Shown here: in pieces, positions 1 through 64,000 of the stretch
Layout: the number at the start of each line of letters is the position of its first letter
Numbering within the stretch: the stretch's first letter is position 1
Assembly (NCBI GenBank): GCA_965214775.1
Contig: OZ243974.1
Location: forward strand, 1,952,001-2,016,000
Source of the DNA: Nitrosopumilus sp.
Lineage (GTDB): Archaea; Thermoproteota; Nitrososphaeria; Nitrososphaerales; Nitrosopumilaceae
DNA length: 64,000 bases
Direction: 5' to 3'
Notes under the pieces: model-generated
The model's database searches: none
What the model was told of the DNA's origin: nothing
The model's input: only the letters and a program-made list of their open reading frames with translations
Translations under genes and position numbers: made by a program

Positions 1-116
1 ACCTGGAAAACGACGAGTGCCACGGCAGCAGGACGCTATCTGTATCGGATACTGCCCCCGACGGCTCTGCCGTCCGGACCCTTCTGACAAAGGAGATAAG
101 GTTCGTTGGCCAGTAG
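1..116 (+). CDS. 3' end of an upstream gene (partial)
   Basis: Frame open from base 3 to TAG at 114-116 and overlapping the next start, as in the rest of this tightly packed operon. Confidence 0.4.
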   Translation, partial: LENDECHGSRTLSVSDTAPDGSAVRTLLTKEIRFVGQ

Positions 117-2115
117 CAGGACTGCACAGCTGCTGGCGCTGGCACTCGGACTGACGGTACTGGCATTCCCCCTGGCGTACGGGGATGAGGAAGAGGACAT
201 GGTACGCCGGGTGCTTGCGATGCATGACAGGTGGGATCCGCAGGCAGAGCCAGGGGACAGGTACGTCTACCTGGTCTGCCAAAAGGCGGCAACATGCTAC
301 AATCTGGATCTTGTCGCCCTGGACGCATCTGGGGATACGGCAACATGGAACGCCACGGTAACTGACGTGCTGGGACACTACAAGTACGACGGTGACGGGA
401 CGGCATACAGGGGATTCGTGCCGGCAGGAGAGGTAGATGACGACATGTTCATGATATCATTCGAGGACACGTCAGATGTCCGCGAGCCGTTCCAGATAAT
501 GCACGACGGCAGGCTTCACTCCATACGGGAGACTCCGGGATTCCACACGAGTGCGGACATGCGCTCGATACAGGACACGCTGCTGTTCGTGGGCGGAAAC
601 GTGAGGATTGGCGACGGCGAGCGACTCCAGCACCGGCCCATACTTGAGACGGGGGAGGTCTGGACGCGCCAGGGATACCCCCGGATGATGGTAGACGGCA
701 CCAGCTCCTCGTATACCTTTGATGGAATGACGCACACGGGCAAGTTCTGGAGGCTCTCATACCATTCGGACGCAAAGACCGCCGACATCCTGCTCATGCC
801 GGAGCTCGTCTTTCCAGTATCGGTCACCATAACGGCAGACTATGACGAGATCAGAGACGATCCGGCGATAAGTCACGGGTTCTGGCTGCGGATGATCCAG
901 GGCCCGGGAATCGGCGAGGACGCGGGAGGACCGGCAGCAGAGAACCTGCAAAAGCCAGAAGCGCCAGATGCCGTCGTGACGGGACAGGACGACACGCCAC
1001 CTGCAGCAGGGACTCCGGGAGGGGGGACTTTCACTGATCCGGCAGACCATGCCATCATTGACGAGATTACCGGCATTCCGGAAATGATAGCAGACCTCAT
1101 ATCCGATCTGATTGCGCCTCCGGGCGGGCAGGACGGGACCGGTGGTGATGCGGTGAAAGAGGGCGTGGCGCCGACAAGGCAGCAACCGTCAGAGGCGTTC
1201 AGGACCGACAGGGAATTGTACGATCACGGTGACACCGTAACGTTATACGGAACAACAGACTCGCAGTCGCCGATACAGGTTACAGCATACTCCGCAGACG
1301 GGACCGGCGTGGCATCCTTTGTGGCGGAGCCGGACGGGTCGGGGCGGTGGTCGCTCGGAGTGGGGACGGGGACATGGGACGGAATCCACGGGCAGATTAC
1401 GGCCACGATGACGCAGGACTCGGACACGCACAGCATTACATTTGCGCTGGGGCCGCAGATAAAACTGTCTGTTGATGGCAGGGCTGTGACAGAGTGGGAG
1501 ATAGGGGAGAACTATGTCACCGCAGTCATGCTTGCAGGCAGCTCAGAGTCGGCGACGATAGCGTTTCCGCGCGCAGGCCTTGACAGCAGGACAGGCGGCG
1601 AGGACGCGGGGTTTGACGTCTTTGTCGACGGCAGGGCCGCAGAATACGTGGATGCCTCAGACGAGACGCACAGGATACTCGTGATATCCGGCCTTCCACG
1701 GGCAGAGCACCTGGTGGACATATTCCAGCTGGGGGCAGACGTGGCAGAGTGCGCAGGAGAGGCATCGTGCCTGTCGGGAACGGTGGCCGACGTCATCGAC
1801 GGCGACACAATAAGGATGCATGACGGGACAAGGATCAGGCTGGCACTGGTGTCGGCGCCGGAGATATTCGAGCCCGGCGGACAGGAGGCAAAGGAGGCGG
1901 TACTGGACGTATGCCCGCCGGGAGCCAGGGTCACGGTGGACGAGGACGACGGGCAGACATCCGGCAGCTATGGCAGAACCATAGGGGTCGTATACTGCGA
2001 GTCGATAAACCTCAACCGCCACCTGCTCTCGGGCCTTTACGCAAGGATAAGCCCGGAGTTCTGCGGGATAAGCGAGTTCTCCGGCACCGACTGGGCAGTC
2101 GCATACGGGTGCTGA
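106..2115 (+). CDS. Secreted multidomain protein with C-terminal thermonuclease (SNase) domain
   Basis: N-terminal signal peptide; C-terminal VIDGDT..RIRLALVSAPE..YGRTIGVVYC SNase motifs. Confidence 0.8.
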   Translation: MASSRTAQLLALALGLTVLAFPLAYGDEEEDMVRRVLAMHDRWDPQAEPGDRYVYLVCQKAATCYNLDLVALDASGDTATWNATVTDVLGHYKYDGDGTAYRGFVPAGEVDDDMFMISFEDTSDVREPFQIMHDGRLHSIRETPGFHTSADMRSIQDTLLFVGGNVRIGDGERLQHRPILETGEVWTRQGYPRMMVDGTSSSYTFDGMTHTGKFWRLSYHSDAKTADILLMPELVFPVSVTITADYDEIRDDPAISHGFWLRMIQGPGIGEDAGGPAAENLQKPEAPDAVVTGQDDTPPAAGTPGGGTFTDPADHAIIDEITGIPEMIADLISDLIAPPGGQDGTGGDAVKEGVAPTRQQPSEAFRTDRELYDHGDTVTLYGTTDSQSPIQVTAYSADGTGVASFVAEPDGSGRWSLGVGTGTWDGIHGQITATMTQDSDTHSITFALGPQIKLSVDGRAVTEWEIGENYVTAVMLAGSSESATIAFPRAGLDSRTGGEDAGFDVFVDGRAAEYVDASDETHRILVISGLPRAEHLVDIFQLGADVAECAGEASCLSGTVADVIDGDTIRMHDGTRIRLALVSAPEIFEPGGQEAKEAVLDVCPPGARVTVDEDDGQTSGSYGRTIGVVYCESINLNRHLLSGLYARISPEFCGISEFSGTDWAVAYGC

Positions 2116-2117
2116 CG

Positions 2118-3530
2118 ATGGCAAGAAAGTGGTTTGAGCTAAAGCCGTTTCAGACAGACTCGGACTCGGCATCTGTCGAGAACCTGGACCGCATAATCGA
2201 CCACCTGGACAAGATGCTGCTGGTCATATACAGGGACGCAGAAGGCACGGTCCGGATATATGTCAGGACGGACGACTCGTACTCGGCGGTGCTCACCACT
2301 CTTGAGGGAATAGAGGCAGTTGCCACGCAGGACAACCTGGGGCCCGACATGGGCGGGCTGCATTACACAAAGTATGCAATGAAGCGACACTGTGCCAACC
2401 CCATATCCCCAAAGACGATGGTCAGCGCCTCCATATACAGGATAATCACAAAGACCTCGGGGCGGGCGTTTCTGGCAGTGTATCTGCGGAGGACGCAGAC
2501 CCCGATGCAGATAAAGCAGTACATCTCGATGCTTGATGCGGGCCAGAATCCAGAGTCGATGTTTCACGGGGTGCTCACGGGCCCGCACGGTATATTTGGC
2601 GGGGAGGCAGGCAAGAAGACCGCCCTCAAGATGCAGAAGATGGCGCTTGCGCGCGAAAAGATCGCGACCAGGAACCTCTTCATGTGCAGAATCATAACCG
2701 GCGTCAGCACCAAAAGGGACGAAAAGACGCTGCGCTCGGTGTTTCCTACGGGCGCGCTGGCAGGAAAGAGCATGGGCGAGAAGGGCCTGGAGGCTGCAAT
2801 ATCGGGGAACATCTCCCAGCCGTTCTTCGGGGGGAACCGCTCGGTCATACTCAACGACGAGGAGCTTCACTCGTTTCTGTCAATGCCGTCAAACAGGGAC
2901 ATTGACACCGTGGAGTTTGATCAGGGGCGCATGCCAAGCTCCTCCTCCGGGCTTGTCGAGGGGACGGTGCCCATCCCGGGCGCCGGGGCAGTCGGGGAGC
3001 CGCCGGCAGAACCTGCCAGTCATAAGAAAAAGGCGGCAGGAGGGCTGTTCGGATTCCTGAGAAAAAAGGCGGCAGAGGACGTGCCAATACTCCAGGAGTC
3101 AAGCGAGATAAGCTGCAAGCTGGTAGGAGGAGGAGAAGGAGAAGCGTCAGGCGACAACATCTCAGAACAGAAAAACTGGGATGGGGATCCTACAGATGAG
3201 ACCGTTTCCGGAGATGGCAGCCTGCAGGCAGAACAGGATGACTCTTCTGGCAGAGCAGGAACCGTGGATGCACGGCCGGCGGCAAGTCCGGACGCAGACA
3301 AAGGGATGCCGTTGAGCGAACCCGAGCCGGCGGCAAGTCCGGACGCAGACAACAGTGACGGGGTGACGTTTGCAGACGGCCTGATGACGGGGGAAGAAGA
3401 TACACGGAACTCCGATGCAGAGACCAAAGCCGTCATAATCAGGATTTCGGGCCAGGACGCGCACGAGTTTGTCGCAAGCATCATAATGACGGCAAAAAAG
3501 TACAGAGTCAGCCTGAGCTGCGACCGGTGA
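2118..3530 (+). CDS. Hypothetical protein, possibly a partner of the VirD4-like ATPase; acidic low-complexity tail
   Basis: ATG at 2118 just after the previous stop; ILNDEELHSFLSMP motif; PAASPDAD repeated twice. Confidence 0.6.
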   Translation: MARKWFELKPFQTDSDSASVENLDRIIDHLDKMLLVIYRDAEGTVRIYVRTDDSYSAVLTTLEGIEAVATQDNLGPDMGGLHYTKYAMKRHCANPISPKTMVSASIYRIITKTSGRAFLAVYLRRTQTPMQIKQYISMLDAGQNPESMFHGVLTGPHGIFGGEAGKKTALKMQKMALAREKIATRNLFMCRIITGVSTKRDEKTLRSVFPTGALAGKSMGEKGLEAAISGNISQPFFGGNRSVILNDEELHSFLSMPSNRDIDTVEFDQGRMPSSSSGLVEGTVPIPGAGAVGEPPAEPASHKKKAAGGLFGFLRKKAAEDVPILQESSEISCKLVGGGEGEASGDNISEQKNWDGDPTDETVSGDGSLQAEQDDSSGRAGTVDARPAASPDADKGMPLSEPEPAASPDADNSDGVTFADGLMTGEEDTRNSDAETKAVIIRISGQDAHEFVASIIMTAKKYRVSLSCDR

Positions 3531-3606
3531 GACGGGCCTCCCCGGCACCGCAAAGGCAGGATCAGATTTAAGGCCTCCCTTTTATTCTGAGGGTTGTTTT
3601 TCAGGC

Positions 3607-3918
3607 ATGATAGTGCTCGTTATAGTGGCGATGGTAATCATATTTCTGGCCATAGGGTCTGCCGGAAACTACTTTTTGCACCGCGATGACGTCGCCCAGA
3701 CAAGGGAGGAGTCTGCCGAGACCATAAACGAACGCATGAGGGAGGACATCACGGCGTCCCTTGACACCGGAGGAAACATCGTCATAGACGACAGGTGGGA
3801 CGGTGGCAGCGAGATCCAGGGCATAATGATCCGCTGCGACAACGGGACGATGTTCACGGCGCCTGCCGGCCAGGACAATACGAAGGTGATGGAGGAGCTG
3901 TCGCTGAAATGCGGATAA
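3607..3918 (+). CDS. Small pilin-like membrane protein
   Basis: N-terminal hydrophobic helix followed by an amphipathic helix and short beta region; sits in a pilus gene cluster. Confidence 0.55.
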   Translation: MIVLVIVAMVIIFLAIGSAGNYFLHRDDVAQTREESAETINERMREDITASLDTGGNIVIDDRWDGGSEIQGIMIRCDNGTMFTAPAGQDNTKVMEELSLKCG

Positions 3919-6900
3919 TACATGCATTACTGGCCGCAGTCCTGATCACCGCATCATCCCCGCCGCTCGTCCACGCCCAGCTGGGAGGAGACGACCAGCT
4001 GCCGCTATCGCCGGACGGCGTGTTCTCGCTGCATGTACCGCACGTGATGATCGCCGACTCCCAGTACGAGGGAATGGTGCTTCTTGAGAGCCCGCGCGAC
4101 TCGGACTATGTGATAAACCTGGCATCAGACAGCAGGAACGTCAGGATTCCGCAGTCCATAACGATACCTGCAGGCCAGAACCACGCCATATTCGGGATAG
4201 AGGCTGACGCCCCCTACGACGGGGCCGCACTGGTGCACGGGGTGACATCCGAGTACTCTGCCGTGGCCGATACCAGACTCTACTCGATATCAGAGAGCCC
4301 GACGTCGATACTTCTCGTGGCCCCGGGGGTCGGGCCGGCAGTCGGAGCGGCGCAGGGGCCGAACCCAGGCACGCTGCGTACCTCGGCAGAGATTGTACCG
4401 ATGAAGGTGGTCCTGGCAAACAACTACGGGCTGCCGATCCGGGTAGAGGCAGACACAAGGGTGACGCTTACCTCGTCGGCAGGGGTAGAGTTCTCCTCAA
4501 GCTATACGGGCTTCGAGCAGAGCCACGAGATAACGATTCCTGCCGGCGAGTTCATGGCAGACATCAAGGCAAGGGTGTACGGGGACGGCACGGCGTACGC
4601 GGTATCCGACTCGCTCCTTCCAGCGGCGCTGCCTGTCAACTATGTCAGGGAGGAGCCCCGGCTCAACCTGCAGGTTGCCCCGGTACCGGCCGCCTCAGGA
4701 TCGGCTGCGAGGTACTTTGTGTGGATAGAGCTTGCCGGAAGCCTGTACATTCCTACCGAGACAGTGTTCGTGACTCTCACGTCGGGGAGCAATGACCACC
4801 TGGTGTTTAATCCGAGCGATTTTAACGCTGCCGGCTCCGGAAGCACGGCGCACGTGGTGATATCTCCGGGGAGGGAGGTGGCAAGCGGACTCGTATACGC
4901 AGGCGATCCAACGGAGGAGGACACGCTGGTATCTGTCACTGCCACCTCAGAGTCAATCGAGTCAGCAACAGAGCTTGTGGCAATAGCAGAGTTGGAAGGC
5001 GGAGGTACATTCACGCAGTCAAGCCGGCCGGCAGTGGATCATGTGGACGCAATATGCCTCTGGGTCAACCCCCTGAGCCCATCCAGGTCGGGGTGGATAA
5101 CTGCCGGGCTGTTTTATACGAACAGCACCACGGGGCTGGACTTTCAGTGCTACCAGGAGCACGAGGAGGTGAACGCAGAAGACGAGATAATTCCGGTAAG
5201 GCTCATAGATAGCGGGCTTGAGGAGCACGACATAGTGGGCCTCATCGAGCACACGCAGGGAATATCAATTGAAAGAAGGCCGGCAACAGTCCAGGCAAAC
5301 ACGTATCCTGCAACGTCTGCGGACTTTGAGTTCCGTGTCCTTGACTATGGCGCGCAGTCGGCATCAGCCGGCCTCGGGGGGGACGGGGGGGCGGCCCGGT
5401 TCACCACGGCACCCCCGTACGGCACGGACAACAGGATAACGCTGTCGGCCATACCCATCATCCAGGGCGCGCACGGCGACATTGCATACGTGTACGTCGA
5501 GAACATATCGCTTGCATCGGTATCAGACGGCTCGCTGGCAGACACGGACAGCGTCCTGGTGACCGAGTTTGGCGACTCGATTCTGGATCTGTCGGTAAGC
5601 CCGCTGTGGACGGGCAGCACAAGCACGGTCCGGGGAACGTACGTCGGCGACTCTGAGGTGCTGATAACGGCGGTTGGAACCGGCGTGATGTCGGCAGAAC
5701 CCCTGGCGTACTCTGTGTTCGGCACAAGCCGGACCATAGACGTGTGGATGCCGAACATGGTAAACACCGACTCCGAGTTTCCGGTGTCCATCCACGCCAT
5801 GAACGACGCGGGTGTTCCCGTGGCCAAGATACCTGCCGGTGCCGTAAGGATATCGACTGCCGACGGGGAGATCTCGATCCGTGATCACGACAGGCAGCAC
5901 ACGATCATCAGGGGGACGATAGGCATGGACGGCGCAGGATACATGAGCGTCATCTCGGATGACGGGCACATAACCGAGTTCGGGTTCTCAAGCTTCTCAA
6001 ACGCGGCAGATGACGTCAGCGTGGAGTCGCTCTCCCCGGACGTGATACAGCTGGGCAGCGAGATATTCCTGGATCTGCTTACGGGCTCGATGACGAATCC
6101 CGACATATCAATACTGTCGGATCTTGACTTTGTGAGGGACGCGGACACCGGCAAGTATGCAGCCAGGCCGGACAGGCCGGGAACGTACACTGCCACCATC
6201 CTCGTCGACAAGGACGGGTGGGAGAGGCATGCCACAGATCTGAAATGGGAGGTAGAGCACATGGTAGAGGTGACGTTTCAGACGGTCACCGACGACGGCG
6301 TGGGCCTTGATCTTGACATGACCATAGTGTCTGCCAAGGGAGAGGAGACCACGGTGCCGAGCGGCGTTTACGGGAACACGAGGGCAGGCGTCAACACTGT
6401 AAGCATACCACTCCAGCACAGCTTCGGAGCAGACCGCACGTACAACCTAAAGGAGATGCGCGCAAACGGGGAGGAAATCCAGACGCTTGGAAGCGGGACG
6501 GTGCAGATAACAGAAGATACCGTATTCACGGCAATATACCAGCGCGAGATAGAGGTCAGCTTTGTGCCGTTCATAGACACGGATTCGGATGCGGCCATTG
6601 ACGCAGAGATAGACGGCAACGGGGTCTACAGGTACGGCGATGCGGTACGGCTGACTGCGCCGCCGGTGCCAGAATGGTTCGGGCTGGTGTGGCACGTTCC
6701 CGACAGGTGGGTCACCGACGACATTGACGCAAGAGGCGACGGCGGAAGCATGAGGTTTGAGGCGGTCACCTCGGTATCGGGACATGTAGAGTACTCCAGG
6801 AACCACACGGCGCTCATGGCGCTCATAGTGTCGGCCACGACTGTTCCGGTCATTCTGATATGGAAAAAGTCGCCAGAGACGTTCCTTGACATCAGGGACT

Positions 6901-7028
6901 TTGTCGTAAGGGCGCGCCGGAGCCTTGCTGCAAAAAAGAGGAAGCCAAAGGCAGGGCGACAAGAGAAGAAGGGGGAGAAAAAGGCATCAATACTGTCAAG
7001 GATGCCGTTTGGGAGGCGATCAAAGTGA
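3909..7028 (+). CDS. Large cell-surface protein (signal peptide, beta-rich Ig-like segments, C-terminal TM anchor)
   Basis: MRIIHALLAAVLITA signal from ATG 3909; TM segment ALMALIVSATTVPVILIW followed by a basic tail. Confidence 0.75.
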   Translation: MRIIHALLAAVLITASSPPLVHAQLGGDDQLPLSPDGVFSLHVPHVMIADSQYEGMVLLESPRDSDYVINLASDSRNVRIPQSITIPAGQNHAIFGIEADAPYDGAALVHGVTSEYSAVADTRLYSISESPTSILLVAPGVGPAVGAAQGPNPGTLRTSAEIVPMKVVLANNYGLPIRVEADTRVTLTSSAGVEFSSSYTGFEQSHEITIPAGEFMADIKARVYGDGTAYAVSDSLLPAALPVNYVREEPRLNLQVAPVPAASGSAARYFVWIELAGSLYIPTETVFVTLTSGSNDHLVFNPSDFNAAGSGSTAHVVISPGREVASGLVYAGDPTEEDTLVSVTATSESIESATELVAIAELEGGGTFTQSSRPAVDHVDAICLWVNPLSPSRSGWITAGLFYTNSTTGLDFQCYQEHEEVNAEDEIIPVRLIDSGLEEHDIVGLIEHTQGISIERRPATVQANTYPATSADFEFRVLDYGAQSASAGLGGDGGAARFTTAPPYGTDNRITLSAIPIIQGAHGDIAYVYVENISLASVSDGSLADTDSVLVTEFGDSILDLSVSPLWTGSTSTVRGTYVGDSEVLITAVGTGVMSAEPLAYSVFGTSRTIDVWMPNMVNTDSEFPVSIHAMNDAGVPVAKIPAGAVRISTADGEISIRDHDRQHTIIRGTIGMDGAGYMSVISDDGHITEFGFSSFSNAADDVSVESLSPDVIQLGSEIFLDLLTGSMTNPDISILSDLDFVRDADTGKYAARPDRPGTYTATILVDKDGWERHATDLKWEVEHMVEVTFQTVTDDGVGLDLDMTIVSAKGEETTVPSGVYGNTRAGVNTVSIPLQHSFGADRTYNLKEMRANGEEIQTLGSGTVQITEDTVFTAIYQREIEVSFVPFIDTDSDAAIDAEIDGNGVYRYGDAVRLTAPPVPEWFGLVWHVPDRWVTDDIDARGDGGSMRFEAVTSVSGHVEYSRNHTALMALIVSATTVPVILIWKKSPETFLDIRDFVVRARRSLAAKKRKPKAGRQEKKGEKKASILSRMPFGRRSK

Positions 7029-8887
7029 CTGTCATGGCAGTAGTAGCAGTAGTGGTGACAGCCGTCCTGCTGTGCGCTGCCGCGTCCCTTGCATTGCCTG
7101 CCGCATACGCCTCGTGCCAGAGCATAGAGGAGTGCAAGTATGTCAACCTGTTCGGAGAGCGCAAGGCCGAGCTGTTCCTGCCACAGGAGACCATCATACT
7201 GACAGGCGGCACGCATCACATCCTCATAGCAGGAACCGTCCCGGAGGGGGTCTCCGGGGTTCCCGTGACAATCGAGATTGAGGCCCCGGACGGCACCGTC
7301 GCGACCTCGGCGGTCCGCGCAACGACAGACGGCGTGTTTCAGCTGCTTCACGGCATCGAGTCCACGCGACACATGGCAGGCATACATGCGGTATACGTCT
7401 CGTACATCACAGGCGAGGACATCGAGACAAGTCTAAAGTCGGGCATATTCAACACCGTGCTGCAGGGGAAGGCAGATCACACCGTAATAATACTGGACGG
7501 ATCAAGCGGGTGCCAGAAGGACGACTCGTGCTATATAGACGGCGACCTGAAGGTGACGGCAGGGCAGACAGTCCAGTGGATAAACGAGAGCGGCCAGGCC
7601 CACAAGATACGGGCGGCGGCAGTAGGAACGGCAGGCGGGCCCATATCTGCAGTCGAATCGTCTGATACCGGGGGATTCTTTGACACGGGCATAATACCGC
7701 CGGGAGGCGATGCCATACTGGAATTTGACGGAGAAAGCATGCGGGGGATATACTCGTGCATGTTCCATCCGTGGATGGAGGCCACCATAAGCGTCACAAA
7801 GCCGGCCGAAAAGGCAGTCTCCATAACCCCCGATACGGTGGTGGACCTCAAGGAGGACGGGCCGTCTGCGACGTCAGTCAGGGGAAGCGTCCTGTTTGAG
7901 GGCGGCACCGCATATCATACGTCGGGGGACAGGATCGAGATTGACATAATATACGCCGGATTCTCCACGCGCGGCTCGCAGGTATCGCTGTCCTCTCCGG
8001 ACGGGTCCGAAATTACCGACAGGTTTGTCGCAAGCGAGGGGAAAAAGTCATCGTGGAGCATGATAACGCAGCCGACATGGGAGCCGGGGAAATACACGCT
8101 AAACGTAGATCCCCGGGGCAGCGTTCCCCGGACGCAGCTGACACTCCACATCGGACAGCACGAGTCCATCCGGTGCGAGGGCATACCTGCAGGAAACCTG
8201 ACTGCCCACGGGCCAAAGAACTCCCCGTGCTATGCGTCCACAGTAGGCAGGGTGGTGGATCATGACACCCTGACCATAGGCGGCAAGAAGGTGACGCTGG
8301 AGGCAGTCAGGATAACTGCCGGCAATTCCACCGAAAAAAGGAATGCAATGGATACGATTGCAGGAATCTGCCAGGAGGGCAGCATAGTGGTGGTGGATGC
8401 CGGAAACGGCATCATTCCGTCAAGGAACAGCAGGACGGTCACCGGTGCCGTATACTGTGAGGAGAACCCAAGGACTCTCAACGAGCAGATGATGGATGCC
8501 GGCATCGCATCACTTGACATGAAGGCGTGCGAGACGACGGAGTTTGCGTGGGGCAGGTGTCCTCCGCCTCCCCTTTCTCCGGAAGAAACTGCAAAAGACC
8601 GCAATGCCGCAAATGACGAAAACCCGGGCTCCCTGGACAACTGCATGATAGCGCTTGCCACTCGCGGCACGCCGCTTGCAGAGAGCGTGCAGCTGCTGCG
8701 GGAGTACCGGCAGGAGGCCGCATCCACGGTCTACGGGGCGGCCCTGGTGGATGCGGCCCATGCGGCATACTATGTCGTATCCCCGTCGATCACAGAAGCC
8801 ATAAGGGGAGGATACATCCCAGGCGAGGCGGCATATGCGGCAGTATACGTGCCTGTCCTGGTAGGTGGTGCGCTTGCTGCGCGGTGA
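7025..8887 (+). CDS. Surface protein with cupredoxin domain, degenerate SNase domain and CFI-box-CTERM-like tail
   Basis: GQTVQWIN..H..YSCMFHPWM type-1 copper motif; VVDHDT SNase-like segment; CMIALATRGTPLAESVQLLREYR tail. Confidence 0.75.
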   Translation: MTVMAVVAVVVTAVLLCAAASLALPAAYASCQSIEECKYVNLFGERKAELFLPQETIILTGGTHHILIAGTVPEGVSGVPVTIEIEAPDGTVATSAVRATTDGVFQLLHGIESTRHMAGIHAVYVSYITGEDIETSLKSGIFNTVLQGKADHTVIILDGSSGCQKDDSCYIDGDLKVTAGQTVQWINESGQAHKIRAAAVGTAGGPISAVESSDTGGFFDTGIIPPGGDAILEFDGESMRGIYSCMFHPWMEATISVTKPAEKAVSITPDTVVDLKEDGPSATSVRGSVLFEGGTAYHTSGDRIEIDIIYAGFSTRGSQVSLSSPDGSEITDRFVASEGKKSSWSMITQPTWEPGKYTLNVDPRGSVPRTQLTLHIGQHESIRCEGIPAGNLTAHGPKNSPCYASTVGRVVDHDTLTIGGKKVTLEAVRITAGNSTEKRNAMDTIAGICQEGSIVVVDAGNGIIPSRNSRTVTGAVYCEENPRTLNEQMMDAGIASLDMKACETTEFAWGRCPPPPLSPEETAKDRNAANDENPGSLDNCMIALATRGTPLAESVQLLREYRQEAASTVYGAALVDAAHAAYYVVSPSITEAIRGGYIPGEAAYAAVYVPVLVGGALAAR

Positions 8888-10727
8888 CCCGAAGAGGCCG
8901 GCACCCAATACGCGCCTGTGCATATCTGCAGGATTCATAGCGACGCTGGCACTTGTCACGGCGCTATCTGAGGGCACAGGCGAGGACGTCATGCTTGCCG
9001 GATTCCTTGCCGTCTGTGCCGTCGTCCCGCTGCTGATACCTAGAAGAAAGAGGACATACGCGTCCTCTGACGGGACCGTAAGGGCCAGAGCGCCGACATC
9101 GTGGTCAGTATGGACCGTATTCATAATCATGGAAAAGCACATGCCCGCACTCAAGCGGCTCCGGCTCCACAACGAGCGCATGCTGGCCCGCATAGTCCCT
9201 GCCACCGGCACCACGTTTGACATAGAGCGCGCAGCGACCGTTTCCACCAGGCTCTCGCTGCTGCTGATACTGCCGTCGGCAGTCCTCGGTGCCATGGCCG
9301 GCATGCACATCCACTTTGCGTTTTATGGCGCAGCGGCAGTCCCGCTGGTCACGTTCTTTGTCCCCCTTGTCCAGCTGCGCTTTTCTGTTCTTGAGCGCAA
9401 GACCCGCATCGAGGAGGAGACGGCGTACTTTCTGTGCTTTGTCAATACAGTCCAGACGGTAGGCATGTCGCTGTACATGGCATTTGACTCGATACGGGGC
9501 AAGGGGATATTTCCCGGGATAGAGCGCGACGCGCACGAGATAGTAAAGCGCGTGGAGATGCTCGGCATGACGCAGAACGACTCCCTTGACGTGTACGCAA
9601 AGAATCATCCGTCACCGTCCTTTGCGGCGTTCGTATCCGGATACCTCTCCAAGATCGCCTCTGTCGGAGACGTTCCGGCGTATACGGAGTCCAAGGCAAA
9701 GTTCTTCTTCAACGAGTATATTGCCTCGTGGGAGCGATACGAGAAGAGCGCCCAGGAGATATTCAGCGCCGTAATCATGATCGCCATACTGCTCCCGATG
9801 ATGATGGCCTTCAACTCGATTGTCGGGACGGGATCCTCGTCGGGCCTCATGATAATGCTGGGAATCATCGTCTCACCCGTGGTCTCGGTAGTCATGATCT
9901 CCATGCTGAACTCGTCGCAGCCTGCAACGGGCAACATGCTGGCGGTCTCGTATCCCTCGATCGCCGCAGGTGCCGGCATAGGGCTCACGCTTGCAGTCGC
10001 CGGAGTGAGCATCCCGACGGTCATAGGACTGTCGGCCTTTGTAGGGGCCCTTCTCAACGCCATATTCACGAGGGGCAGGATGATGGAGATAACGAGGATA
10101 GACGACATGATGCCCGAGTTCATGCAGGACGTGACCGAGCAGAGCAGGGTAGGCAGCAACGTAAACCAGATAGTGCTGTACCAGTCGGGAAAGGGCCTGT
10201 ACGCCAGGCAGTTTGAGGAGATACTGGGGCGGCTGGCGGCCGGAATACGGAGCGGGATGAGGATGGAGGAGGCATCAAGGAAGATACGCACAAAGTCCGT
10301 CAACCTGAGGTTCATACTGTTCCTGCTGTCGCACGTCCAGTCTACCGGAGGCGGATCATCTGAGATATTCCTTGCAATCACGGACTTTATCACAAAAATA
10401 CAGCAGACCAAGATCAAGATATCAAAGGGGCTGGGGATGCTCACGATTATAGTGTATGCTTCCCCGTTCATCATGTTTGGCATATCGCAGGTCATGATCA
10501 CCATGTTCTCTGACGCAGGCTCTGCCCCCATCGGCATGACAGTCGACTCTGACATCCCGTCTGCCTTTGGCTCCGTAAGCGACGATGTAAAAAACGGCAT
10601 ACAGCTGATGACTGTCATGACCACGATACCGATGGGGGTGGTTGCCGCAAAGATCTCAAGGTATGAGGTCACCTATTCCCCCACATTAGGTCAAATATTG
10701 ATGACGATGCCGATCCTTATACCATGA
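8865..10727 (+). CDS. Type II/IV secretion system F-family membrane platform protein (TadC/ArlJ-like), 3' end interrupted by IS66
   Basis: Two cytoplasmic T2SSF-like domains (IEEETAYFL..; IDDMMPEFMQDV..) between TM segments. Native C-terminus is displaced to 12305-12407. Confidence 0.8.
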   Translation: MVRLLRGDPKRPAPNTRLCISAGFIATLALVTALSEGTGEDVMLAGFLAVCAVVPLLIPRRKRTYASSDGTVRARAPTSWSVWTVFIIMEKHMPALKRLRLHNERMLARIVPATGTTFDIERAATVSTRLSLLLILPSAVLGAMAGMHIHFAFYGAAAVPLVTFFVPLVQLRFSVLERKTRIEEETAYFLCFVNTVQTVGMSLYMAFDSIRGKGIFPGIERDAHEIVKRVEMLGMTQNDSLDVYAKNHPSPSFAAFVSGYLSKIASVGDVPAYTESKAKFFFNEYIASWERYEKSAQEIFSAVIMIAILLPMMMAFNSIVGTGSSSGLMIMLGIIVSPVVSVVMISMLNSSQPATGNMLAVSYPSIAAGAGIGLTLAVAGVSIPTVIGLSAFVGALLNAIFTRGRMMEITRIDDMMPEFMQDVTEQSRVGSNVNQIVLYQSGKGLYARQFEEILGRLAAGIRSGMRMEEASRKIRTKSVNLRFILFLLSHVQSTGGGSSEIFLAITDFITKIQQTKIKISKGLGMLTIIVYASPFIMFGISQVMITMFSDAGSAPIGMTVDSDIPSAFGSVSDDVKNGIQLMTVMTTIPMGVVAAKISRYEVTYSPTLGQILMTMPILIP

Positions 10728-12296
10728 TCGCGTATACTAGACATTATGAAAGGTCAACCCTCCACATACTGTGAGATCGAGGCATCTATAGCATCGTCGA
10801 CGGAGAGGATACAGAGTCTGGAAAAGGGCATCAAGGAACGTGACAACATCATCAAGGAACAGGGCAATGTCATCAAGGAACGTGACACGACCATTGAGAA
10901 ACTAAACAATATAATCAAGGATCAGGGCAGCAGGCTCCGATACTATGAGAACGAGAACTCGCCCCCGTCGGCAGACTCGCTTGCGTGGAAGGAGCAAAAG
11001 GCACAGAGGAAAAAGGAGAGGGCCCGATCCGATGCTGCAGCCGGGAATAACGGCACCAGGAATAACAGGAAAAAGCCCGGCGGCCAAAAGGGCCACAAGG
11101 GCGTATCGCGCGTCCACCGGCCCACCCGGGTACAAAGGCACTACTTTCCGGGCGGACAGGCGCCAGAGTGCTGGTGCGGCACCCCCACGAAGATCATGAA
11201 CAGGTCGCAGACACGCGACATGATTGGATTTGAGATCAAGGCGATTGAGACTCGCCACGAGTCGCAGAGGGCAGTATGCCCAAAATGCGGCACGTATCAT
11301 ATTGCCCCCAACGGCCTGCCCCGATGCGGCAACTACGACACGAGCGTGGTCACAGCCGTCACCAAGCTGCGCAGCGAGGGCGTTCCATACAGCAGGATCC
11401 CAGGCATCCTGTCAGATATCACGGGTGTGGACATGTCAAAGTCAACTGCAATCAACAACGTGGGGCGCGTCTGCGAGGCCGCAAAGGCGCCTGCCGAGGC
11501 CATCGCAAAGGAGGTAAAGAGCTCAAAGACCGTCTGCATAGACGAGACGGGGATCAACCTGGCAGGCAAGACGGGGTGGGTGTGGACCATACTGTCAGCA
11601 GCAGGCATACTCATGATATACAACAATACAAGGAAGGCCCTGGTTCTGGACCAGTACATGAGCGGGTACAAGGGCGTCGTCACATCGGACGGATATCCCG
11701 CATACAAGAGGTTCGATCCGGGGGGAAGGCACCAGCGGTGCTGGGCGCACGAGCTGCGATCCCTCCTGTATGGTTCGCAGAAAAAGGACGCCCCGCTGTT
11801 TGCAGGGATCCTGTACCGGCAGGGGCAGCAGCTGTTCAGGGACGCCAAGACGTGTCTGGAAGGGTGGGACAAGCTGTCCCCCGAGGATCTCCTAGATCTT
11901 GAGGAGAGGACGGGGATAAGGGCCGCCGACGGGCTGATGGGCCGGCACTCGCCGGAGCTGCGCCGGCGGTTTGAGACCAACATGCGCAACGTCCTGTTCG
12001 GATACAGGGATACGCAGGACGAATCGTTGAAAGCTCTTGTCAGGCGGATGTACAATGCCCTGCCTGGCCTGTTTGCATTCCTGGAATACGAGGACGTCGA
12101 GCCCACCAACAATTCTGCAGAGCGGGCGCTGCGCCCCGTCGTACTGCAGGACAAGATAAGCGGCCAGATCAAGGGCGGCCTGGTCTGGATGGACAGGTAC
12201 GGATGGCTCAATACATGCACCTCGACGTGGAAGCTGCAGGGCAAGTCCATCATGGTTGAGGTAGCCAAAATAATTCAGGGGTAGGTGACCTCATAC
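10661..12296 (+). mobile_element. IS66-family element (single ORF, ISBst12-like), intact copy
   Basis: Perfect 15-bp TIRs GTATGAGGTCACCTA/TAGGTGACCTCATAC; 8-bp target duplication ATCTCAAG at 10653-10660 and 12297-12304. Confidence 0.95.
10746..12284 (+). CDS. IS66 transposase
   Basis: Coiled coil, NSPPS, KPGGQKGHKG, zinc finger, IDETG, SDGYPAY, QRCWAH, PTNNSAERALR. Confidence 0.95.
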   Translation: MKGQPSTYCEIEASIASSTERIQSLEKGIKERDNIIKEQGNVIKERDTTIEKLNNIIKDQGSRLRYYENENSPPSADSLAWKEQKAQRKKERARSDAAAGNNGTRNNRKKPGGQKGHKGVSRVHRPTRVQRHYFPGGQAPECWCGTPTKIMNRSQTRDMIGFEIKAIETRHESQRAVCPKCGTYHIAPNGLPRCGNYDTSVVTAVTKLRSEGVPYSRIPGILSDITGVDMSKSTAINNVGRVCEAAKAPAEAIAKEVKSSKTVCIDETGINLAGKTGWVWTILSAAGILMIYNNTRKALVLDQYMSGYKGVVTSDGYPAYKRFDPGGRHQRCWAHELRSLLYGSQKKDAPLFAGILYRQGQQLFRDAKTCLEGWDKLSPEDLLDLEERTGIRAADGLMGRHSPELRRRFETNMRNVLFGYRDTQDESLKALVRRMYNALPGLFAFLEYEDVEPTNNSAERALRPVVLQDKISGQIKGGLVWMDRYGWLNTCTSTWKLQGKSIMVEVAKIIQG

Positions 12297-12403
12297 ATCT
12301 CAAGCTTTACTGTAAAAAACACGTTTCCTGTCGCGATAACGTCGCTGCTGTCGGTGGTAGCCCTCAATATCGTGCCCGAGATCGTGTCGATGATGGGGGT
12401 GGC

Positions 12404-15223
12404 ATGACGGTGTTCGGGCGGAAAAAAAAGGAGACTGCAAGGCCCGCTCCCAGAAGGACGGCCAAAAAAACGGACTATGTGGGGTTCAGGTACGGCGACC
12501 CGGCGCTGGCGCCGACCAGCGTGGATGCGAACGCGGCATTCGGGATATCGGCAGAGGAGCGCGTCCACACAGCAATCTTCGGGCTGCCAGGATGCGGCAA
12601 GTCGTCGATACTCAAGCTCCTCATATACCAGAACATCCGGAACGGCCAGGGATTCATGGTGATAGACCCGCACGGGGAGCTGGCGCGCGACGTTATGAGG
12701 ATGATACCAGAGTCGCGGCACCAGGACGTCATATATGTCAACCCGGCCTCGCTTTACAGGTTCGGCCGGACCGTCCAGATCAACCCGCTTGAGGTAAAGT
12801 CGGAGGACGAGCGGTACGTGGTGGTCATGGGGTTTGTCAACATGCTGCAGAACCTCTACAAGGACTCGTGGGGCCCCAGGCTTGAGACTGTCCTGCGAAA
12901 TGCCGCCAACGCCCTTGTCGAGACCAAGGAACACAACAGGCTGTTCAACATATCCGCGATGATAACGGACGAGGGAAGCCGGGAGGCCATACTGGACGAC
13001 GTGGCGTCAAAGCCAGTAAGGCACTTTTGGGAGGAGATATTCGCAAAGCAGTACGCCAAGGATGCGGGCTCCTCGGCGTACAACAAGATAGACAAGATAC
13101 TCTCGACGCCGACGGTGGCAGCCATGCTTGATGCCGCAGAATCAAGCATCTCGATCCAGGACATAATCGAGAACAGGAGGATGCTCATAGTGGATCTCTC
13201 AACCGGCGCCTCGGACGACATCTGCCAGTTCCTGGGGTCCATATTTCTCAACATGGTCTACGTGTACGCCAAGAAGAGGATAGACATACACGGGGACTCC
13301 GACGACGAAGGCCTCGATCCGTTCTATCTTTACGCCGACGAGGCGCACATGTTCTCAAACACCACGATGTCGGAGATGCTCCGCGCCCTGCGAAAGTTCA
13401 ACATAAAGATGACCATCGCGACCCAGACGTGCAACGCGTACGACAGGGAGTTCTCCATGGAGATACCCGGCGTCTGCAAGACCATAATCACCGGAAGGTG
13501 CGACTATAACACGGCAAACCTGTTCCGCGCAAACATGAGCATGTCAGTAGAGGACATGCAAAAGATTCCGTCGCACTCCTTTGCGCTGGCGTCTGACGAG
13601 GGCGGGGTGAGGGCCCACGGGGTCTTCCGCTCAAGGCCGGTCCCGCTTGAGGGAGACGCAGAGTCGGCGGGGCGCGACTGGAAGGAGGTCGCAAAAAAGT
13701 CGGCTGCCAGGTGGGGCAGGCAGATAATGATGGAAAAGTACATCCCGCGTGCCGGCATCGGCAAGCTGCTCTTTACTCCGGTCGAGGCCTGCATCGTACA
13801 CCTGATGCACTTTGACAACCGCGACTGGTACCGCGAAGAGATATTCCAGGCGGCAAAGACCGTGTTTCCGGGCATACTTGAGAGGCACATAGCGGGCGCC
13901 CTGGACAAGCTGACGCGGGAGCTGTATGTCAGGATAATGTATCCCAAGAGTGATGACAGCGACCAGCACGACTCCATAAAGAGATACGTCCTGGGCGAGA
14001 GGAGCAGCAAGACGTACCTGTCAGAGGCATACGGAGGGAGGCGAGCCGGAGGCGAGGGGCACAACGACGTGCTCTTCAAGATAGCAGATGAGAACAGGCG
14101 GCGCCACAGATACTGCATACCGGATCTCGGCCAGGGCGGGGACGAGGCGCCGGACCTTCTGATAATAGAGCCGGGAACGGTAAAAAGCAGGGAGGGATAC
14201 ATGACGTACGATCCGCACAGGTGGAACGAAAAGAACAGGCTTGCCGTCGAGGTGGAGACCGATCCGGGAAAGCACATGGAGCACTCCGTATACAACTATA
14301 CCAAGAACCATGATCGCGGCTATGACGTGTGGTTTGTCTGCTTTGAGGAGCGCCACAGGGAAAGGCTTGAGGAGGCCATAAGGCAAAAGCATCCCCCCTT
14401 TGAGGGGTGCAAGATGGACACCATAAACGCCGGCCGCGTCCTGAAGGGCGCAGACGATCTGCCGGAGACGTTTGAGGAGACATTTACAGACGTCGCAGTC
14501 AGAAAGATAGACGAGATACTAAAGACACTTGCAGACGACACGCCACTTGAGAGGCAGCCCACCAAGAGTACGGTTCCACGGGAGGCGCTTGCAGACGCCT
14601 CCAAGGGAACAAGGGATCTTGCCGAGGTTTACACAAATACCGTCGGCTCATCAAGGGAGGACGTCAAGTCCTCCGTGCACGTGCCTGCGGCAGATCCCCC
14701 GCCGGGCCACATAGAGAACGAGACGCAGTGGGCGATACTTGACGGCATACGGAAGGCAGGTGCCATGGAGCGCGACGCCGATCTCATCCGCGAAAAGTTC
14801 GGGATAGGCCGCGCAAGCAGGAACGAGATAAAGGGCGCCATCGAGTACCTGCTGATGAAGAAGATGCTGCGGCAGGTATACTATTCGAGGCAGAAAAAGA
14901 CAGGCTCCCTTGACGGGAGCGGCGACAGGAAGACAAGCAGACGTGTCGCGATGCTCGTGCCGTTTGAGAGTCATCCGGAGTCCGGGTCAGGCGGTCATCC
15001 GGAGCCGGCACCCCCGGCCGATCAGGAATCTGACACAGGACACGATCCTGAACAGGATCCTGATCAGCTCCCCGGCGAAAAGCCGAGTGCTGCCATAACC
15101 GACTTTGATGCGTCCGAATACACGGACATTGCTCTTGCGGCGATGCTGGCAGATGAGACGCAAAAGGCAAACCACGCTGCGGCCAAGGCCGAGCTTGACA
15201 GACGGGAGGACGTCGAGGACTGA
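12404..15223 (+). CDS. VirD4/TraG/HerA-like coupling ATPase with C-terminal wHTH and PD-(D/E)xK-like domain
   Basis: Walker A GLPGCGKS, VIDPHGEL, WGPRLE, Walker B YADEAHMF, RKF..ATQ; C-terminal APDLLII..LAVEVET. Confidence 0.8.
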   Translation: MTVFGRKKKETARPAPRRTAKKTDYVGFRYGDPALAPTSVDANAAFGISAEERVHTAIFGLPGCGKSSILKLLIYQNIRNGQGFMVIDPHGELARDVMRMIPESRHQDVIYVNPASLYRFGRTVQINPLEVKSEDERYVVVMGFVNMLQNLYKDSWGPRLETVLRNAANALVETKEHNRLFNISAMITDEGSREAILDDVASKPVRHFWEEIFAKQYAKDAGSSAYNKIDKILSTPTVAAMLDAAESSISIQDIIENRRMLIVDLSTGASDDICQFLGSIFLNMVYVYAKKRIDIHGDSDDEGLDPFYLYADEAHMFSNTTMSEMLRALRKFNIKMTIATQTCNAYDREFSMEIPGVCKTIITGRCDYNTANLFRANMSMSVEDMQKIPSHSFALASDEGGVRAHGVFRSRPVPLEGDAESAGRDWKEVAKKSAARWGRQIMMEKYIPRAGIGKLLFTPVEACIVHLMHFDNRDWYREEIFQAAKTVFPGILERHIAGALDKLTRELYVRIMYPKSDDSDQHDSIKRYVLGERSSKTYLSEAYGGRRAGGEGHNDVLFKIADENRRRHRYCIPDLGQGGDEAPDLLIIEPGTVKSREGYMTYDPHRWNEKNRLAVEVETDPGKHMEHSVYNYTKNHDRGYDVWFVCFEERHRERLEEAIRQKHPPFEGCKMDTINAGRVLKGADDLPETFEETFTDVAVRKIDEILKTLADDTPLERQPTKSTVPREALADASKGTRDLAEVYTNTVGSSREDVKSSVHVPAADPPPGHIENETQWAILDGIRKAGAMERDADLIREKFGIGRASRNEIKGAIEYLLMKKMLRQVYYSRQKKTGSLDGSGDRKTSRRVAMLVPFESHPESGSGGHPEPAPPADQESDTGHDPEQDPDQLPGEKPSAAITDFDASEYTDIALAAMLADETQKANHAAAKAELDRREDVED

Positions 15224-15309
15224 CAGTCCGCCGGCCCATGCGGTGCTGGCAGACTGACAGACAAACGGGCGGGATTTCCCCCTTAAAACGTGCCATGGCA
15301 TTTTTTTCC

Positions 15310-16032
15310 ATGAACCGAAGGAACAAAAAATACGTCGATTTCAAAAAGATCTGCGGGGTGCTCCACGTGTCAGAGGCCAGGCTTGAGAAGCTCCTGGGCC
15401 AGTGCATCCGGAGCAAAAGCGACAACATCTCAATATACAACAAGGCCACAGACATGCGGTACTATCTAAAGCCCGTATGTGTGGAGGGAGAGACGTGCAT
15501 GGTCGAACTCTACGAGGTCCACGGCGGCTCTGAAAACAAGGTGATATTCCGCAACTGGGTGTGCACCAGGAGGCCCAAGAACAGGAAGAGGGAGGCCGCA
15601 ATATCTGAGATCTTTGGCGTCGTGATCCTTATCGGGATAGCTGGCGTCGGTGCAGTACTGTTCCACTCGATTGCGATCGAGTGGGCAGAGACCGAGGAGA
15701 GGTATGACACCGAGCTGGTCGTCTTCAAGCTGGCAAAGCTGTCTGCAGGAGACAGCGTGGCGCTGGCCGAGATATCATTTTTGACGTACGGGGAAGGGGC
15801 CGTATCACTGTCATTTGGGGAGGATCTTGAATCAGTGGATCTGCTTGATTCTGACGGGGAGCCGCTGGACGGCGATACAACGCGCGTAGAGGAGCTGAGC
15901 TCGGGCAGGCTCGTAACGTTCGAGGGGCTGGTCGACATTCCAGAGGATGCGGGGCGCGGCAGCCACATCCATGCGGCCATCATACTGGATGGCGGGCAGG
16001 AGGTACAGCACGTGGTGAGGATCAGTGGCTAG
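15310..16032 (+). CDS. Archaeal type IV pilin-like protein with long N-terminal extension
   Basis: Internal class III signal-like RKREAA/ISEIFGVVILIGIAGVGAVLF; TATA-like TTAAAA about 25 bp before ATG 15310. Confidence 0.7.
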   Translation: MNRRNKKYVDFKKICGVLHVSEARLEKLLGQCIRSKSDNISIYNKATDMRYYLKPVCVEGETCMVELYEVHGGSENKVIFRNWVCTRRPKNRKREAAISEIFGVVILIGIAGVGAVLFHSIAIEWAETEERYDTELVVFKLAKLSAGDSVALAEISFLTYGEGAVSLSFGEDLESVDLLDSDGEPLDGDTTRVEELSSGRLVTFEGLVDIPEDAGRGSHIHAAIILDGGQEVQHVVRISG

Positions 16033-17155
16033 GAGTGCAAGCCAGGCCACCGGCGAGCTGCTGTCTGCCATTGCAGTCATAGGCGTCACCGCTGTGGCAG
16101 CCGCAATACTGTTTGTTACGTTTGCAGAGCAAAACCAGGAGGGAACCGAGGTGATAGACACCAGGGGCGAGATAGAGCTGGCACGCGCCTCGGAGCTGGT
16201 CGACACCTCGCATGTCAGCTGTGCGGGCACGCGCCTCTCGTTTCTGTTACACAACTATTCCAGGGATTATGCGATGAGTACCGACGGGTTCAGGGCATAC
16301 ATTCTTGACAGCGGCGGCGAGCTTGCGTTCCGCCTGTCAGAAGGCGGCGACGACTATATCGAGATAATGACTCCAAGCGTTACCGGCGGCGCGTGGCACC
16401 ACGTCGTGCTGACAAACGACGGCAGCGGAACCCGCGAGGGCATGAAGGTCTACCTTGACGGCGAGCCTGCCGAGTCTGTTCCCGGCGGCGGAGCCGGCGC
16501 CGTCACAGGATCGATCCTCAACAATTTCCCCATAGGTATCGGGGCAAGCAGTACGGGAAAGGATCCGGTATCGGATGCGGCAATCGACGAGCTGATATTG
16601 TCCAGGCACCTGCTGACCCCCGGGCAGGTGGAGGCCTATTATTTGAGCGGGACATATCCGTACACGGCCATCATTCATCTTCCATTTGAGGATGATCTGG
16701 TTTCAAACGACGTATCCAACCACGGAACACTCGTAAGCGGAACCGAGGAGTACACCGACTCCACCAGGGAACCTGGCCTGGGACGTGCGCTGGTTCTTAA
16801 CGGCACACATGTCACGGTACCCGAGGTCAACCTGGACTATGACGCCAATGAGATATTCACGATATCGTTCTGGATAAAAAAGACGGCGCCTGACGACGTA
16901 GACGTGTCCATACTCTCAAAGTCAGACCAGTACTGGAACTCGGGGCTGAACGTGTGGATGTGGTCCGGCTCCGGAGGCAAGCTCAAGGACGGCGACCTTG
17001 GCAGCATCGAGTGGCTTGCACTCGACATGGCCACGGCCGCCGACGAGATACCTCCGGCGACCACGATAGTAGTGAGATATGACGGATACGTCTGCGGTGA
17101 CATGCTGATCCTGCAGACGCCGTCAGGGGAGATAGTCCGGGTGAGAACCGCATGA
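16025..17155 (+). CDS. Pilin-like adhesin with LamG/concanavalin A-like domain
   Basis: N-terminal pilin-like hydrophobic helix; WHHVVLT..MKVYLDG..IG..IDEL and FTISFWIK LamG motifs. Confidence 0.75.
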   Translation: MARSASQATGELLSAIAVIGVTAVAAAILFVTFAEQNQEGTEVIDTRGEIELARASELVDTSHVSCAGTRLSFLLHNYSRDYAMSTDGFRAYILDSGGELAFRLSEGGDDYIEIMTPSVTGGAWHHVVLTNDGSGTREGMKVYLDGEPAESVPGGGAGAVTGSILNNFPIGIGASSTGKDPVSDAAIDELILSRHLLTPGQVEAYYLSGTYPYTAIIHLPFEDDLVSNDVSNHGTLVSGTEEYTDSTREPGLGRALVLNGTHVTVPEVNLDYDANEIFTISFWIKKTAPDDVDVSILSKSDQYWNSGLNVWMWSGSGGKLKDGDLGSIEWLALDMATAADEIPPATTIVVRYDGYVCGDMLILQTPSGEIVRVRTA

Positions 17156-19506
17156 GGGCCGTGCCGGCAGCGCTGTTTCTACTGCTGCTGGCATCTGCCC
17201 TCCCGCTGCTGGCATCCTTTCTTGCCGAAGACGCCTTTGCCCACCCGTACGGAAGATGCAGGCCGTGGATAACGGGATCCTTGCACTATGACGTCAGGGA
17301 CGCCGACGGGAACCCGAGAAGCAACCCCAACGACACGCTGTATCCCGGCGATGCCGTAAGGTATGAGTTTAGCTATGGATGGAGCGGCAACTGCTACCGC
17401 GAAAGGACGTATCCGGTGACTGACAGCGGCGCCATAAGCGTATACGGATCGCACGGCTCCCACGGGTCGCGCGGCGGCAACGCGGAGGCGCTCATAGCCA
17501 GGACCAACGACTGCCACGGAGGGGGAAGCCGCGGTGCCGCAGGATACGGGGGCGATGACTCGTGGGACCGCGACAGCGCAAAGACCGGCTGCGGCGACAT
17601 CAAATACAAGATCTCAGGCAAGGAAAAGCACCGGCACCGGTGCGGCGATGGCTACTGCACGTTCTACATCACGCGCTGGGCACACGACACGCTGCATCCT
17701 GCCACGGTTGCCCCCGTAGTCGAGGTCCAGATGTACGAGCACATCATAAGGGATCCCTACGGATACATGGCAGCAAACGGAGACCATACAAACTATGTAT
17801 GGGATCCCATAGCAATTGAGCATGCGGCCGACTTTACGTACAAGAACCAGAGGGAGGGGACGATAACCTTTGACTATTCACGGGCGTTCTCCCCGCTCGT
17901 CGAGGAGGGGGGATACGAGTGCGACCGGAGGTGCGTCCGATCCCTGGCGGTGGCGGCAGGCTCGCCGCTTGATGCCACAGGAATAGGATTCCTTCCGTAC
18001 CAGCATGCGTCAGAGAACGGGGGAGGGATGTACGCGTATGCGTCGCCGGGGCTTGACGTGATGGGCAACAGGGAGATACGGTATGACGTCCGCGTCCTCA
18101 ACGAGGGGCGCCTGATAAACACGCACCACAACCAGACAGTCCAGCTGATAGTCAGCTATGATCCGGTGTTTGACAAATATGAGTATCCGGTGCTGGCAGA
18201 CGGGCGCAAGTACGCGTATGATGACAGGCAGGGACTCGTGATGCTGTACTCGGGCTCCGTCGGCAGCGGCCCGGACGACGACGGGCTGCTTCACGGGGAC
18301 AGGCGGAGCAGGATAAACGCGTTTTACCCCAACACCACCATGCACTCCCTCTTTGACGGCATCCCAGACGTAGCCATTGATCCCGATCTTCTTGAGTGGG
18401 ATTCCATAGATCACGTGAGAGGGACGGATCCCGACGGGTGGCTCAGCCTGGATGCAGGACACGCGATGTTCGAGGACGAGGGGTATGGCATACTGAGGTT
18501 CTCCCAGGAGATCTCTGGCATCGTGCACCGGGACTCTAACAACCTCAACTTCCGCCACAATGCAACCACACACAACGTGATAGCGTCTGACAGGTGGGCA
18601 GGCCATGATTCTTATGCCAACTTCAACTATACCTACCAGTACCCGCACACGCCGTTTGCGGCATGGTACAACGTCACGGCCTTTGACGCGTCGGGGGCAG
18701 CCGACGACGGCGTGACGCCCATAACGGTATCTGCCACCGTCGCAAACCTGACGCACGCAGGCTCCGTGCCGCAGCACATACCGGCAGGACAGGGCAGGGT
18801 CACCGTAATGCTGGATGCGTACGTCCATGACAAGGCGCTTCACGACACCGGCGATGAGGCCTTTGCTGCTGCCGTACTTGACGAGACGTACGACATGGAG
18901 AACGGCGCAGGCGGCACCGGCGACGTATCGATGTGGCTAAAAAAGACGGGACTGTCATTGGATGAGAACTACATCCCTGGAAACGACATACTCGGACAGC
19001 CGCGGTACCTCTTGCTGGGGCTCGAGTCGGAGATGGACACCGTCATAGAGATACCCGGCAGGGAGATCAGCCGCATACTTCACACGGAGTTTGACGTCGA
19101 TTACGTCGAGGAGATGACCGTGTCCGAGATTCCGCTGTCCATGTCGCGTTCTGTCAGCGACGGTCTCCGGACGCAGCTGGTCTCCGTGTCTGTCCCGGAA
19201 TGGTTCGGGTACATAAGCTCCATCGAGATGAACGGGGAGAGCGTCGACTTTGGGACCGACTGCGTCTACGAGTGCGTCTTTACTGACATCGATGGCGGAA
19301 ACGTCACGGTATACAACGTCTGGGGCGGGACTGCCGTGGGGACGCTCAACGCCTCGGACATTCTGGTGCATGCCACCCCAGAGGTCGTCTTTGAGGAAAG
19401 CCACGATCTCATCTGGTATGTCGTGGCCGTAGGCATCATGGGGTTTGTGGCGTATTCTGCCCTGAGGCATTTCTGGAAGAGGACGCTTGTATCTTCGTCG
19501 CAGTGA
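17152..19506 (+). CDS. Large membrane-anchored surface protein
   Basis: Signal peptide, Cys/His/Gly-rich N-terminal domain, C-terminal TM LIWYVVAVGIMGFVAYSAL. Confidence 0.7.
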   Translation: MRAVPAALFLLLLASALPLLASFLAEDAFAHPYGRCRPWITGSLHYDVRDADGNPRSNPNDTLYPGDAVRYEFSYGWSGNCYRERTYPVTDSGAISVYGSHGSHGSRGGNAEALIARTNDCHGGGSRGAAGYGGDDSWDRDSAKTGCGDIKYKISGKEKHRHRCGDGYCTFYITRWAHDTLHPATVAPVVEVQMYEHIIRDPYGYMAANGDHTNYVWDPIAIEHAADFTYKNQREGTITFDYSRAFSPLVEEGGYECDRRCVRSLAVAAGSPLDATGIGFLPYQHASENGGGMYAYASPGLDVMGNREIRYDVRVLNEGRLINTHHNQTVQLIVSYDPVFDKYEYPVLADGRKYAYDDRQGLVMLYSGSVGSGPDDDGLLHGDRRSRINAFYPNTTMHSLFDGIPDVAIDPDLLEWDSIDHVRGTDPDGWLSLDAGHAMFEDEGYGILRFSQEISGIVHRDSNNLNFRHNATTHNVIASDRWAGHDSYANFNYTYQYPHTPFAAWYNVTAFDASGAADDGVTPITVSATVANLTHAGSVPQHIPAGQGRVTVMLDAYVHDKALHDTGDEAFAAAVLDETYDMENGAGGTGDVSMWLKKTGLSLDENYIPGNDILGQPRYLLLGLESEMDTVIEIPGREISRILHTEFDVDYVEEMTVSEIPLSMSRSVSDGLRTQLVSVSVPEWFGYISSIEMNGESVDFGTDCVYECVFTDIDGGNVTVYNVWGGTAVGTLNASDILVHATPEVVFEESHDLIWYVVAVGIMGFVAYSALRHFWKRTLVSSSQ

Positions 19507-19578
19507 CCGCATGGCAGGCCGCGCCTAGGGGCCTGACTCCCTTCCGGCTTAATATGGAAACGCATTCCATTAGGTATC

Positions 19579-19654
19579 AGCGGGGTGGGGAAGCCAGGCC
19601 AATCCCGGCGGGTTCATTGCCCGCAGACCGGCAGTTCAAATCTGTCCCCCGCTA
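19579..19654 (+). tRNA. tRNA-Met(CAT), archaeal initiator type, with non-canonical anticodon loop
   Basis: Full cloverleaf: acceptor AGCGGGG/CCCCGCT (A1-U72), D stem GGGA/TCCC, anticodon stem GCGGG/CCCGC, loop TT-CAT-TG, T arm GGCAG-TTCAAAT-CTGTC; TATA-like TTAATAT about 25 bp upstream. Confidence 0.9.
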
Positions 19655-19749
19655 TCATAGGTGCCAGCTTCCTACACCTTCCAGCGGGAACCGGCTCCCG
19701 CTGACTTGTAAGTCCCAAAATCCAGCTATGCCTTTAAATTATAAGACTC

Positions 19750-20517
19750 GTGGGCTCATCAGTGAGAACTAGGCTAATTGCTTGCGAGCATGCAAGCACG
19801 ACAATACTTGACGGGGAGACGGTCTGCAGGAAATGCGGCGTAGTCCTCGGCGAGCAGCGCGAGCAGGTGCCTGCCGGCGAGCGTGAGGCTGCCGGGGCAA
19901 AGTCTACTACAAACATCTATGAGAGGCATGTCACAGGCAGCCGGGACATAATTCCGGATACCGACCAGATGAAGTCCCTCCGGCGCTATTCGCACACGAA
20001 CATCTATGACAATGACAGCAGGAAAAAGCTCAGGAACATATCTCGGTTTTCAAACGCATGCGACTCGCTGGGGATCGATGACACCGCTGCAGAGTACGCC
20101 GTAAGGCTGTTCCACGCGGCCCTCAAGCAGAGGGGCGGCGACAGGCGGACAGCCGACGTGGCTGCCTGGTCTATCTACAAGAGCTGCAAGAACCACGGCA
20201 TCCCGATCGACGGCAACGTCATAGCCGACAACGTAAGGCGGCAGTTCGGGCGGATGCGGATAGGCGACATTATGAGCATCGCGTATGACATGATGGACAT
20301 CCCCGTCAAGGACAACCCCGACGGCGTCATGAAGTACCACTTTCGGCTGGTCCTCAAGAGGCTGACAAAAAAGCTCCCCCGCATGGACGACAGGCAGTAC
20401 TCAAGAAGGCAGGCAGATGCCTGGAACCTGTACAATACGCTATTTCTGTCCGGCTCCTACGACAAGAGGGCAAAGAACGCAGTATGCAAGGCCTTTGGAA
20501 TAAGGAGGAACACATGA
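19750..20517 (+). CDS. Transcription initiation factor IIB (TFB)-like protein
   Basis: Zn ribbon CEH..GETVCRKCGVVL; cyclin-fold segment ACDSLGI..AVRLF..VAAWSIYKSCKNHGIP; start codon uncertain. Confidence 0.8.
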   Translation: MGSSVRTRLIACEHASTTILDGETVCRKCGVVLGEQREQVPAGEREAAGAKSTTNIYERHVTGSRDIIPDTDQMKSLRRYSHTNIYDNDSRKKLRNISRFSNACDSLGIDDTAAEYAVRLFHAALKQRGGDRRTADVAAWSIYKSCKNHGIPIDGNVIADNVRRQFGRMRIGDIMSIAYDMMDIPVKDNPDGVMKYHFRLVLKRLTKKLPRMDDRQYSRRQADAWNLYNTLFLSGSYDKRAKNAVCKAFGIRRNT

Positions 20518-21635
20518 AGGCCTCAGAGGAAAGGGTGATGACAAGCCGCATCGAGGAGCCCATATACCAGGCAACCGTCATCATATCATCAAACGTCAGG
20601 CTTCTTGCAAAGGCCATCGCAGAAAAGGGAGTCCCTCCTACCAGGCCGATCCTCGCAAAGCTTGACGGCAGGTACTATCCTGTCGGAAACATAGAGACCG
20701 TCATGGCTGCCATGGAGGCCGGGCTGAAGAGCATTGCATGTTCTGTCATACCCGTAAAGTCAAAGACGGACATGATAAACCTGCACCTGCTGCATACGCG
20801 CTCTAGCACCTACAACCCGGTAAGGTTCACCAGGATGATAAACGAGGCCATAAGTGAGAACGTCGAGATTGACATCGGAAACCTGCCAAACTCGTTTCGG
20901 AGGAGGATCAGTCTTGTCCCCGACGTCGAAAAGCGGCTTGACGACTTTGTGGCGGACATGGGCAGGAAGATGATCGAGGTCCCGTCCATGCTGCACATAG
21001 TGGCCCCCCTCTCCCGCCTTGAGCCCGAGGATCAAAAGGCGGCGCTGAAGATGGTCCTCAACTATACGACGATGCGCAAGCAGGCGTACCCGCCAGACCA
21101 GATAACGCTCAACCAGATCTTCGAGCAGTACCGCTACAAGGACTCTGGAGGAAACGGCGATGATGGTGATGACGGTGACGGCGGGCCCGGTGCCTCCGGG
21201 GGCGATGACAATGCAGGGGAGCCCGGGGCAAATCCTAGGTCAAAGCCGGCGCAGGATCCTGCCGGTGACGATGACGTCGAGATGGATCTTGCAAAGAAAA
21301 GGGGATCTGTCGGCGTCCGGATAAAGCCAAAGTCCGACTCGATAGAGTACCAGTGCAAGTGCAGCAGGAAGATACTCGTGAACCTCAAGAACGGGATGGT
21401 CCAGAGGATGGAGGATAATGGGGCAAACATACTTGCCGTAAACGACGATGAGAACACGTCAGTCTGCTACATGCTCCCGGGAGAGCTGGCATCACAGCTG
21501 GAGCTTGACGTCTCTGACATCATAAACTGCTACCTCATAGGCGGCAAAAAATCCGAAAAGGCCGCCCTGATCACCAAGAGAAAGATCCCAAAGAAGGTGC
21601 AGGCCGAGATCTCAAGGGCGCTGAGGTCCGCCTGA
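20514..21635 (+). CDS. ParB/Srx N-terminal domain protein (divergent)
   Basis: LAKAIAEKGV..PIL..DGRYYPVGN..AAMEAGLKSI..V resembles the ParB-N fold; the canonical GxRR motif is degenerate. Confidence 0.6.
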   Translation: MKASEERVMTSRIEEPIYQATVIISSNVRLLAKAIAEKGVPPTRPILAKLDGRYYPVGNIETVMAAMEAGLKSIACSVIPVKSKTDMINLHLLHTRSSTYNPVRFTRMINEAISENVEIDIGNLPNSFRRRISLVPDVEKRLDDFVADMGRKMIEVPSMLHIVAPLSRLEPEDQKAALKMVLNYTTMRKQAYPPDQITLNQIFEQYRYKDSGGNGDDGDDGDGGPGASGGDDNAGEPGANPRSKPAQDPAGDDDVEMDLAKKRGSVGVRIKPKSDSIEYQCKCSRKILVNLKNGMVQRMEDNGANILAVNDDENTSVCYMLPGELASQLELDVSDIINCYLIGGKKSEKAALITKRKIPKKVQAEISRALRSA

Positions 21636-21721
21636 GCTTGCACGCAGCGTGCCTGTCTGGCAGCCGGCCCGGGTGCGCCGAGGCCGGCATTGGGCTTGCG
21701 TCGCCTGAGTGCTTTGTCGGC

Positions 21722-22285
21722 ATGTCACACGACTGGTACACCGAGCACATATCAAGGAGCGGCAGCATGTACGGCCTGCTGGACATCATGATGAGCCTGA
21801 TGCATGCACGCAACGCGGTTCCAAGGGAGGATCTTGCAAAGGCGGCCTGCTCGGCAGGAATCCGCAAGAATGAGATCTCGCGGTGCAAGAGGCGGGGGCT
21901 GATAGGCAGCGACGGAGCGCACCTGCACGTCACAGGAAAGGGTTACGGACTCTTTGCTGCGGCCAGGATGGGCATACGGCCGCTGTCGCTTCTGATACTG
22001 TGCCATGCCCACGCATATGTCAGGGCCACAGGAATGTACGGCAAGTCAAACGACATGTTCTCAGAGATGTACGGCGTGGTCGTAAAGAACCACGTGTTTT
22101 CCAGCAGGTTCTCTGCCCTGGTCAAGCACGGCTGGATAAGGAAACAGGGGAGGCGCGGCGCGTTCTGGGAGTTCCCGCGCGCCGGGGAGCTGGAAGGCTA
22201 TGCCAGCATACTTGACGGCATACATGCAGCAATGTCGGAGAAAAAGACCATTTTAAGTGACGCGGGGGTTTTCGCGCATGGATGA
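21722..22285 (+). CDS. Hypothetical protein, probable winged-helix DNA-binding protein
   Basis: Two wHTH-like segments (RGLI..LHVTGKG; FSALVKHGWIRK). Confidence 0.5.
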   Translation: MSHDWYTEHISRSGSMYGLLDIMMSLMHARNAVPREDLAKAACSAGIRKNEISRCKRRGLIGSDGAHLHVTGKGYGLFAAARMGIRPLSLLILCHAHAYVRATGMYGKSNDMFSEMYGVVVKNHVFSSRFSALVKHGWIRKQGRRGAFWEFPRAGELEGYASILDGIHAAMSEKKTILSDAGVFAHG

Positions 22286-22958
22286 CTATCTTGCAGTCGC
22301 CGTGGCAGTCATAATGATGGCGCCTCTTGCGTGGTCGGACGTCCGGAGCCGCACCACGTACAATGACATCACGTTATCCATGACGGGGGTCGCCGCATGC
22401 TTTTTCGTCTACGGGTTCCTTACGCGGTATATGCACCAGGATCCCCTGTGGCTGCTACTGACGTTTGCCGGCATCGGCATGGCGGCAGCCATGCTCCTGA
22501 TGTATTTTATGCGCGTCTGCGGGCTCGGGGACGTGGCGGCTGCCGCCATAATCGCCATGATGATCCCGCAGGTCGGCGGGTTTCCAGCCGCGTTTGCGGC
22601 CATATTCTGCTCGTATATTCTGGGGATTGCCTTCACCGTGTCACACAACGTCTGTGCAAACATGTCTGACATGGCGCGCGGCAGAAAGTACTGCCGCTCG
22701 ATGATATACACGCACATCAAGCGCAGGGGGGAACGGTTCTGCTGCAGGCCTGCCTCCCTGTCAAGGATAGGTTCTGTCGGCCACGACGGCGACCTCCTGG
22801 ATGCGGATGGCGGCGACCTGTTTGTGGACGAGAAGGTAAAGGGAATGCCCGTTACCAAGAGCGTACCGATGGTCACCATGATGTTTGCGTCCCTGGTCGG
22901 CGTCTCACTCCTCTCGCTGTTTGGAGGCATAGGCGGGTATCTTGACTTCCTTAAATAG
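22278..22958 (+). CDS. Prepilin peptidase (A24, PibD/FlaK-like)
   Basis: Multi-TM protein; WSDVRSR first catalytic Asp, GLGD second Asp, C-terminal VPM motif. Confidence 0.85.
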   Translation: MDDYLAVAVAVIMMAPLAWSDVRSRTTYNDITLSMTGVAACFFVYGFLTRYMHQDPLWLLLTFAGIGMAAAMLLMYFMRVCGLGDVAAAAIIAMMIPQVGGFPAAFAAIFCSYILGIAFTVSHNVCANMSDMARGRKYCRSMIYTHIKRRGERFCCRPASLSRIGSVGHDGDLLDADGGDLFVDEKVKGMPVTKSVPMVTMMFASLVGVSLLSLFGGIGGYLDFLK

Positions 22959-22977
22959 AACCCGGCATTACACTGTG

Positions 22978-23895
22978 ATGATTCCAATCGGACTTGACAT
23001 CGGAACAGGATACGTCAAGATTTCCGGAAACGGAAGGAAGAGAAAGTTTCCATCGCTGTATTCGTGCATGTACTCTGACGGGCGCGGCGACATCGAGGAC
23101 CAAAAGGCGCCGGCAAGAAAGAGGGTGCTCGTAGAGTCAACCGGCATGGATGCGCTTGCCATGGGTTCTGCGCGGAACGGCGTCATGATACGCCCCGTAA
23201 AGCACGGCGTCCCGCACAACGATTCGGGCTTTGCCGCACTCGTGAGGGAGGCAGTCCGGTCGATAGGGGTAAGCGACCCCTCGCAGGCAGTCATTGCCGC
23301 AGGCGTGACTTATGACGCGCAGGACAAGGTTCCGCAGATAAGCCGCATAATAACCAAGACGCTGTCCCCCGGCGGGCTGCGCATAATCCCGCAGGCCTAC
23401 GGCACGCTGATGTCATGCAAGACTAGGAGGGGCACCGTCGTGAACATAGGCCACGGCACTACCGAAATAATAGCCATACGCGACGGCATGCACGAGGGCA
23501 CGTCCATACCCAAGGCCGTAAGCTTTGTCACTGACCAGCTTGACAAGCGCCGGGGCTCCTACGTCGACTACAAGTCGCTCCTGTCGCGCGACGAGGCCAT
23601 GACCGCGCGGCTGGTAAAGCTGCTGGCAGAGCACATCGCCGACGAGGTCTCAAGGTTCGGCGCCTCGACTGAGGGGATAATACTTGCGGGCGGCGGCTCG
23701 CTCCTGCCAGGAATGCGCGAGAACCTGGAGGCCATGCTCGGTGTCACGATCACGGTTCCCGACGATCCCGTATACAGCAATGCTGCAGGCCTTGAGATGA
23801 TTGCAGCCAAGAGATCCGGCAGGGCCGCCGCTCCGGAGGACAGGGCAGAGACTGCGCCTGCGGCCGCCGGAAACCCGCCCGGGCCTTCTGCCTGA
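22978..23895 (+). CDS. ParM/StbA-like actin-fold ATPase
   Basis: IGLDIGTGYVK (phosphate 1), PQAYG, VVNIGHGTTE (phosphate 2), ILAGGGS (adenosine), NAAG. Confidence 0.85.
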   Translation: MIPIGLDIGTGYVKISGNGRKRKFPSLYSCMYSDGRGDIEDQKAPARKRVLVESTGMDALAMGSARNGVMIRPVKHGVPHNDSGFAALVREAVRSIGVSDPSQAVIAAGVTYDAQDKVPQISRIITKTLSPGGLRIIPQAYGTLMSCKTRRGTVVNIGHGTTEIIAIRDGMHEGTSIPKAVSFVTDQLDKRRGSYVDYKSLLSRDEAMTARLVKLLAEHIADEVSRFGASTEGIILAGGGSLLPGMRENLEAMLGVTITVPDDPVYSNAAGLEMIAAKRSGRAAAPEDRAETAPAAAGNPPGPSA

Positions 23896-23968
23896 CTGCC
23901 GTGGTGCATATCTGGCGCACGCAGGCCGCACGCCGATGTCTTAATAGCGGAATGATATCCTGTATTGT

Positions 23969-24907
23969 ATGTCGGCTGTGGTGACTGGTATCGTCGTTGT
24001 TCTGGTAGTCGCAGGCATAGCCTGGTTCGGGGTCAATCATGCAGGTGATGATATGACGCCGGAGATGCATGAGGATGCCGGTTATGTGCCGCCCGTCACA
24101 ATAGCCGTCGATTCACCGCCGACGAGGAATTATGCGGCAGTCGCCGGCGCGGCAAGGCAGGCGGCCGACGCATGGAACTCGGCCAATCCAGGCGGGGTAT
24201 ACTTCAGTGTCGGCGCAGCTGATGACACCGACATAGTGATTGTGCTGACAGACAAGATAGCCGGCGATACCGTGGGTCTGTACCAGTCTGGACGCTGGGG
24301 CGAGCCTGCCACCATAACCGTAGAGAGTGGAAGGCCGTGGTGTGACGGCGTGTTCCGCACGTACTCGGAGGGAATGATGGCAGATACGATAGCCCACGAG
24401 CTGGGACACCACCTGGGTCTCGGCCATACCGCCGACGAGTCGCACCTGATGTACGGCATGCATGATCCGCCCCCCGTACACGCGCATTCATTTGACGATC
24501 TCGGGTACTCCATGCCGCAGCTTGCGGGGCACCAGCAGTTTGGCGCGCTGGTGCCGCTGGCAGCCGAGATGGATGCCGCCGAGTCGGAGATGGCCGTGCT
24601 CGACGCCGGCATGGACGATGCCATCGGGCGCATAGATCGTCTTGCGGCAGAGCACGAGAGTCTTGCGGTTGTGTATGACGAGATTGCCGGCCGGTACGCG
24701 TCGCTTGCAGGCGACGGCGGCGCACACCTGCAGGCCCAGGCCCTTCATGACAGGCTTGAGGAGATTCTTGTGGAGATACGGGCAGTCGAGGACGGCATGG
24801 AGGGGGCCGTGGCAGACTATGACGACATGGAGGCCAGGTACAACGGGGCCGTCGGCAGGTACAACGCCGCTGCCGAAAAGTACAACTGCGCGGCAGGCGG
24901 GACGTAG
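23969..24907 (+). CDS. Membrane-anchored matrixin-like zinc metalloprotease with C-terminal coiled coil
   Basis: HELGHHLGLGH zinc motif plus Met-turn HLMY; N-terminal TM. Confidence 0.85.
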   Translation: MSAVVTGIVVVLVVAGIAWFGVNHAGDDMTPEMHEDAGYVPPVTIAVDSPPTRNYAAVAGAARQAADAWNSANPGGVYFSVGAADDTDIVIVLTDKIAGDTVGLYQSGRWGEPATITVESGRPWCDGVFRTYSEGMMADTIAHELGHHLGLGHTADESHLMYGMHDPPPVHAHSFDDLGYSMPQLAGHQQFGALVPLAAEMDAAESEMAVLDAGMDDAIGRIDRLAAEHESLAVVYDEIAGRYASLAGDGGAHLQAQALHDRLEEILVEIRAVEDGMEGAVADYDDMEARYNGAVGRYNAAAEKYNCAAGGT

Positions 24908-25218
24908 CGAATGGATGCCGGGATTGAACCCATGGAGTGGAGGGAGAGTGGCGGCGGGAGTACGACATGCTGGAGCGCGACTTTGACCGGTTCCTGGACT
25001 ATTTTGCCAGAAACAAGCAGTGCTGGTGCGACATGGACGGGTGCAAGACGTGCGAGGGGTCTGTGGTGCTGGTGTCGTTAGGAGGTGTTTGAGAATGCTT
25101 TATGTGTGAGGACGTAAATGCGAGCTGCCACAGTGCATTGGATCTGAAAGACGCAGACATGACGCAGAAGAGACGTAGAACCGGCACGCGTGATGACAGA
25201 TATCGTCTGCATCACACA

Positions 25219-26062
25219 CTTTCCACAACGATAACGTTGTGGCCCCATTGAAGCTGACAGTAATGAATTTGAGGCAGAGATGGATATGATCTTTCCACAA
25301 CGATAACGTTGTGGCCCCATTGAAGCCAGAGTATGAATCCAAAACCAGAAAGAAGGTACCAACTTTCCACAACGATAACGTTGTGGCCCCATTGAAGCGT
25401 CGTACATAGTTCCTCATAAGTAGGATCTAAGCGATCTTTCCACAACGATAACGTTGTGGCCCCATTGAAGCATGCGCCGTTACTCTGAGACCCAATTGCG
25501 CCGAGGTGCACTTTCCACAACGATAACGTTGTGGCCCCATTGAAGCTCGACATAGCAGGATTATCTTCTTCCTCATTCCCAGATCTTTCCACAACGATAA
25601 CGTTGTGGCCCCATTGAAGCTCTGGCAGGTGAGGCGACCAAAAAACAATTGGACGCGCTTTCCACAACGATAACGTTGTGGCCCCATTGAAGCCCACGAC
25701 CTGATGGTCAAGTTTTCCTCAGGAGGATCCTTTCCACAACGATAACGTTGTGGCCCCATTGAAGCTCAGTCCCCACCGCAGATGCTTTCCGAACGCCCAT
25801 TCTCTTTCCACAACGATAACGTTGTGGCCCCATTGAAGCCTGAGGCAGGCAGACAGACCATAATGCGTGACCTGATTCTTTCCACAACGATAACGTTGTG
25901 GCCCCATTGAAGCCAGCATGATTCGCACGTCCTGCTTGCAATATGCAGAAAGCTTTCCACAACGATAACGTTGTGGCCCCATTGAAGCTGTTCTATGCCA
26001 TGAGGGAGTAGTTACCAATACCCCATCTTTCCGCGACGTTATCGCTGCGGCCCCATTGAAGC
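25219..26062 (+). CRISPR. CRISPR array, 12 repeats and 11 spacers, no cas genes in the window
   Basis: 36-bp repeat CTTTCCACAACGATAACGTTGTGGCCCCATTGAAGC present 11 times identically plus a degenerate last copy (26027-26062); unique spacers of 36-39 bp; 8-bp hairpin; ATTGAAGC 3' end typical of type I-G (I-U) repeats. Confidence 0.97.
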
Positions 26063-26265
26063 GGGCCTCACCGGCGTTTTTATGCTAATCATACATCATA
26101 CATCATGGGCAGCGATGTTGGTAATGATGATGCATGTAACGGCATATGCGGAAAGCTGGATCGGACAAATGCCCTCCTGCAGGATATTCTGACAGAGCTC
26201 AAAAAAATGAATTATCCCCATCCCCCGTAAAGCCTTATCTTGCTGGAATTTCAGTATTACATACC

Positions 26266-26712
26266 ATGGATTGTATCGTGCGCAAAAGTTCCGTCAAAAG
26301 ACAGCCGTTTCCTGATTTTATTGCAATCATGACCACAAACACAATGAGCCAACTCAGTATTTCAAGTGGCGACTATGTTGTTTTTGAGAATACCCTGATC
26401 AACGAATCTGACAGGTCACAACCGCCAAAGACCCTGAAAATAAAAGCTCCCGTGATAAACGGCAGTGATGAAGTGGTAGAAATGGAGGATCTGAAGGATG
26501 GTGAGGTGGCCATGGATCAAACGTGCCGGGCAGCCATATCAGTCAAGGAGGGCGATTCAGTCAAGGTCACAATATCCATCACGGCTGTCTTTGCTATAGG
26601 CGATCCCAACCCACTCTATTGGATCCCAATCATTGCATTTGGCGTGTGGACTGCATGGAGCATACTGACATCATCCACATACAAGACCGCATCATCCGAA
26701 CTGTCTTTCTAG
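26266..26712 (+). CDS. Small protein with CDC48-N-like double-psi barrel and C-terminal TM
   Basis: TMSQLSISSGDYV and AMDQTCRAAISVKEGDSVKV match the duplicated GD-box pattern. Confidence 0.5.
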   Translation: MDCIVRKSSVKRQPFPDFIAIMTTNTMSQLSISSGDYVVFENTLINESDRSQPPKTLKIKAPVINGSDEVVEMEDLKDGEVAMDQTCRAAISVKEGDSVKVTISITAVFAIGDPNPLYWIPIIAFGVWTAWSILTSSTYKTASSELSF

Positions 26713-27555
26713 TTTTTCGATTCTGAGGGGCCTTGTGCCGTGTGGCAGCTCTGCAAGCCGTATGGGATTGTCCGCAGAGTATTTTTCAGACAGTATCCTT
26801 CCGTATTCTTTGCTGTTTCTGGCAGCGCTATGCGCGAATTCAGACGCATCGCATGGTGGTGGTGGTTGCGCCTCCTGCCAGCCTGCATCATCGGCCAGCA
26901 TGCCGCACAGGGTTTCCAGCATGTCTTTCTGTGACAGCGCCCTGAACCTGCGGCCTGTGGCATGCACCTCTGCAAGGCTGATCACCTGGTTGTCAATACA
27001 CAGCACCCCCCCAGTCCCGACATATGCATAGACTGGGGAGAACGACTCTCCGTTTTTTAGTGTGAGGCCGGCGTCGATTTCGGCCAGCATGTAGTGGTTG
27101 CCGCGTCCCTCACTTGCATCCATCACCTCGATCTGCTTCTCATGCAGCACGTTGACCCACACGTCAACTGTCGTACCTGGGGATCTCGTAATTGTTGCGG
27201 GTACTGACCCGTACGAAGCAAAGAACGGGGCATACACTACATCGCAGTCATTCAGGGTTGCCCGTAACACCGGCATCGGGTCAGACTCTGAGAATTTGGA
27301 TTTTAGCTGGGCAGGACAGGCATTGGAACCATACCCCACCACCATGTATCTGTCCTGTTTTGAGGGGGCCGCAGCAATATCACTGTGGAAGTTCAAAGAC
27401 TCCTCTATCTTTTTACCGGCTGTTTCGTGTATGGGCACGATGTGGTTCCCGCAAAATACAAACGACGTGTCAGGACGCCTTCCTGGGTATGATTCGGGCA
27501 CGTGCCTTGGCGCCGGCCCAAATTCTTCCACCGGGGTTTCTCCGTTACCTGACAT
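26692..27555 (-). CDS. Hypothetical protein with gamma-glutamylcyclotransferase-like fold
   Basis: VVGYGSN motif and late MDASEG motif. Confidence 0.6.
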   Translation of the reverse strand: MSGNGETPVEEFGPAPRHVPESYPGRRPDTSFVFCGNHIVPIHETAGKKIEESLNFHSDIAAAPSKQDRYMVVGYGSNACPAQLKSKFSESDPMPVLRATLNDCDVVYAPFFASYGSVPATITRSPGTTVDVWVNVLHEKQIEVMDASEGRGNHYMLAEIDAGLTLKNGESFSPVYAYVGTGGVLCIDNQVISLAEVHATGRRFRALSQKDMLETLCGMLADDAGWQEAQPPPPCDASEFAHSAARNSKEYGRILSEKYSADNPIRLAELPHGTRPLRIEKLERQFG

Positions 27556-27753
27556 TATGCTGTGTCATGGTGTCTGCGTATTTAAGATGCGGTGATTTAC
27601 GGCATGAATGCCCGGCTCCCAGAAAGCTGAGGACCTGATTTTTTGCTTATTACCGGTGGATCCGTAATACGTGTGTTGAGCACGATGATGTATTTCGCGG
27701 CACTGGCTGCGCTCTTGGCAATGATGATCCCCCTTCCCTTCTTTATGGCACAC

Positions 27754-28126
27754 GCCGACGGGCTGATGGGCAGGCACTCGCCGGAGCTGCGCCGGCTGTT
27801 TGAGACCAAGCTGCGCAACGTCCTGTTCGGATACAGGGATACGCAGAACGAACCGCTGAAAGCTCTTGTCAGGAGGATGTGCAATGCCCTGCCGGGCCTG
27901 TTTGCGTTCCTAGAGTACGAGGGCGTCGAGCCCACCAACAATTCCGCAGAGCGGGCGCTGCGCCCCGTCGTACTGCAGGACAAGATAAGCGGCCAGATCA
28001 AGGGCGGCCTGGTCTGGATGGGCAGGTACGGATGGCTCAACACATGCACCTCGACATGGAAGCTGCAGGGCAAGTCCATCGTAGTCGAGGTAGCCAAAAT
28101 AATCTAGGGGGTAGGTGACCTCATAC
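27754..28126 (+). mobile_element. IS66 3' remnant (same family as 10661-12296)
   Basis: Near-identical to the transposase 3' end, ends in TAGGTGACCTCATAC, and is fused in frame to an unrelated hydrophobic N-terminus (27643). Confidence 0.9.
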
Positions 28127-28393
28127 GATCTGAGCGTCGACGGGTTCGAGTGCATCAGGTCGCAGGAGATGTATCCAGTCCTGAAGCGGAGGTTCGACGT
28201 AGAGATCGAGGTTCCGGGCGTCTCATTCGCAAGGAGATTCGTCGAGTCGCCCTTCGGCCAGAACTACAATCCCGACAACCCTGCAGACAGGGCGTGGCTG
28301 GACAGGATCCTTGAGATGGATGAAAAGCATATGAAGTCACACGGCTTGAAACCCGAGAGCGTCTTCCTGATTCTCAAAGGGATCGGCGGCTGA
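28127..28393 (+). pseudogene. C-terminal fragment of a truncated gene (possibly SAM-dependent methyltransferase)
   Basis: Protein-like frame begins right at the IS66 end with no native start; family call is tentative. Confidence 0.4.
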
Positions 28394-28660
28394 AAGTACC
28401 ACGGATCCGGGCAGAGACGGCATGGCCACCAGACTGGCAGGATCATGTGTCGGCCTTTGCAGATATACAGTGAAATCCCCTCTAGTTAGTTTCCAACCGG
28501 CGCCGAACTAGCAGGATAGCGTACCGGTAACAGGTCGGGCTCGGGAAGTTCAGGCGTGAGATTTGCCATCTTGGAGGCCCCCTTGGGCAGCACCCACAGC
28601 TAGCAGGAAGATCTGGAAAAATCACAACACATAAAGATCCCATGATCTGCCTTCCGGGTA

Positions 28661-29301
28661 TTGGTTGGGGATCCTGACATTACGGACGTGGACTGGAGAA
28701 TTCCCGACGTGATCCGCCTGTTTGAGCACATGAAGACAAGGATAGAGAGTGTTGAAAAAGACAACGGGCAGCTGCAAAAAGACAACGAGCAGCTGCAAAA
28801 AGACAACGGGCAGCTGCAAAAAGACAAAGAACAGCAACAAAAGGAAATCGAGCAGCTGCAAAAAGACAACGAGCAGCTAAGGGCGCTGCTAGGGCGACAG
28901 CCGACGACGGCCGGATCCGGGCCGGCGGTGGACTCTGTTCCAAAGGAGGCCCGCAAAGAGCCGAATTCGCGCGGCTATAACGTGCGCAAGTTCCACGACT
29001 TTCCGCATCCTGAAAAGGCGGCCCCCAAAAAGAGGCCAGAGACTAAGACAGTCACCCGCACATGCACGGCAGACGCCGAGTTCTGCCCCGACTGCGGCGA
29101 CAAGCTCTCTGAGGGGTGCGAAAGGTACGCAAGGAAATCCAAGGACCTGATCGACGGCAAGTGGACCGAGACCGAGTGGGACGTCACCAAGCGTTACTGC
29201 AAGTCATGCAAGAAAAAGCGCTCCGCCCCCGTGCCCGGCGTGCTGCCCGGCGAGCATTACGGCACGCGCGTCATCGGGATAATCGTGTTTCTTCGCTGCA
29301 T
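28661..29301 (+). pseudogene. N-terminal fragment of a second IS66-type transposase
   Basis: QLQKDN heptad repeats, CPDC..CKSC zinc finger, PG..YG motif; cut by the IS5 left end. Confidence 0.75.
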
Positions 29302-30456
29302 AGAGTTGATTCGAAATTAGCAAGTTTTGATCAAATGGGCACATAATGTACACCAACCCGATCCAAATGCAGGTAAAATGTACATAATTCATGAAGTTAT
29401 TTGATAAATTGTCAAAAAACCCCCGGACATTCAGGATGTTTGCCGGCATGACTGCCCCCGAATTTGATTTGTTGTATGCAAAGGTGGCAAAAAAACACCC
29501 AAAGATGGACAAAAAGAGGCTGCTTTCTGCCAAAAAAGACCGCAAGCGTGACATCGGTGCAGGACGTCCGACTGCCCTGAACCTAAAGGAGAGTCTTCTG
29601 CTGTCCCTGTTCTACTACAGGACGTACGTCACGCAGGACGTGGCATCTGCCATGTTCGGCATTGGACAGGCATCAGTCTCGCGCACAATTGACAGGATTG
29701 CGTCGGTTCTCAAAAAGTACATTCGATCCCCGAAAAGATCTATTGGGGCACCAAGAGAATATCCTCAGTAGAGGAGCTAATGGACGTATTACCGAAACTT
29801 GTCTGCCTGACAGACGCCTCAGAGCAAAAGATATGCAGGCCCAAGAGAAAGGACATGGAGAAATCGCACTATTCAGGCAAGGCAGGCACGCACACAGTCA
29901 AGATCCAGTACACCACCAACATCCACGGACTCATAGTGCACAAGACGCCCCACTCTCCGGGACGCGTAAACGACATCACGATGTACCAGATGAGGCATCC
30001 CACGTTCCGGTACGACCAAAGAAAGGAGAAAGAGAAAGAGAAAAAGTGCCCCGGCGGCGGGGATGGTGATGCGCCACAACAACAACCGCAGAGCATAAAG
30101 CTGCGGCACTACATGGATCGCGGATACCAGGGAGCACAGTTAGTGGATGCAGGCACGGACGTCATACTCCCTATCAAGAAAAAACCGGGCTGTAAGCTCA
30201 CCGATGCGGAAAAAGAGTACAACATCACGCACTCAAAGATACGCGTGTACGTGGAGAACGTCATACGCAGGGTCAAAACATACAGGATCATGGGCGACCG
30301 GTACCGAAACCCACTCAAAAAGTACGACCTTGCCAACAGTATCGTGTGCGGACTGGTCAACGATAGGGCGTTGGCCAGAATCGCTGCTGCGGCCTGAGTG
30401 GCGGCAGCAGGACAACTGCGGACGGGGCGCTCGATTTCTAATTTCGGATCACCTCT
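29302..30456 (+). mobile_element. IS5-family (ISL2-like) element with transposase split over two frames (29391-29771, 29780-30397)
   Basis: 19-bp imperfect TIRs AGAGTTGATTCGAAATTAG / CTAATTTCGGATCACCTCT; HTH plus DDE motifs (DASE, YSGK, DRGYQG, RVYVEN). Confidence 0.9.
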
Positions 30457-30889
30457 CTGAGAAGATCTGCGAGAATCTGCGCGTCGACCTTGTCTGTCTT
30501 TTTCTTTGATGTCGCGATGGCCCTGGTCTCAAAGGGGTTTGAGAGGATCACGTCCCTTTTGAGGGTGTCTGAGATGAACCTGAACAGCCCGTACCATACG
30601 GAGGAGGACTCCATGACGCACTTTGCGTTCTCCGGAATCCCTGCAAATATCTCTCTTATCTCGTCGTCATTGTTGCTGACTCTTGTGTTGCTGAGCACCT
30701 TGCCGCCCTTGTCCATCACCGCGACTTGGATGAACTCCTTGTGCACGTCCAGGCCGACATACTGCTGCTACTTCTGCTTCTGCTGTTGTATGGTCTTTGA
30801 TTTCACACGCATCCTCTTTTTTGCGGTAATCTGTTTGTTTGCGTTGCCGTTTATTTTGGCACCATCTGAATTTTGTTTTTGAGACACAT
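30457..30889 (-). pseudogene. IS110 transposase N-terminal fragment
   Basis: YVGLDVHK..CVMESS..KTDKVDA DEDD motifs; in-frame TAG at 30768-30770; truncated by the IS5 end. Confidence 0.85.
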
Positions 30890-30929
30890 ATGAACACGGG
30901 TTAACACCCGGGCCCGTAGTAGTGTCGGT

Positions 30930-31047
30930 GTGGATCAACCGCTGTATAACCATGCGCCTTGCGCGCTGACATATGAATGCGGTAATTCTGAGCTGCAGTG
31001 TTCGTGCACCACGGCGTGCTGATAGATGTGTGCAGCCTCTGATCCAC
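30930..31047 (+). ncRNA. Predicted IS110 bridge RNA (target-binding and donor-binding loops)
   Basis: Outer stem GTGGATCA/TGATCCAC encloses two stem-internal loop-hairpin units whose loop sequences match the element's flanks and ends. Confidence 0.8.
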
Positions 31048-31070
31048 CAAAAAAAGGAAAATGAGAAAAG

Positions 31071-32204
31071 ATGCAATACAGCATAGGAATAGACATTGGA
31101 AAGAGAAAATGCGTAGCGTGCATTATGGACGACAACAAGAGGATCCTAGAAGAGACGGCATACGAGAACACCTACAAGGAGGCAGACTTGTTTGCCAAGA
31201 AGGCAAAGCTCAATTACGGTGGGAAGAACTGCCAGGCCGTCTGCGAGTCCACGGGCAACATGTGGCTCAAGACCTACGAGGCATTCGAGTCTGCAGGAAT
31301 ACCCATCAAGCTTGCCAACACCCACAGGATGCGGATAATCTCTGACATGGACGTAAAGACTGATCCTATCGACGCAAGAAAGCTTGCAAACGCCCTGAGG
31401 GCTGGAATGGTTCCCGAGTGTTACGTGGCACCGCCAGAACTCAGGAGCGTCAGGGAGCTGATGCGCTGCAGGATCCGTCTTGTGCAGGACAGGACGGCCG
31501 TGGTCAACCAGATCCACAGCCTCCTGGACAGGCATGACTGGAAGATCAACTCGTCGCACATGTACTCCAACAAGGGACTCAAGCAGCTGTTCGCCCTGAA
31601 TCTTGGCGATCCAAACGATGATGTGGTTCTCGGCGTGTATGCCAGAAGGGTCAGGCATCTTGCAGAGGAGATTGCAAGCATCGAGACAAGGATAGCGGCG
31701 CAGGCCGGCGCCAGCGAGTATGCGAGGATCCTGATGAGCATTCCGGGAATTGACTCGTTTACGGCCATGCTGCCGGTATCTGAGATCGGAGATATTGCCA
31801 GATTCAAGACCCCGAACAAACTTGTTGCGTGGTTTGGCATGTGTCCTACAGTCCACCAGTCCGGCGACAGGGAGGAGTACCACGGCAAAATGAGAAAGAC
31901 ATCCAACCGCAGGTGCAACTGGGCAATACTCCAGGCTGCGCGGACGGCTGCCATATACGATGAGAGAATGGGAAGGATCCATGCAAGATCCAAGAAGAGG
32001 AACAGTGCAAGGCCCATGGTGGCCAGGACACACGTGGCAGCCAAGATGGTCAGGATCATCTGGTCCATGCTTATGACAAAGACGCCATACTCCGGACACG
32101 ATCCCAAGACATACAAACTCAAGCTGGCCAGGGCAGAGGCCGCTGCTGCTGCTGCTGCTACTGCTACTGCAGCACCCAAGGTCAGGGAGAAAACAACCAA
32201 GTAA
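31071..32204 (+). CDS. IS110 recombinase/transposase
   Basis: GIDIGK, CESTG, KTDPIDA (DEDD RuvC), SIPGI, EIGDIARF, HQSG catalytic Ser. Confidence 0.95.
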   Translation: MQYSIGIDIGKRKCVACIMDDNKRILEETAYENTYKEADLFAKKAKLNYGGKNCQAVCESTGNMWLKTYEAFESAGIPIKLANTHRMRIISDMDVKTDPIDARKLANALRAGMVPECYVAPPELRSVRELMRCRIRLVQDRTAVVNQIHSLLDRHDWKINSSHMYSNKGLKQLFALNLGDPNDDVVLGVYARRVRHLAEEIASIETRIAAQAGASEYARILMSIPGIDSFTAMLPVSEIGDIARFKTPNKLVAWFGMCPTVHQSGDREEYHGKMRKTSNRRCNWAILQAARTAAIYDERMGRIHARSKKRNSARPMVARTHVAAKMVRIIWSMLMTKTPYSGHDPKTYKLKLARAEAAAAAAATATAAPKVREKTTK

Positions 32205-32515
32205 CGCGCACTCGCATGCAGGGAAAGGATCCCCCTGTACCCAGCGTAAGCTATAAAGCGGCCCATATTAAACTAGGCGTGGATTAGAGAGACATAGTCC
32301 GCCACCGCTAAAGGGCCCGGGTGTTTTAACATAGATGGTTACGTGCGGTGTCCACCAGCTCCCTAAATTAACTCCAGAAACCCCTGATTTAACACCCTGC
32401 TGAAAACCCCCGAAGATTTACCAGAGTATAAATCTAAATTATCCGATCTACCGACATGTCCCACGAAGAATCATCTACCGTAAACGTCCCAGTTCCTACA
32501 GTGAGCAATCCAGGA

Positions 32516-35500
32516 CTATTCCACGGAGATCCTGATCTTCTGTCCGTCAATGTCGCTGTCCTGGTATTGCTTGCAGGTCTGCTCAAAGCTGATTTTTTTG
32601 ACTCTGACCAAGAACGCCAGGTCCCGGGACTTTTCCCGAATCATCCCAAGGGATTCCCCGTCCAGGCCCAGGATTGACGCGACATTCAGGACGTCAGTCG
32701 GGTTGTATCCTCTCTCTTTTCTTAGCGCCTGCAGCCTTCTTGCGACATCCTTTACCAGTCCCTTTGCCACCATCTCCCTGTTTCTTGCAGTCGGGATAAA
32801 GACGGTATAACTGTCCCTGTGGGACACTGCATAGCCTTCTTGGGCATCAAGACCGGCTACAAAGTCCCCCGAATCAAGCGAAATCTTTTTGCCGTCCACA
32901 TAAAAGTCGTATTTTGAGCTTCCTTGCAGCAAGGAGTCCACGATCTCCTCATGGTCGGTTTCCACAAACTTTGCGGCAAGCTGTCCCATGTGCCGCTTTG
33001 CCTTTGGCCCGATCTTCTTCCTGTCTAGCTCCAGTACAGATCTTACCGGCAGTCCCAGCCTTTTGAACTCCAGGATTTGCCCCAGTCCCGGATCCTTTTG
33101 CGTCGTCTCAAAGACGCGGATCCTCTCGACGTTGAGCTGGGATTGCAGCAGCTCTGAGAGCGGTTCGAGCTTTTGCTTTTGCCCCTTTCTCACGCAGATC
33201 AAGGCCTCGTTTAGCGGCCATCTTCGCTTTAGCCTTCCCTTCATTCGGGCAGCCGAGGAGACGGATACTATGTCATTCATGATGTCAAACGACTCCTCGA
33301 CCTCCTCGTCGACCAGTTCCCGGTCGTAGGCAGGCCAGCTGCCAAGCAGTATGCTGCTCTTTGGTCCTTCAAAGACTGCCTGGTAGAGGTACTCGCTTGT
33401 AAACGGGCAGAACGGATGAATCAGGACGTCCAGCGTCCTGAGGACGCTGCTCAAGACGGCATAGATCGCAAGCCTCCTGTCCTTTTTTCCGTCATCCTCG
33501 TCCCAGAGTTCCCCCTTGGTAATCGGGACGTAAACCTGGCTCAGACTGTTTATGATATAGTCCTCAAGGGCCTTTGCGGCCTCGTGGAACTTGCAGGACT
33601 GGTTTCTGTCCGTGACTCTGCGGATCAGCCCCTGGAGCTTGGACAGCAGCCAGACATCCGGCGGCGAGAGCAGGTTGTTCATCCTTGCCCATTTGATCGT
33701 CTTCCTTGATGCGTCAAAACCGTCGTACCGGCTGTTTTGCCCAAAGTAGAGATGCAGGTTAAACAGCGTGCTGACTACCTTGTACGGCCTTGACATCAGC
33801 TCGTCAGTGCTGAAGCTGAGCGGCTCGATGGGACTTGCCTTCCACACAAAGTAGAATCTGACCAGGTCTGCAGGGTATCTTTCCAGCAGCTCTGCTCCTT
33901 CCAGCACGTTTCCCTTGCTCTTGCTCATCTTCCTGCCCTTTTCGTCCAGGACGTGTCCCTGGAACAGGAATGACCTGTATGGCGGAGTCGGGCCGTCACT
34001 TAGGATCACGTTTTCAACGAGCAGCGTGTATGCCCATCCCCTGGTCTGATCGATTCCCTCAGTCAGAAACGGTGCGGGAATCTCGTCACGATACTCCCTG
34101 TCACTTAGCGACGAGAACGGCGCCGAGCCGCTGTTGTGCCAGGTATCCAAAACGTACTCTTCCCTCTTTGTGTCCGTGCCGTTGCATTTCTTGCATCTTA
34201 CCGTGATGTTGTCAATCCACGGCCTGTGCAGCTCAAAGTCATGGCCGTCAGGCAGGTTCTCAGCCGCATCGATGATCTCCTGCCTTGAGAACAGCCAGTT
34301 TCTCTCCCCGCACCCCTTGCATGTCCATACGGGAAGCGGGCACCCCCAGATCCTCTCCCTTGATATGCACCACGGATGCCTCTCCCTGACTATTCCAAGG
34401 AACCTGTTTTTTGGCTGCTCAAAAAAGTATTCCACGCTTTTGGCCGCGTCGACTGCCTTGTCATCCAGCCTGTCCAGCTTGTAAAACCAGCCCTTTCTTG
34501 CAAGCCATACGATCGGATGGCCGGACCTCCAACACAGCGGATACTTGTGCCTGATCGTGCCAATCCTGACCAGGGCGTTTTTTTCCTCCAGGTCCTGGAT
34601 GATGACCCTGTCTGCGTCCCTTACAAACATGCCCTGGTACCTCTCCCCTGCCTGCGGTGTGAATCTCACCTGATCATCGATCGGGCAGAAGATCTTGACG
34701 CCTCTCTTGTTTGCGATCCTGATGTCCTCCTCGCCGTTTGCAGGAGAGAGATGGACCAGTCCGCTGCCCGTGCTTGCATCGACAAACGGCTCTGAGACTG
34801 CGACGTGGAAGTTGTCTGCCCTTGCGCATTCGGCCAAGGCGGGAATCTCGTCAAGCAGCGGGTGCACGTATTTTTTTCCCTCAAGCTCGGATCCCTTGAC
34901 GGTCTTGAGGACGTCCCATCTCTCGATTTTTACCTCTGCCATGAAATCCTCCAGCCTGGTTTTGCCCAGAACCCATGTCTCTGTCCCCACTTTGACGTAG
35001 GCATAGTCCTCCTCGGGCTGCAGTCCCACCATTGCGTCAGTCACCAGCGTAAATGGCATCGTGGTCCATACAATCAGGTACGCATCCTCATCGGCCAGCC
35101 TTGCCTTGTAGAATAGTGACGGGTCCCTGACTTCCTCGTACCCCTGGTTGACTTCGGCATGGCTGAGGGAGGTCTGGCAGCTAGGACAGTACGCGACGAC
35201 TGTAAAGTCTTCCTCCAAGATCCCGCTCTCATGCGCCTTTTTGAGGACTTGCCATTCCCGCTCAATGAACTCGTCTCTAAACGTCCAGTATGCCTTGTCG
35301 TGGTTAAGCGACATTCCCAGCTTCTCATCGACGTCAACCCAGTCCTTGTTGTATTTCTCGACGACCTTTTTGCATTCGGAGACTATTCTCTTGATTCCAA
35401 ACTGCCTGACTGCCTCGGTCTTGCCGCCGGTCACCCCCAGCTCCTTTTCAGCCTGCAGTTCCACAGGGAGTCCCTGGGCGTCCCATCCGCCGTTAAACTC

Positions 35501-35728
35501 AATCTTTTTGCCCTGCAGCGTGCTGAACCTGTACCACAGGTCCTTGATGACTCTGCCCCTCAGGTGTCCTGCGTGCGGAATGCCGTTCATCGTCGGCGGG
35601 CCCTCTATGAACCGGATCTTTTCAGGCCTGTCTGATTCAAAGATTTGTCTTTCCAGATCAATTGATTTGAGGTATTCTCTGGCATCGGACTCTATCCTCT
35701 TTGCGTCGAATTTCGGGTACAGTTCCAT
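32516..35728 (-). CDS. ileS: Isoleucine--tRNA ligase
   Basis: EGPPTMNGIPHAGH (HIGH), GWDAQGLPVE, WTTMPFTL, WCISRER, EGIDQTRGW, KMSKS; start taken at MELYPKF. Confidence 0.97.
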   Translation of the reverse strand: MELYPKFDAKRIESDAREYLKSIDLERQIFESDRPEKIRFIEGPPTMNGIPHAGHLRGRVIKDLWYRFSTLQGKKIEFNGGWDAQGLPVELQAEKELGVTGGKTEAVRQFGIKRIVSECKKVVEKYNKDWVDVDEKLGMSLNHDKAYWTFRDEFIEREWQVLKKAHESGILEEDFTVVAYCPSCQTSLSHAEVNQGYEEVRDPSLFYKARLADEDAYLIVWTTMPFTLVTDAMVGLQPEEDYAYVKVGTETWVLGKTRLEDFMAEVKIERWDVLKTVKGSELEGKKYVHPLLDEIPALAECARADNFHVAVSEPFVDASTGSGLVHLSPANGEEDIRIANKRGVKIFCPIDDQVRFTPQAGERYQGMFVRDADRVIIQDLEEKNALVRIGTIRHKYPLCWRSGHPIVWLARKGWFYKLDRLDDKAVDAAKSVEYFFEQPKNRFLGIVRERHPWCISRERIWGCPLPVWTCKGCGERNWLFSRQEIIDAAENLPDGHDFELHRPWIDNITVRCKKCNGTDTKREEYVLDTWHNSGSAPFSSLSDREYRDEIPAPFLTEGIDQTRGWAYTLLVENVILSDGPTPPYRSFLFQGHVLDEKGRKMSKSKGNVLEGAELLERYPADLVRFYFVWKASPIEPLSFSTDELMSRPYKVVSTLFNLHLYFGQNSRYDGFDASRKTIKWARMNNLLSPPDVWLLSKLQGLIRRVTDRNQSCKFHEAAKALEDYIINSLSQVYVPITKGELWDEDDGKKDRRLAIYAVLSSVLRTLDVLIHPFCPFTSEYLYQAVFEGPKSSILLGSWPAYDRELVDEEVEESFDIMNDIVSVSSAARMKGRLKRRWPLNEALICVRKGQKQKLEPLSELLQSQLNVERIRVFETTQKDPGLGQILEFKRLGLPVRSVLELDRKKIGPKAKRHMGQLAAKFVETDHEEIVDSLLQGSSKYDFYVDGKKISLDSGDFVAGLDAQEGYAVSHRDSYTVFIPTARNREMVAKGLVKDVARRLQALRKERGYNPTDVLNVASILGLDGESLGMIREKSRDLAFLVRVKKISFEQTCKQYQDSDIDGQKIRISVE

Positions 35729-36115
35729 CGGATCTTGGTGTTGCAGCGGCAAATTTAAACTTCTAAAAGACTGCCACAGACGCAGAATCGTAACTGATCG
35801 GGCTCTGGAAGCTGTTTCTGATTTTAGGCACAAATTCTGTTGTTTGAACGGCCCTTTTTGGTGGCAAAATTCACACCCGAGCTTCAGAATCACGAACTGT
35901 TACTATTTTTTAGGAATCGCCTGATGAAGAGAAGTTGTTGTCAAAACCACGCCTGAGCTTCAAAATCACAAGCTGTTACTGCAAGAGAGTTTTTGGCAAG
36001 TTCTTGTTTTTCTACAGGATGATTTCTCCAGTATCTGGCAGGTTCATCTTTCCAAGCCTCAAGGAATTCCGCAGATCAAACAAATCTGAATTGGCTTGCC
36101 ATTCAAATCACTCAA

Positions 36116-36406
36116 TTATTCTTCAAAATTCAGTGCGAATTTATCTTTTGGCAGTACAGGGGGCTTCTCACCAGATTGTTTTAACTTCTTTATCTTGCCG
36201 TGTACCTGTTGATAATTCAACCCAACTGTTTTTTCTATTCTTTCTTGATATTCCTTAAACATATTGAGTATGGAATCTATGTGTTTTTTTACTGACTTCT
36301 CTCTGTCAGTTTGTGGAGGCGTAAGGGTTTTTTGTAAATATTTCAGATTTTTGCTAATCTCATGCATGTGCAGTACAAATGATTCTTTTTGTGTAAAATC
36401 GTTCAT
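36116..36406 (-). CDS. Hypothetical protein
   Basis: AT-rich 96-aa ORF with a TATA-like sequence upstream. Confidence 0.55.
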   Translation of the reverse strand: MNDFTQKESFVLHMHEISKNLKYLQKTLTPPQTDREKSVKKHIDSILNMFKEYQERIEKTVGLNYQQVHGKIKKLKQSGEKPPVLPKDKFALNFEE

Positions 36407-36452
36407 AATAAATCATCCATCATAACAATATATAAATAAAAAAAGGCGGGAA

Positions 36453-37187
36453 TTATGCCCGATGAAGTCCTCTCCAATCTCTATTGCCTGACGTATCAGA
36501 CCCTGTTAATGGTTCGTATGTGGTTTGAACTGACCAGCTTAGAAAATCTCCGTCATCAACTCCACAATTGCAAGTCTGGATAATGTTTCCAACTTCTTGA
36601 TTATCGGTCTTCATTGTACATGATAATCCTTTTGTATTGTTTCTAGTGATGAAGTCGATTTCTTCAAAATGGACATTGTTGCAAAATGGCCAAAACCAGC
36701 CCACACTTTTAGCATCAGGTACATCCCAATCCCAACTTATGGTGTCTGTACCGGTGTTGATTGTTCCAGTAATTGTTTCTGATGCAGAGAGAATTGTGCT
36801 GTTATCACATGCATTGTGATAATCATTTACTGATATTTGTGAACCTGTTGTAATTGCTCTTGTTAAGGCACTAGGGCTTGGAGCGTATTCTGTTTCTTGT
36901 TGTGCAAGTTCGGTAGCTCTTACTTCAGCTCTGTCTTGTTTTTCTTCTATTTCGGCTATCTCTGCACGAATAGATTCCTGTATTTCTTCAGATTCTGTTG
37001 CTCTAAGATTGTCTTTAAGTTGTTGACGTGTAACTTCAAGTGAATTGTATTTTGCAATAAGCTTGTCTATCTCATCACTGATATTGTATTGTTTCTCTGC
37101 TACTGCATAATCCACCATTGAGAATGGCAGAATCATTGCAGCAATCAAGGATGCAAACAGGATTGTTTTTGCTGTTTTTGCAGTCAT
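36453..37187 (-). CDS. Secreted hypothetical protein (thaumarchaeal-type N-terminus)
   Basis: KTILFASLIAAMILPFS signal, coiled coil, Cys-containing beta domain; TTATATAA box upstream. Confidence 0.75.
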   Translation of the reverse strand: MTAKTAKTILFASLIAAMILPFSMVDYAVAEKQYNISDEIDKLIAKYNSLEVTRQQLKDNLRATESEEIQESIRAEIAEIEEKQDRAEVRATELAQQETEYAPSPSALTRAITTGSQISVNDYHNACDNSTILSASETITGTINTGTDTISWDWDVPDAKSVGWFWPFCNNVHFEEIDFITRNNTKGLSCTMKTDNQEVGNIIQTCNCGVDDGDFLSWSVQTTYEPLTGSDTSGNRDWRGLHRA

Positions 37188-37232
37188 TGCAACACGGAGA
37201 CCGCTATGTTATATAACCAACATGGTTCATTT

Positions 37233-38478
37233 CAGTAGTTCCGATTGTGGCCTGAAAATAAGGCAAATTGACAGATTTTTATGATCACTTGGATCTATAG
37301 GGGGAACTTTTAGCAATTTCTCCATGACAAAAAGTGCCAGGGCCGCTCAAAAGCCGTACGGACACAGGGAGCGCAAGATGTTCCAGAACGCCGTCTCGGC
37401 AGTAGGCATGAAGTTCTCTGACAGACACAACGCAATATACGATGAAACGGATGCAGCTGCGCTTCTGGCAACGATGTCCAAGGAGCGCATGTGCGCAGAA
37501 CAGGCCGCAGAGATACTCCGGGACTCTGCAGGCCGCAGCCCCGGCGCCGACTGGCTGCTTGGCAAGCTGGGCCAGGTGGACTATGAGACGATGCACAAGA
37601 GGGCCGACAAGATCCTGCGCAGGACCGTCACAGACTCCATCAAAGGTGGCCTGATTGGAAAATCCCCGATCATAGCCATCGACAAGACCAAGATCCCGCG
37701 GTACGACCGCAATCCGGACATGACCCACAAGATAAAGTACAGGGGGCCGGGCACCCGCACGGCTGAGGCATACATCACTGCAAGAACAGTAGGACAAAAG
37801 CACCAGACGCACCTTGCGTGCCTTCCGGTGACCAGGGACGCGTTTAACCCCGAATTCGTGCGTAAATTGCTGCAAACCATCAAGAGAATGCACATCAGGC
37901 CGCAGATGGTCCTGATGGACAAGGAGTTTTACTCAGTTGACGTACTCAACACGATAAATAATGCAGGATTGCGGTTCATGACTCCTGCAGTATGCACCAA
38001 GGGAGTTGAGAGGGCCATACAGGAGCACATAGACGGGCACAGGGATGCAGTCAGCAAGTATACCATATCCTCTGGCAGCAGCAAGATAAGATGCAACCTG
38101 ATAATACTGGAAAGGGAGGATAAAAACAAGAAAAAGTTCCACATCGCCTTTGTCACCAACATGACCAACTGCATGCCGGAGGATTTGTTTGAGCTTCCCG
38201 AGGAGTACCGCAAGAGGTGGGGAATAGAGACCGGATACCGGGACGTCAAGAGGGCCATGCCGCGCACCTGCAGTCGGAACGATGCCATAAGACTCATACT
38301 GTTCTACCTGTCGCTTGGAATGTCTAACATCTGGATGATCGCAAGATCATGGTGCAAAAAAAAGAAGATCAAGCTCAAGGTGCTGCTTGCCCGGATTATA
38401 AGATGGTGTATGAGACCATGGAACAAAAAGCCCCCCGATCCGGGCTAGGGCAGGCCGGGGTCACAATCGGAACTACTG
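37233..38478 (+). mobile_element. ISH3/IS4-type element with transposase 37324-38448
   Basis: TIRs CAGTAGTTCCGATTGTG / CACAATCGGAACTACTG; TCATTT duplicated on both sides; IAIDKT, MDKEFY, YRKRWGIETGYR motifs. Confidence 0.92.
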
Positions 38479-38544
38479 TCATTTGCATTCATTTGCGTTC
38501 ACTTGTAATACAAAATAAATAGCCCTGATCCCAAAAAATGCAGA

Positions 38545-39123
38545 TTGGCACCAAAACCGCATTCCAGAAAGGACAGCGGCGGCAATACGAAAAACTTTTC
38601 CCTGCGTGTTCCAGACGACGTGATGGCAGCCCTGGAGTCCGATGCCGCCCATCGGGGCATCTCTGTTAACTCCATGCTGAACAGCATCCTCAGGAGGTAC
38701 GCAAGGTTTGACCGGCACGTGCAAAAACTCGGCATGATTACCGTTCCCAAGGAGACAATTCCGGCTCTTTTTTCCGATGACGACGAAGGACGGATCCATG
38801 CCTTGGTCGACGGCATTTTCCCGATCTTCCGTCAGGCAGTGATGTTCATCAAGGGCGGGTACGATCTCAAGCGCTGCATCGAAACGCTGGAGGAGTACAT
38901 GCAGACGACGGGCATGGCCTCCAAGCACACAGTCGAGGGGCCAGTCCACTGCTTTACCATACAGCACGGCATGGGATCTGCCTGGTCGGTGTTCGTAAGG
39001 GTCATGCTGGGACGGCTGTTTGCAGAATTCATGCCTGACAAAAAGGTGGATTATGATGTGCATGAGAGCACGGTATCTGTTAGAATTTCATTGGGTGCAG
39101 ACTGGGACGAACACGATTACTAG
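38545..39123 (+). CDS. Ribbon-helix-helix domain protein (putative regulator)
   Basis: NFSLRVPDDVMAALESDAAHRGISVNSMLNSIL RHH pattern. Confidence 0.8.
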   Translation: MAPKPHSRKDSGGNTKNFSLRVPDDVMAALESDAAHRGISVNSMLNSILRRYARFDRHVQKLGMITVPKETIPALFSDDDEGRIHALVDGIFPIFRQAVMFIKGGYDLKRCIETLEEYMQTTGMASKHTVEGPVHCFTIQHGMGSAWSVFVRVMLGRLFAEFMPDKKVDYDVHESTVSVRISLGADWDEHDY

Positions 39124-39484
39124 CGAATAGACCTTATGCATAATCACCTGGATCGAAAAATCCCGATCGCACGTAGATCATTCTTGCAAATCCATGGTGA
39201 CGATTGAAAGTTCGCGAACACATACGGGCATGAACTACGCAGGAAGGATGCCTTTTGATGATCAAAGACTTTCAATCGCCACTACGGTTCGATTATATGA
39301 TGTGCATGGAAGCGGCAGACGCCGCATACCGCATTATTACGAACCCGTTGGACTAGCAGGAATCATAACGCAGTGCGTAGTCCATCCATAAAAAAACGCA
39401 TGTCATTGACACTGTTTTTGGCCCACGGATCCAAGATCAGGCAAACCACACACACGTGCATGGAAAAACAGGCAGAATTCGCAG

Positions 39485-40599
39485 TATAGCAACGGTCATA
39501 AGTAATTGAGGGCTTTGACCGGCGATCTGTAAATGTACTTGTACATGCAAAGGTGAGTAAATGACACCGTCCTGTAATACTCGGATATGGTGTGCCGCAG
39601 CTCGCTGATCCTTCTGTACACTATCCCCCTGAAAACAAAATGCTTGCCCAGGTTCCAGCATTCTTCCACGATATTGAGGTACGGCGATCCCTTCGGGATC
39701 ATTATCAGTCTGACATAGGGATGGTCGGCCAGATATTTTGCGACATCAGTAGATCTGTGCACACTCCATCTATCGCAAAAGACGGCAACCTTGCCAAACT
39801 TGGCGCGCAGCGCCTCCAGACATTCTATAAACTGCACCGACGTAAACGATCCCGTAAACGTCCTGAACAGCTGCCTGCCGTCTTCTGCTATACTTCCAAA
39901 CACGGCCACCTTTGTGTGGTCTCCAGAGTACGATGCCACGCTTCTGGTGCCGACCGGACCCCATACGTATCTGTCGTATGCGCCCTGCACAAAGAACGAC
40001 TCATCAGCTGACACTAACGTAAAACCGTCGTTTTTCAGGCACGGAATCCGCACATTTTCAAGATACCGCTGCCACGAGTATACCAAGCTTGGGGTGGCAT
40101 GGTTGACATGCACGTTTTGCACCTTGCGGCACGACAGGCCGTGCCGGCGCATCAGTCTTCGGACGTGTCCTGTGCTGTATTCTGTCCCGGTGGCATCCCT
40201 TATGTCATCGTGCATCACCGTCATGACATCAGTACTTTTGCATGCAGTGGACAGGTCCATTATGGCTTCAATACTTTCTCTGTCCACCTTTGGTCTGCAT
40301 CCGGAACGGGGAAGATCCCGGAGGCCGTCTATGCCGTCCTCCGAGAACCTAGCAAGCCAGTTGCGCACGGAATTCTCACTGCACCGGATCCTTCTTGCAG
40401 TCTCAGGCACGCTCACGTCGTCTTCTAGCACATACATCAGCGCCATGATCTTCTTGTAGACTTTGGCATCCTTTTCTTTGCGCATGGCCTCTGACAGGCT
40501 TTTGTCCGTTTCTTTTGCCATGCCATTGCACCGGCTAGGCGATCCATATACCTTTCGAATGATCCCGTTTTGGCTCAAAGACTTATGCTCGTTGCTATA
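39485..40599 (-). mobile_element. IS630-family element, transposase about 39496-40521
   Basis: TA-flanked TIRs TAGCAACGGTCATAAGT / ACTTATGCTCGTTGCTA; HTH, DESF, DRWSVH, SPYLNIVE motifs. Confidence 0.92.
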
Positions 40600-41006
40600 G
40601 TAAGTTACGATGGGATGGAGTTAGTATTTGACAAGTATCATAAAGATGATCTATACGAGATTCAGAAAAAGCTTGTGGGGTTTTATCCTAATGCAACAAA
40701 GATAGAGCTAAGTGTTCTTACTGAGGATATGCCTTGTGGAAACTATGATGTGGACGATAAAAACTGAGATTAACATTAGTTGGCCTACTTATTTTCTGAT
40801 CCAAAGTGCAGATAAATTAAATATGACAAAGACCAATACTGCTAACACCTCCACTACAATGTCCACATCCAAGGCATGCATCACAGCTGCAGTGTTTTGC
40901 TGCCTCTTGGCATTTTTTGTTCCGGAATCTGTTAGTTTGTTGCATAACCCTTCCTAAAATTTGAAATCTGATCGAAAATCACCAAAATGATCAACTAATC
41001 CTTACC

Positions 41007-42301
41007 GGCGTTGTCCGGAATTTTTCCAGAAATCTACCGATAAGCTTATAGATCATAAGCGCAGGATGCGACAACCTTATGGATCATAGGATCGACGTCC
41101 CCGTATCAATGAAATCAAAGACCAACAAGAAGGAATCCAAGAAGGAATCCAAGAAGGAATCCAAGAAGGAATCCAAGAAGGAATCCAAGAAGGAATCCAG
41201 CAAGACCAGCAAGAAAAAAAAGTCAGAGTACACGAGACCTCCGGAATACTATGCCGAGTACGAGAAAAAAAGGAGAGAGGACAGCAAGAGGTGCGGCATC
41301 GGAATCAAAAAGATCCGCAAGATCCTCCTGTCCCTCCTCCATAACACAGAGCAAGAGGATGAAATTCCCTATCTTCTGTGCGTACTCGACATGGAGTACC
41401 GCGGAAACTCGTATCGCAGGCACGTCGAATACATGGAGTCGAATCCTGGTTCAACTAACATGTACGGGCTCAAAAAGGTTCCGGCCAAGTCGACACTGCA
41501 TGATGCAGCCGTAAGGATAGCTGCCTGGGACAAGTCGGTGCTAAGATCGGTACTCTCAGAACAGGCAGGCGCAGACGCCAGGGGAACGTTGCTTGGCGAC
41601 TCTAGCGGTTTCTCCATAATGAGATACCACACATGGGAGGACGCAAAGAAGGGCGTCATATCCAGGCAGATGTTTGCCAAGCTGCACATACTGTTGGCCC
41701 CGCACGGCAAGATTGCCGCCTGCGAGGTGACGCCGGGCGAATTCCATGATTCCCCGGTGTTCCGTGACGAGCTGCTGCCGCAGGTTCCCAACGGCACAGG
41801 ACACGTGATCCTGGATGCCGCATACGACTCGTATGAGAACTGCAGGGTCATAGCCGACGGAGGCAGAACCCCAGTGATATGTCCGCGTACAGGATATACG
41901 GTTCACGGGTTCAACGCCCGCTCCAAGATGCTAAGATGGCACAAAAAGGACCCCGAGGGATTCGAGAAGACGTACCACCAGCGCAGCCTCGTTGAGTCGG
42001 CCTTCTCGTCGATAAAGGCAAGGTTTGACTCCACGGTGCGCGCCATGTCGCTTCCGATGCAGTCGCTCAGGCTTACCCTCAAGGTATTCTGCTACAATCT
42101 GGTCAGCTAGGATCCATAATGCCGGTACGGTGGAATCGTCCGGCTAGCGGATGCTATGCAGTATGACGTCAAAACACGGGCCATAACTGCACAATGCGGG
42201 CCGGAGTGCGGATTCGTCTCTATGTTTGCAGTCATTGCGCCATGATTTTGTACAAATCTCCCCGGAAATCACGTCCTAAAATCACGATTCCGGACAACGC
42301 C
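41007..42301 (+). mobile_element. IS5-family element with transposase 41079-42110
   Basis: 15-bp TIRs GGCGTTGTCCGGAAT / ATTCCGGACAACGCC; DSSG, KLH, DAAYDS, YHQRSLVESAFS motifs. Confidence 0.9.
41127..41198 (+). repeat. 12-bp tandem repeat x6 encoding (KKES)6
   Basis: AAGAAGGAATCC repeated six times in the transposase 5' region. Confidence 0.95.
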
Positions 42302-42324
42302 GGTTTTGCCTTAACACTTTTCAT

Positions 42325-43954
42325 GTATGAGGTCACCTATTCCCCCACATTAGGTCAAATATTGATGACGATGCCGATCCTTATACCATGATCGCGTATA
42401 CTAGACATTATGAAAGGTCAACCCTCCACATACTGTGAGATCGAGGCATCTATAGCATCGTCGACGGAGAAGATACAGAGTCTGGAAAAGGGAATCAAGG
42501 AACGTGACAACATCATCAAGGAACAGGGCAACATCATCAAGGAACGTGACACGACCATTGAGAAACTAAACAATATAATCAAGGATCAGGGCGGCAGGCT
42601 CCGATACTACGAGAACTCGCCCCCGTCGGCAGACTCGCTTGCGTGGAAGGAGTAAAAGGCACAGAGGAAAAAGGAGAGGGCCCGATCCGATGCTGCAGCC
42701 GGGAATGACGGCACCAGGAATAACAGGAAAAAGCCCGGCGGCCAAAAGGGCCACAAGGGCGTATCGCGCGTCCACCGGCCCACCCGGGTACAAAGGCACT
42801 ACTTTCCGGGCGGACAGGCGCCAGAGTGCTGGTGCGGCACCCCCACGAAGATCATGAACAGGTCGCAGACACGCGACATGATTGGATTTGAGATCAAGGC
42901 GATTGAGACTCGCCACGAGTCGCAGAGGGCAGTATGCCCAAAATGCGGCACGTATCATATTGCCCCCAACGGCCTGCCCCGATGCGGCAACTACGACACG
43001 AGCGTGGTCACAGCCGTCACCAAGCTGCGCAGCGAGGGCGTTCCATACAGCAGGATCCCAGGCATCCTGTCAGATATCACGGGCGTGGACATGTCAAAGT
43101 CAACTGCAATCAACAACGTGGGGCGCGTCTGCGAGGCCGCAAAGGCGCCTGCCGAGGCCATCGCAAAGGAGGTAAGGAGCTCAAAGACCGTCTGCATAGA
43201 CGAGACGGGGATCAACCTGGCAGGCAAGACGGGGTGGGTGTGGACCATACTGTCAGCAGCAGGCATACTCATGATATACAACAATACAAGGAAGGCCCTG
43301 GTTCTGGACCAGTACATGAGCGGGTACAAGGGCGTCGTCACATCGGACGGATATCCCGCATACAAGAGGTTCGATCCGGGAGGAAGACACCAGCGGTGCT
43401 GGGCGCACGAGCTGCGATCCCTCCTGTATGGTTCGCAGAAAAAGGACGCCCCGCTGTTTGCAGGGATCCTGTACCGGCAGGGGCAGCAGTTGTTCAGGGA
43501 CGCCAAGGCGTGTCTGGAAGGGTGGGACAAGCTGTCCCCCGAGGATCTCCTAGATCTTGAGGAGAGGACGGGGATAAGGGCCGCCGACGGGCTGATGGGC
43601 CGGCACTCGCCGGAGCTGCGCCGGCTGTTTGAGACCAACATGCGCAACGTCCTGTTCGGATACAGGGATACGCAGGACGAATCGTTGAAAGCTCTTGTCA
43701 GGCGGATGTACAATGCCCTGCCTGGCCTGTTTGCATTCCTGGAATACGAGGACGTAGAGCCCACCAACAATTCTGCAGAGCGGGCGCTGCGCCCCGTCGT
43801 ATTGCAGGACAAGATAAGCGGCCAGATCAAGGGCGGCCTGGTCTGGATGGACAGGTACGGATGGCTCAATACATGCACCTCGACGTGGAAGCTGCAGGGC
43901 AAGTCCATCATGGTTGAGGTAGCCAAAATAATTCAGGGGTAGGTGACCTCATAC
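42325..43954 (+). mobile_element. IS66 copy, inactivated
   Basis: Both 15-bp TIRs present; CAA>TAA nonsense at 42653-42655 and a 6-bp deletion relative to the 10661 copy; flanks do not form a target duplication. Confidence 0.95.
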
Positions 43955-44280
43955 TCCTGCACAAGGATACGGAACACCACAGGCACATCCACATGACGGG
44001 CGACATAAACAACAACCAGATGGAATCCTTCAACGGCAACACGCTGAGGGCGAGGGAGAAGGTGATCCGTGGGATCAAGAGGGATGACTCTGCAATACTC
44101 AAGGGGATGCAAATCCATCACAACTACATCCGCCCGCACCAGGGACTTGACGGCGACACACCGGCAGCAAGGGCCGGAATCAGGATTCAGGGCAATAACA
44201 AATGGAAGACCATAATTCAGAATGCGGTCAAATCAGAACACAGCACCCGGCGTGTCCCAGGGAGAATGAACACCCGTTAA
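43955..44280 (+). pseudogene. C-terminal fragment of an IS6-like DDE transposase
   Basis: NNNQMESFNG..HNYIRPHQGLDGDTPAARAGI; begins at the IS66 end. Confidence 0.75.
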
Positions 44281-44353
44281 TGTCCCAGTTCCATAATGAG
44301 CACGGATTTATGTTATGTTCAGCAGATACTATATGAAATCTTATCAGTATCTT

Positions 44354-44473
44354 CAGTCTTCCCAGAAGTAACCCAGAAAACATCCAAGATTTGAAACAAA
44401 TCAAATTACGATGCCTGCAGATTCACCCTACGTCATCTGTACATTCATGAATCGCGTACTTCTGGGAAGACTG
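44354..44473. mobile_element. MITE (CAG-ended family), copy 1
   Basis: Perfect 17-bp TIR CAGTCTTCCCAGAAGTA / TACTTCTGGGAAGACTG; homologous along its length to 60619-60739. Confidence 0.8.
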
Positions 44474-44627
44474 CCAAAGGGGCTAGTCCTATTGCGCTTG
44501 AGGAGGACACGGAACAGCCGTCCGTACGATCCCTGCTTGATACAACCAAACTTGGATCCGTGAAAACATTCCAATGTTGGCACGCCGACTATGCTTGCAG
44601 AAAATGTTGGTAACCACTTCTGGCACA

Positions 44628-45941
44628 TTATTCTTTTAGTTTTTCAACAATGTCTGAAAATCTCCAAGGGCCGCACTCGGCATCCGAATTCTCGCTTTTG
44701 AGCAGTCCTGACTGGTTCAGCTTATCCACGATATGCGCAGAGAATGCCAGTGCCCCAGTTGCCCCCGGAGAGTTATAATTCAGAATGTGAAAGGACGACT
44801 CATCGTTTAATAGAATCACATCGGGTGCAAACTTTCCATCATCGTTAATCACAGATGATCTAATTCCGGCAGTCCCTTTTTCAGAAAATTTTTCAGGCTC
44901 AATTTTGGGCAGAAACCTTCTGACTCTCTGAACCATTGCCGACTTGGACATTGATGACTGAATCTCGTTTATTGCAAGCTCCTGGAACTGTTTGTCAAAA
45001 ATTGCCTTTCGTGCTGCACCGGAGCCCAGCATTTCCAGCACTTTTGGCAGGAATTCCTTGAGGTTTTCTGTCCTGTCATATCCGTACGGGCTAAAAACAG
45101 GAACCGCATTCGGACCGATCTCACAGCTGCCGTCAACCCTGATTATCCAGTGGGGATCCAAAAACGGATAGTCTGGAAACTCTGGAACAGAGTATATGCT
45201 TGTCTTGGTCAATGAGTTGTATTCTGTTGGCGCCTTCCAGTACTCTCCCCTAAAATGAACGTCAGTCAGTCTTTCACCCAGTCCTACGCTGTGAGCAACA
45301 TCCATGGCTTCCCCGCCTGCGGCATTAATCAAAAATTTTGCAAACACCTCCTTTTCATGATTCAGGATAACTTTCCAGCCTTGGTCCTCTTTTTTGATTT
45401 CCGTAACTTTTGAATTCAATAACACTTGGGTGCCGCTATTCTTGCTGTCATTTATCAGCGACTCCGTAAATCTTGCATAGTCTGCTGAGCCGTCTCTGTA
45501 GACATACAGGGCCGATTCACACCGAATTTCCGGCTCAATCTTTCTTACTTCGTTTTTATCCATCAGTTCTATGTCCGATTCTTCTAGACCGTTTTGTTTT
45601 GCCCATTTGAGATATTTTTCAAGCACTTTGATTCCCTTGTCATCTAGTGCAACTTCGATCACCCCGTCTTTTTTAAACGGCAAATTTTTCATTTTTGCAT
45701 ATTCCTCCCACATCTCATATCCGTGAAACGCTGCCTTGGCAAACAGCTTTTTCTTCTCCGGATTGTAAAGGTATGGTGCATGGACCTTTCCCGTGTTCCT
45801 GCCGCTAGTGTGAAATGCCACGTTTTCTGACTGTTCTGCTACTCCTATTGATCTTGACTTGTTTAGCGAGGAAAGAAAGTAAGAGATTGACGTTCCCAAA
45901 ATTCCTCCACCGATAATCAAAACATCAAAATTTCTTGCCAT
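44628..45941 (-). CDS. FAD-dependent oxidoreductase (L-2-hydroxyglutarate oxidase-like)
   Basis: IIGGGILG, HTSGRNTGKVH, FRGEYW, GPNA, SPGAT. Confidence 0.85.
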   Translation of the reverse strand: MARNFDVLIIGGGILGTSISYFLSSLNKSRSIGVAEQSENVAFHTSGRNTGKVHAPYLYNPEKKKLFAKAAFHGYEMWEEYAKMKNLPFKKDGVIEVALDDKGIKVLEKYLKWAKQNGLEESDIELMDKNEVRKIEPEIRCESALYVYRDGSADYARFTESLINDSKNSGTQVLLNSKVTEIKKEDQGWKVILNHEKEVFAKFLINAAGGEAMDVAHSVGLGERLTDVHFRGEYWKAPTEYNSLTKTSIYSVPEFPDYPFLDPHWIIRVDGSCEIGPNAVPVFSPYGYDRTENLKEFLPKVLEMLGSGAARKAIFDKQFQELAINEIQSSMSKSAMVQRVRRFLPKIEPEKFSEKGTAGIRSSVINDDGKFAPDVILLNDESSFHILNYNSPGATGALAFSAHIVDKLNQSGLLKSENSDAECGPWRFSDIVEKLKE

Positions 45942-45986
45942 CGTGCTGTATCCTGCATGTTTTAACTGATATTAAATTGCACACGC

Positions 45987-47035
45987 TGTCTTATATGGAA
46001 ATTAGGTTCGCCTAAGCTTTTGAGAAAAGCCAAGGAATACTTTACCCTTTACCGATCAAGAAAAAAGATGAAAAAGAAAGCACTGACAGAGCGACAGATA
46101 AAGTACGCCACGAGACAGCGCAAGAAGGGCAGGACGCTAAAGGCAATAGCAAAGGAGCTGGAAGTGACACCCCAGTACGTGGGCAGGTTGTGCTCCGAGT
46201 TTGAAAGGACCGGCGTGATACACATGCAAAAGAGTCCCGGCAGGCCAGCATCGCCGCCGCCCTCAAGCGACGAGGTCCGGACGGTACTTCGCCTGTACGC
46301 CGAGCAGGACATCGGCGTGGTGCGCACGGCCAGGTGTGCAAGGGAGCAACTGGATATAAGCTACGACTCTGTATACAGGATAATGAGTGAGAACAAGCTG
46401 GTCTCAAAGTCTGCTGCAAGATCCGGACAGCGCAAGTGGCTGCGCTATGAGCGCAAGTACTCCAACGCAATGTGGCACGTGGACTGGCACGATATGAAGG
46501 ATCCACGTCTGAGAGGGCTCAAATTGGTCACGTTTTTGGACGATTCATCCCGGTGTGTCACGGCGGCACGGACGTTTGCCGAGGCCACGTCCGAGAACGT
46601 GGTGATAACACTCAGGGATGCCATAGACAGATTTGGCACGCCGGCTACCATACTGTCTGACAACGGCAGGTACTTCAACGGCGGCCGTAGCAAGAAGAAC
46701 ATGCCAAAGGGGACGTGGAGGCCGACTGCATTTGAGGCCGAGCTGCTGGACCGGGGCATCGGGCTGATAAACTCCAGGCCGTACCACCCAGAGACCAACG
46801 GCAAGCTGGAGCGGTTGCACGGCAGCATAGAGAAGGAAATCCACCACTATGAGAGCCTGACTGCATACGTGGAGTACTATAACGAGCGCAGGCTGCACTG
46901 CATTGGATATCGACAGATATGAGACGCCACTGCAGGCCTTCTCGGCAAGGGAGGCCACAGAAGCGATCAGGAAAAGCGACCCAAAATGGATGGAGGGACA
47001 TCAATGACTAACGAACCTAATTTTCATATAACACA
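45987..47035 (+). mobile_element. IS481-family element, transposase from 46068 with frameshift near 46900
   Basis: TGT..ACA 24-bp imperfect TIRs; flanking AAATTGCACACGC / AAATTGCACATGC; WHVDW, LDDSSR, SDNG, PETNGKLER motifs. Confidence 0.9.
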
Positions 47036-47087
47036 AAATTGCACATGCCCGATCAAGGTTAATATCGTACAAGTGTCAACCTGATGC

Positions 47088-47369
47088 ATGCTGCCTGACA
47101 GGTGTTCTGTAACAGAAGAAGGAAAACAGTGCGTGAATCCTCCCCAATACATCGTCTCAATAACTGACAATAGGGACGAGTACATGGTCGGCGTTACATG
47201 TGCAAGACACAAGAAAATCGTCTCAGGCAAAATTGGAATTCTTCAAAATGAGGGCAAAATCCATGAGGGAAAAATCAGCTTTGCCCCGGTAAAGGCCGTT
47301 GGTACCGACTGTATCCGTGCTGATGAGGAAGATTTTGTCCAAATTGACGTGAAAAATCCTAAATTTTAA
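47088..47369 (+). CDS. Conserved hypothetical protein
   Basis: 93-aa Cys-containing ORF with host-like composition. Confidence 0.7.
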   Translation: MLPDRCSVTEEGKQCVNPPQYIVSITDNRDEYMVGVTCARHKKIVSGKIGILQNEGKIHEGKISFAPVKAVGTDCIRADEEDFVQIDVKNPKF

Positions 47370-47392
47370 AATATTTTCAGCTCTGATGATCT

Positions 47393-47773
47393 GTGTTGCT
47401 CTTTGATCTGCTGTCTGACATCCTAAGAGTCGGTGATGTCCTGCTTGTCGTAAAAAGCCCGGGTGCAGTAAGCGAAGTCAGAAGCAACTCTCTTGGAATA
47501 CGTCAAAAGGAAAAATGGATTACCATTGGGCAGAATGACGGCCCGGCACACATGCATGTAAATTCAGAGTCGATAAAATCTGCAAGATTTGTCGAAGAAG
47601 AAAAACCACAAAGAACAAAAAGCTTCGGCGTGCATTTCTTTGACGAAAACAACGAGCGCGTTCTGGCTGCATTTTTTACAAAAATGTATGACGAATCAGA
47701 ATCCCTGAATCCCAGTCGAAAAAAAATGTATGACGCACTTCGAGAAAAGTATTCTTCAAAAGTCACATTTTAA
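47393..47773 (+). CDS. Heme utilisation ChuX/HutX/HemS-like protein
   Basis: GAVSE, HMHVN, F.EE..S..V.FFD..G/N.R pattern. Confidence 0.65.
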   Translation: MLLFDLLSDILRVGDVLLVVKSPGAVSEVRSNSLGIRQKEKWITIGQNDGPAHMHVNSESIKSARFVEEEKPQRTKSFGVHFFDENNERVLAAFFTKMYDESESLNPSRKKMYDALREKYSSKVTF

Positions 47774-47974
47774 AAAAAACCTTGTCTGAAAAAGACAAGT
47801 AGAAAAAATGTTATTGATCGGATTCTTTCTCCTTTCTCTTCTTTTCTTTTTCAGATTGTAGTTTAGCTAATTCTAATTCTTCATTAGTATGTTTGAATTT
47901 TTTCAATCTATCACTAGTTGACAATCTAGATATAAAAACTCCACATTGTTCTTTTTGGATACTTGGGCATAAAA

Positions 47975-48946
47975 TCAATACCCCACTGAAAAAAACGGCT
48001 TTTTTCCGTTCATTCCCAAATCGAGATTTTTGAGCGTAATCTGGGACATTTTCTCCCTTGTCTCTTTTGTGGAACTGCCAATGTGCGGTGCCAGAACGAC
48101 ATTTTCCAGTCTTGACAGGGAGTGTTTCTTGCCACTGATGGGCTCGACTTCAAACACGTCTAGTCCTGCCCCTGCAATGATTCTATTTTTTAACGCCCCT
48201 GCAAGATCTTTCTCATTTACGACCTTGCCCCTTGACGTATTGATCAAAAACGACGTGTCCTTCATTTTTTCGAAAATTGCCATATCAAACAGATGATCAG
48301 TTTGAGGCGTATGTGGGACATGAATGGAAATCACATCGCTGCCTTTGACCAGCTCGCTAAATGAGACGTATCTGATTCCCAGTCCCTTTTCCAGGTTCTT
48401 GGAAATTTTGTTTCTGTTGTGATACACCAGCTTCATATCAAACGCCTTGGCCCGCTTTGCAAGCGTCCTGCCAATTCTTCCCAAACCCAAAATTCCCAGA
48501 GTTTTTCCTTGCAGATCATATCCCGTATAGTCATATGCACCGAAGATTGTCCTCCATCTTCCATTTCGAATAATCCTGTCCCCTTCTGAGACCCTTCTCA
48601 TCACATCTAGCATCAGGCCAAACGCCAAATCAGCAGTCGCATCTGTCAATACTCCGGGGGTATATCCGACTCTGATCTTTTTTGATCTGGCATGTTTGAT
48701 GTCGATGTGATCAAATCCAACACTATACGTACTGATGACCTTGAGATTTTCGGCCATGTCCAACGTTTCTTGATTTATTCTATCATATGGAAAACAGATC
48801 AATCCCTCGACATCCCTTATCTTTGATCGCAATTTTTTTTCTGGAATTGGAATTTTTCCAGAATGAACTTCCACGCTGTATCTTCTTTTTAACTCCTTTA
48901 ACGCAAAATCATGCAGTGTCCTGGTCAGGAAGACTTTTCTTCTCAT
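47975..48946 (-). CDS. D-2-hydroxyacid dehydrogenase (glyoxylate reductase-like)
   Basis: SVGFDHID, TPGVLTDATAD, GLGRIG, INTSRG, LDVFE.EP, PHIGS. Confidence 0.92.
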   Translation of the reverse strand: MRRKVFLTRTLHDFALKELKRRYSVEVHSGKIPIPEKKLRSKIRDVEGLICFPYDRINQETLDMAENLKVISTYSVGFDHIDIKHARSKKIRVGYTPGVLTDATADLAFGLMLDVMRRVSEGDRIIRNGRWRTIFGAYDYTGYDLQGKTLGILGLGRIGRTLAKRAKAFDMKLVYHNRNKISKNLEKGLGIRYVSFSELVKGSDVISIHVPHTPQTDHLFDMAIFEKMKDTSFLINTSRGKVVNEKDLAGALKNRIIAGAGLDVFEVEPISGKKHSLSRLENVVLAPHIGSSTKETREKMSQITLKNLDLGMNGKKPFFSVGY

Positions 48947-48997
48947 AATTGTGAAATTTATCTCAAACCATTTATACGATTTCCTTGTAACTTCATC

Positions 48998-49138
48998 ATG
49001 TCTTCTGAAGTTGAAGAGGAATTTGCTGTTTGTATAGAGTGTGGAAACTCGATTGAGAAATGTGTGTGTGTTTGTCCTTATTGTGGTCAGCGTGATAAAT
49101 GTGAGTGTGCCTTGTTTGACGCTGCCACGGGCGGGTAG
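48998..49138 (+). CDS. Small Cys-rich (zinc-finger-like) protein
   Basis: CIECG..CVCVCPYCG..CEC; TTTATA box upstream. Confidence 0.65.
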   Translation: MSSEVEEEFAVCIECGNSIEKCVCVCPYCGQRDKCECALFDAATGG

Positions 49139-49165
49139 GAACAACATATTTTCTGGATGATTTAA

Positions 49166-51076
49166 ATGAGCTCGGTCGATTTTTCATGGTTAATTGGAGG
49201 CCCGCAAGGAAGCGGTGTCGAATCCGGGGCAAATATTTTTTCAAAGGTATGTGCCGAAATGGGATATCGGATTTTTGGAAAGCGAGAATTCTATTCAAAC
49301 ATCAAAGGAGAGCACAGCTATTTCATAGTCAGGGTATCAGATGAAGAGATTCATTCAAACGTAAACGACGTTTCCTTGATGGTCTCGTTTGACGCAGAAA
49401 CAATCTTTCGGCATTTTGATGAAGTTTCAAAAAATGGGGCAATCATTTATGATTATGAACTTGAGGACGTTGATACCGGAAAGGTCCGAACTCTTGACCC
49501 GCCATTTAAGGAGAGGCTGCACGGTTTTCTGGAGTCAAAAAACAAGCCGTTTACGATATCCGGAGTACTGGAAATTGCAAAAGAAAAAGGCGTAAAACTC
49601 TTCCCCGTCTCTTTCAAATCTCTCTTGGAATCCCTTTCTGAAGAGGTTGACAATCCTAAACTACGCGGTCTTGTTAGAATGTATAACGTGATCGGAGTGT
49701 CCCTGTCCCTGGGACTGATCAAGATGCCTTCTGATTCTTTGCTTCGCTCAATTGATTCGATTTTTGCAAAAAAACCCCAAGTTGCCCAAATCAACAAACA
49801 GGCTGCAGATCATTCATACAGTTATGCTTTATCAAAATTCAACGGATTTGAACAAACTCTACCTGGGACAACAAAAGAGTCTGACACAATTATGGTCCAG
49901 GGACACTATGGCACCTCGATTGGAAAGATGGTCTCTGGCTGCAGATTCCAGTCATACTATCCGATTACACCGGCCTCTGATGAGAGCGTATATCTGGAAT
50001 CAAACGAAATACTGAACGTTCAAAATGGCAGACCCGGATCCACTGCGGTAATTCAAACTGAGGACGAGATATCTGCAATTGGAATGATGATTGGCGCTGC
50101 CCTGACTGGCACAAGATCATCCACTTCGACCTCCGGACCGGGATTTGCCCTGATGACAGAGGCCCTAGGCTGGGCTGGAATTAACGAGGTTCCAGTAGTA
50201 ATAACACTGTACCAGAGAAGCGGCCCCTCTACAGGACTTCCGACACGACACGGACAGGATGATCTGCTTTTTACAGTCTTTGCAGGCCATGGGGACTTTC
50301 CAAAACTAGTTTACGCCTCCGGTGATATTGAGGAGAGCTTTTATGATACCGGAAGATGCTTCAACTATGCTGACATTTACCAGATTCCTGTCATTCACAT
50401 GATGGACAAATTCCTGTCAAGTTCGGTTGTCACCTGCAAGAAGTTTGATCCTGGGAAAATCAACATCGACCGTGGAAAACTCCTTGAAAAAGTTGACGGT
50501 GAATACAAAAGATTCGCACTGACTGATGATGGGATCTCCCCACGTTCTAGACTGGGGCTTGATGACGGAATATTCTGGAATACTGGGGATGAATCAGACG
50601 AACATGGCCACATTACAGAGGATCCCCAAATCAGAATCAAAATGATGGATAAACGAATGTCAAGACTGGATATGATTCTAAAACAAATTCCCGATCATGA
50701 GCAAGTAGTGTCATTTGGCGTTTGTGAATTCACGATAATTTCATGGGGCTCGACCAAGGGCCCCATCATTGACGCATTATCCATGCTAAAGAAAGACGGC
50801 ATCGATGTTGGATTTCTGCAAATCAAGCTATTGCATCCGTTCCCTGGCCAATATGTAAAATCGCTTCTTTTAGGGGCCAAAACCATAATTGATATTGAGG
50901 CAAACCATTCTGGCCAGCTTGGAAAAATATTCCAGCAAAATATTGCAAGGGATGTTGATTACTATATTTTGAAATATACCGGAAGAGCAATGACTAGCAC
51001 CGAGATATATGATTCGTTAAGGAAAATCGTTGAAAACAAGGCTGAAAAGCGGGAGGTTCTAAGCCATGGCGCTTAA
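49166..51076 (+). CDS. korA: 2-oxoacid:ferredoxin oxidoreductase alpha subunit
   Basis: [35 protein letters not shown]; substrate specificity cannot be determined. Confidence 0.92.
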
Positions 51077-52028
51077 ACTGGCAGATTACAAGACTGCAGT
51101 TCACAATGACTGGTGTCCGGGATGCGGTGATTTTGGAATTGTAAATGCGTTACAAATGGCATTGGCCGAGATGGGAGTCAAGCGCGACAAGGCCGCCATT
51201 TTTTCTGGAATCGGCTGCTCGGGAAAGACGTCTCATTACATCAACACTTATGGCATTCACACGCTTCATGGACGTGTCTTGACATTTGCACAAGGCGGAA
51301 AACTGGCCAATCCTGAGATGACCGTCGTAGCTGTCGGGGGCGACGGTGATGGCCTTGGAATTGGCGCAGGACACTTTGTTGCAGCAGGAAGACGAAACGT
51401 GGACATGACTTACATCATTTTTGATAACGGGGTCTATGGTCTGACCAAGGGACAGGCGTCCCCTACTTTGAAGCTGGGAGAAAAAACAAAATCACTGCCG
51501 TCCCCAAACACAAACTACAATGTCAACCCCATAGGGCTGGCAGTTGCCAGCGGATTTACATTTGTGGCACGTGGCTACTCTTATGATGTCAGGCACCTGA
51601 AGGACTTGATTGTAAAGGCGGTAAGTCACAAGGGGCTTTCATTCCTGGACGTTTTGCAGCCCTGTCCGACTTATAACGACATCAATACGAGGGACTGGTA
51701 TGCCGGCGCTGATTTGGCCACTGATTCGATGGAACGCCATTCGAGAATCTACAAGCTTGAGGATACCCACTATGATCCCGTTGTTCATTATGCCCAGGAG
51801 GCAGAGGTAAACGAGAAACTCTCTCAGGCATTGATAAAGTCCCTTGAATGGGATACGAAAATCCCAACCGGCGTATTTTATCAAAATGAGCTGGTTTCCC
51901 CATATACTGTGAGACTGACCGATAAGATTCCGAATTATCTGGAGAATCCTCCTGCAAAGCAGAAAATTTCTGAAAATGGCTTGCCTGCAACCGACGTTTC
52001 AGGACTCCTTGACTCCCTTGAGGTTTAG
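51066..52028 (+). CDS. korB: 2-oxoacid:ferredoxin oxidoreductase beta subunit
   Basis: [36 protein letters not shown]. Confidence 0.95.
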
Positions 52029-52055
52029 ATGCTGCCTAACAAGTTATAGACTAGT

Positions 52056-52511
52056 TTGCCGATCCTTATTCTGTTGAATATCAACGAGGCCAACACCATT
52101 TTTAGAAGATCCATCATCAAGGGGTTCTTTGAACCCAGGCTGCTTAATTTGGATTTTAAAAAATCAAGCGTAAGGCATCCCTCCATTGGTGATGACGGCC
52201 TGATGCAGTCAGACCTTTTGCACGTGTTCTTTGATGTTGAAACCGGCTCTGACTATCCTGATGGCGATGACTGGTTTATTGTGGAGATGCTGTTTCCACA
52301 TGACATAAAACTGCCTGACAACCTAAAGGGGACCGATTATTTCACAACTCTGCCTGCGGCCGGTGAGGACAAGACATTTTGGCATCATAGGGAACTAATC
52401 CGTTACAAATATGGCAAATCCAAGAAACTGGATGACGCCTTGGAGTTCTTAGAATCAAAGTACAAGGAACTGCACAAGTTGCTTGAGCCTTTCCAAAAAG
52501 ATCTCAAGTAG
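52056..52511 (+). CDS. Conserved hypothetical protein
   Basis: 151-aa ORF with host-like composition. Confidence 0.7.
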   Translation: MPILILLNINEANTIFRRSIIKGFFEPRLLNLDFKKSSVRHPSIGDDGLMQSDLLHVFFDVETGSDYPDGDDWFIVEMLFPHDIKLPDNLKGTDYFTTLPAAGEDKTFWHHRELIRYKYGKSKKLDDALEFLESKYKELHKLLEPFQKDLK

Positions 52512-53046
52512 CCTCTTTCCAGATGTCTCCTCTGAAGACATACCTTTTGTTCTCTGAATTTGCCGTATCTAGTCTCCAACGGATTGATTCAGAATCAAAC
52601 CTGTATGCGATCTCTGAAATTCCGTCTGGCAGCTTTTCCGGATTTAGATGGTATGGCAGCAGCTCTAACACAAAATCCATCTTCTCGACTGCGTTGTCAA
52701 ACCATTGTTTGTCCTCTATGTCTATTGAAAAGATAATTTTCGGCCTTCCTGAAAAACTAATTCTTACCTTCAGTGCATTTCCGCTGCCTCTTCTCCGCTT
52801 CATCTCCTTAAAGACAGCTTTTACCTTTTCCCAACGCTTGAATTCAAACCACTGGAAAAACGCCTCATTGAACGTAAGTGGAATGTCTAGATTCAAAAAA
52901 CTGACAAAATCCTCGTCATTTTGTTCTATTTCCTCCTGAACGATTCTGAAATGAGAATTCAAAAACCCGTACAGCACTTCTATCTCCCACGGCGATACTC
53001 CATAGTATGTTAGGGTGGCAGTCAGCTCCTCTCCCTGTGATGACAT
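52504..53046 (-). CDS. Conserved hypothetical protein
   Basis: 180-aa ORF with host-like composition. Confidence 0.75.
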   Translation of the reverse strand: MSSQGEELTATLTYYGVSPWEIEVLYGFLNSHFRIVQEEIEQNDEDFVSFLNLDIPLTFNEAFFQWFEFKRWEKVKAVFKEMKRRRGSGNALKVRISFSGRPKIIFSIDIEDKQWFDNAVEKMDFVLELLPYHLNPEKLPDGISEIAYRFDSESIRWRLDTANSENKRYVFRGDIWKEAT

Positions 53047-53150
53047 TACTTTGGAGTCCCGAAATTTGTAATTAAAGCTTCAAAACCGGCGAATTTGGGT
53101 CAAATCATGCTTAAAATTAAAATTATATTGGCATTCATACAAAAGTCACT

Positions 53151-53489
53151 ATGAAGAAGGAATTTGTTGTTAGAAGCATTGATGCTGCTCCTGACGGTGC
53201 GCCATACGTGATTGTGTCTCTGTCCCCCCTCAAGGATCTTAAGGAAGGCGGAACTCAAAACCCGCAGTCCCCGTTTGGCAGTCCTAAAGTCATGGGATTT
53301 ACCAACATGAACGACATGATGAGGGATCTTAACAAAATGTTCTCTGGAATGGGCGGAGCAGGAGGAATGGGAATGCAAGGAAATGTAACTCAATTAAAGC
53401 TTGAGATGCATGAATACAGAGAGATGGGATTGTCTGTAGGCGATAAAGTCTTTCTGGACGTTGTCAAGGCTGAATCTCTGGGCGTATGA
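53151..53489 (+). CDS. Conserved hypothetical protein
   Basis: 112-aa ORF; C-terminal LSVGDKV beta motif. Confidence 0.75.
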   Translation: MKKEFVVRSIDAAPDGAPYVIVSLSPLKDLKEGGTQNPQSPFGSPKVMGFTNMNDMMRDLNKMFSGMGGAGGMGMQGNVTQLKLEMHEYREMGLSVGDKVFLDVVKAESLGV

Positions 53490-53490
53490 T

Positions 53491-54045
53491 TTACCAAACC
53501 GTGTTGATGTATTTCCAACCATAAAACGCGCCAATTGTTCCGATTACAAACAACATTGGCTTCCATGCAAATACCGGCAAACTGGGTGTTGCTAGCTTTA
53601 CCTTGTAATTGTCAACAATGGCGTTGACATTCTTCTTAATTTTGTCATGCCACATATTGTATTCGACTTGGTATTTTTTGAGAACTTCCGCCACTTCGTA
53701 AACAACCGGAGTTCTTTGCGAAAACAAATGCTGCAAATAATCCCGTGAAACCTCGACTTCTGCATGAATTCCGATCAGGCCTTTTTTGAGGTCTATCATT
53801 CTTACGTGCATTTCCCACGGTTTTTTCAATTTCAGATTTAACCCGTTTCCGATTTGATCAGGCTGCCTGTGTTCGAACTTTACTTTGGTAAATCCCTCCT
53901 CCGTAAAAATTTTCACCAATTCATCAAAACTCTTTCTTACTACGATGTAGAGTTGCTCGACACCCTCTTTGCTATCTACGTCGATTCTGTGTTTAATTCC
54001 GTCAAAAAATGAAACCGTTTTTGGATATGTTGTAAGATACTCCAT
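53491..54045 (-). CDS. Conserved hypothetical membrane-anchored protein
   Basis: 184-aa ORF with C-terminal TM; TTTAAATA box upstream. Confidence 0.75.
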   Translation of the reverse strand: MEYLTTYPKTVSFFDGIKHRIDVDSKEGVEQLYIVVRKSFDELVKIFTEEGFTKVKFEHRQPDQIGNGLNLKLKKPWEMHVRMIDLKKGLIGIHAEVEVSRDYLQHLFSQRTPVVYEVAEVLKKYQVEYNMWHDKIKKNVNAIVDNYKVKLATPSLPVFAWKPMLFVIGTIGAFYGWKYINTVW

Positions 54046-54097
54046 GGTTTGCCACCAAAATACCTCTATTTAAAGCAGAACCACTTGTTCATTAGAC

Positions 54098-55249
54098 TGT
54101 GGGATCCAGAAAGTAGTTCGCCCCCCCTTATTTGACATCATACTCCTCTCCTGTCTGCCCGTCAATAACGGTTTCCCCCTCCTTGGGCATCTTTCTGAGA
54201 AATGCCTGCGCGGGCGTCTCCTGATTGTCCCAGTCCAGCGACCTGTGGGGCCTGTCATGATTGTACCACTGCATGAACAGGTCTATCGGGTCGCTTTTTC
54301 TCATCATGATCTCCTCGAACTCGTGCAGCTTGCGCTGGATCTCCCCGTGGAGGCGCTCGACCTTTCCGTTGGTCTGGGGTCGTCCCACGCCTGCCAGGAT
54401 CTGCCGTATTCCCAGTTCTGTCAGTTTCTTTTCAAACTCGCCTTCGCCCCTCTTTTTTGCCGTCTCTTTCTCGTTGGCATAGAACTGGCTGCCGTGGTCT
54501 GTCATGATCGAGGCCGGCTTGCCGTGCTTTTCTATTGCCGTCTCAAGCACTGCCAGGGCGTTTTTGGTCGTGGCATTATCAAAGATGCCATATCCGGTCA
54601 CAAACCTGGAGGCATCGTCCTCGTAGCACAGGAACCATCTGCCGTCGTGCATTCCGCCGTGGATCTGCTTCCAGTCTGTATGCCACAGCGAGTTTGAGTG
54701 ATCGCGCTCGTAGCGGACCCACCTGTACCTTGTACCCTTGCTGGGCTGCGCCTCTGCCATCTCCTCGTCCCTCAGTATCTTGTGTATGATGCCGTGCGGG
54801 ATATGGATTCCGGTCTGATTCGCTATGCGCTGCTGCAGTCCTGCAGTCCCCATGTGCTCTGCATGTCTGGCAGACATGACTGCAGAGTGCTCCCTGCGTC
54901 CGGGCAGACCGTTCTGGGGCCTTCCCATTGGCGCAGGATGCGATATTTCGCTTGCCGCAGGGCAGCCTTTGTGCCTGGCCCACAGCTTCTGGACCCACCG
55001 TACTGTCACGTCCATGGTTCCGGCTATCTGGGCGTTGGTAAGCTCGCCCTTTTTCTTTTCTTTCACTATCCATTGTACTTGGCTTTTCTCTAGCTTCATG
55101 CCGTTTGGGTGCTCAAGACTCACGTATTTACGGAGCTTTCGTCGCCAGACCCACACACCTGTACTTCCAGTGTGGGTCAGGCTTGCACATCTGCTCCTGA
55201 CCGACTTTACACACTCGGAGAAGGGGTGAACTACTTTTTGGACTATACA
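54098..55249 (-). mobile_element. IS481-family element, transposase 54128-55099
   Basis: TGT..ACA imperfect TIRs of about 27 bp; perfect 16-bp duplication CACTTGTTCATTAGAC (54082-54097, 55250-55265); WHTDW, EDDASR, TDHGSQF, PQTNGKVER. Confidence 0.95.
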
Positions 55250-55881
55250 CACTTGTTCATTAGACTGGGATCCAAAAAGCAGTTTGTTACTCCTACTCTC
55301 CCTTCTCCTCTTGACAATACATCTCATTTCATTTCATTTCTGAGAAGTGCTTTGAAATCAGCAGACTCGGATCATGCATAGGCAAACTTGCATCAAATCG
55401 ATTAAAATAATGCCTGCAAGTGGCAAGCTGCCTGCATGTAAAATTACTTGGTAATCGTACGGAAAAATCCGGACACTTGCACGGTCTCTGATTTCGGATC
55501 ATCTTTAGGGTCTACGGTTTGTGTTTGGGAGAAACTTGCCCTTCTTTGGGATGTGTATCTCTTGTTTGCTCATACACACCAGTCTTTCCAAAATAACTGA
55601 ATCGTGGTGGCGCAAGAGGAGGTGATACGCGGATCTGCAGGCGGCCTCCTTTGAGTTATTTCTAGCTTGGAATAATGTTTGGTGTGGCACTTGTGTTGTG
55701 GAAAGAAGACGGCAGGTCGGGTTGCTGTGACATGTAGGCACGAGTTTTATTGCAATGGATTTGACCGTGGCTGAAAACCGTGGCGATCCGGCCGACTTGG
55801 CGGATTTCTTGCAAACAGAAAACCCGAGCAACGATCTTGGCCCGGATGCAAGCCCCTAGTCCGGAGAAGATCGTATCCCGG

Positions 55882-56016
55882 AGAGGTGATCCGAAATTAG
55901 AAACAGTGCGAATTTTTCATGTAATTTCAAATGGTTTGTATTTTGTTGGTGTTTTGAGCCGTTCTATGCAAATTCGTTCACAAGTAATCAGAGTTTGCTA
56001 ATTTCGAATCAACTCT
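55882..56016. mobile_element. 135-bp MITE carrying the ends of the 29302-30456 IS5 element
   Basis: Ends AGAGGTGATCCGAAATTAG and CTAATTTCGAATCAACTCT are identical to the IS5 TIRs; 3-bp CGG duplication. Confidence 0.88.
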
Positions 56017-56082
56017 CGGGCCTCTGAGATTACAGGGCAGATCAGCATTATGCTTATGAGGCCCGATGTGACAGGGCTACAC

Positions 56083-59000
56083 ATGATAATCCTGCATGCA
56101 TGCCTATCTGGCGGATCCTTGGATCTCTGGGGCGAGGCAGAAGACGACGGCAGGACGCGCGCTCCGACGTCCAAGAGAGTCATAGGCAGGATGCATCCGT
56201 ACTCGGCAACTAGGAGCGAGATCAGGGACGCGTTTGTCTCACATGGGATCAAGATCGGCAGGGATATTTCCCCGTCCTCCGGTGTGTGGCTTCCAAGTGC
56301 AGACGGCAGACCTATCCGATCCGATGATACGGGGCGGCGGCCCGGATCCTCCCTGTCACAGTGGGTAGTCGAGACCGTTGACATGTCGGTGAGGGATACA
56401 GTACTGCTCCTCTCCTGGGTTCTCCGGGGCATGGACACGGTGGCCGGAATGACAGTCGGTGCGGATCTGGCATACTGGGCATGTGTCATGCGTTTTGCGG
56501 GATCCCTGGTGGCACGCCAGAGATTCCTGCCAGACATGCAGCCTGACTATGATGAGTTCCTCGCATGGTGGAGACCTGTCTTCTCGGAAGGGGATCGCAC
56601 GCGACTGGTCACCATGGCAGGACTCATGCCGGCGGCGGCGCGGGCGATGGGTGATGGCACCAGAGCCCGGCCCAAGATAGCCCCCATAACAGCGCTCAAG
56701 TCGTTCATAGACACACTTGTCAATCACATGATATACTGGGCGTCGTCAGTCTCGGTGACGCCCGGATACGCCAAGCAGAAGCGCTTTAAGATGATCCACG
56801 ACGAGTGGATCCACGGCCTGACGACGGCACATAGCGGCATAGAGATCTCATCAAACAGCCTTGATCTTGCAAAATACATACGCGAGTGGATGAAGGCGAC
56901 CGATACCCTAGAGGATCCCTCCATGAGAATGTGTATCCGGATAGAGGAGCCCGGGGAGGACAAGGTGCAGAGCGGGCAGTGGTCAGTCAAATATTTCGTA
57001 CAGTACCGCACGGATCCAGACAGGATGGTACCTGCCGACAAGGTGCTGGACAGCGGGTTTTCCGCGCCAGACGGTGTGCATGTCAGGGGATTTCTGCTCA
57101 GGTCACTAGGACATGCGTCTGTCATCTCTGCCGGGATCGCCGCCGGACTGAAGAGTGGCGGGGCAGGCGGATACGAGACCGATACTGCCGGGGCATACAG
57201 ATTCCTGCGCGAGGAGGCACCTATTCTAGAGCAGTCCGGATTCGGCATCGAGACGCCGGAGTGGTGGTCCGGCAGCGGCGCTACGACGAGGCTCTCGGCA
57301 CATGCGACCGTGAGAGGAAGCGGGGCGCGGACCGGCGGGATGCTGGATCTGAACTCCTCTGTCGGACTCGACTGGAGACTGGACATTGGAGGGAGCGCCG
57401 TCACGCCAAACCGACTGCGGGATATTGCCGGGTCGGATGTGCCGCTGGTCAGCGTGCACGGCAGGTGGGTCGACACCGGATCAGGGCAGGTCAGGCGCGC
57501 GGCCGACTTTATCGCCGACAGATCCGCCATGACGGTTCGCAACTGCATCATGACTGGACTGGGAACCGGCGCCGCGCCCGACTGGATGGATGTCAAGATC
57601 TCAGGCGGCCGGATCGGGAACACGATAGAGGCACTCAGGGGGGACAGAACCATGGCGGAGCTGCCCCAGCCGGACGGGTTTTCAGGCACCCTCCGACCGT
57701 ACCAGATCCGCGGCTATTCATGGATGTCGTTTCTGCAGGAGACAGGCCTAGGAGGGTGCCTGGCAGATGACATGGGACTGGGCAAGACGGTTCAGGTACT
57801 TGCGCTGATCCAGCGGCATGTCTCCGGCGCAGCCGGCCGCCACCGCAGCCGGCCGGTACTCGTAGTCTGCCCGACATCGGTCATAGACAACTGGAAGAAG
57901 GAGGCATCCAGGTTCGCACCTGGGCTGTCTGTCATGATACACCACGGCACCGGCCGTAAAAAGGACGACGCGTTTGCAACAGAGTCCGAAAGGCACGACA
58001 TTGTGATAACCAGTTACGGGCTGATGCAGCGAGACGTAGAGTTCGTCCGAAAGATGCAGTGGGAAGGAGTCATCCTTGATGAGGCACAGAACATCAGGAA
58101 CCCGAGCACCGGACATGCGCGCGCCGCAAGATCGCTTGAGGCGGGATTCAAATTTGCACTGACGGGAACACCCGTAGAGAACAACGTCGGAGACCTCTGG
58201 TCGATAATGGAATTCCTCAATCCAGGGTTGCTCGGCACCCGGGCCCAGTTCCGGCGGAACTTTCTTACCCCGATACAGAAGGGGCGGGATGTGGCAGCCA
58301 TCAAAACGCTTAGGAAAATGACCGGCCCGTTCATACTGCGCAGACTCAAGACCGACAGGTCAGTCATCTCTGATCTGCCAGAAAAGATGGAATCTGACGT
58401 ATACTGCCCGCTGACTCGCGAGCAGGTATCCCTGTATGAGGCCGTGCTCGTGGGACTTGAGAAGGGCTTGCATGATGCAGACGGCATACGGCGGAAGGGC
58501 ATGATCCTGGCCACGCTGACCAAACTCAAACAGGTCTGCAACCATCCTGCACACTTTCTCAAGGACGGCTCGGCAGTACCGGGCAGATCCGGCAAGCTGG
58601 AAAGGCTAATGGAGATGCTTGTGGAGGTCACAGAATCCGGCGGGCAGGCACTTGTGTTCACCCAGTTTGTAGAGATGGGCAAGATCCTGCAGAGGCACAT
58701 ATGTGATACGCTAGGCTGCAAAGTGTCGTTCCTGCACGGGGGCACGACGAGAGGGCAGCGGAGCGCCATGGTTGACAGGTTCCAGAGAGGCGGGGACATG
58801 GTGCTCATAGTCTCGCTCAAGGCCGGCGGCACGGGTCTCAACCTGACGGCGGCAGGCCACGTGTTCCACTTTGATCGGTGGTGGAACCCAGCAGTAGAGG
58901 ATCAGGCCACTGACAGGGCGTTTCGCATAGGGCAGAGGCACAACGTGCAGGTATACAGGATGGTGTGCTCGGGTACGATGGAGGAAAGGATAGCGGAGCT

Positions 59001-59124
59001 GATGCGCCGCAAGCGGGAGGTGGCCGCAGAGGTCGTCGATGCGGGCGAGGGCTGGCTGACGAATCTCTCCGACGCGGAGATCCGTGACGTGCTGGCCCTG
59101 AGTGGGGAGGCAGTCCGGATGTGA
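56083..59124 (+). CDS. SNF2-family helicase/ATPase
   Basis: LRPYQ, LADDMGLGKT, LDEAQ, LTGTPVEN, LRRLK, FTQF, SLKAGGTGLNL, DRWWNPAVEDQATDRAFRIGQ. Confidence 0.95.
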   Translation: MIILHACLSGGSLDLWGEAEDDGRTRAPTSKRVIGRMHPYSATRSEIRDAFVSHGIKIGRDISPSSGVWLPSADGRPIRSDDTGRRPGSSLSQWVVETVDMSVRDTVLLLSWVLRGMDTVAGMTVGADLAYWACVMRFAGSLVARQRFLPDMQPDYDEFLAWWRPVFSEGDRTRLVTMAGLMPAAARAMGDGTRARPKIAPITALKSFIDTLVNHMIYWASSVSVTPGYAKQKRFKMIHDEWIHGLTTAHSGIEISSNSLDLAKYIREWMKATDTLEDPSMRMCIRIEEPGEDKVQSGQWSVKYFVQYRTDPDRMVPADKVLDSGFSAPDGVHVRGFLLRSLGHASVISAGIAAGLKSGGAGGYETDTAGAYRFLREEAPILEQSGFGIETPEWWSGSGATTRLSAHATVRGSGARTGGMLDLNSSVGLDWRLDIGGSAVTPNRLRDIAGSDVPLVSVHGRWVDTGSGQVRRAADFIADRSAMTVRNCIMTGLGTGAAPDWMDVKISGGRIGNTIEALRGDRTMAELPQPDGFSGTLRPYQIRGYSWMSFLQETGLGGCLADDMGLGKTVQVLALIQRHVSGAAGRHRSRPVLVVCPTSVIDNWKKEASRFAPGLSVMIHHGTGRKKDDAFATESERHDIVITSYGLMQRDVEFVRKMQWEGVILDEAQNIRNPSTGHARAARSLEAGFKFALTGTPVENNVGDLWSIMEFLNPGLLGTRAQFRRNFLTPIQKGRDVAAIKTLRKMTGPFILRRLKTDRSVISDLPEKMESDVYCPLTREQVSLYEAVLVGLEKGLHDADGIRRKGMILATLTKLKQVCNHPAHFLKDGSAVPGRSGKLERLMEMLVEVTESGGQALVFTQFVEMGKILQRHICDTLGCKVSFLHGGTTRGQRSAMVDRFQRGGDMVLIVSLKAGGTGLNLTAAGHVFHFDRWWNPAVEDQATDRAFRIGQRHNVQVYRMVCSGTMEERIAELMRRKREVAAEVVDAGEGWLTNLSDAEIRDVLALSGEAVRM

Positions 59125-59978
59125 TTTTCGGGAGACACTACTGGTATCAGCAGTACCACAGAATATGGAAAGATATAGAGCAGTCTCTGATCGGCCGGCC
59201 GCACGCGGGTCCGTGGGCGTGGCGCTGGATGGAGGATCTGGATCCGGGTGCCGTGGCGCGGGCGCGGGGCTGTCGCGTGACGGACATTGCTATAAGGGAT
59301 GGATATGTGACAACCTTTGCTGAGGATCCCGAGACGTATTGCGATGTCGATATCAAGATTGGGGAGATAGACGGATCAAGCTGGACGAAAGTCGCAAGGT
59401 CGCTGCCCGTGCATCCGTCAGTCGCATCGGCGCTCCTTGCAGGCAGGATGCCTGATGATATTGAGAATCTCTTCAAGAATACAGGACTGCCCCTACTACC
59501 ACACAGATCCGATATGGAGATAGGATACACATGCGGGGAGGGGCCTGGCATGTGCAGGCACGCGATGACCGTCTTTGTTCTGCTTGCCGAGGAGATCGAA
59601 CTGGATCCCTTTTTGCTCTTTGAGCTGCGCGGTTGCGATACAGACAAACTGGCCAGGGAGGCCGGGTTCAGTCCGGATCTCATCGAAAGCCCGAACTGGG
59701 GGTACGAGTACGAGCCTGACTGGGATAGGGATCCCGACATGAAGGCGACTGAGCAACTTCCAGAGGACCATGACGTGTTCTGGGGACGCAAGACGGGTCC
59801 ATGCGATCCGGGAGACGCGTTCGTCCCGGCAGTACATGCCGCGCTGCCAAGGCAGCTTGGCAGGTTCCCTTTTTGGGCAGGGAGCGGTGACTTTGTGGGC
59901 ATCATGGAGCGCATATACCGGGACGCCTCAAGAACCGGCATGGGGGTGTTCCGGGGAGAGCCGGGCAGCGAGGTCTGA
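59121..59978 (+). CDS. SWIM zinc-finger family protein (SNF2 partner), first ligand degenerate
   Basis: LLAGRMP..LLP..YTC....MCRH..DPFLLFELRG. Confidence 0.8.
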   Translation: MIFGRHYWYQQYHRIWKDIEQSLIGRPHAGPWAWRWMEDLDPGAVARARGCRVTDIAIRDGYVTTFAEDPETYCDVDIKIGEIDGSSWTKVARSLPVHPSVASALLAGRMPDDIENLFKNTGLPLLPHRSDMEIGYTCGEGPGMCRHAMTVFVLLAEEIELDPFLLFELRGCDTDKLAREAGFSPDLIESPNWGYEYEPDWDRDPDMKATEQLPEDHDVFWGRKTGPCDPGDAFVPAVHAALPRQLGRFPFWAGSGDFVGIMERIYRDASRTGMGVFRGEPGSEV

Positions 59979-60040
59979 GTAGCAGCAGCAGCAGGACAGC
60001 TGCGGACGGGGCACTTGATTTCTAATTTCGGATCACCTCT
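59976..60040 (+). mobile_element. Isolated IS5 right end
   Basis: About 65 bp similar to 30395-30456 including CTAATTTCGGATCACCTCT. Confidence 0.85.
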
Positions 60041-60105
60041 CTGTGATACTCTGCAGATGACCCGCTTTTCAGAACCAGATCAACCCATAACAGGCATTTA
60101 CCGCA

Positions 60106-60452
60106 TCAGTCCTTGCCGTATGCTGACTTGTGGTCGCACACTCGCATCAGATCTGTTATCTTTTGAGAGTATCTTATGCCAAAGATCATATCATGTATAG
60201 CAACGGGCAGAAGTCTTTGAGTCAAAGTAGGTCATAACTACACGTAAAAAACCTCAATTATTTCTGCTCGTTGCTATATTTCCCGATCTTGTATGCAAAA
60301 ACACTCGTGCCTGGTTTGCAAACCCCTAAATCAGAAGGGTTTTCCGAATTGGTAAGTTCTTCTAACGGATTGTTGATGCGTTTTTTCGTTTGCAGATCTA
60401 GTCGTTTAAACTGCTTCAGAAATTTGGATCTACGGTAAAAATCCCACGTTAT
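60106..60452 (-). pseudogene. RelE/ParE-like toxin pseudogene
   Basis: TWDFYRRSKFLKQFKRLDLQTKKRI..ENP..YKIGK [MITE] MIFGIRY..RVCDHKSAY; start codon absent (ATA). Confidence 0.65.
60196..60278. mobile_element. 83-bp IS630-derived MITE
   Basis: TA-flanked; both ends match about 29 bp of the 39485-40599 IS630 ends. Confidence 0.85.
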
Positions 60453-60577
60453 CGTTCGTTGAGTTCTTCCAAGAGTTCTTCAAGAGTTCTGGTTTCCCCG
60501 TTATCACTGTCTCTGAATTCCTCAACATCTCTGATCTCCTCTGGTGTCAAGTCATCTGTCTGTCTTGTCTTTGACAT
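60449..60577 (-). CDS. Small acidic antitoxin-like protein (42 aa)
   Basis: MSKTRQTDDLTPEEIRDVEEF..TLEELLEELNER; directly upstream of and overlapping the RelE-like remnant; TTTAAA box upstream. Confidence 0.6.
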   Translation of the reverse strand: MSKTRQTDDLTPEEIRDVEEFRDSDNGETRTLEELLEELNER

Positions 60578-60618
60578 GTTTTTCTGTATTTTGCGTACTT
60601 TAAAAATATGTTATACAG

Positions 60619-60739
60619 CAGTCTTCCCAGAAGTAATCCGGAAAACGGCTCCGGATTTGAAGCAGACCAAGTTATGACACCTGCAGGTTCACCCGTCGCC
60701 ATTTGCACAGTCATGAATCACGTACCTCTGGGAATATTA
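60619..60739. mobile_element. MITE (CAG-ended family), copy 2
   Basis: Homologous to 44354-44473; 5-bp TACAG duplication; right TIR decayed. Confidence 0.8.
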
Positions 60740-60786
60740 TACAGAAAACAAATTTGGACAACTGCCCATCACCTGCCTGCCAAATT

Positions 60787-61563
60787 TTACGAGAGATGAT
60801 GATTCGACAAGCCCCTCACATACACACATTGGTCCGGCGAGATGGCCATCTCTGAGGGGACTATCTTTCTGTCAGTCAGACTTGCTCCTGAATTTTTGAT
60901 TATTGCAAACGGCTTTGACTCTGCACCCTCCCCCATCCTGTGATTGGCAATTGTTGCCAGACTATCGGCAACAGCCTGAAATGTCACTTTTAATGGATTC
61001 CCGTCCAAATCCCTTTTGGCCCTCATATCCAATGTCGGCTCTAACCCCGCACACGAAATTGCAACTCCCGTAGTTCCAACCCTTGCAGGCATCAGCCTGC
61101 TGTCTACAAGGATGATTCCCACATGAATTGACAGCTCTAGAAATATTTTTCGGCGAATCTCTTCGGCAGCCTTGAACGGATCATTTGGGTACAAGATGAC
61201 CCTTCCTTTTTTTGCATTGGACTTGTCAATTCCTGCATTGGGAGCCATGATGCCGTCTGCCAAAGTGATCAAAAATCCCGAAATTCCCCCGAAAATCTTG
61301 TCTGATTCTCTAATTATGACTTCTGCAACTTTGGGATTTAGCTGGAATCTCTTGGAAATTTGCCTGCCCTCTTCAGACGTCTTAATTTTACCCAATTCGA
61401 TAATCCTGCCTTGGGCATTAGAGACGTACTTGGTTGAGATGACAACAATGTCTCCCTCCTCCAATCTTGCACTGTTCTTTGACAAGGCTTCCGTCAATGC
61501 TTCATTGACATCAAACTTTTTCTCTTTTCTCTCTGTCAAAAGCGGCAAAACTGTCAGTTCCAC
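60787..61563 (-). CDS. cofE: Coenzyme F420-0:L-glutamate ligase
   Basis: GDIVVISTK.VS, PNAGIDKSN, DSR..P.R.G..GVA, DLDG..L.VT..A.AD, MGEG.E. Confidence 0.9.
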   Translation of the reverse strand: MELTVLPLLTERKEKKFDVNEALTEALSKNSARLEEGDIVVISTKYVSNAQGRIIELGKIKTSEEGRQISKRFQLNPKVAEVIIRESDKIFGGISGFLITLADGIMAPNAGIDKSNAKKGRVILYPNDPFKAAEEIRRKIFLELSIHVGIILVDSRLMPARVGTTGVAISCAGLEPTLDMRAKRDLDGNPLKVTFQAVADSLATIANHRMGEGAESKPFAIIKNSGASLTDRKIVPSEMAISPDQCVYVRGLSNHHLS

Positions 61564-61635
61564 GAATACCTTTAACCCCTTTTCTTTTTTATTGTTCTGA
61601 AAAGCTTTTAATCTGTAGAGCCGCCTTTTTTGACC

Positions 61636-62922
61636 ATGAATATCGTTGAGAAAATCCTTGCAAGGGCCTCGGGAAAGTCATCGTTGGCCCCTGATGACGT
61701 TGTTTTTGCAAATGTTGACAAGGTAATGGTCCATGACGTATCTGGACCCGGGGTTCTCAAGGTATTTGACAAACTGAGAAAGCAAGGCATCTCTGTTGAC
61801 AAACTGTGGGATCCGACCAAAGTCTGGGTGGCAGAGGATCATTTCGTTCCATCTGCAGAAAAGATATCAGCAGAAAACATAGTAAAACTATCCAATTTTA
61901 CCAAGAAATATGGAATCGAGAAGCATTTCAAATATGGCATGGGCCAGTACGGAATTTGCCATACCCTGTCTCATGAGGAGGCAATGGTAATGCCCGGTGA
62001 TGTATACGTCGGAGGGGATTCCCACACAAACACAACCGGTGCATTGGGCGCTTTTGCCTGCGGCTTGGGCCATACTGACATTGCATATGTCTTACTTAAC
62101 GGAAAAATCTGGTTCAAAGTGCCTGAAACTGACTACTTTAAACTTGACGGAAGGCTTCCTGATCACGTAATGGCCAAAGACTTTATCTTGAAAATCATCG
62201 GGGATATCGGGACTGATGGCGGAAATTATAGAACCATGCAGTTTGGCGGAACTGGAATCGAAGGGATGTCCGTTGAAGGCAGACTGACGTTGTGTAACAT
62301 GACCACAGAGGCCGGCGCCAAAAACGGAATTGTAGAGGCTGATCAAAAGGTGGTTGACTATCTTGAGAGTCGCGGAGCAACAAGCGCCAAAATCTTCAGG
62401 GGAGATGATGGTGATGGTGATGATGATGCCCAATATGCCAACGTATACGAATACGATGCATCAGAAATGGAACCCGTTGTGGCAAAGCCATTCTCTCCCG
62501 AAAATGTCGCAGTTGTCAGGGAGGCCCCGTCCGTAGAACTGGACAAGTCCTACATCGGCTCCTGTACTGGCGCAAAATACGAGGATCTTGAAGCTGCGGC
62601 AAAAATTCTCAAGGGAAGACAGGTAAAAATCAGAACCGAAATTCTGCCTGCCTCGATCTCGATTTACAGGCGCGCCATGGAAAACGGCCTGCTTTCAATC
62701 TTCCTTGATTCTGGCGTAACTGTCGGTCCCCCGACGTGCGGTGCCTGCTGCGGCGCACATATGGGCGTATTGGCCAAAGACGAGATCTGCATCAGCACTA
62801 CAAACAGAAACTTTCCGGGACGAATGGGACATGTCGAATCACAAACCTATCTTTCATCCCCTCTGGTGGCTGCCGCATCTGCGGTCACCGGAAAGATTAC
62901 CGACCCGAGGGACCTGCAATGA
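61636..62922 (+). CDS. 3-isopropylmalate dehydratase/homoaconitase large subunit (archaeal HacA/LeuC type)
   Basis: EKIL, DH, GICH, GDSHT, IGSCT, CGACCG, TTNRNFPGRMG. Confidence 0.93.
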   Translation: MNIVEKILARASGKSSLAPDDVVFANVDKVMVHDVSGPGVLKVFDKLRKQGISVDKLWDPTKVWVAEDHFVPSAEKISAENIVKLSNFTKKYGIEKHFKYGMGQYGICHTLSHEEAMVMPGDVYVGGDSHTNTTGALGAFACGLGHTDIAYVLLNGKIWFKVPETDYFKLDGRLPDHVMAKDFILKIIGDIGTDGGNYRTMQFGGTGIEGMSVEGRLTLCNMTTEAGAKNGIVEADQKVVDYLESRGATSAKIFRGDDGDGDDDAQYANVYEYDASEMEPVVAKPFSPENVAVVREAPSVELDKSYIGSCTGAKYEDLEAAAKILKGRQVKIRTEILPASISIYRRAMENGLLSIFLDSGVTVGPPTCGACCGAHMGVLAKDEICISTTNRNFPGRMGHVESQTYLSSPLVAAASAVTGKITDPRDLQ

Positions 62923-63410
62923 AGGGAAACGTCATAAAGTATCAAAGAGACAACATTGACACTGACGTCATCATTCCGGGCCAATATCTGAAAGTTCATG
63001 ACTATGCCGAACTTGCAACACACGCAATGGAGGGACTGGATCCCCAATTTCACTCCAAGGTAAAGGAAGGCGACTTTATTCTTGCCGGAAGGAATTTCGG
63101 ATGTGGTTCGTCTCGCGAGCATGCACCGATTGCACTGTCCCATTCGGGAGTCAAGGCAGTATTGGCACTGTCTTTTGCCAGGATCTTTTATCGCAACTCT
63201 GTTGACGGTGCATTCTTACTTCCGATAGAAATCGGGGAGGATGCATACGAGTCAATCTCAGAAGGAGACGAACTTGACATTGATATTTCTGCAAACGAAA
63301 TAAAAAATAACACGAAAAATCAAACCTACAAAATAAAGCCCTTCTCTGAGATAATCGGAAAAATTATTGCGGCAGGCGGCCTCTTCAAATACAAGCCTGG
63401 GCAGGATTGA
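62919..63410 (+). CDS. 3-isopropylmalate dehydratase/homoaconitase small subunit
   Basis: [29 protein letters not shown]. Confidence 0.93.
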
Positions 63411-63411
63411 A

Positions 63412-64000
63412 ATGGGAAAAACGCTTTTTGAAAAAATCTGGGACGCCCACACTGTGGTTGAAAAATCAGCCGGCCCATCGTTGATCTATATTGACAGGCA
63501 CCTGATCCACGAGGTTACCTCCCCCCAGGCATTTGACGGATTGAGAATGAATAACAGAAAGGTACGCCGTCCCGATTTGACGATTGCAACTGTGGATCAT
63601 AACGTCCCTACAAATAATGCCAGGTCGTTGCCAATCCTTGATCGGACATCTGCAGTTCAAATTAAAACCTTGGAGAAAAACTGTGATGATTTTGGGATCA
63701 AGCTATTTGATGTCGACAGCCCTAACCAGGGGATTGTTCATGTAATCGGGCCCCAATTGGGCATAACCCTGCCTGGAACGACAATCGTCTGCGGGGACAG
63801 TCACACCTCTACCCATGGAGCCTTTGGGGCTCTGGCATTGGGAATTGGAACTAGCGAGGTGGAACATGTCCTGGCATCTCAGACTCTCTGGTTGGAAAAG
63901 CCAAAACCTTTTGAAATTCGAATTGAGGGAAAAAGAAGGAATCCCCGCGCTGTAACTGCCAAAGATATCGTCTTGTCCATTATCAAGAACATCGGAACCG
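63412..64000 (+). CDS. leuC: 3-isopropylmalate dehydratase large subunit (partial, runs off the window)
   Basis: [54 protein letters not shown]. Confidence 0.93.

What the first reader, a model, noticed from the sequence alone, without database searches (positions are those of the whole stretch)
19579..19654. Element-encoded initiator tRNA with a rewritten anticodon loop (U32, U37, G38)
Seen: every stem and initiator hallmark is intact (A1-U72, G11-C24, three G-C pairs in the anticodon stem, CAU anticodon), and it has its own TATA-like box. The loop, however, is UU-CAU-UG rather than the usual CU-CAU-AA. Known: position 37 is almost universally a purine; some VapC toxins cut initiator tRNA in the anticodon stem-loop; MGE tRNAs with altered loops have been proposed to resist such nucleases. 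Inference: changes confined to the loop suggest selection, giving either a nuclease-resistant replacement tRNAi (anti-defence) or a decoy/regulatory tRNA. It lies directly upstream of the TFB paralogue.
Basis: partly seen in the sequence, partly recalled or inferred. Interest (0 to 1): 0.75.

Follow-up and report, generated by a model that had tools for sequence, protein, structure and literature searches.

The report
Island-borne initiator tRNA with altered loop
An archaeal genomic island carries an extra, well-folded copy of the tRNA that starts protein synthesis, changed at three normally invariant anticodon-loop positions. Nothing yet shows that it is used, so it is an intriguing single case, not a proven mechanism.

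Summary
Window 19579-19654 (+) is a complete 76-nt tRNA-Met(CAU) with archaeal initiator features and the loop UUCAUUG (19613-19619). Contigs from four studies read it identically, so it is not a sequencing error. It scores 46.5 bits on Rfam tRNA when scanned alone; larger scans missed it. It is 84% identical to the host's own initiator tRNA. Nine of the 12 differences are compensated or lie at positions that vary among working initiators. The other three hit the loop, which reads CUCAUAA in every cellular relative I could read. A TATA-like box sits at -30..-24, as in host tRNA genes.

The gene lies in a GC-rich island (about 58% against 47%) with conjugation-like genes, a TBP homologue and a TFB-like gene. 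Seven syntenic clusters in related genera carry no tRNA, so conservation of U37/G38 cannot be tested. Rare U37 initiator-type tRNAs do occur in metagenomes. Virus-borne initiator-like tRNAs often vary at 32/38, almost never at 37.

Best reading (0.4): an expressed, methionine-accepting variant initiator. Early decay (0.3) and a non-decoding role (0.15) remain open. The anti-nuclease idea has no direct support.

The parts
1..24907 (+). Window part of a GC-rich island (55-61% GC against 47.1% for the genome; it begins about 10 kb before the window). Co-directional cluster: SNase-domain protein, T2SSF-like membrane protein, IS66 insertion, 939-aa HerA/VirD4/VirB4-like ATPase, LamG protein, 784-aa protein, the tRNA, TFB-like gene, prepilin peptidase, actin/ParM-like protein, metalloprotease.
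   Evidence: GC profile; Pfam; NCBIfam; synteny with clusters in other genera
17152..19506 (+). 784-aa gene of no known family, directly upstream of the tRNA. In homologous clusters it is conserved next to the TFB-like gene.
   Evidence: no Pfam family; 30-50% identical homologues in L117, L118, L119, L123
19549..19555 (+). TATA-like box TTAATAT, -30..-24 from the tRNA 5' end
   Evidence: By eye, host tRNA genes carry an A/T-rich box at the same distance. The heptamer occurs only twice on the + strand of the 36-kb island.
19579..19654 (+). 76-nt initiator-type tRNA-Met(CAU) paralogue, 84% identical to the host tRNAiMet
19613..19619 (+). Anticodon loop UUCAUUG (U32, U37, G38, where cellular initiators have C32, A37, A38). 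RNAfold predicts a U32-G38 pair that leaves a 5-nt loop.
   Evidence: sequence confirmed in contigs of four studies
19682..19703 (+). 8-bp hairpin (loop ACCGGC) whose arms resemble the 5' and 3' acceptor ends of the tRNA. Meaning unknown: possibly the remnant of a second copy, or a processing or termination signal.
   Evidence: sequence; in the MFE fold, though the region's z-score of -1.45 is not significant
19733..19744 (+). TATA-like box TTTAAATTATAA of the TFB-like gene
19750..20517 (+). Divergent TFB/TFIIB-like gene. The real start is probably GTG at 19762, which aligns with Met-1 of the homologues and lies about 25 nt after the TATA box (leaderless GUG start, inferred).
   Evidence: Pfam zinc ribbon only, below cut-off

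Best explanation
A genomic island with conjugation-like genes acquired a full initiator-tRNA gene with its own archaeal promoter. It lies between two conserved island genes. The RNA most likely is made, folds as a normal cloverleaf and is charged with methionine, since the CAU anticodon and A73 are kept. It can probably enter initiation, since A1-U72 and the three G-C pairs are kept. It differs from the host initiator only where loop-reading enzymes act. U37 cannot carry an A37 modification such as t6A. U37/G38 flank the 38/39 bond that known bacterial VapC toxins cut in tRNAfMet. U32-G38 can close the loop. I therefore read it as an alternative or back-up initiator that is blind to some loop-directed modification enzyme or nuclease, or that has altered start-codon behaviour. 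Shown: intact structure, promoter-like box, non-random placement of changes, correct sequence. Inferred: expression, charging, use in initiation, and any benefit of the loop.
For: Cloverleaf is the MFE fold. RF00005 gives 46.5 bits in isolation and the own-host tRNA model gives 59.1 bits. Of the 12 differences from the host initiator, 5 are in the T stem and all keep pairing: two double compensations and one G-U. None touches the acceptor, D or anticodon stems or the T loop. Of 58 columns invariant in 9 distinct canonical initiators from 49 genomes, the copy deviates at 5, with 3 in the loop (P = 0.010), 1 in the D loop and 1 compensated. TTAATAT lies at -30..-24, where host tRNA genes have their A/T box, and it occurs only twice on the + strand of the 36-kb island. 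The sequence is identical in contigs of four studies. U37 is compatible with a maintained tRNA elsewhere: metagenome loci L106 and L107 carry archaeal-type initiator tRNAs with loop UUCAUUA that differ from each other by compensated stem changes yet keep the loop. They score 62.2 and 60.8 bits on RF00005. Mobile elements do carry initiator-like tRNAs with altered loops. 18 of 58 on IMG/VR contigs are non-canonical. Two Halococcus dombrowskii plasmids carry UUCAUAU. Literature: enteric VapCs cut tRNAfMet between A38 and C39 (PMC4105405, introduction passage). Phage tRNAs with loop changes are proposed to evade anticodon nucleases (PMC10264068, abstract and passages).
Against: It is a single case. 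0 of 7 syntenic clusters in related genera have a tRNA within 17.5-20 kb, and the homologous intergenic spacers (about 110-160 nt) show no remnant. So the island family does not need it, and conservation of the loop cannot be shown. No other archaeal genome among the species representatives carried a Y37 initiator-type gene: the genome-contig scan gave 5 bacterial stretches, of which 4 are tRNAs. Position 37 is a purine in 24 of 24 aligned host tRNAs and in 57 of 58 virus-borne initiator-like tRNAs, so U37 may simply be disabling. No candidate loop nuclease was found in or near the island. The clustering statistic is post hoc.
Confidence: 0.4

Rival explanations
1. Passenger copy in early decay. 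A working initiator gene was captured from an unsampled lineage or another element. Once redundant beside the host gene, it began to lose function through loop mutations, and U37 already disables it.
For: It is absent from all 7 syntenic clusters, so it is dispensable to the island. The host keeps its own canonical initiator. U37 is almost never seen in working tRNAs: 0 of 24 host tRNAs, 1 of 58 virus-borne initiator-like tRNAs, and no other case in the 150 listed rows of 215 initiator-pattern matches in 401 genomes of the phylum. There is no evidence of conservation.
Against: All 21 stem pairs are intact, with compensated T-stem changes. The promoter-like box is intact. Three of the five deviations at invariant columns fall in 7 loop columns (P = 0.010). 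The only clearly degenerate tRNA-like match in this genome (G000:C1:951470-951544, 31 bits) has acceptor ends that cannot pair. L106 and L107 show that a U37 loop can be kept while stems co-vary.
Confidence: 0.3
2. A tRNA-shaped RNA with a non-decoding job. It could be a processing signal (RNase P/Z cuts separating the upstream operon from the TFB-like mRNA), a decoy that binds an enzyme or sensor reading initiator tRNA, or a regulator of the adjacent TFB-like gene.
For: It lies inside a co-directional gene row, 72 nt after the 784-aa gene and 95 nt before the TFB-like ORF. The loop, the part that decodes, is the only conserved part that changed. An acceptor-like hairpin follows at 19682-19703.
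Against: It has its own TATA-like box, and the TFB-like gene has another, so no processing is needed to separate transcripts. The CAU anticodon and U33 are exactly kept, which a mere structural signal would not require. Homologous clusters work without it.
Confidence: 0.15
3. Recombination relic: an att-type hybrid or remnant left by integration of an element into an initiator tRNA gene.
For: tRNA genes are common integration sites. In metagenome loci L106 and L107 the same upstream flank is joined to different tRNA bodies and unrelated downstream DNA, a pattern typical of such sites. Differences from the host gene are denser in the 3' half.
Against: The gene is complete and sits in the middle of a conserved gene row, not at an island edge. 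There is no repeat of any part of it in the window, and the only other match in the genome is the host gene itself. No tyrosine-integrase match lies in the island. The 3'-half differences are at positions that vary among working initiators.
Confidence: 0.05

Closest known systems
Cellular archaeal initiator tRNA (tRNAiMet), for example the host's own gene at G000:C1:727225-727299
   Same: A1-U72, identical acceptor, D and anticodon stems, three G-C pairs, CAU anticodon, U33, T loop UUCAAAU, A73; 84% identity overall.
   Different: Loop UUCAUUG instead of CUCAUAA, one extra D-loop base, different variable loop, T stem re-paired. It is a second copy in a GC-rich island. In the phylum sample, the other genomes with two pattern matches either hold two identical canonical copies (G477, G671, G522, G701) or show one gene matched twice (G550, G557).
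Phage-encoded tRNAs with anticodon-loop changes, proposed to evade host anticodon nucleases (van den Berg et al. 2023, eLife, PMC10264068; abstract and passages read)
   Same: A tRNA on foreign DNA that keeps the anticodon and the body but differs from the host counterpart in the loop, next to a bond that known nucleases cut (A38/C39 for enteric VapC on tRNAfMet; PMC4105405 passage).
   Different: The host is an archaeon. The carrier is a conjugation-like island, not a virus. No nuclease partner was identified. According to that paper's text, phages mostly avoid encoding tRNA-fMet. The change includes a pyrimidine at 37.
Initiator-like tRNAs on haloarchaeal plasmids and virus contigs (Halococcus dombrowskii plasmids NZ_CP095009.1 and NZ_CP095006.1; IMG/VR loci L184, L200)
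   Same: Extra initiator-type copies on extrachromosomal or viral DNA with a non-canonical loop (UUCAUAU, that is U32 and U38) and intact bodies (L144 scores 57.3 bits on RF00005).
   Different: They keep A37. I did not check the chromosomal initiators of those hosts, so their loops may be the lineage norm. The Natronorubrum bangense (H1) and Haloferax gibbonsii pHG2 (H5) plasmid copies I read are canonical.
Metagenomic archaeal-type initiator tRNAs with U37 (loci L106, L107: UUCAUUA; L116: CUCAUUA)
   Same: U37, and in L106/L107 also U32, in an otherwise canonical archaeal initiator body.
   Different: They have A38, not G38. The contigs are 35-37% GC, and their ORFs gave no tblastn match in this genome at E <= 1e-8. 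Their genomic status (sole initiator or extra copy) is unknown, because the records could not be searched whole.
Methanocaldococcus jannaschii tRNA-Ala(GGC) with U37 (mentioned in PMC7668247, figure-legend passage)
   Same: An archaeal tRNA with a uridine at 37, called 'very unusual' there.
   Different: It is an elongator for a G-starting codon, not an initiator, and it is chromosomal.

Membership tests
tRNA (Rfam RF00005) | Score at or above the 29-bit gathering threshold on the covariance model | tested here: met
   46.5 bits, E 1.1e-9, full model 1-71, when 19577-19656 is scanned alone. Not reported in scans of 451 bases to the whole genome, which I attribute to speed filters. ARAGORN calls it.
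Archaeal initiator tRNA | A1-U72 pair at the top of the acceptor stem | tested here: met
   Sequence; identical to the host initiator and to all listed relatives.
Archaeal initiator tRNA | Three consecutive G-C pairs at the bottom of the anticodon stem (29-41, 30-40, 31-39) | tested here: met
   GCGGG/CCCGC, identical to the host.
Archaeal initiator tRNA | CAU anticodon with U33 and discriminator A73 | tested here: met
Archaeal initiator tRNA | Anticodon loop CUCAUAA, as found in cellular members | tested here: not met
   The loop is UUCAUUG. CUCAUAA is found in 49 of 49 relatives' genes retrieved and, by my reading of the output, in every other listed row (149 of 150 listed; 65 further matches not listed) of the phylum pattern scan.
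Archaeal initiator tRNA | Charged by MetRS, bound by aIF2 and used at the P site to start translation | not testable with these tools
   Needs biochemistry.
Nuclease-evading tRNA of a mobile element (phage model, PMC10264068) | Encoded on foreign or mobile DNA | tested here: inconclusive
   GC-rich island with conjugation-like ATPase, T2SSF-like protein, prepilin peptidase and IS copies. The distribution of homologous clusters is patchy: the TFB-like protein matches in 25 of 401 genomes of the order (the tally includes unpublished genome G309 as a weak match). No integrase or att repeat was found.
Nuclease-evading tRNA of a mobile element (phage model, PMC10264068) | Loop differs from the host counterpart at or beside a nuclease cleavage site | tested here: met
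   Positions 37 and 38 differ. The A38/C39 cleavage site of enteric VapC on tRNAfMet comes from the literature. No archaeal nuclease with this specificity is known to me (recalled).
Nuclease-evading tRNA of a mobile element (phage model, PMC10264068) | Host or a competitor encodes a nuclease that targets that tRNA | tested here: not met
   1 PIN match above cut-off and 4 at E <= 0.001, none in the island. 0 of 10 island proteins match PADLOC. Other nuclease families were not searched.
tRNA pseudogene | Broken stems, lost conserved loop residues or lost promoter | tested here: not met
   21 of 21 pairs stand, the T loop and conserved D-loop residues are kept, and the TATA-like box is in place. 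Only the anticodon loop departs.
att-site tRNA fragment of an integrative element | Partial tRNA copy repeated at element borders, with an integrase | tested here: not met
   The gene is full-length. No repeat was found, and no PF00589 match lies in the island.

The most novel reading that the evidence does not exclude
The island carries its own initiation kit: a TBP homologue, a TFB-like factor, a second IleRS and a re-tuned initiator tRNA. The U37/G38 initiator would be a modification-independent, loop-nuclease-immune starter. It would either keep island genes translated when the host initiator is attacked, or loosen first-base reading at the P site to favour GUG starts such as the apparently leaderless GUG start of the TFB-like gene next to it. 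It could even be the antidote half of a tRNA-based addiction system.
Probability: 0.1. Interest if true: 0.85.

Novelty: new variant of a known kind. Interest (0 to 1): 0.45.

Why it matters
Extra tRNAs on phages are now read as counter-defence, but this has hardly been explored in archaea or for the initiator tRNA, the one tRNA every protein depends on. A working initiator with a pyrimidine at position 37 would be unexpected: position 37 was a purine in all 24 aligned host tRNAs, and the initiator loop was identical in every cellular relative I could read. If it works, it offers a natural test of what residues 32, 37 and 38 contribute to P-site decoding and start-codon choice in archaea, and of whether archaeal islands protect or bias translation initiation. 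If it does not work, it is a cleanly dated example of how an initiator gene begins to die.

Tried and rejected
Sequencing error: rejected. Contigs from runs X5, X6, X7 and X8 (four studies) cover 19613-19619 with no differences.

RNA evidence: no RNA holder listed, so expression could not be examined.

Rfam miss: the tRNA was not reported, and I first suspected a defective tRNA. I rejected this after (46.5 bits in isolation; 59.1 bits on my own model with filters off). RF00005 does find other U37 tRNAs, so U37 is not the cause.

Homologous elements: the TFB-like protein was searched in 401 genomes of the order. I examined 27 loci with 1.5-kb flanks (one unrelated tRNA-Thr) and 7 loci of 17.5-20 kb. 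None has an initiator-type tRNA. Ten genomes were re-searched with the tRNA, eight with strong and two with weaker TFB-like matches. Each gave one match, far from the cluster.

The 784-aa protein found no relative in viral contigs.

Other collections: phage collection, no match.

att-site idea: no repeat of the tRNA, no repeat of the neighbouring tRNA-Ser(GGA) end, no integrase in the island.

Donor lineage: 100 relatives and 400 genomes of the phylum gave nothing closer than 86%.

Whole-record search of the metagenome loci was not possible, so I cannot say whether L106 and L107 are sole or extra initiators.

PMC3088637 (Winther and Gerdes 2011) is not held. Its result is cited through PMC4105405.

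Supplements are closed. The loop tables of PMC10264068 were not seen and might list initiator cases.

Earlier findings of this scan: nothing relevant.

Full report
**Observation**

ARAGORN reports a single tRNA in the window, tRNA-Met(CAT) at 19579-19654 on the + strand. Read directly from the sequence, it has:
- a 7-bp acceptor stem that starts with A1-U72;
- a 4-bp D stem that includes G11-C24;
- an anticodon stem GCGGG/CCCGC, so the three G-C pairs typical of initiators are present;
- the loop U-U-C-A-U-U-G at 19613-19619;
- a 5-nt variable loop, a T arm with the loop UUCAAAU, and A73.

The minimum-free-energy fold is the cloverleaf. It adds a predicted U32-G38 pair that would leave a 5-nt loop.

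**Is it a tRNA by covariance models?**

Rfam scans of the whole window, of 451 bases, of a 3-kb locus and of the whole genome did not report it. The host initiator scored 60.6 bits in the same scans.

When only 19577-19656 was scanned, RF00005 gave 46.5 bits (E 1.1e-9, full-length match), well above the 29-bit threshold. A model I built from 24 intron-less tRNAs of the same genome, run with filters off, gave:
- 59.1 bits for the island tRNA;
- 71.7 bits for the host initiator, which was in the training set;
- 80.4 bits for the host's other intron-less CAU tRNA (elongator Met or Ile2).

The earlier misses were therefore a filter effect and not a property of the RNA. RF00005 also finds other U37 tRNAs without trouble.

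**Comparison with cellular initiators**

The genome has four CAU tRNAs. The canonical initiator is at G000:C1:727225-727299. The island copy is 84% identical to it and differs at 12 places:
- one substitution and one inserted base in the D loop;
- C32U, A37U and A38G in the anticodon loop;
- two substitutions in the variable loop;
- five substitutions in the T stem.

The T-stem changes turn A49-U65 into G-C, U51-A63 into C-G and G50-C64 into G-U, so no pair is lost.

Among 100 relatives, 87 had one match each and none had a second copy. All 29 retrieved genes read CUCAUAA. Adding a 400-genome sample of the phylum gave 9 distinct canonical sequences from 49 genomes, the host included, and all read CUCAUAA.

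A pattern scan of 401 genomes of the phylum matched in 208. By my reading of the output, every one of the 150 listed rows except the island copy reads CUCAUAA; 65 matches were not listed. Six other genomes had two matches. Four hold identical canonical duplicates, and in two the same gene matched twice.

Of 58 alignment columns invariant among the canonical sequences, the island copy departs at five: U20C, C32U, A37U, A38G and the compensated U51C. Three of five falling in the seven loop columns has hypergeometric P = 0.010. This test is post hoc.

In 24 aligned host tRNAs, position 37 is A or G in all 24. U32 (10 of 24) and G38 (1 of 24) are within the normal range. U37 is therefore the truly odd residue.

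**Promoter**

TTAATAT lies at -30..-24. By eye, the upstream regions of 30 host tRNA genes show an A/T-rich box at the same distance, for example TTTAATAT before tRNA-Gly(GCC). In the 36-kb GC-rich island this heptamer occurs twice on the + strand and never on the - strand. Its placement is unlikely to be chance.

**Sequence correctness**

Contigs from runs of four different studies cover the tRNA, or at least its loop, with no difference:
- X5: 19178-20600
- X6: 19507-19736
- X7: 19550-19736
- X8: 19598-19748

**Context**

The genome is 47.1% GC. From about 10 kb before the window to about 26 kb into it, GC is 51-61% (55-61% inside the window). The genes there run in one direction and encode:
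- a TBP homologue (L061:9336-9956);
- an SNase-domain protein and a T2SSF-like membrane protein;
- an IS66 transposase insertion;
- a 939-aa ATPase with weak matches to HerA, TrwB/VirD4, TraD, VirB4 and CedD;
- a LamG protein and a 784-aa protein;
- the tRNA;
- a divergent TFB-like protein (zinc ribbon below Pfam's cut-off; a 7-member family profile hits TFIIB structures at E 1.4e-7);
- a prepilin peptidase, an actin/ParM-like protein and a metalloprotease.

A 12-repeat CRISPR-like array follows. Then come IS copies and a second isoleucyl-tRNA synthetase gene, 87% identical to one elsewhere in the genome.

I found no tyrosine-integrase match in the island. There is no att-like repeat of the tRNA-Ser gene that lies near its left edge, and none of 10 island proteins matched PADLOC. 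I therefore call it a conjugation-like genomic island. Its mobility is inferred from composition, gene content and patchy distribution, and is not shown.

**Homologous clusters**

The TFB-like protein has matches at E <= 1e-5 in 25 of 401 genomes of the order. This tally includes one weak match in the unpublished genome G309. Eight matches are strong (31-38% identity), all in four other genera of the same family and none in the window's own genus.

tblastn shows the same gene order in these genomes, including the 784-aa gene next to the TFB-like gene. None of seven 17.5-20-kb loci contains any tRNA. Where the two genes are adjacent, the spacer is about 110-160 nt and shows no remnant of a tRNA. 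Here the spacer is 243 nt.

Each of those genomes has a single initiator match elsewhere. Where ARAGORN could read it (7 of 10 loci), the gene carries a roughly 15-nt D-loop intron and the canonical loop.

The tRNA is therefore a lineage-specific gain of this island.

**Wider scans**

A pattern for initiator-type genes with a pyrimidine at 37 found:
- one stretch in IMG/VR;
- five in the species-representative genomes, all bacterial by record title, of which four are tRNAs by ARAGORN;
- eleven in metagenome contigs.

By resemblance to the archaeal genes above, three metagenome hits are archaeal-type: L106 and L107 (UUCAUUA) and L116 (CUCAUUA).

L106 and L107 share a near-identical 143-nt upstream flank (94% over the 219 aligned nt, tRNA included). 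Their tRNA bodies differ at about a dozen positions with compensated stem changes, and their downstream DNA is unrelated. Both keep the same U32/U37 loop. This is the best available sign that a U37 initiator-type loop can be maintained. Their records could not be searched whole.

The same pattern with any base at 32, 37 and 38 found 58 initiator-like tRNAs on IMG/VR contigs. Forty are canonical and 18 are not. The variation is almost all at 32 and 38; position 37 is A in 54, G in 3 and U in 1.

Among plasmids, two Halococcus dombrowskii plasmids carry UUCAUAU. The Natronorubrum bangense and Haloferax gibbonsii pHG2 copies I read are canonical.

Altered initiator loops on foreign DNA are thus not rare, but U37 is rare everywhere.

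**Mechanism**

Everything known to be needed for a methionine-accepting initiator is kept: the CAU anticodon, A73, A1-U72 and the three G-C pairs. I cite these identity rules from memory of the MetRS and aIF2 literature. Only three loop residues changed, and they are residues that neither pair with the codon nor form the U-turn.
- Residue 37 stacks on the first codon-anticodon pair and, in tRNAs for A-starting codons, normally carries t6A (PMC7668247 passages). The absence of t6A from bacterial initiators has been proposed to explain their tolerance of GUG and UUG starts. It is stated to be unclear whether archaeal initiators carry it (PMC4705826 passages).
- Enteric VapC toxins cut tRNAfMet between A38 and C39 (PMC4105405 passage).
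- Phage tRNAs with loop changes have been proposed to escape such enzymes (PMC10264068).

My best reading, at 0.4, is an expressed variant initiator that differs from the host's exactly where loop-reading enzymes act. Whether the benefit is escape from a nuclease, independence from a modification, or altered start-codon reading is open.

The TFB-like gene just downstream seems to begin with a leaderless GUG at 19762, where its homologues have AUG. I record this as a coincidence worth testing, not as evidence.

**Rivals**

- Early decay of a redundant passenger (0.3). It fits the gene's absence from sister clusters and the rarity of U37. It does not fit the untouched stems and promoter or the clustering of changes.
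- A non-decoding tRNA-shaped RNA (0.15). It fits the position inside a gene row and the acceptor-like hairpin at 19682-19703. It does not explain the exact retention of CAU and U33 or the separate promoters.
- An att relic (0.05). The evidence above disfavours it.

**Verdict**

The anti-defence interpretation is a reasonable analogy without direct support. I rate it a new variant of a known kind (tRNAs on foreign DNA with altered anticodon loops) and of moderate interest (0.45). The surprise is real for a tRNA specialist, but it rests on one gene with no evidence on expression or conservation.

Noticed in passing
window 25218-26067: CRISPR-like array: 12 copies of a roughly 37-nt repeat, spaced 72-75 nt, at the right edge of the GC-rich block. 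Pfam found no cas domain in the four neighbouring ORFs I scanned.
   Followed up: no
window 32516-35893 (-): Second isoleucyl-tRNA synthetase gene, 87% identical in protein to another copy at G000:C1:2233934-2237257. Its first 30 or so residues also match eight other places in the genome. So a translation gene is duplicated 13 kb from the extra CAU tRNA.
   Followed up: partly
L061:9336-9956 (G000:C1:1945336-1945956, about 6 kb before the window): TBP homologue (Pfam TBP 34.5 bits) inside the same GC-rich island. The island thus carries TBP-like and TFB-like genes as well as the initiator tRNA copy.
   Followed up: partly
window 19750-20517: The TFB-like gene probably starts at GTG 19762. That codon aligns with Met-1 of the homologues, which start with ATG, and lies about 25 nt after the TATA box at 19733-19744. 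This suggests a leaderless GUG start next to the odd initiator tRNA.
   Followed up: partly
window 19682-19703: 8-bp hairpin whose two arms resemble the 5' and 3' acceptor ends of the tRNA, with a loop ACCGGC that also occurs at the tRNA's variable-loop/T-stem junction. It may be the remnant of a second, internally deleted copy.
   Followed up: partly
window 10642-12296, 27753-28126, 42306-43954: Two near-identical IS66-family copies and one partial copy. One interrupts the island between the T2SSF-like gene and the ATPase gene.
   Followed up: no
L090, L091, L093, L094, L096, L097, L098 and many rows: Initiator tRNA genes of related genera, and of part of the window's own genus, carry a roughly 15-nt insert in the D loop, a non-canonical intron position. 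The host's initiator and the island copy have none.
   Followed up: no
L106:372-446 and L107:144-218 (metagenome contigs): Archaeal-type initiator tRNAs with loop UUCAUUA. The two loci share a near-identical upstream flank, but differ in the tRNA body (compensated changes) and completely downstream. An integrase gene lies 5 kb away in L106. This looks like a tRNA gene used as an integration site by different elements.
   Followed up: partly
L100/L101 (Chitinophaga provirus), L102, L103, L105, L109-L111, L115: Bacterial initiator-like tRNAs that combine an A1-U72 pair with U37 (mostly loop CUCAUUA; L105 and L110 read UUCAUUC). Several are identical across unrelated records. I know of no description of this rare class.
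   Followed up: no
L144, L145 (Halococcus dombrowskii plasmids); L184, L200 (IMG/VR): Haloarchaeal plasmid and virus contigs carry initiator-type tRNAs with loop UUCAUAU (U32, U38). Whether the host chromosome has the same loop was not checked.
   Followed up: no
G000:C1:951470-951544: A 31-bit RF00005 match with non-pairing acceptor ends, about 840 nt from tRNA-Val(GAC). It is a degenerate tRNA-like remnant and served as a picture of real decay in this genome.
   Followed up: no
window 30401-30470 and 59985-60054; window 56001-60000: A 70-nt repeat (89% identical) follows both the first island and a second GC-rich block (59-60% GC) that holds a 1024-aa ORF. This may be a second related insertion.
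   Followed up: no
window 19579-19654 (method): Infernal's default and relaxed filters dropped a 46.5-bit tRNA in every scan longer than the gene itself. tRNA censuses based on Rfam scans with filters can therefore miss such genes.
   Followed up: yes

Follow-up and report, generated by a model that had tools for sequence, protein, structure and literature searches.

The window, by which we mean the entire 64-kb stretch of Nitrosopumilus sp. DNA analysed, contains 12 copies of a direct repeat at 25219–26062, spaced 72–75 nt from start to start (starts at 25219, 25291, 25363, 25436, 25511, 25585, 25658, 25730, 25804, 25878, 25953 and 26027). The repeat measures 36 nt (CTTTCCACAACGATAACGTTGTGGCCCCATTGAAGC); copies 1–11 are identical, and the terminal copy 12 (26027–26062) differs from them at six positions, every one in the stem or loop. 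The copies are separated by 11 spacers of 36–39 nt, no two alike. Identical direct repeats within the 23–50 nt range, a regular period and unique spacers of similar length are what defines a CRISPR array, and serial acquisition leaves arrays like this one, with eleven identical repeats ahead of a divergent final copy. The repeat and spacer counts given by an earlier, sequence-only reading of this DNA proved right, down to the exact coordinates.

The host genome is assembled as one contig (2,833,656 bases, 99.9% completeness). Searched genome-wide with up to three mismatches allowed, the repeat yielded 11 matches, all of them (11/11) in the array, and the 12-nt repeat tail (CCCCATTGAAGC) occurred only at the array's 12 copies. 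No cas gene was detected in the window by Pfam searches of 36 + 16 ORFs or by tblastn with 18 type I-G proteins, which upholds the earlier observation of an array with no cas gene nearby. The cas-less CRISPR array is genuine and the single such locus in the genome. Its surroundings are summarised in Table 1.

Table 1. Features at and around the array (positions counted from the first letter of the window).
Feature	Position	Strand	Basis
Island backbone, conjugative-plasmid-like, 58% GC	1..24907	+	GC profile, Pfam, PHROGs, ATPase spread, gene order in relatives
Other backbone products: SNase-domain protein, T2SSF-like membrane protein, LamG-domain protein, A24 prepilin peptidase	within 1..24907	+	
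IS66-family transposase, interrupts backbone	10746..12284	+	Pfam DDE_Tnp_IS66, E 4e-38
HerA/VirB4/TrwB-like ATPase	12404..15223	+	Pfam, PHROGs
tRNA-Met gene inside island	19579..19654	+	ARAGORN
Actin/ParM-like protein	22942..23895	+	Pfam, PHROGs
M10-like metallopeptidase	23969..24907	+	Pfam, PHROGs
CRISPR leader, 169 nt	25050..25218	+	Homologous to leaders of cas-linked I-G arrays, same archaeal family
T/A-rich box GCTTTATGTG, position conserved across five family leaders	25097..25106	+	Block GGAGG.G.TTGA.AA...TTAT
CRISPR array: 11 identical type I-G repeats, 11 spacers, degenerate terminal repeat	25219..26062	+	Repeat/spacer alignment, hairpin fold, stem covariation
TTG directly 5′ of protospacer, fits I-G PAM TTN	26118..26120	+	PAM as cited in PMC9638904
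Protospacer of G250 mini-array spacer 2	26121..26157	+	35/37 match, E 2.4e-10
188-aa ORF, start overlaps protospacer	26146..26712	+	Sub-threshold CDC48_N match only
287-aa ORF	26692..27555	-	Unassigned in Pfam and PHROGs; only unnamed clusters as Atlas neighbours
IS remnants and copies (IS66 fragments, DDE_Tnp_4/IS5-like, IS110), between array and host core gene	27643..32204	+	Pfam
Isoleucyl-tRNA synthetase (IleRS), host core gene, outer limit of island right end	32516..35893	-	72–77% identity in 5/5 congeners

The array is carried by an island that comprises the first 25 kb of the window plus ~6.7 kb to its left and has a GC content of 55–61%, against 47% for the genome. By Pfam and PHROGs, the island backbone is a single plus-strand gene train; its left end carries a TBP homologue and a bPH-domain protein, and on the right, IS debris fills the 5 kb between the array and the host IleRS gene. 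The 188-aa ORF next to the array had no DNA-level homologue in 400 genomes of the family, and the Atlas gave no lead to it. The island ATPase is patchily distributed: 35 of 230 other family genomes have a homologue, and with the host's own genus counted, it occurs in 10 of 27 genera (G231, G283 and G132, flagged as unpublished, are among the 35, and this count alone rests on them). Five related genomes, with a local GC content of 37% to 65%, share the arrangement of genes running from the ATPase to the actin-like one, and gene order is conserved in G357 and G250 as well. No relative of the ATPase was found in the viral_contigs collection.

We interpret the island as an integrated conjugative-plasmid-like element, which may be decaying. 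In general make-up, and with no sequences compared, it is akin to the pT26-2 family (PMC6972569), likewise mid-sized integrated plasmids with many membrane proteins, a carbohydrate-binding domain protein and a HerA/VirB4-like ATPase; that family is reported there as restricted to Thermococcales and Methanococcales. As no integrase was recognised in the island region, no att site or direct repeat longer than 15 nt was found between the island edges, an IS66 element sits in the backbone and IS debris lies right of the array, the island boundaries are approximate. A placement of the insertion site by Cbf5–IleRS synteny was rejected, the two flanking genes lying far apart in 5/5 congeners. Foreign GC content, conjugation-type genes and the patchy spread of the ATPase support the earlier claim that the array resides on a mobile element, and so does a spacer of a sibling element that has its match right past the array. 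Its placement at the very end of that element held in part: the array is near the end but not at it, with a targeted site (see below) 59 nt past the last repeat.

The array repeat is predicted to fold into an 8-bp hairpin (stem at positions 5–24, –11.2 kcal/mol), followed by CCCC at 25–28 and an 8-nt handle (ATTGAAGC) at 29–36. A 36-nt repeat with central hairpin, 4 nt and 8-nt handle is also the geometry of type I-G as described in PMC9638904, e.g. for Thioalkalivibrio sulfidiphilus, where Csb2 cuts the repeat 4 nt 3′ of the hairpin base to leave an 8-nt 5′ handle; TTN is cited as the type I-G PAM in the introduction of that paper. A scan of genome_contigs for two copies of the tail at array spacing recovered at least 122 loci among an estimated 1900 stretches; these loci span many phyla of Bacteria and Archaea, and their consensus repeats have a common frame, (N)TTTCC-stem-loop-stem-GGCCCCATTGAAGC. 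Across the eight stem pairs of 96 distinct consensus repeats (from all fetched loci), 698 of 768 cells were paired in register, compared to 238–279 of 768 when the partner column was offset by one or two. NCBIfam models placed I-G genes (Cas3g, Cas8g1/Csx17, Csb1/Cas7g, Csb2, Cas4g/Cas1g) next to the look-alike arrays in six of ten loci, the remaining four having no I-G genes in the flanks available.

A degenerate search pattern for the whole repeat matched no stretch of genome_contigs or viral_contigs, and the repeat with up to three mismatches in none of 400 other genomes of the class; in Rfam, CRISPR-DR16 matched below threshold only (19–25 bits vs. a gathering score of 35). The closest repeat from the collection scans, with five mismatches and the same ATAA loop, is on a metagenomic contig of 59% GC, where tblastn located Cas3g, Csb1, Csb2 and Cas4/Cas1 adjoining the array. 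The closest overall (four mismatches) belongs to the family genome G250. A DNA search turned up related arrays both in the family (23 of 400 other genomes) and in the genus (12 of 98), three of these 12 giving a single weak match and nine several; six of the nine multi-match genomes were inspected (G160, G186, G215, G304, G305 and G357; G172, G240 and G317 were left out). Repeats of family relatives differ from the window repeat at 4–7 positions, and I-G cas genes adjoin the array in 9/10 large-array family genomes fetched, a set that includes G292, for which the stretch examined is nearly all array. On the strength of its geometry and of the cas genes next to its look-alikes (Cas3g, Cas8g/Csx17, Csb1, Csb2 and Cas4/Cas1), the repeat can be assigned to type I-G, as the sequence-only reading had proposed, and the six look-alike loci and nine family genomes bear that proposal out.

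A k-mer scan revealed one sole other CRISPR array in the genome, at 2,420,1xx–2,425,0xx, with ~68 repeats that, read on the minus strand, end in ATTGAAAC. The genome's only Cas1 adjoins it, within a type I-B operon of the order 591-aa protein, Cas7/Csh2, Cas5b, Cas3, Cas6b, Cas1, Cas2, Cas4; the 591-aa protein, which lacks an NCBIfam or Pfam match, is probably Cas8b. Whole-genome family searches returned no match for Csb2 (TIGR02165), Csx17 (TIGR04113) or Csb1 (TIGR02570), and the best match to Cas3g (TIGR02621) was the I-B Cas3, at 102.6 bits vs. a cut-off of 400. Likewise, tblastn of 18 I-G proteins from four loci against the whole genome retrieved the I-B cas3 and cas1 only; as a control, the same 18 queries recovered one another's loci. 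Two of the four I-G family searches matched 0/14 control genomes, so further controls were added; the Csb2 model matched 4/5 and 5/5 related genomes (9/10 in total).

A complete type I-G system (Cas3g, Cas8g/Csx17, Csb1/Cas7g, Csb2, Cas4g/Cas1g, Cas2) is thus not present, and the genome as assembled holds no cognate machinery for the window array, its only system being type I-B. Type I-G is common among the relatives of this organism and absent from the organism itself. The sequence-only reading had the element borrow a host type I-G Cascade in trans and proposed searching the genome for cas8g, csb2 and cas3 and for further arrays with the same repeat. The search found none of Csb2, Cas8g/Csx17, Csb1/Cas7g, Cas3g or Cas4g/Cas1g and the repeat nowhere else; without an I-G gene, such borrowing is impossible in this genome as assembled. 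In this respect the locus departs from the type I-G systems described in PMC9638904: with no I-G cas gene nearby or genome-wide, it is an array without a system.

Might the resident machinery serve instead? The host I-B operon looks complete, Cas6b included, the handles of the window array (AUUGAAGC) and of the host I-B array (AUUGAAAC) differ at one of eight positions, and the Cas6 domain of Csb2 is described as structurally close to Cas6b (PMC9638904), all of which would suit a scenario in which Cas6b cuts the I-G repeat and the I-B Cascade accepts crRNAs with the former handle. Outside the handle, however, the two repeats are unrelated and the host repeat folds without an 8-bp hairpin, so that we consider this cross-use distinctly improbable. 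Cas6 enzymes are as a rule repeat-specific, which counts against it as well.

I-G Cas proteins could also be supplied in trans, in the same cell, by a replicon that the one-contig assembly lacks. Public run X1 has contigs that carry the window locus at high depth, along with at least 118 contigs with similar I-G repeats, 99 of them 90–95% alike. In run X5, from another study, a contig joins position 25218 to 25953, both sides being identical to the window (0 other letters over 2767 nt), and thus contains only a repeat, spacer 11 and the terminal repeat; in that run, spacers 2–9 are not covered by any contig and spacer 10 is at best partly covered. If real, this one-spacer allele would mean that ten spacers were gained or lost very recently, which would speak for such a replicon. 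Yet the contig may reflect an assembly collapse or a deletion as well as a state preceding the gain of ten spacers at the leader end, the other repeats of run X1 may belong to other organisms or elements, and the genome, one contig at the completeness given above, has no I-G gene. A replicon of this kind is therefore a long shot in our estimate.

Cas-less I-G mini-arrays were also found on two related elements, one in G357 (same genus) and one in G250 (another genus of the family). The G357 mini-array has seven repeats, six identical and the last degenerate, and lies 2 kb downstream of an ATPase homologue (34% identity), with a TBP gene on one side and bPH, GNAT and M10-peptidase genes on the other; homologues of the T2SSF-like, 1077-aa, 784-aa, actin-like and SNase proteins surround it. 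The G357 genome gave no Csb2 match. The G250 mini-array has eight repeats and is situated ~4.5 kb from an ATPase homologue, with a peptidase homologue (47% identity) nearby; its host possesses Csb2 and, at another chromosomal site, an I-G array of 149 repeats. The mini-array is chimeric: two repeat variants meet at a duplicated spacer, which suggests recombination between arrays. Mini-arrays and large arrays had no spacers in common.

The 8–20 kb examined downstream of the ATPase contained no array in any of the island's five closest relatives, which makes the arrays recurrent cargo rather than a constant part of the element. One scenario that would have undercut a mobile guide array, an adjacent cas operon in relatives that was lost here, was not observed; the arrays on both sister elements are cas-less too. 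Beside this result, we noticed a 3′ remnant of cas2 at the G357 mini-array, whose last codons are kept upstream of the leader, and a truncated cas3g-like gene on both sister elements.

The window array is preceded by a leader whose homology to those of cas-linked loci in the family begins exactly where cas2 ends; in all three mini-arrays, the leader alignment begins at the cas2 stop codon and runs up to the first repeat. The window leader is 61% identical to the chromosomal I-G leader of G250 over 170 aligned columns, compared to 34% upstream of the leader (local score 43, z 9.7). For the G250 mini-array against the same chromosomal leader, identity is 68% in the leader and 36% upstream (local score 101, z 38.7), and for the G357 mini-array against the chromosomal leader of G304, 81% and 51% (local score 232, z 81). 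Among 200 mononucleotide shuffles, 0/200 reached the observed score in all three pairs. The conserved T/A-rich box in the window leader is a possible archaeal TATA box. An initial notion that the leader was missing, raised by a CTCG[CA][AG]A motif that occurs in 30 of 53 I-G leaders and is absent here, was dropped once family-specific leaders had been aligned.

Each mini-array leader is closest to a different chromosomal I-G leader, a relation that also fits accidental pick-up from host loci. The main rival to a functional guide array is a functionless relic, i.e. a leader-plus-array fragment taken from a host I-G locus by recombination or imprecise excision, now decaying and idle in any host. 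The differing leader affinities support it, as do the cas2 3′ end still upstream of the G357 leader, which a captured fragment would have, the lack of cognate cas genes in the present genome and in G357, and the examined parts of 5/5 closest relatives being free of an array; decay is also one reading offered for orphan arrays in PMC9071438. Conversely, such arrays sit on three related elements and have a complete leader each time, and in the window array the 11 repeats have stayed identical. Two further points, one for each side, come from the spacers.

Spacer 2 of the G250 mini-array matches the window at 26121–26157 in 35 of 37 positions, 59 nt past the last repeat, and the TTG immediately 5′ of the site fits the TTN PAM cited for type I-G (PMC9638904). 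It was the only one of 13 sibling mini-array spacers (G357 and G250) to match anywhere in the genome, and the only match to window 26063–27600 in 400 family genomes. In run X1, moreover, a contig has a G250-type repeat on both sides of 26121–26157, with loose ends at 26121 and 26157. One of the seven G250 mini-array spacers thus targets the window island. Spacer 7 of the same array matches a gene of its own element at 34/36, the flank there being TGC, not TTN.

The 11 spacers of the window array had no other match of 18 nt or longer in their own genome, in line with the earlier report of no spacer match inside the window, no match in phage and plasmid collections, and no credible target in 300 genomes of the order, 400 of the family or all fetched loci. 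Partial matches of spacer 2 to a thioredoxin-domain gene (27–28/36), of spacer 3 to msrA (25–26/37) and of spacer 7 to dnaK (23/36, ungapped) were rejected as chance-level, with per-genome E-values of 0.0007–0.009 over hundreds of genomes. In the reverse direction, ~66 host I-B, 3195 public I-G and 1762 family I-G spacers gave chance matches of 15–23 nt to the genome, none in the island, and direct BLAST of the same sets against the fetched element loci, the window island included, gave no full-length match. One low-complexity spacer from these sets matches 26–35 nt elsewhere in the genome, outside the island.

The idea of inter-element warfare put forward in the sequence-only reading hence stands in so far as a sister spacer hits the island beside a TTG, and falls short in that the array's own 11 spacers yielded no target. 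The latter fact speaks for a relic; a spacer aimed at a sibling element next to a correct TTN-type flank is hard to get by accident and speaks against it. On balance, we regard the relic as rather unlikely, and the host I-B cross-use, the unassembled I-G replicon and the decoy or recombination device discussed below as each less likely than that captured fragment.

We favour, at a probability of roughly 55%, the interpretation that the locus is a portable cas-less type I-G guide cassette for inter-element conflict, carried as element cargo and idle in the present host. The array would be transcribed from its own leader. In an I-G-positive cell, Csb2 would then cut each repeat 4 nt 3′ of the hairpin to release crRNAs with the 8-nt 5′ handle AUUGAAGC, and these would load into that cell's I-G Cascade, which together with Cas3g would be expected to destroy DNA bearing a protospacer next to 5′-TTN, chiefly on rival elements of the same family. 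The element would in this way bring a portable, cas-less guide library to each host it enters. In the present host, which has type I-B only and no I-G protein, the cassette is most likely stranded and idle. Further observations count against a guide cassette: two of the three hosts of element-borne arrays (the present one and G357) lack I-G effectors, contrary to what dependence on host I-G predicts; the array, missing from the portions examined in the five closest relatives, is not a constant part of the element; and the island, with its IS insertions and with neither integrase nor att site found, may be decaying.

More tentatively, and as a possibility only, this element family may repeatedly capture leader-plus-array modules from host I-G loci and move them between hosts as cas-less guide libraries, which would grow in trans in I-G-positive hosts and be aimed at siblings. 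The present array would then be a library caught in a non-I-G host, and the one-spacer allele of run X5 its state before expansion.

That viruses and plasmids carry cas-less arrays and use them against related elements is established (PMC11656645, PMC9071438). For instance, virus-borne mini-arrays of Saccharolobus SPV1 and SPV2 use host Cas proteins against related viruses (summarised in PMC11656645). Like these, the window array is cas-less and sits on a mobile element, and a sibling's array has a spacer against that element. The SPV arrays differ in having one or two spacers rather than 11, in being carried by a virus instead of a plasmid-like integrated element, and in a repeat the same as or almost the same as that of the host's CRISPR system, the window repeat being unrelated to the I-B repeat of its present host. 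No target was found for the window array's own spacers. The orphan plasmid arrays surveyed by Pinilla-Redondo et al. (PMC9071438) are similar in being typable, cas-less and on conjugative-type replicons, with inter-plasmid targeting; use of host Cas in trans, decay and recombination are the roles suggested for them. Unlike the free plasmids of that survey (220 of them archaeal), the present carrier is integrated in an archaeal chromosome, and the term 'I-G' has 0 occurrences in the survey's main text.

The RNA anti-CRISPRs reviewed in PMC11656645 likewise are CRISPR repeats on mobile elements without cas genes, which raises the prospect of a counter-defence or integration device: repeat RNAs might decoy Csb2 or the I-G Cascade, or the repeats might provide homology for recombination with host arrays. 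The repeat-only RNA inhibitors that the review describes on viruses and the plasmid integration via CRISPR recombination described in PMC9071438 would be precedents, and the chimeric G250 mini-array with its duplicated junction spacer suggests that recombination between arrays does take place. As described in the review, however, such decoys are solitary viral repeats, not an array with a full leader and 11 unique spacers, and the PAM-flanked match of a sibling's spacer points to real guiding; for integration, the present host offers no I-G array to recombine with. We consider a device of this kind improbable.

If the guide-cassette interpretation is correct, the case would extend the known pattern of mobile guide arrays to type I-G arrays on integrated plasmid-like archaeal elements. 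Less usual are the three related elements whose arrays each have a full leader nearest a different chromosomal I-G leader, and the inability of two of the three carrier hosts to use the arrays they received. The system thereby offers a tractable test between weapons that matter only in the right host and debris, with one concrete pair of targeting and targeted elements at hand, namely the G250 element and the window island at 26121–26157.

The mini-array carried by the related element of G250, a genome from another genus of the same family, is chimeric, comprising two repeat variants (4 copies followed by 3 copies) and a degenerate last repeat. The second variant differs from the chromosomal repeat of its host, G250, at 2 positions. 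As an identical spacer flanks the variant junction on both sides, the arrangement suggests that this mini-array arose by recombination between two arrays.

Possible variation at the window array itself was represented by a contig from a public sequencing run of another study (X5), whose flanks are identical to those of the window and in which the last array spacer alone is present, with the junction at 25218/25953; the contig reflects either a genuine allele with a single spacer or a collapse during assembly. Two spacers of the window array showed partial matches (25–28 nt) to conserved gene segments in related genomes, S2 to a thioredoxin-domain gene and S3 to msrA, at a level expected by chance according to the match statistics. 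Both could have been acquired from homologous genes elsewhere.

The only CRISPR-Cas locus of the host genome contains about 68 repeats with 3′ ends reading ATTGAAAC, and none of the spacers in its type I-B array matched the island. Elsewhere in the family, genome G236 harbors a very large type I-G array of at least 529 repeats across about 40 kb.

Coordinates of the features described (window positions unless a genome or locus is named; L142, left part of the island; L189 and L192, element loci of G357 and G250)
Feature	Location	Remarks
Host's sole CRISPR-Cas locus	G000:C1:2420120-2433412	type I-B with Cas6b; outside window
Large type I-G array, G236	G236:C1:2940001-2992000 (L180-L182)	
Mini-array, G250	G250:C2 about 135820-136370 (L192)	minus strand
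Cas3g-like gene, G357 element	L189:16690-17757	355 aa
Cas3g-like gene, G250 element	L192:6011-7258	416 aa
TATA-binding-protein homologue, island	L142:11336-11956	left part of island
TATA-binding-protein homologue, G357 element	L189:7509-8018	
IS66-family transposase copy 1	10746-12284	
IS66-family transposase copy 2	42854-43942	
tRNA-Met gene	19579-19654	within foreign island; backbone genes on both sides
Spacer S2	25327-25362	
Spacer S3	25399-25435	
SNF2-family helicase with DUF3670	in 56050-59978	1024 aa
ORF without family match	in 56050-59978	285 aa

Both related elements, that of G250 and that of the congeneric genome G357, encode a short Cas3g-like protein (43% identity between the two), whose similarity to Cas3g, the type I-G Cas3, is confined to a segment of the N-terminal part and to the HD region at the C terminus, with a weak match to Pfam Cas3_HD. 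No homologue was found in the host genome G000. The Cas3g-like gene of the G250 element contains a 34/36 match to spacer 7 of that element's own mini-array. The protein may act as a decoy or as a functional nuclease, or it may be a remnant.

The element family additionally carries its own gene for a TATA-binding-protein homologue, which in G357 lies directly 5′ of the mini-array. The region is very IS-rich: besides two IS66-family copies with matching ORF patterns, IS66 fragments as well as IS5-like, IS110, IS630-like and IS3/rve copies were present. A second high-GC patch (56050-59978, about 60% GC), whose helicase and 285-aa ORF are adjoined by an rve-type transposase, is probably another foreign insert.

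Follow-up and report, generated by a model that had tools for sequence, protein, structure and literature searches.

A predicted RNA-guided insertion sequence of the IS110 superfamily with an upstream bridge RNA in an archaeal genome

Introduction

Bridge RNAs and seekRNAs guide a class of recombinases that was discovered only recently and that rearranges DNA programmably; to our knowledge, the members studied to date are bacterial. IS4321 and IS5075, which belong to the IS1111 group, are bacterial plasmid elements with the RNA positioned as in IS1111, and Partridge and Hall reportedly described in 2003 that they target the terminal repeats of Tn21-family transposons. The IS1111 type is defined by sub-terminal repeats of about 7-17 bp and extends beyond them by 7 bp at the left end and 3 bp at the right end (PMC11208160). 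In IS1111 seekRNAs, the complement of the top strand lies 5' of the match to the bottom strand (Siddiquee et al. 2024, PMC11187229).

Here, an archaeal locus is compared with these systems. The window is the whole stretch of DNA that was analysed, 64,000 nucleotides long. Its host is an ammonia-oxidising-type archaeon.

Results

The element, its ends and its recombinase

The element at 30890-32337 is very probably an IS110-superfamily insertion sequence that is structurally intact and RNA-guided, with a mechanism predicted from its sequence. The features of the element and its surroundings are as follows, and every coordinate and string given in the initial annotation was found in the DNA.

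30438-30892, - strand: truncated IS110-family copy, here ISx, with Pfam DEDD_Tnp_IS110 on a 102-aa ORF
30886-97, + strand: left junction, ACAT-ATG-AACAC
30886-90 and 30891-92, + strand: left target ACATA and left copy of the TG core, same letters as target-loop 3' strand 30969-75
30890-32337, + strand: IS110-superfamily element, recombinase gene with preceding 118-nt RNA
30893-99, + strand: left terminal extension, with AACAC (30893-97) as the predicted partner of the donor-loop 5' strand
30900-15, + strand: left sub-terminal inverted repeat, reverse complement of 32313-30 save for a 2-nt indel
31071-32204, + strand: recombinase gene, 377 aa (Pfam, NCBIfam, catalytic-residue alignment)
32313-30, + strand: right sub-terminal inverted repeat, partner of 30900-15
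32331-41, + strand: right junction, with ATAGA (32331-35), TG core (32336-37) and right target GTTA (32338-41)

Two full copies exist in the genome, copy A (30890-32337) and copy B, which are 91% identical. The alignment of copy B spans 30891 to 32338 and thereby gives the element limits, and the approximately 26 copies of the adjoining repeat ISx all end at 30892. Because these two observations fix the boundaries, the boundaries are independent of the guide matches. Three solo right-end fragments elsewhere in the genome likewise terminate in ATAGATG-GTTAC. Outside the repeats, the left terminal extension is TG+AACAC (7 bp) and the right one AGA (3 bp), and the homologues have the same sub-terminal repeat arrangement. 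By these ends and by its predicted guide polarity, the element is assigned to the IS1111 type. The co-occurrence of sub-terminal repeats (30900-15 / 32313-30) with an upstream RNA (30930-31047), which the initial annotation had pointed out, is real.

The recombinase matches Pfam DEDD_Tnp_IS110 (4.6e-25) and Transposase_20 (3e-21), and scores 228.8 bits against NCBIfam NF033542 'IS110 family RNA-guided transposase' (cut-off 140). Its similarity to IS621 is remote (phmmer E = 5.8e-7), and its identity to IS4321 is 23.5% over residues 96-340 (tblastn, E = 7e-8). The DEDD and Ser motifs had been described as intact; consistently, D8, E59, D98, D101 and S264 align with the catalytic residues of IS621 (chain 8wt6) and do not vary among 5 homologues. 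The RNA occupies the positions 24-141 nt ahead of the recombinase start codon, and the 133 nt after the stop codon are mostly right repeat.

Fold and conservation of the predicted bridge RNA

The RNA consists of two units within one closing stem.

30930-31047, + strand: predicted bridge RNA gene (covariance model, stem covariation, folding)
30930-37 / 31040-47, + strand: outer stem GTGGATCA / TGATCCAC, enclosing both units
30938-83, + strand: target-binding unit, ACCGC/GCGGT around a GCGC-CTT-GCGC hairpin
30947-53, + strand: target loop 5' strand TAACCAT, complementary to top strand ATG-GTTA
30969-78, + strand: target loop 3' strand, ACATA+TG (30969-75), then AAT
30992-31036, + strand: donor-binding unit, GCTGCA/TGCAGC around a GCAC-CACGGC-GTGC hairpin
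30998-31005, + strand: donor loop 5' strand GTGTTCGT, in which GTGTTC pairs with G+AACAC
31022-28, + strand: donor loop 3' strand ATAGATG, the same as right end ATAGA plus TG core

Folded without constraint, copy A has a different minimum free energy (MFE) structure (-45.8 kcal/mol, with z = -2.47 for the 128-nt stretch); the two-unit fold proposed in the initial annotation has -33.8 kcal/mol and is optimal (-37.4) only when the four guide strands are held unpaired. For copy B, the two-unit fold is itself the unconstrained MFE structure (-42.0). Applied to 26 sequences, plain RNAalifold did not recover the unit 1 basal stem and predicted a 3-bp alternative. After this, the structure (27 pairs) was drawn manually and then tested on 26 homologues, in which 83.6% of the cells were paired versus 30-45% with partners slid, and 107 cells were compensatory versus 9-49 when slid. 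Double changes were found in 15 of the 27 pairs, and the observed values were reached by 0/500 shuffles. The outer closing stem is part of this covarying family fold and stands as first described.

A covariance model (R1), proposed earlier as a check, was built, and the stems covary among the homologues. R1 scores 113.2 bits against 30925-31052, gave 63 matches in 98 loci and was positive in 21/151 genomes of the class, a count that takes in G000 and G164 (unpublished genome). In relatives with many copies, the RNA matches number 20 (G152), 16 (G112) and 11 (G179). The same fold, with compensatory stem changes, recurs at about 50 homologous loci (Nitrosopumilaceae, Bathyarchaeia and further archaea), where the loop strands covary with the flanks and the element ends. 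Rfam gave no family for 30000-33000 at E <= 1. The earlier reading of an IS110 element with an upstream RNA is borne out: all four loop strands fit the junctions of this copy, and the covariation across homologues agrees. The loci are related, so locus counts overstate independence; they contain 31 different 3' target 7-mers and fall into 22 donor classes and 5 right-end classes.

The target loop and the TG core

When the 3' target 7-mer was compared with its own left junction, it was exact in 29/48 loci and matched 6/7 in 13/48, while guides of other loci were exact in 13/2020. A 9-mer form of this test gave weak contrast (own mean 6.9 versus 5.6) and was replaced by the 7-mer, because the two outermost positions are not guide. 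For the 5' target strand, the 7 nt beyond the core had a mean of 4.97 matches to their own flanks versus 1.94 for foreign guides, and at least 6/7 matched in 19/35 loci versus 2/1100 for the guides of other loci. The right flanks of L037, L002, L049 and L022 disagree with their own guide, and the right-flank guide of copy A reaches 4 nt past the core, less than in most relatives.

The first of the three putative core positions differs between left and right junction in 19/20 loci, and the shared core is therefore TG. The 3-nt ATG core of the initial annotation is peculiar to this copy. Its handshake-like AA, on the other hand, withstood examination: the left end begins with the AA that is present in the AAT tail after the 3' target guide, and this tail agrees with the left end in 7/10 classes.

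The donor loop

Between the initial 5 nt of the donor 5' strand and the first 5 of the left end, at least 4/5 pairs form in 17/22 classes, compared with 88/426 cross pairs in the control. Pairing of the last 2-3 nt with the core is inconsistent across the family, and these nucleotides are not a conserved guide. Of the 8-nt donor 5' guide originally proposed, the left-end pairing of the first 4-5 nt is thus retained, and the last 3 nt are dropped. The donor 3' 7-mer was found at the repeat-anchored right end of its own class in 20/28 loci and of other classes in 0/112. The 8 loci without their own right-end 7-mer are mostly spurious seeds, and L044 is one base off. A handshake of the donor loop with the right flank is unconvincing, with both bases matching in only 4/29 loci.

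Two copies with two targets

R1 has 8 matches in the genome, and the 3' target strand fits the left junction in 7/8. The six matches other than A and B have no intact gene. The target loop of copy B differs from that of copy A, and the guides of each copy fit its own flanks, so that inspection of other copies, another check proposed at the outset, found the second full copy in a site fitting its own loop. The RNAs of A and B differ at 8/118 positions, with 4 differences in the 14 target-guide positions and 4 in the other 104 (Fisher p = 0.007). Because the differences are concentrated in the guides and match the new site, transposition after retargeting is implied.

The sites of both copies are the ends of other insertion sequences. 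In copy A, retargeting led to another insertion sequence, at whose junction (ACATA-TG-GTTA) the copy sits; its target is the ISx terminus ...GAGACACATATG plus the conserved flank GTTAC, which comes next in 22 of the approximately 26 genomic ISx copies. Exact empty A-type sites (ACATATGGTTA) number 21 in the genome. Copy B retains a guide for a 16-nt terminus common to 88 other repeats (ACTTC-TG-GGAAGAC). In one ORF neighbouring these B-site repeats, the N-terminal 60 aa match HTH_23, too little for a family name.

The circle-junction motif was not found in the genome, and no circle or empty-site joint was found in four DNA contig runs, whose loose ends are other copies of the flanking repeats. 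Contigs drop rare forms, so that this absence is weak evidence.

Predicted mechanism

Anatomy, catalytic residues, stem covariation and guide-flank covariation are observed. In the proposed course of events, the left non-coding end would encode a + strand bridge (seek) RNA that is presumably transcribed, and its closing stem would hold the two stem/internal-loop/hairpin units. In the target unit, the 5' strand would pair with the core and right flank on the top strand, and the 3' strand with the left flank and core on the bottom strand and then with 2-3 bases of the left end; this extension would fit the product at the left junction, as the IS621 handshake guide does. The donor unit would read the circularised donor, a putative intermediate: about 5 nt of the left end would be bound by its 5' strand, and the core together with 5 nt of the right end by its 3' strand. 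The RNA-loaded DEDD/Ser recombinase would then swap strands at the common TG dinucleotide, with presumed chemistry and a presumed first-cut strand, and the circle would be inserted between left-flank-TG and TG-right-flank.

Alternative explanations

The locus might have kept the anatomy of a bridge RNA as a dead relic, the copy being immobile and the guide matches recording a past insertion. This is improbable. The number of full-length copies is two and the six other R1 matches are without an intact gene, 20 further exact A-type sites are unoccupied, the four DNA runs gave no circle or empty-site variant, and the right-flank guide of copy A is short. However, the ORF is open with complete catalytic residues, the RNA stems are intact, and the differences between A and B cluster in the guides and fit the new site, which implies that transposition followed the retargeting. 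Considerably less probable is that the RNA directs nothing but the choice of target, as in the first description of the seekRNA, with the recombinase reading the ends via the sub-terminal repeats; the likeness of the donor unit to the ends would then be inherited sequence rather than a functional guide. Complementarity cannot arise from co-inheritance alone, however, and two-sided changes preserve the pairing (GUGUU/AACAC, AAAG/CTTT, AAGG/CCTT, GUCC/GGAC, as well as CUUU/AAAG, GUGA/TCAC, GUAU/ATAC and ACG/CGT). The right-end 7-mer is also confined to its own class (20/28 versus 0/112), and donor-binding nucleotides are described in IS1111 bridge RNAs too (Durrant et al. 2024, PMC11208160). For target choice only speak the repeats of 16-18 bp, which could act as protein binding sites, and the donor 5' strand, which pairs over only about 5 nt and reaches 2-3/5 in 5/22 classes. 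The right-end classes number just 5, so few independent events lie behind the donor covariation, and the genome itself gives no donor test because the donor loops and ends of A and B are identical.

A function of the structure on the - strand or as single-stranded DNA, instead of as a + strand RNA, is hardly credible. Only in the + reading does each loop strand carry the core at its 3' terminus, with the handshake following the 3' guide, as is the case in IS621, and the single mismatches of the 3' target strand are U.G-compatible in 5 cases on the + strand versus 1 on the - strand. The target unit preceding the donor unit, and the location immediately ahead of the gene in the same orientation, fit known bridge RNAs as outlined in the survey (PMC11208160). 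The helices are possible on either strand, the - strand MFE structure of copy A has the two-hairpin layout, and the helix cells are balanced (31 G.U versus 28 A.C); with wobbles so unbiased, the G:T wobble first offered in favour of a + strand RNA is weak support.

Discussion

An RNA-guided element with both a target and a donor loop on the + strand is the preferred reading. What is unusual is that an IS1111-type system has its RNA upstream of the gene and that an outer stem closes this RNA. The locus does not reveal a new mechanism; it is known RNA-guided recombination in a new archaeal form. Large surveys took in archaeal genomes (Durrant 2024, PMC11208160; 2026 preprint 10.64898/2026.10.21.760802). 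Among the 12 best-ranked papers of a literature search, none joined bridge RNA with these archaea, and the supplements of the surveys may hold the family.

A bolder and rather unlikely reading is that the element represents a third architecture of bridge recombination, in which IS1111 polarity and ends are combined with an upstream RNA, target and donor loops in one three-way junction, and both target-strand guides reaching the donor. Because the closing stem joins the loops in one three-way junction, a single RNA could present both in one synaptic complex; in the IS621 complex, the two loops come from two different RNA molecules (Hiraizumi 2024, PMC11208158). If this were true, archaea would possess a native recombinase-RNA pair that is compact and can be retargeted naturally, and the element would be an extant archaeal case bearing on the descent of Nop5/C/D-box guide systems from IS110 elements that Vaysset et al. 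2024 proposed.

Irrespective of the architecture, an archaeal clade was decoded by sequence alone, including target nucleotides, donor nucleotides, the 2-nt TG core and the handshake extension. Copies A and B are a natural retargeting experiment, with few RNA differences that lie in the guides and fit two sites. The IS1111 type gains an upstream-RNA, closed-stem variant, the termini of other insertion sequences serve these elements as landing sites, and concrete constructs are provided for programmability tests in or from archaea.

Comparison with known systems

The present element shares with IS4321/IS5075 the site-specific entry into the termini of other mobile elements and the sub-terminal repeats. 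More broadly, the IS1111 group (ISEc11, ISPa11, ISKpn4) has, as here, a DEDD/Ser recombinase, long sub-terminal repeats with 7/3-bp extensions, the same guide polarity, and repeated sequences as targets, e.g. mobile-element termini. In contrast to that group, the hosts here are archaea and the RNA has two simple internal loops within one closing stem. The RNA also lies upstream of the gene, whereas in nearly all IS1111 members it lies downstream (ISMtsp17 being a named exception, PMC11187229).

IS621 (PMC11208160, PMC11208158) likewise carries the RNA in the left end upstream of the gene, has the target loop before the donor loop, each loop being internal between a basal stem and a hairpin, keeps a 2-nt core within the pairings, and has a handshake extension after the 3' target guide that fits the donor; its catalytic residues align with those of this recombinase. 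The IS621 loops use their 5' strand to pair with the left bottom strand and their 3' strand to pair with the right top strand (PMC11208160), whereas this arrangement is reversed here. The reversal noted in the initial annotation is therefore real; as a novelty it does not hold, having been published for IS1111 seekRNAs (PMC11187229). Once the DNA is flipped, the loops of the + strand and those of IS621 are isomorphic in geometry (Hiraizumi 2024, PMC11208158). The core is CT in IS621 and TG here, sub-terminal repeats are absent or 2-3 bp in the IS621-like IS110 group as characterised in these sources and 16-18 bp here, and the closing outer stem distinguishes this RNA from that of IS621.

Recombinase gene and boundaries of the element

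The window belongs to a complete 2.83-Mb genome. The element studied, referred to as copy A, occupies window 30890–32337 and has the following features:

30930–31047, + strand: predicted bridge RNA, an outer stem around a target unit and then a donor unit, each with a 5' and a 3' loop strand
31071–32204, + strand: recombinase ORF of 377 aa, the single long ORF of window 30890–32337
30900–15 and 32313–30: sub-terminal inverted repeats
Flanks: ACAT/ATG/AACAC on the left and ATAG/ATG/GTTA on the right

The strings and coordinates of the initial annotation (outer stem, two stem/loop/hairpin units, four loop strands, flanks and repeats) were all correct. Both Pfam domains typical of IS110-type recombinases are present in the ORF, and NCBIfam NF033542 ('IS110 family RNA-guided transposase') matches it with 228.8 bits against a cut-off of 140. 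When aligned to the solved IS621 recombinase, residues D8, E59, D98, D101 and S264 occupy the positions of the catalytic D/E/D/D and Ser and are unchanged across 5 homologues, consistent with the intact DEDD and Ser motifs noted earlier. The poly-Ala/Thr tail of the recombinase comes from a GCT/ACT triplet run (window 32140–32177), which differs between copies A and B.

A BLAST search with the element and its flanks detected a second full copy (copy B, 91% identity), aligned from window 30891 to 32338, and a 430-nt remnant (copy C). Immediately left of the element, 200 nt belong to a separate repeat, ISx, and all of its approximately 26 copies end at window 30892. Since the alignment of copy B and the common end of the ISx copies define them, the boundaries of the element are independent of the guide matches.

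Homologues support the predicted RNA fold

The unconstrained minimum-free-energy structure of copy A differs from the initially proposed fold (-45.8 versus -33.8 kcal/mol), which becomes optimal once the guide strands are held single-stranded. For copy B, the plain minimum-free-energy structure is already the proposed fold. Homologous loci were collected by protein searches from relatives (20 loci), named genome records (51) and metagenomes (35); the named records comprise Nitrosopumilus, Nitrosopumilaceae, Cenarchaeum MAGs, Bathyarchaeia, one Promethearchaeati and one contig binned as Poribacteria. In 26 upstream regions, 83.6% of the cells in the five specified helices are paired, against 30–45% with the partners slid, and 107 cells are compensatory, against 9–49 when slid; the observed score was reached in 0 of 500 shuffles. 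The outer stem alone has double changes in 7 of 8 pairs. Judged by this covariation, the homologues settle the question in favour of the outer stem with two units.

A covariance model of the aligned upstream regions, proposed earlier as a check, was built and gave 63 matches in 98 loci, including the 26 training sequences, which match by construction. It also matches at 8 places in the window's own genome, and in 21 of 151 sampled genomes of the class (12 of 48 genera), the window's own genome (G000) and one other (G164) included in the count. A comparison of window 30000–33000 with Rfam gave no match at E ≤ 1. The only match among bacterial-titled loci is the Poribacteria-binned one (L042), a 51-kb contig with a full bridge-RNA match and a recombinase 52% identical, which points to mis-binning or transfer between co-resident symbionts. 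In another locus, L026, about 18 purine-rich nt (a G run, then GAGGAGGAGGA) are inserted between the target and donor units; the locus is probably decayed, because its left junction fits its guide poorly.

Guide strands covary with the junctions

The four loop strands were taken from the covariance-model alignment, and each was compared with the DNA of its own locus and of other loci.

Table. Loop strands compared with own and other junctions. Counts are of related loci and therefore not of independent events: they represent 31 distinct target 7-mers, 22 donor classes and 5 right-end classes.
Target 3' 7-mer and left junction: own, exact in 29/48 and 6 of 7 in 13/48; other loci, exact in 13/2020
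Target 5' strand (7 nt after the core) and right flank, right end fixed by the donor loop: own, at least 6 of 7 in 19/35, mean 4.97; other loci, 2/1100, mean 1.94
Donor 3' 7-mer and right end, anchored by the sub-terminal repeat: own, 20/28; other classes, 0/112
Donor 5' strand (first 5 nt) and first 5 nt of the left end: own, at least 4 of 5 pairs in 17/22 classes; cross, 88/426

Complementarity of the donor 5' strand is kept through two-sided changes (GUGUU/AACAC, AAAG/CTTT, AAGG/CCTT, GUCC/GGAC, CUUU/AAAG, GUGA/TCAC, GUAU/ATAC and ACG/CGT), and within the window's genome the 3' target strand matches the left junction in 7 of 8 RNA copies. These results support the claim that the loop strands match the real junctions. 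The right side fails in L037, L002, L049 and L022, which may be decayed or rearranged copies.

One homologue (L002/L027, positions about 1170–1320) lies in a CRISPR array with the repeat GTTTGAATTGAGCTATGATAGGATTGAAAG, at 12 nt into one of the spacers, and its right flank does not fit the guide. Five bridge-RNA copies on the window's own contig, G000:C1 (586928, 1310609, 1348693, 558072 and 2341018; L109–L114), form a second subfamily with left end AACACATGATAAAAAC and donor strand ATGGATG. All five lack an intact recombinase gene downstream; in four, the fit between 3' target strand and left junction is retained.

Copies A and B form a natural retargeting pair

Examination of other genomic copies had also been proposed, and copy B lies in a different site. 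Its donor loop and ends are identical to those of copy A, while its target loop reads CTTCCCAT / ACTTCTG instead of TAACCAT / ACATATG, and its flanks (...ACTT/CTG and ATG/GGAAGAC...) are those specified by its own loop. The two RNAs differ at 8 of 118 positions, 4 of them among the 14 target-guide positions and 4 among the other 104 (Fisher p = 0.007); a fifth difference falls at a position that serves as guide in copy B. Copy B serves as a natural control. Beyond the 7 matched positions of the copy A 5' target strand, the next 4 (window 30943–30946 against 32342–32345) give one A.C mismatch and three G.U/U.G wobbles, which may be chance.

Both copies landed in the termini of other mobile elements

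The left end of ISx adjoins GTTAC in 22 of the approximately 26 copies, after which the sequence is unique, so copy A lies exactly between the ISx terminus ...ACATATG and the conserved flank GTTAC. The sequence ACATATGGTTA has 21 exact unoccupied sites in the genome, every one an ISx junction. The uninterrupted site of copy B, ACTTCTGGGAAG, occurs 88 times, each time as the end of one of several repeat classes, with unique sequence beyond. Both copies therefore landed in termini of other mobile elements. The 16-nt ACTTCTGGGAAGACTG terminates at least five repeat classes at these 88 G000:C1 sites (e.g. 188886, 849942 and 2118616); copies B and C landed in it, as did L037 in another genome. One ORF adjoining the 88-site repeats begins with an HTH_23 domain.

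ISx (window 30438–30892, - strand, truncated at 30438; about 26 places in G000:C1) belongs to the IS110 family and is 28–30% identical to the studied recombinase. Its non-coding region downstream of the gene has paired GAGGG.GATCCTCG hairpins around TTTTGTAAC, the complement of GTTAC, and ISx has the appearance of a canonical IS1111-type element that carries a seekRNA of its own. The truncated ISx is adjoined by an IS with HTH_Tnp_4 and DDE_Tnp_4 in two frames (window 29391–29771 and 29780–30397), and three insertion sequences are nested in this region. Three solo right-end fragments of the element, 37–114 nt long (G000:C1 254719–254832, 1631189–1631294 and 1351328–1351364), all end in ATAGATG/GTTAC and are cut on the left at different internal points; ...AACTA stands before two of them and may be the terminus of a further IS.

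Core, handshake and RNA strand

The initial annotation had proposed a 3-nt core, ATG. The base that precedes TG agrees with the target and the 3' target strand at the left junction and with the donor at the right junction; the two sides carry different bases there in 19 of the 20 loci, copy B among them (CTG versus ATG). The core shared at the crossover is therefore TG (AG in one lineage), a dinucleotide; copy A has ATG at both junctions only through the coincidence of an A at this position of its target. The proposed 8-nt donor 5' guide holds for its first 5 nt (6 in copy A), while consistent pairing with the core is absent for the three bases at its end (ACU, CCU, CGU or AGU). The handshake-like AA was borne out: in 7 of 10 classes the left end begins with the same 2–3 bases that follow the core in the 3' target strand, and these covary (A/A, C/C and G/G). 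The 5' target strand ends in an invariant U whose partner is A or G of the donor instead of the base in the target; this U may act as the handshake for the other strand. A donor-loop handshake was not evident (4 of 29 loci).

A + strand RNA is favoured because the loop geometry matches IS621, because the unit order and the position before the gene fit known bridge RNAs, and because, where the 3' target strand has a single mismatch, a U.G pair would be compatible with a + strand RNA in 5 cases versus 1 for the - strand. Helix wobbles gave no strand signal, and neither a circle nor an empty site was seen in the DNA contig runs. The A/T-rich part of the left repeat lies about 27–29 nt before the outer stem and could serve as an archaeal TATA element.

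Comparison with known systems

Archaeal IS110 recombinases are already known (662 were counted by Vaysset et al. 2024), as is the mechanism itself. The literature searched contained no paper linking bridge RNAs to these archaea, although large surveys with archaeal genomes may contain the family in their supplements. What this family provides is a well decoded case with a natural retargeting pair, known from sequence alone.

Like IS621, the family has a 2-nt core, and the tail of its 3' target strand is the counterpart of the handshake guide of IS621, located 3' of the right target guide and described as pairing with the donor after strand exchange (Hiraizumi 2024, PMC11208158). In each IS621 loop, left-hand pairing is between the 5' strand and the DNA bottom strand, and right-hand pairing between the 3' strand and the top strand (Durrant 2024, PMC11208160); the archaeal strand order is reversed, and the two are isomorphic once the DNA is flipped. 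The reversed orientation reported by the initial annotation is thus real but not unusual, since such an order is described for IS1111-family seekRNAs (Siddiquee et al. 2024, PMC11187229). The same source lists, as IS1111 hallmarks, long repeats in sub-terminal position and extensions of 7 bp on the left and 3 bp on the right; both are present here, and we read the extensions as TG+AACAC (left) and AGA (right). An RNA upstream of the gene does not fit IS1111, for which ISMtsp17 is described as a rare exception with an upstream RNA (Siddiquee et al. 2024, PMC11187229). The archaeal family therefore combines IS1111-like ends and polarity with an IS110-like RNA position and simple internal loops, and has a closing stem in addition.
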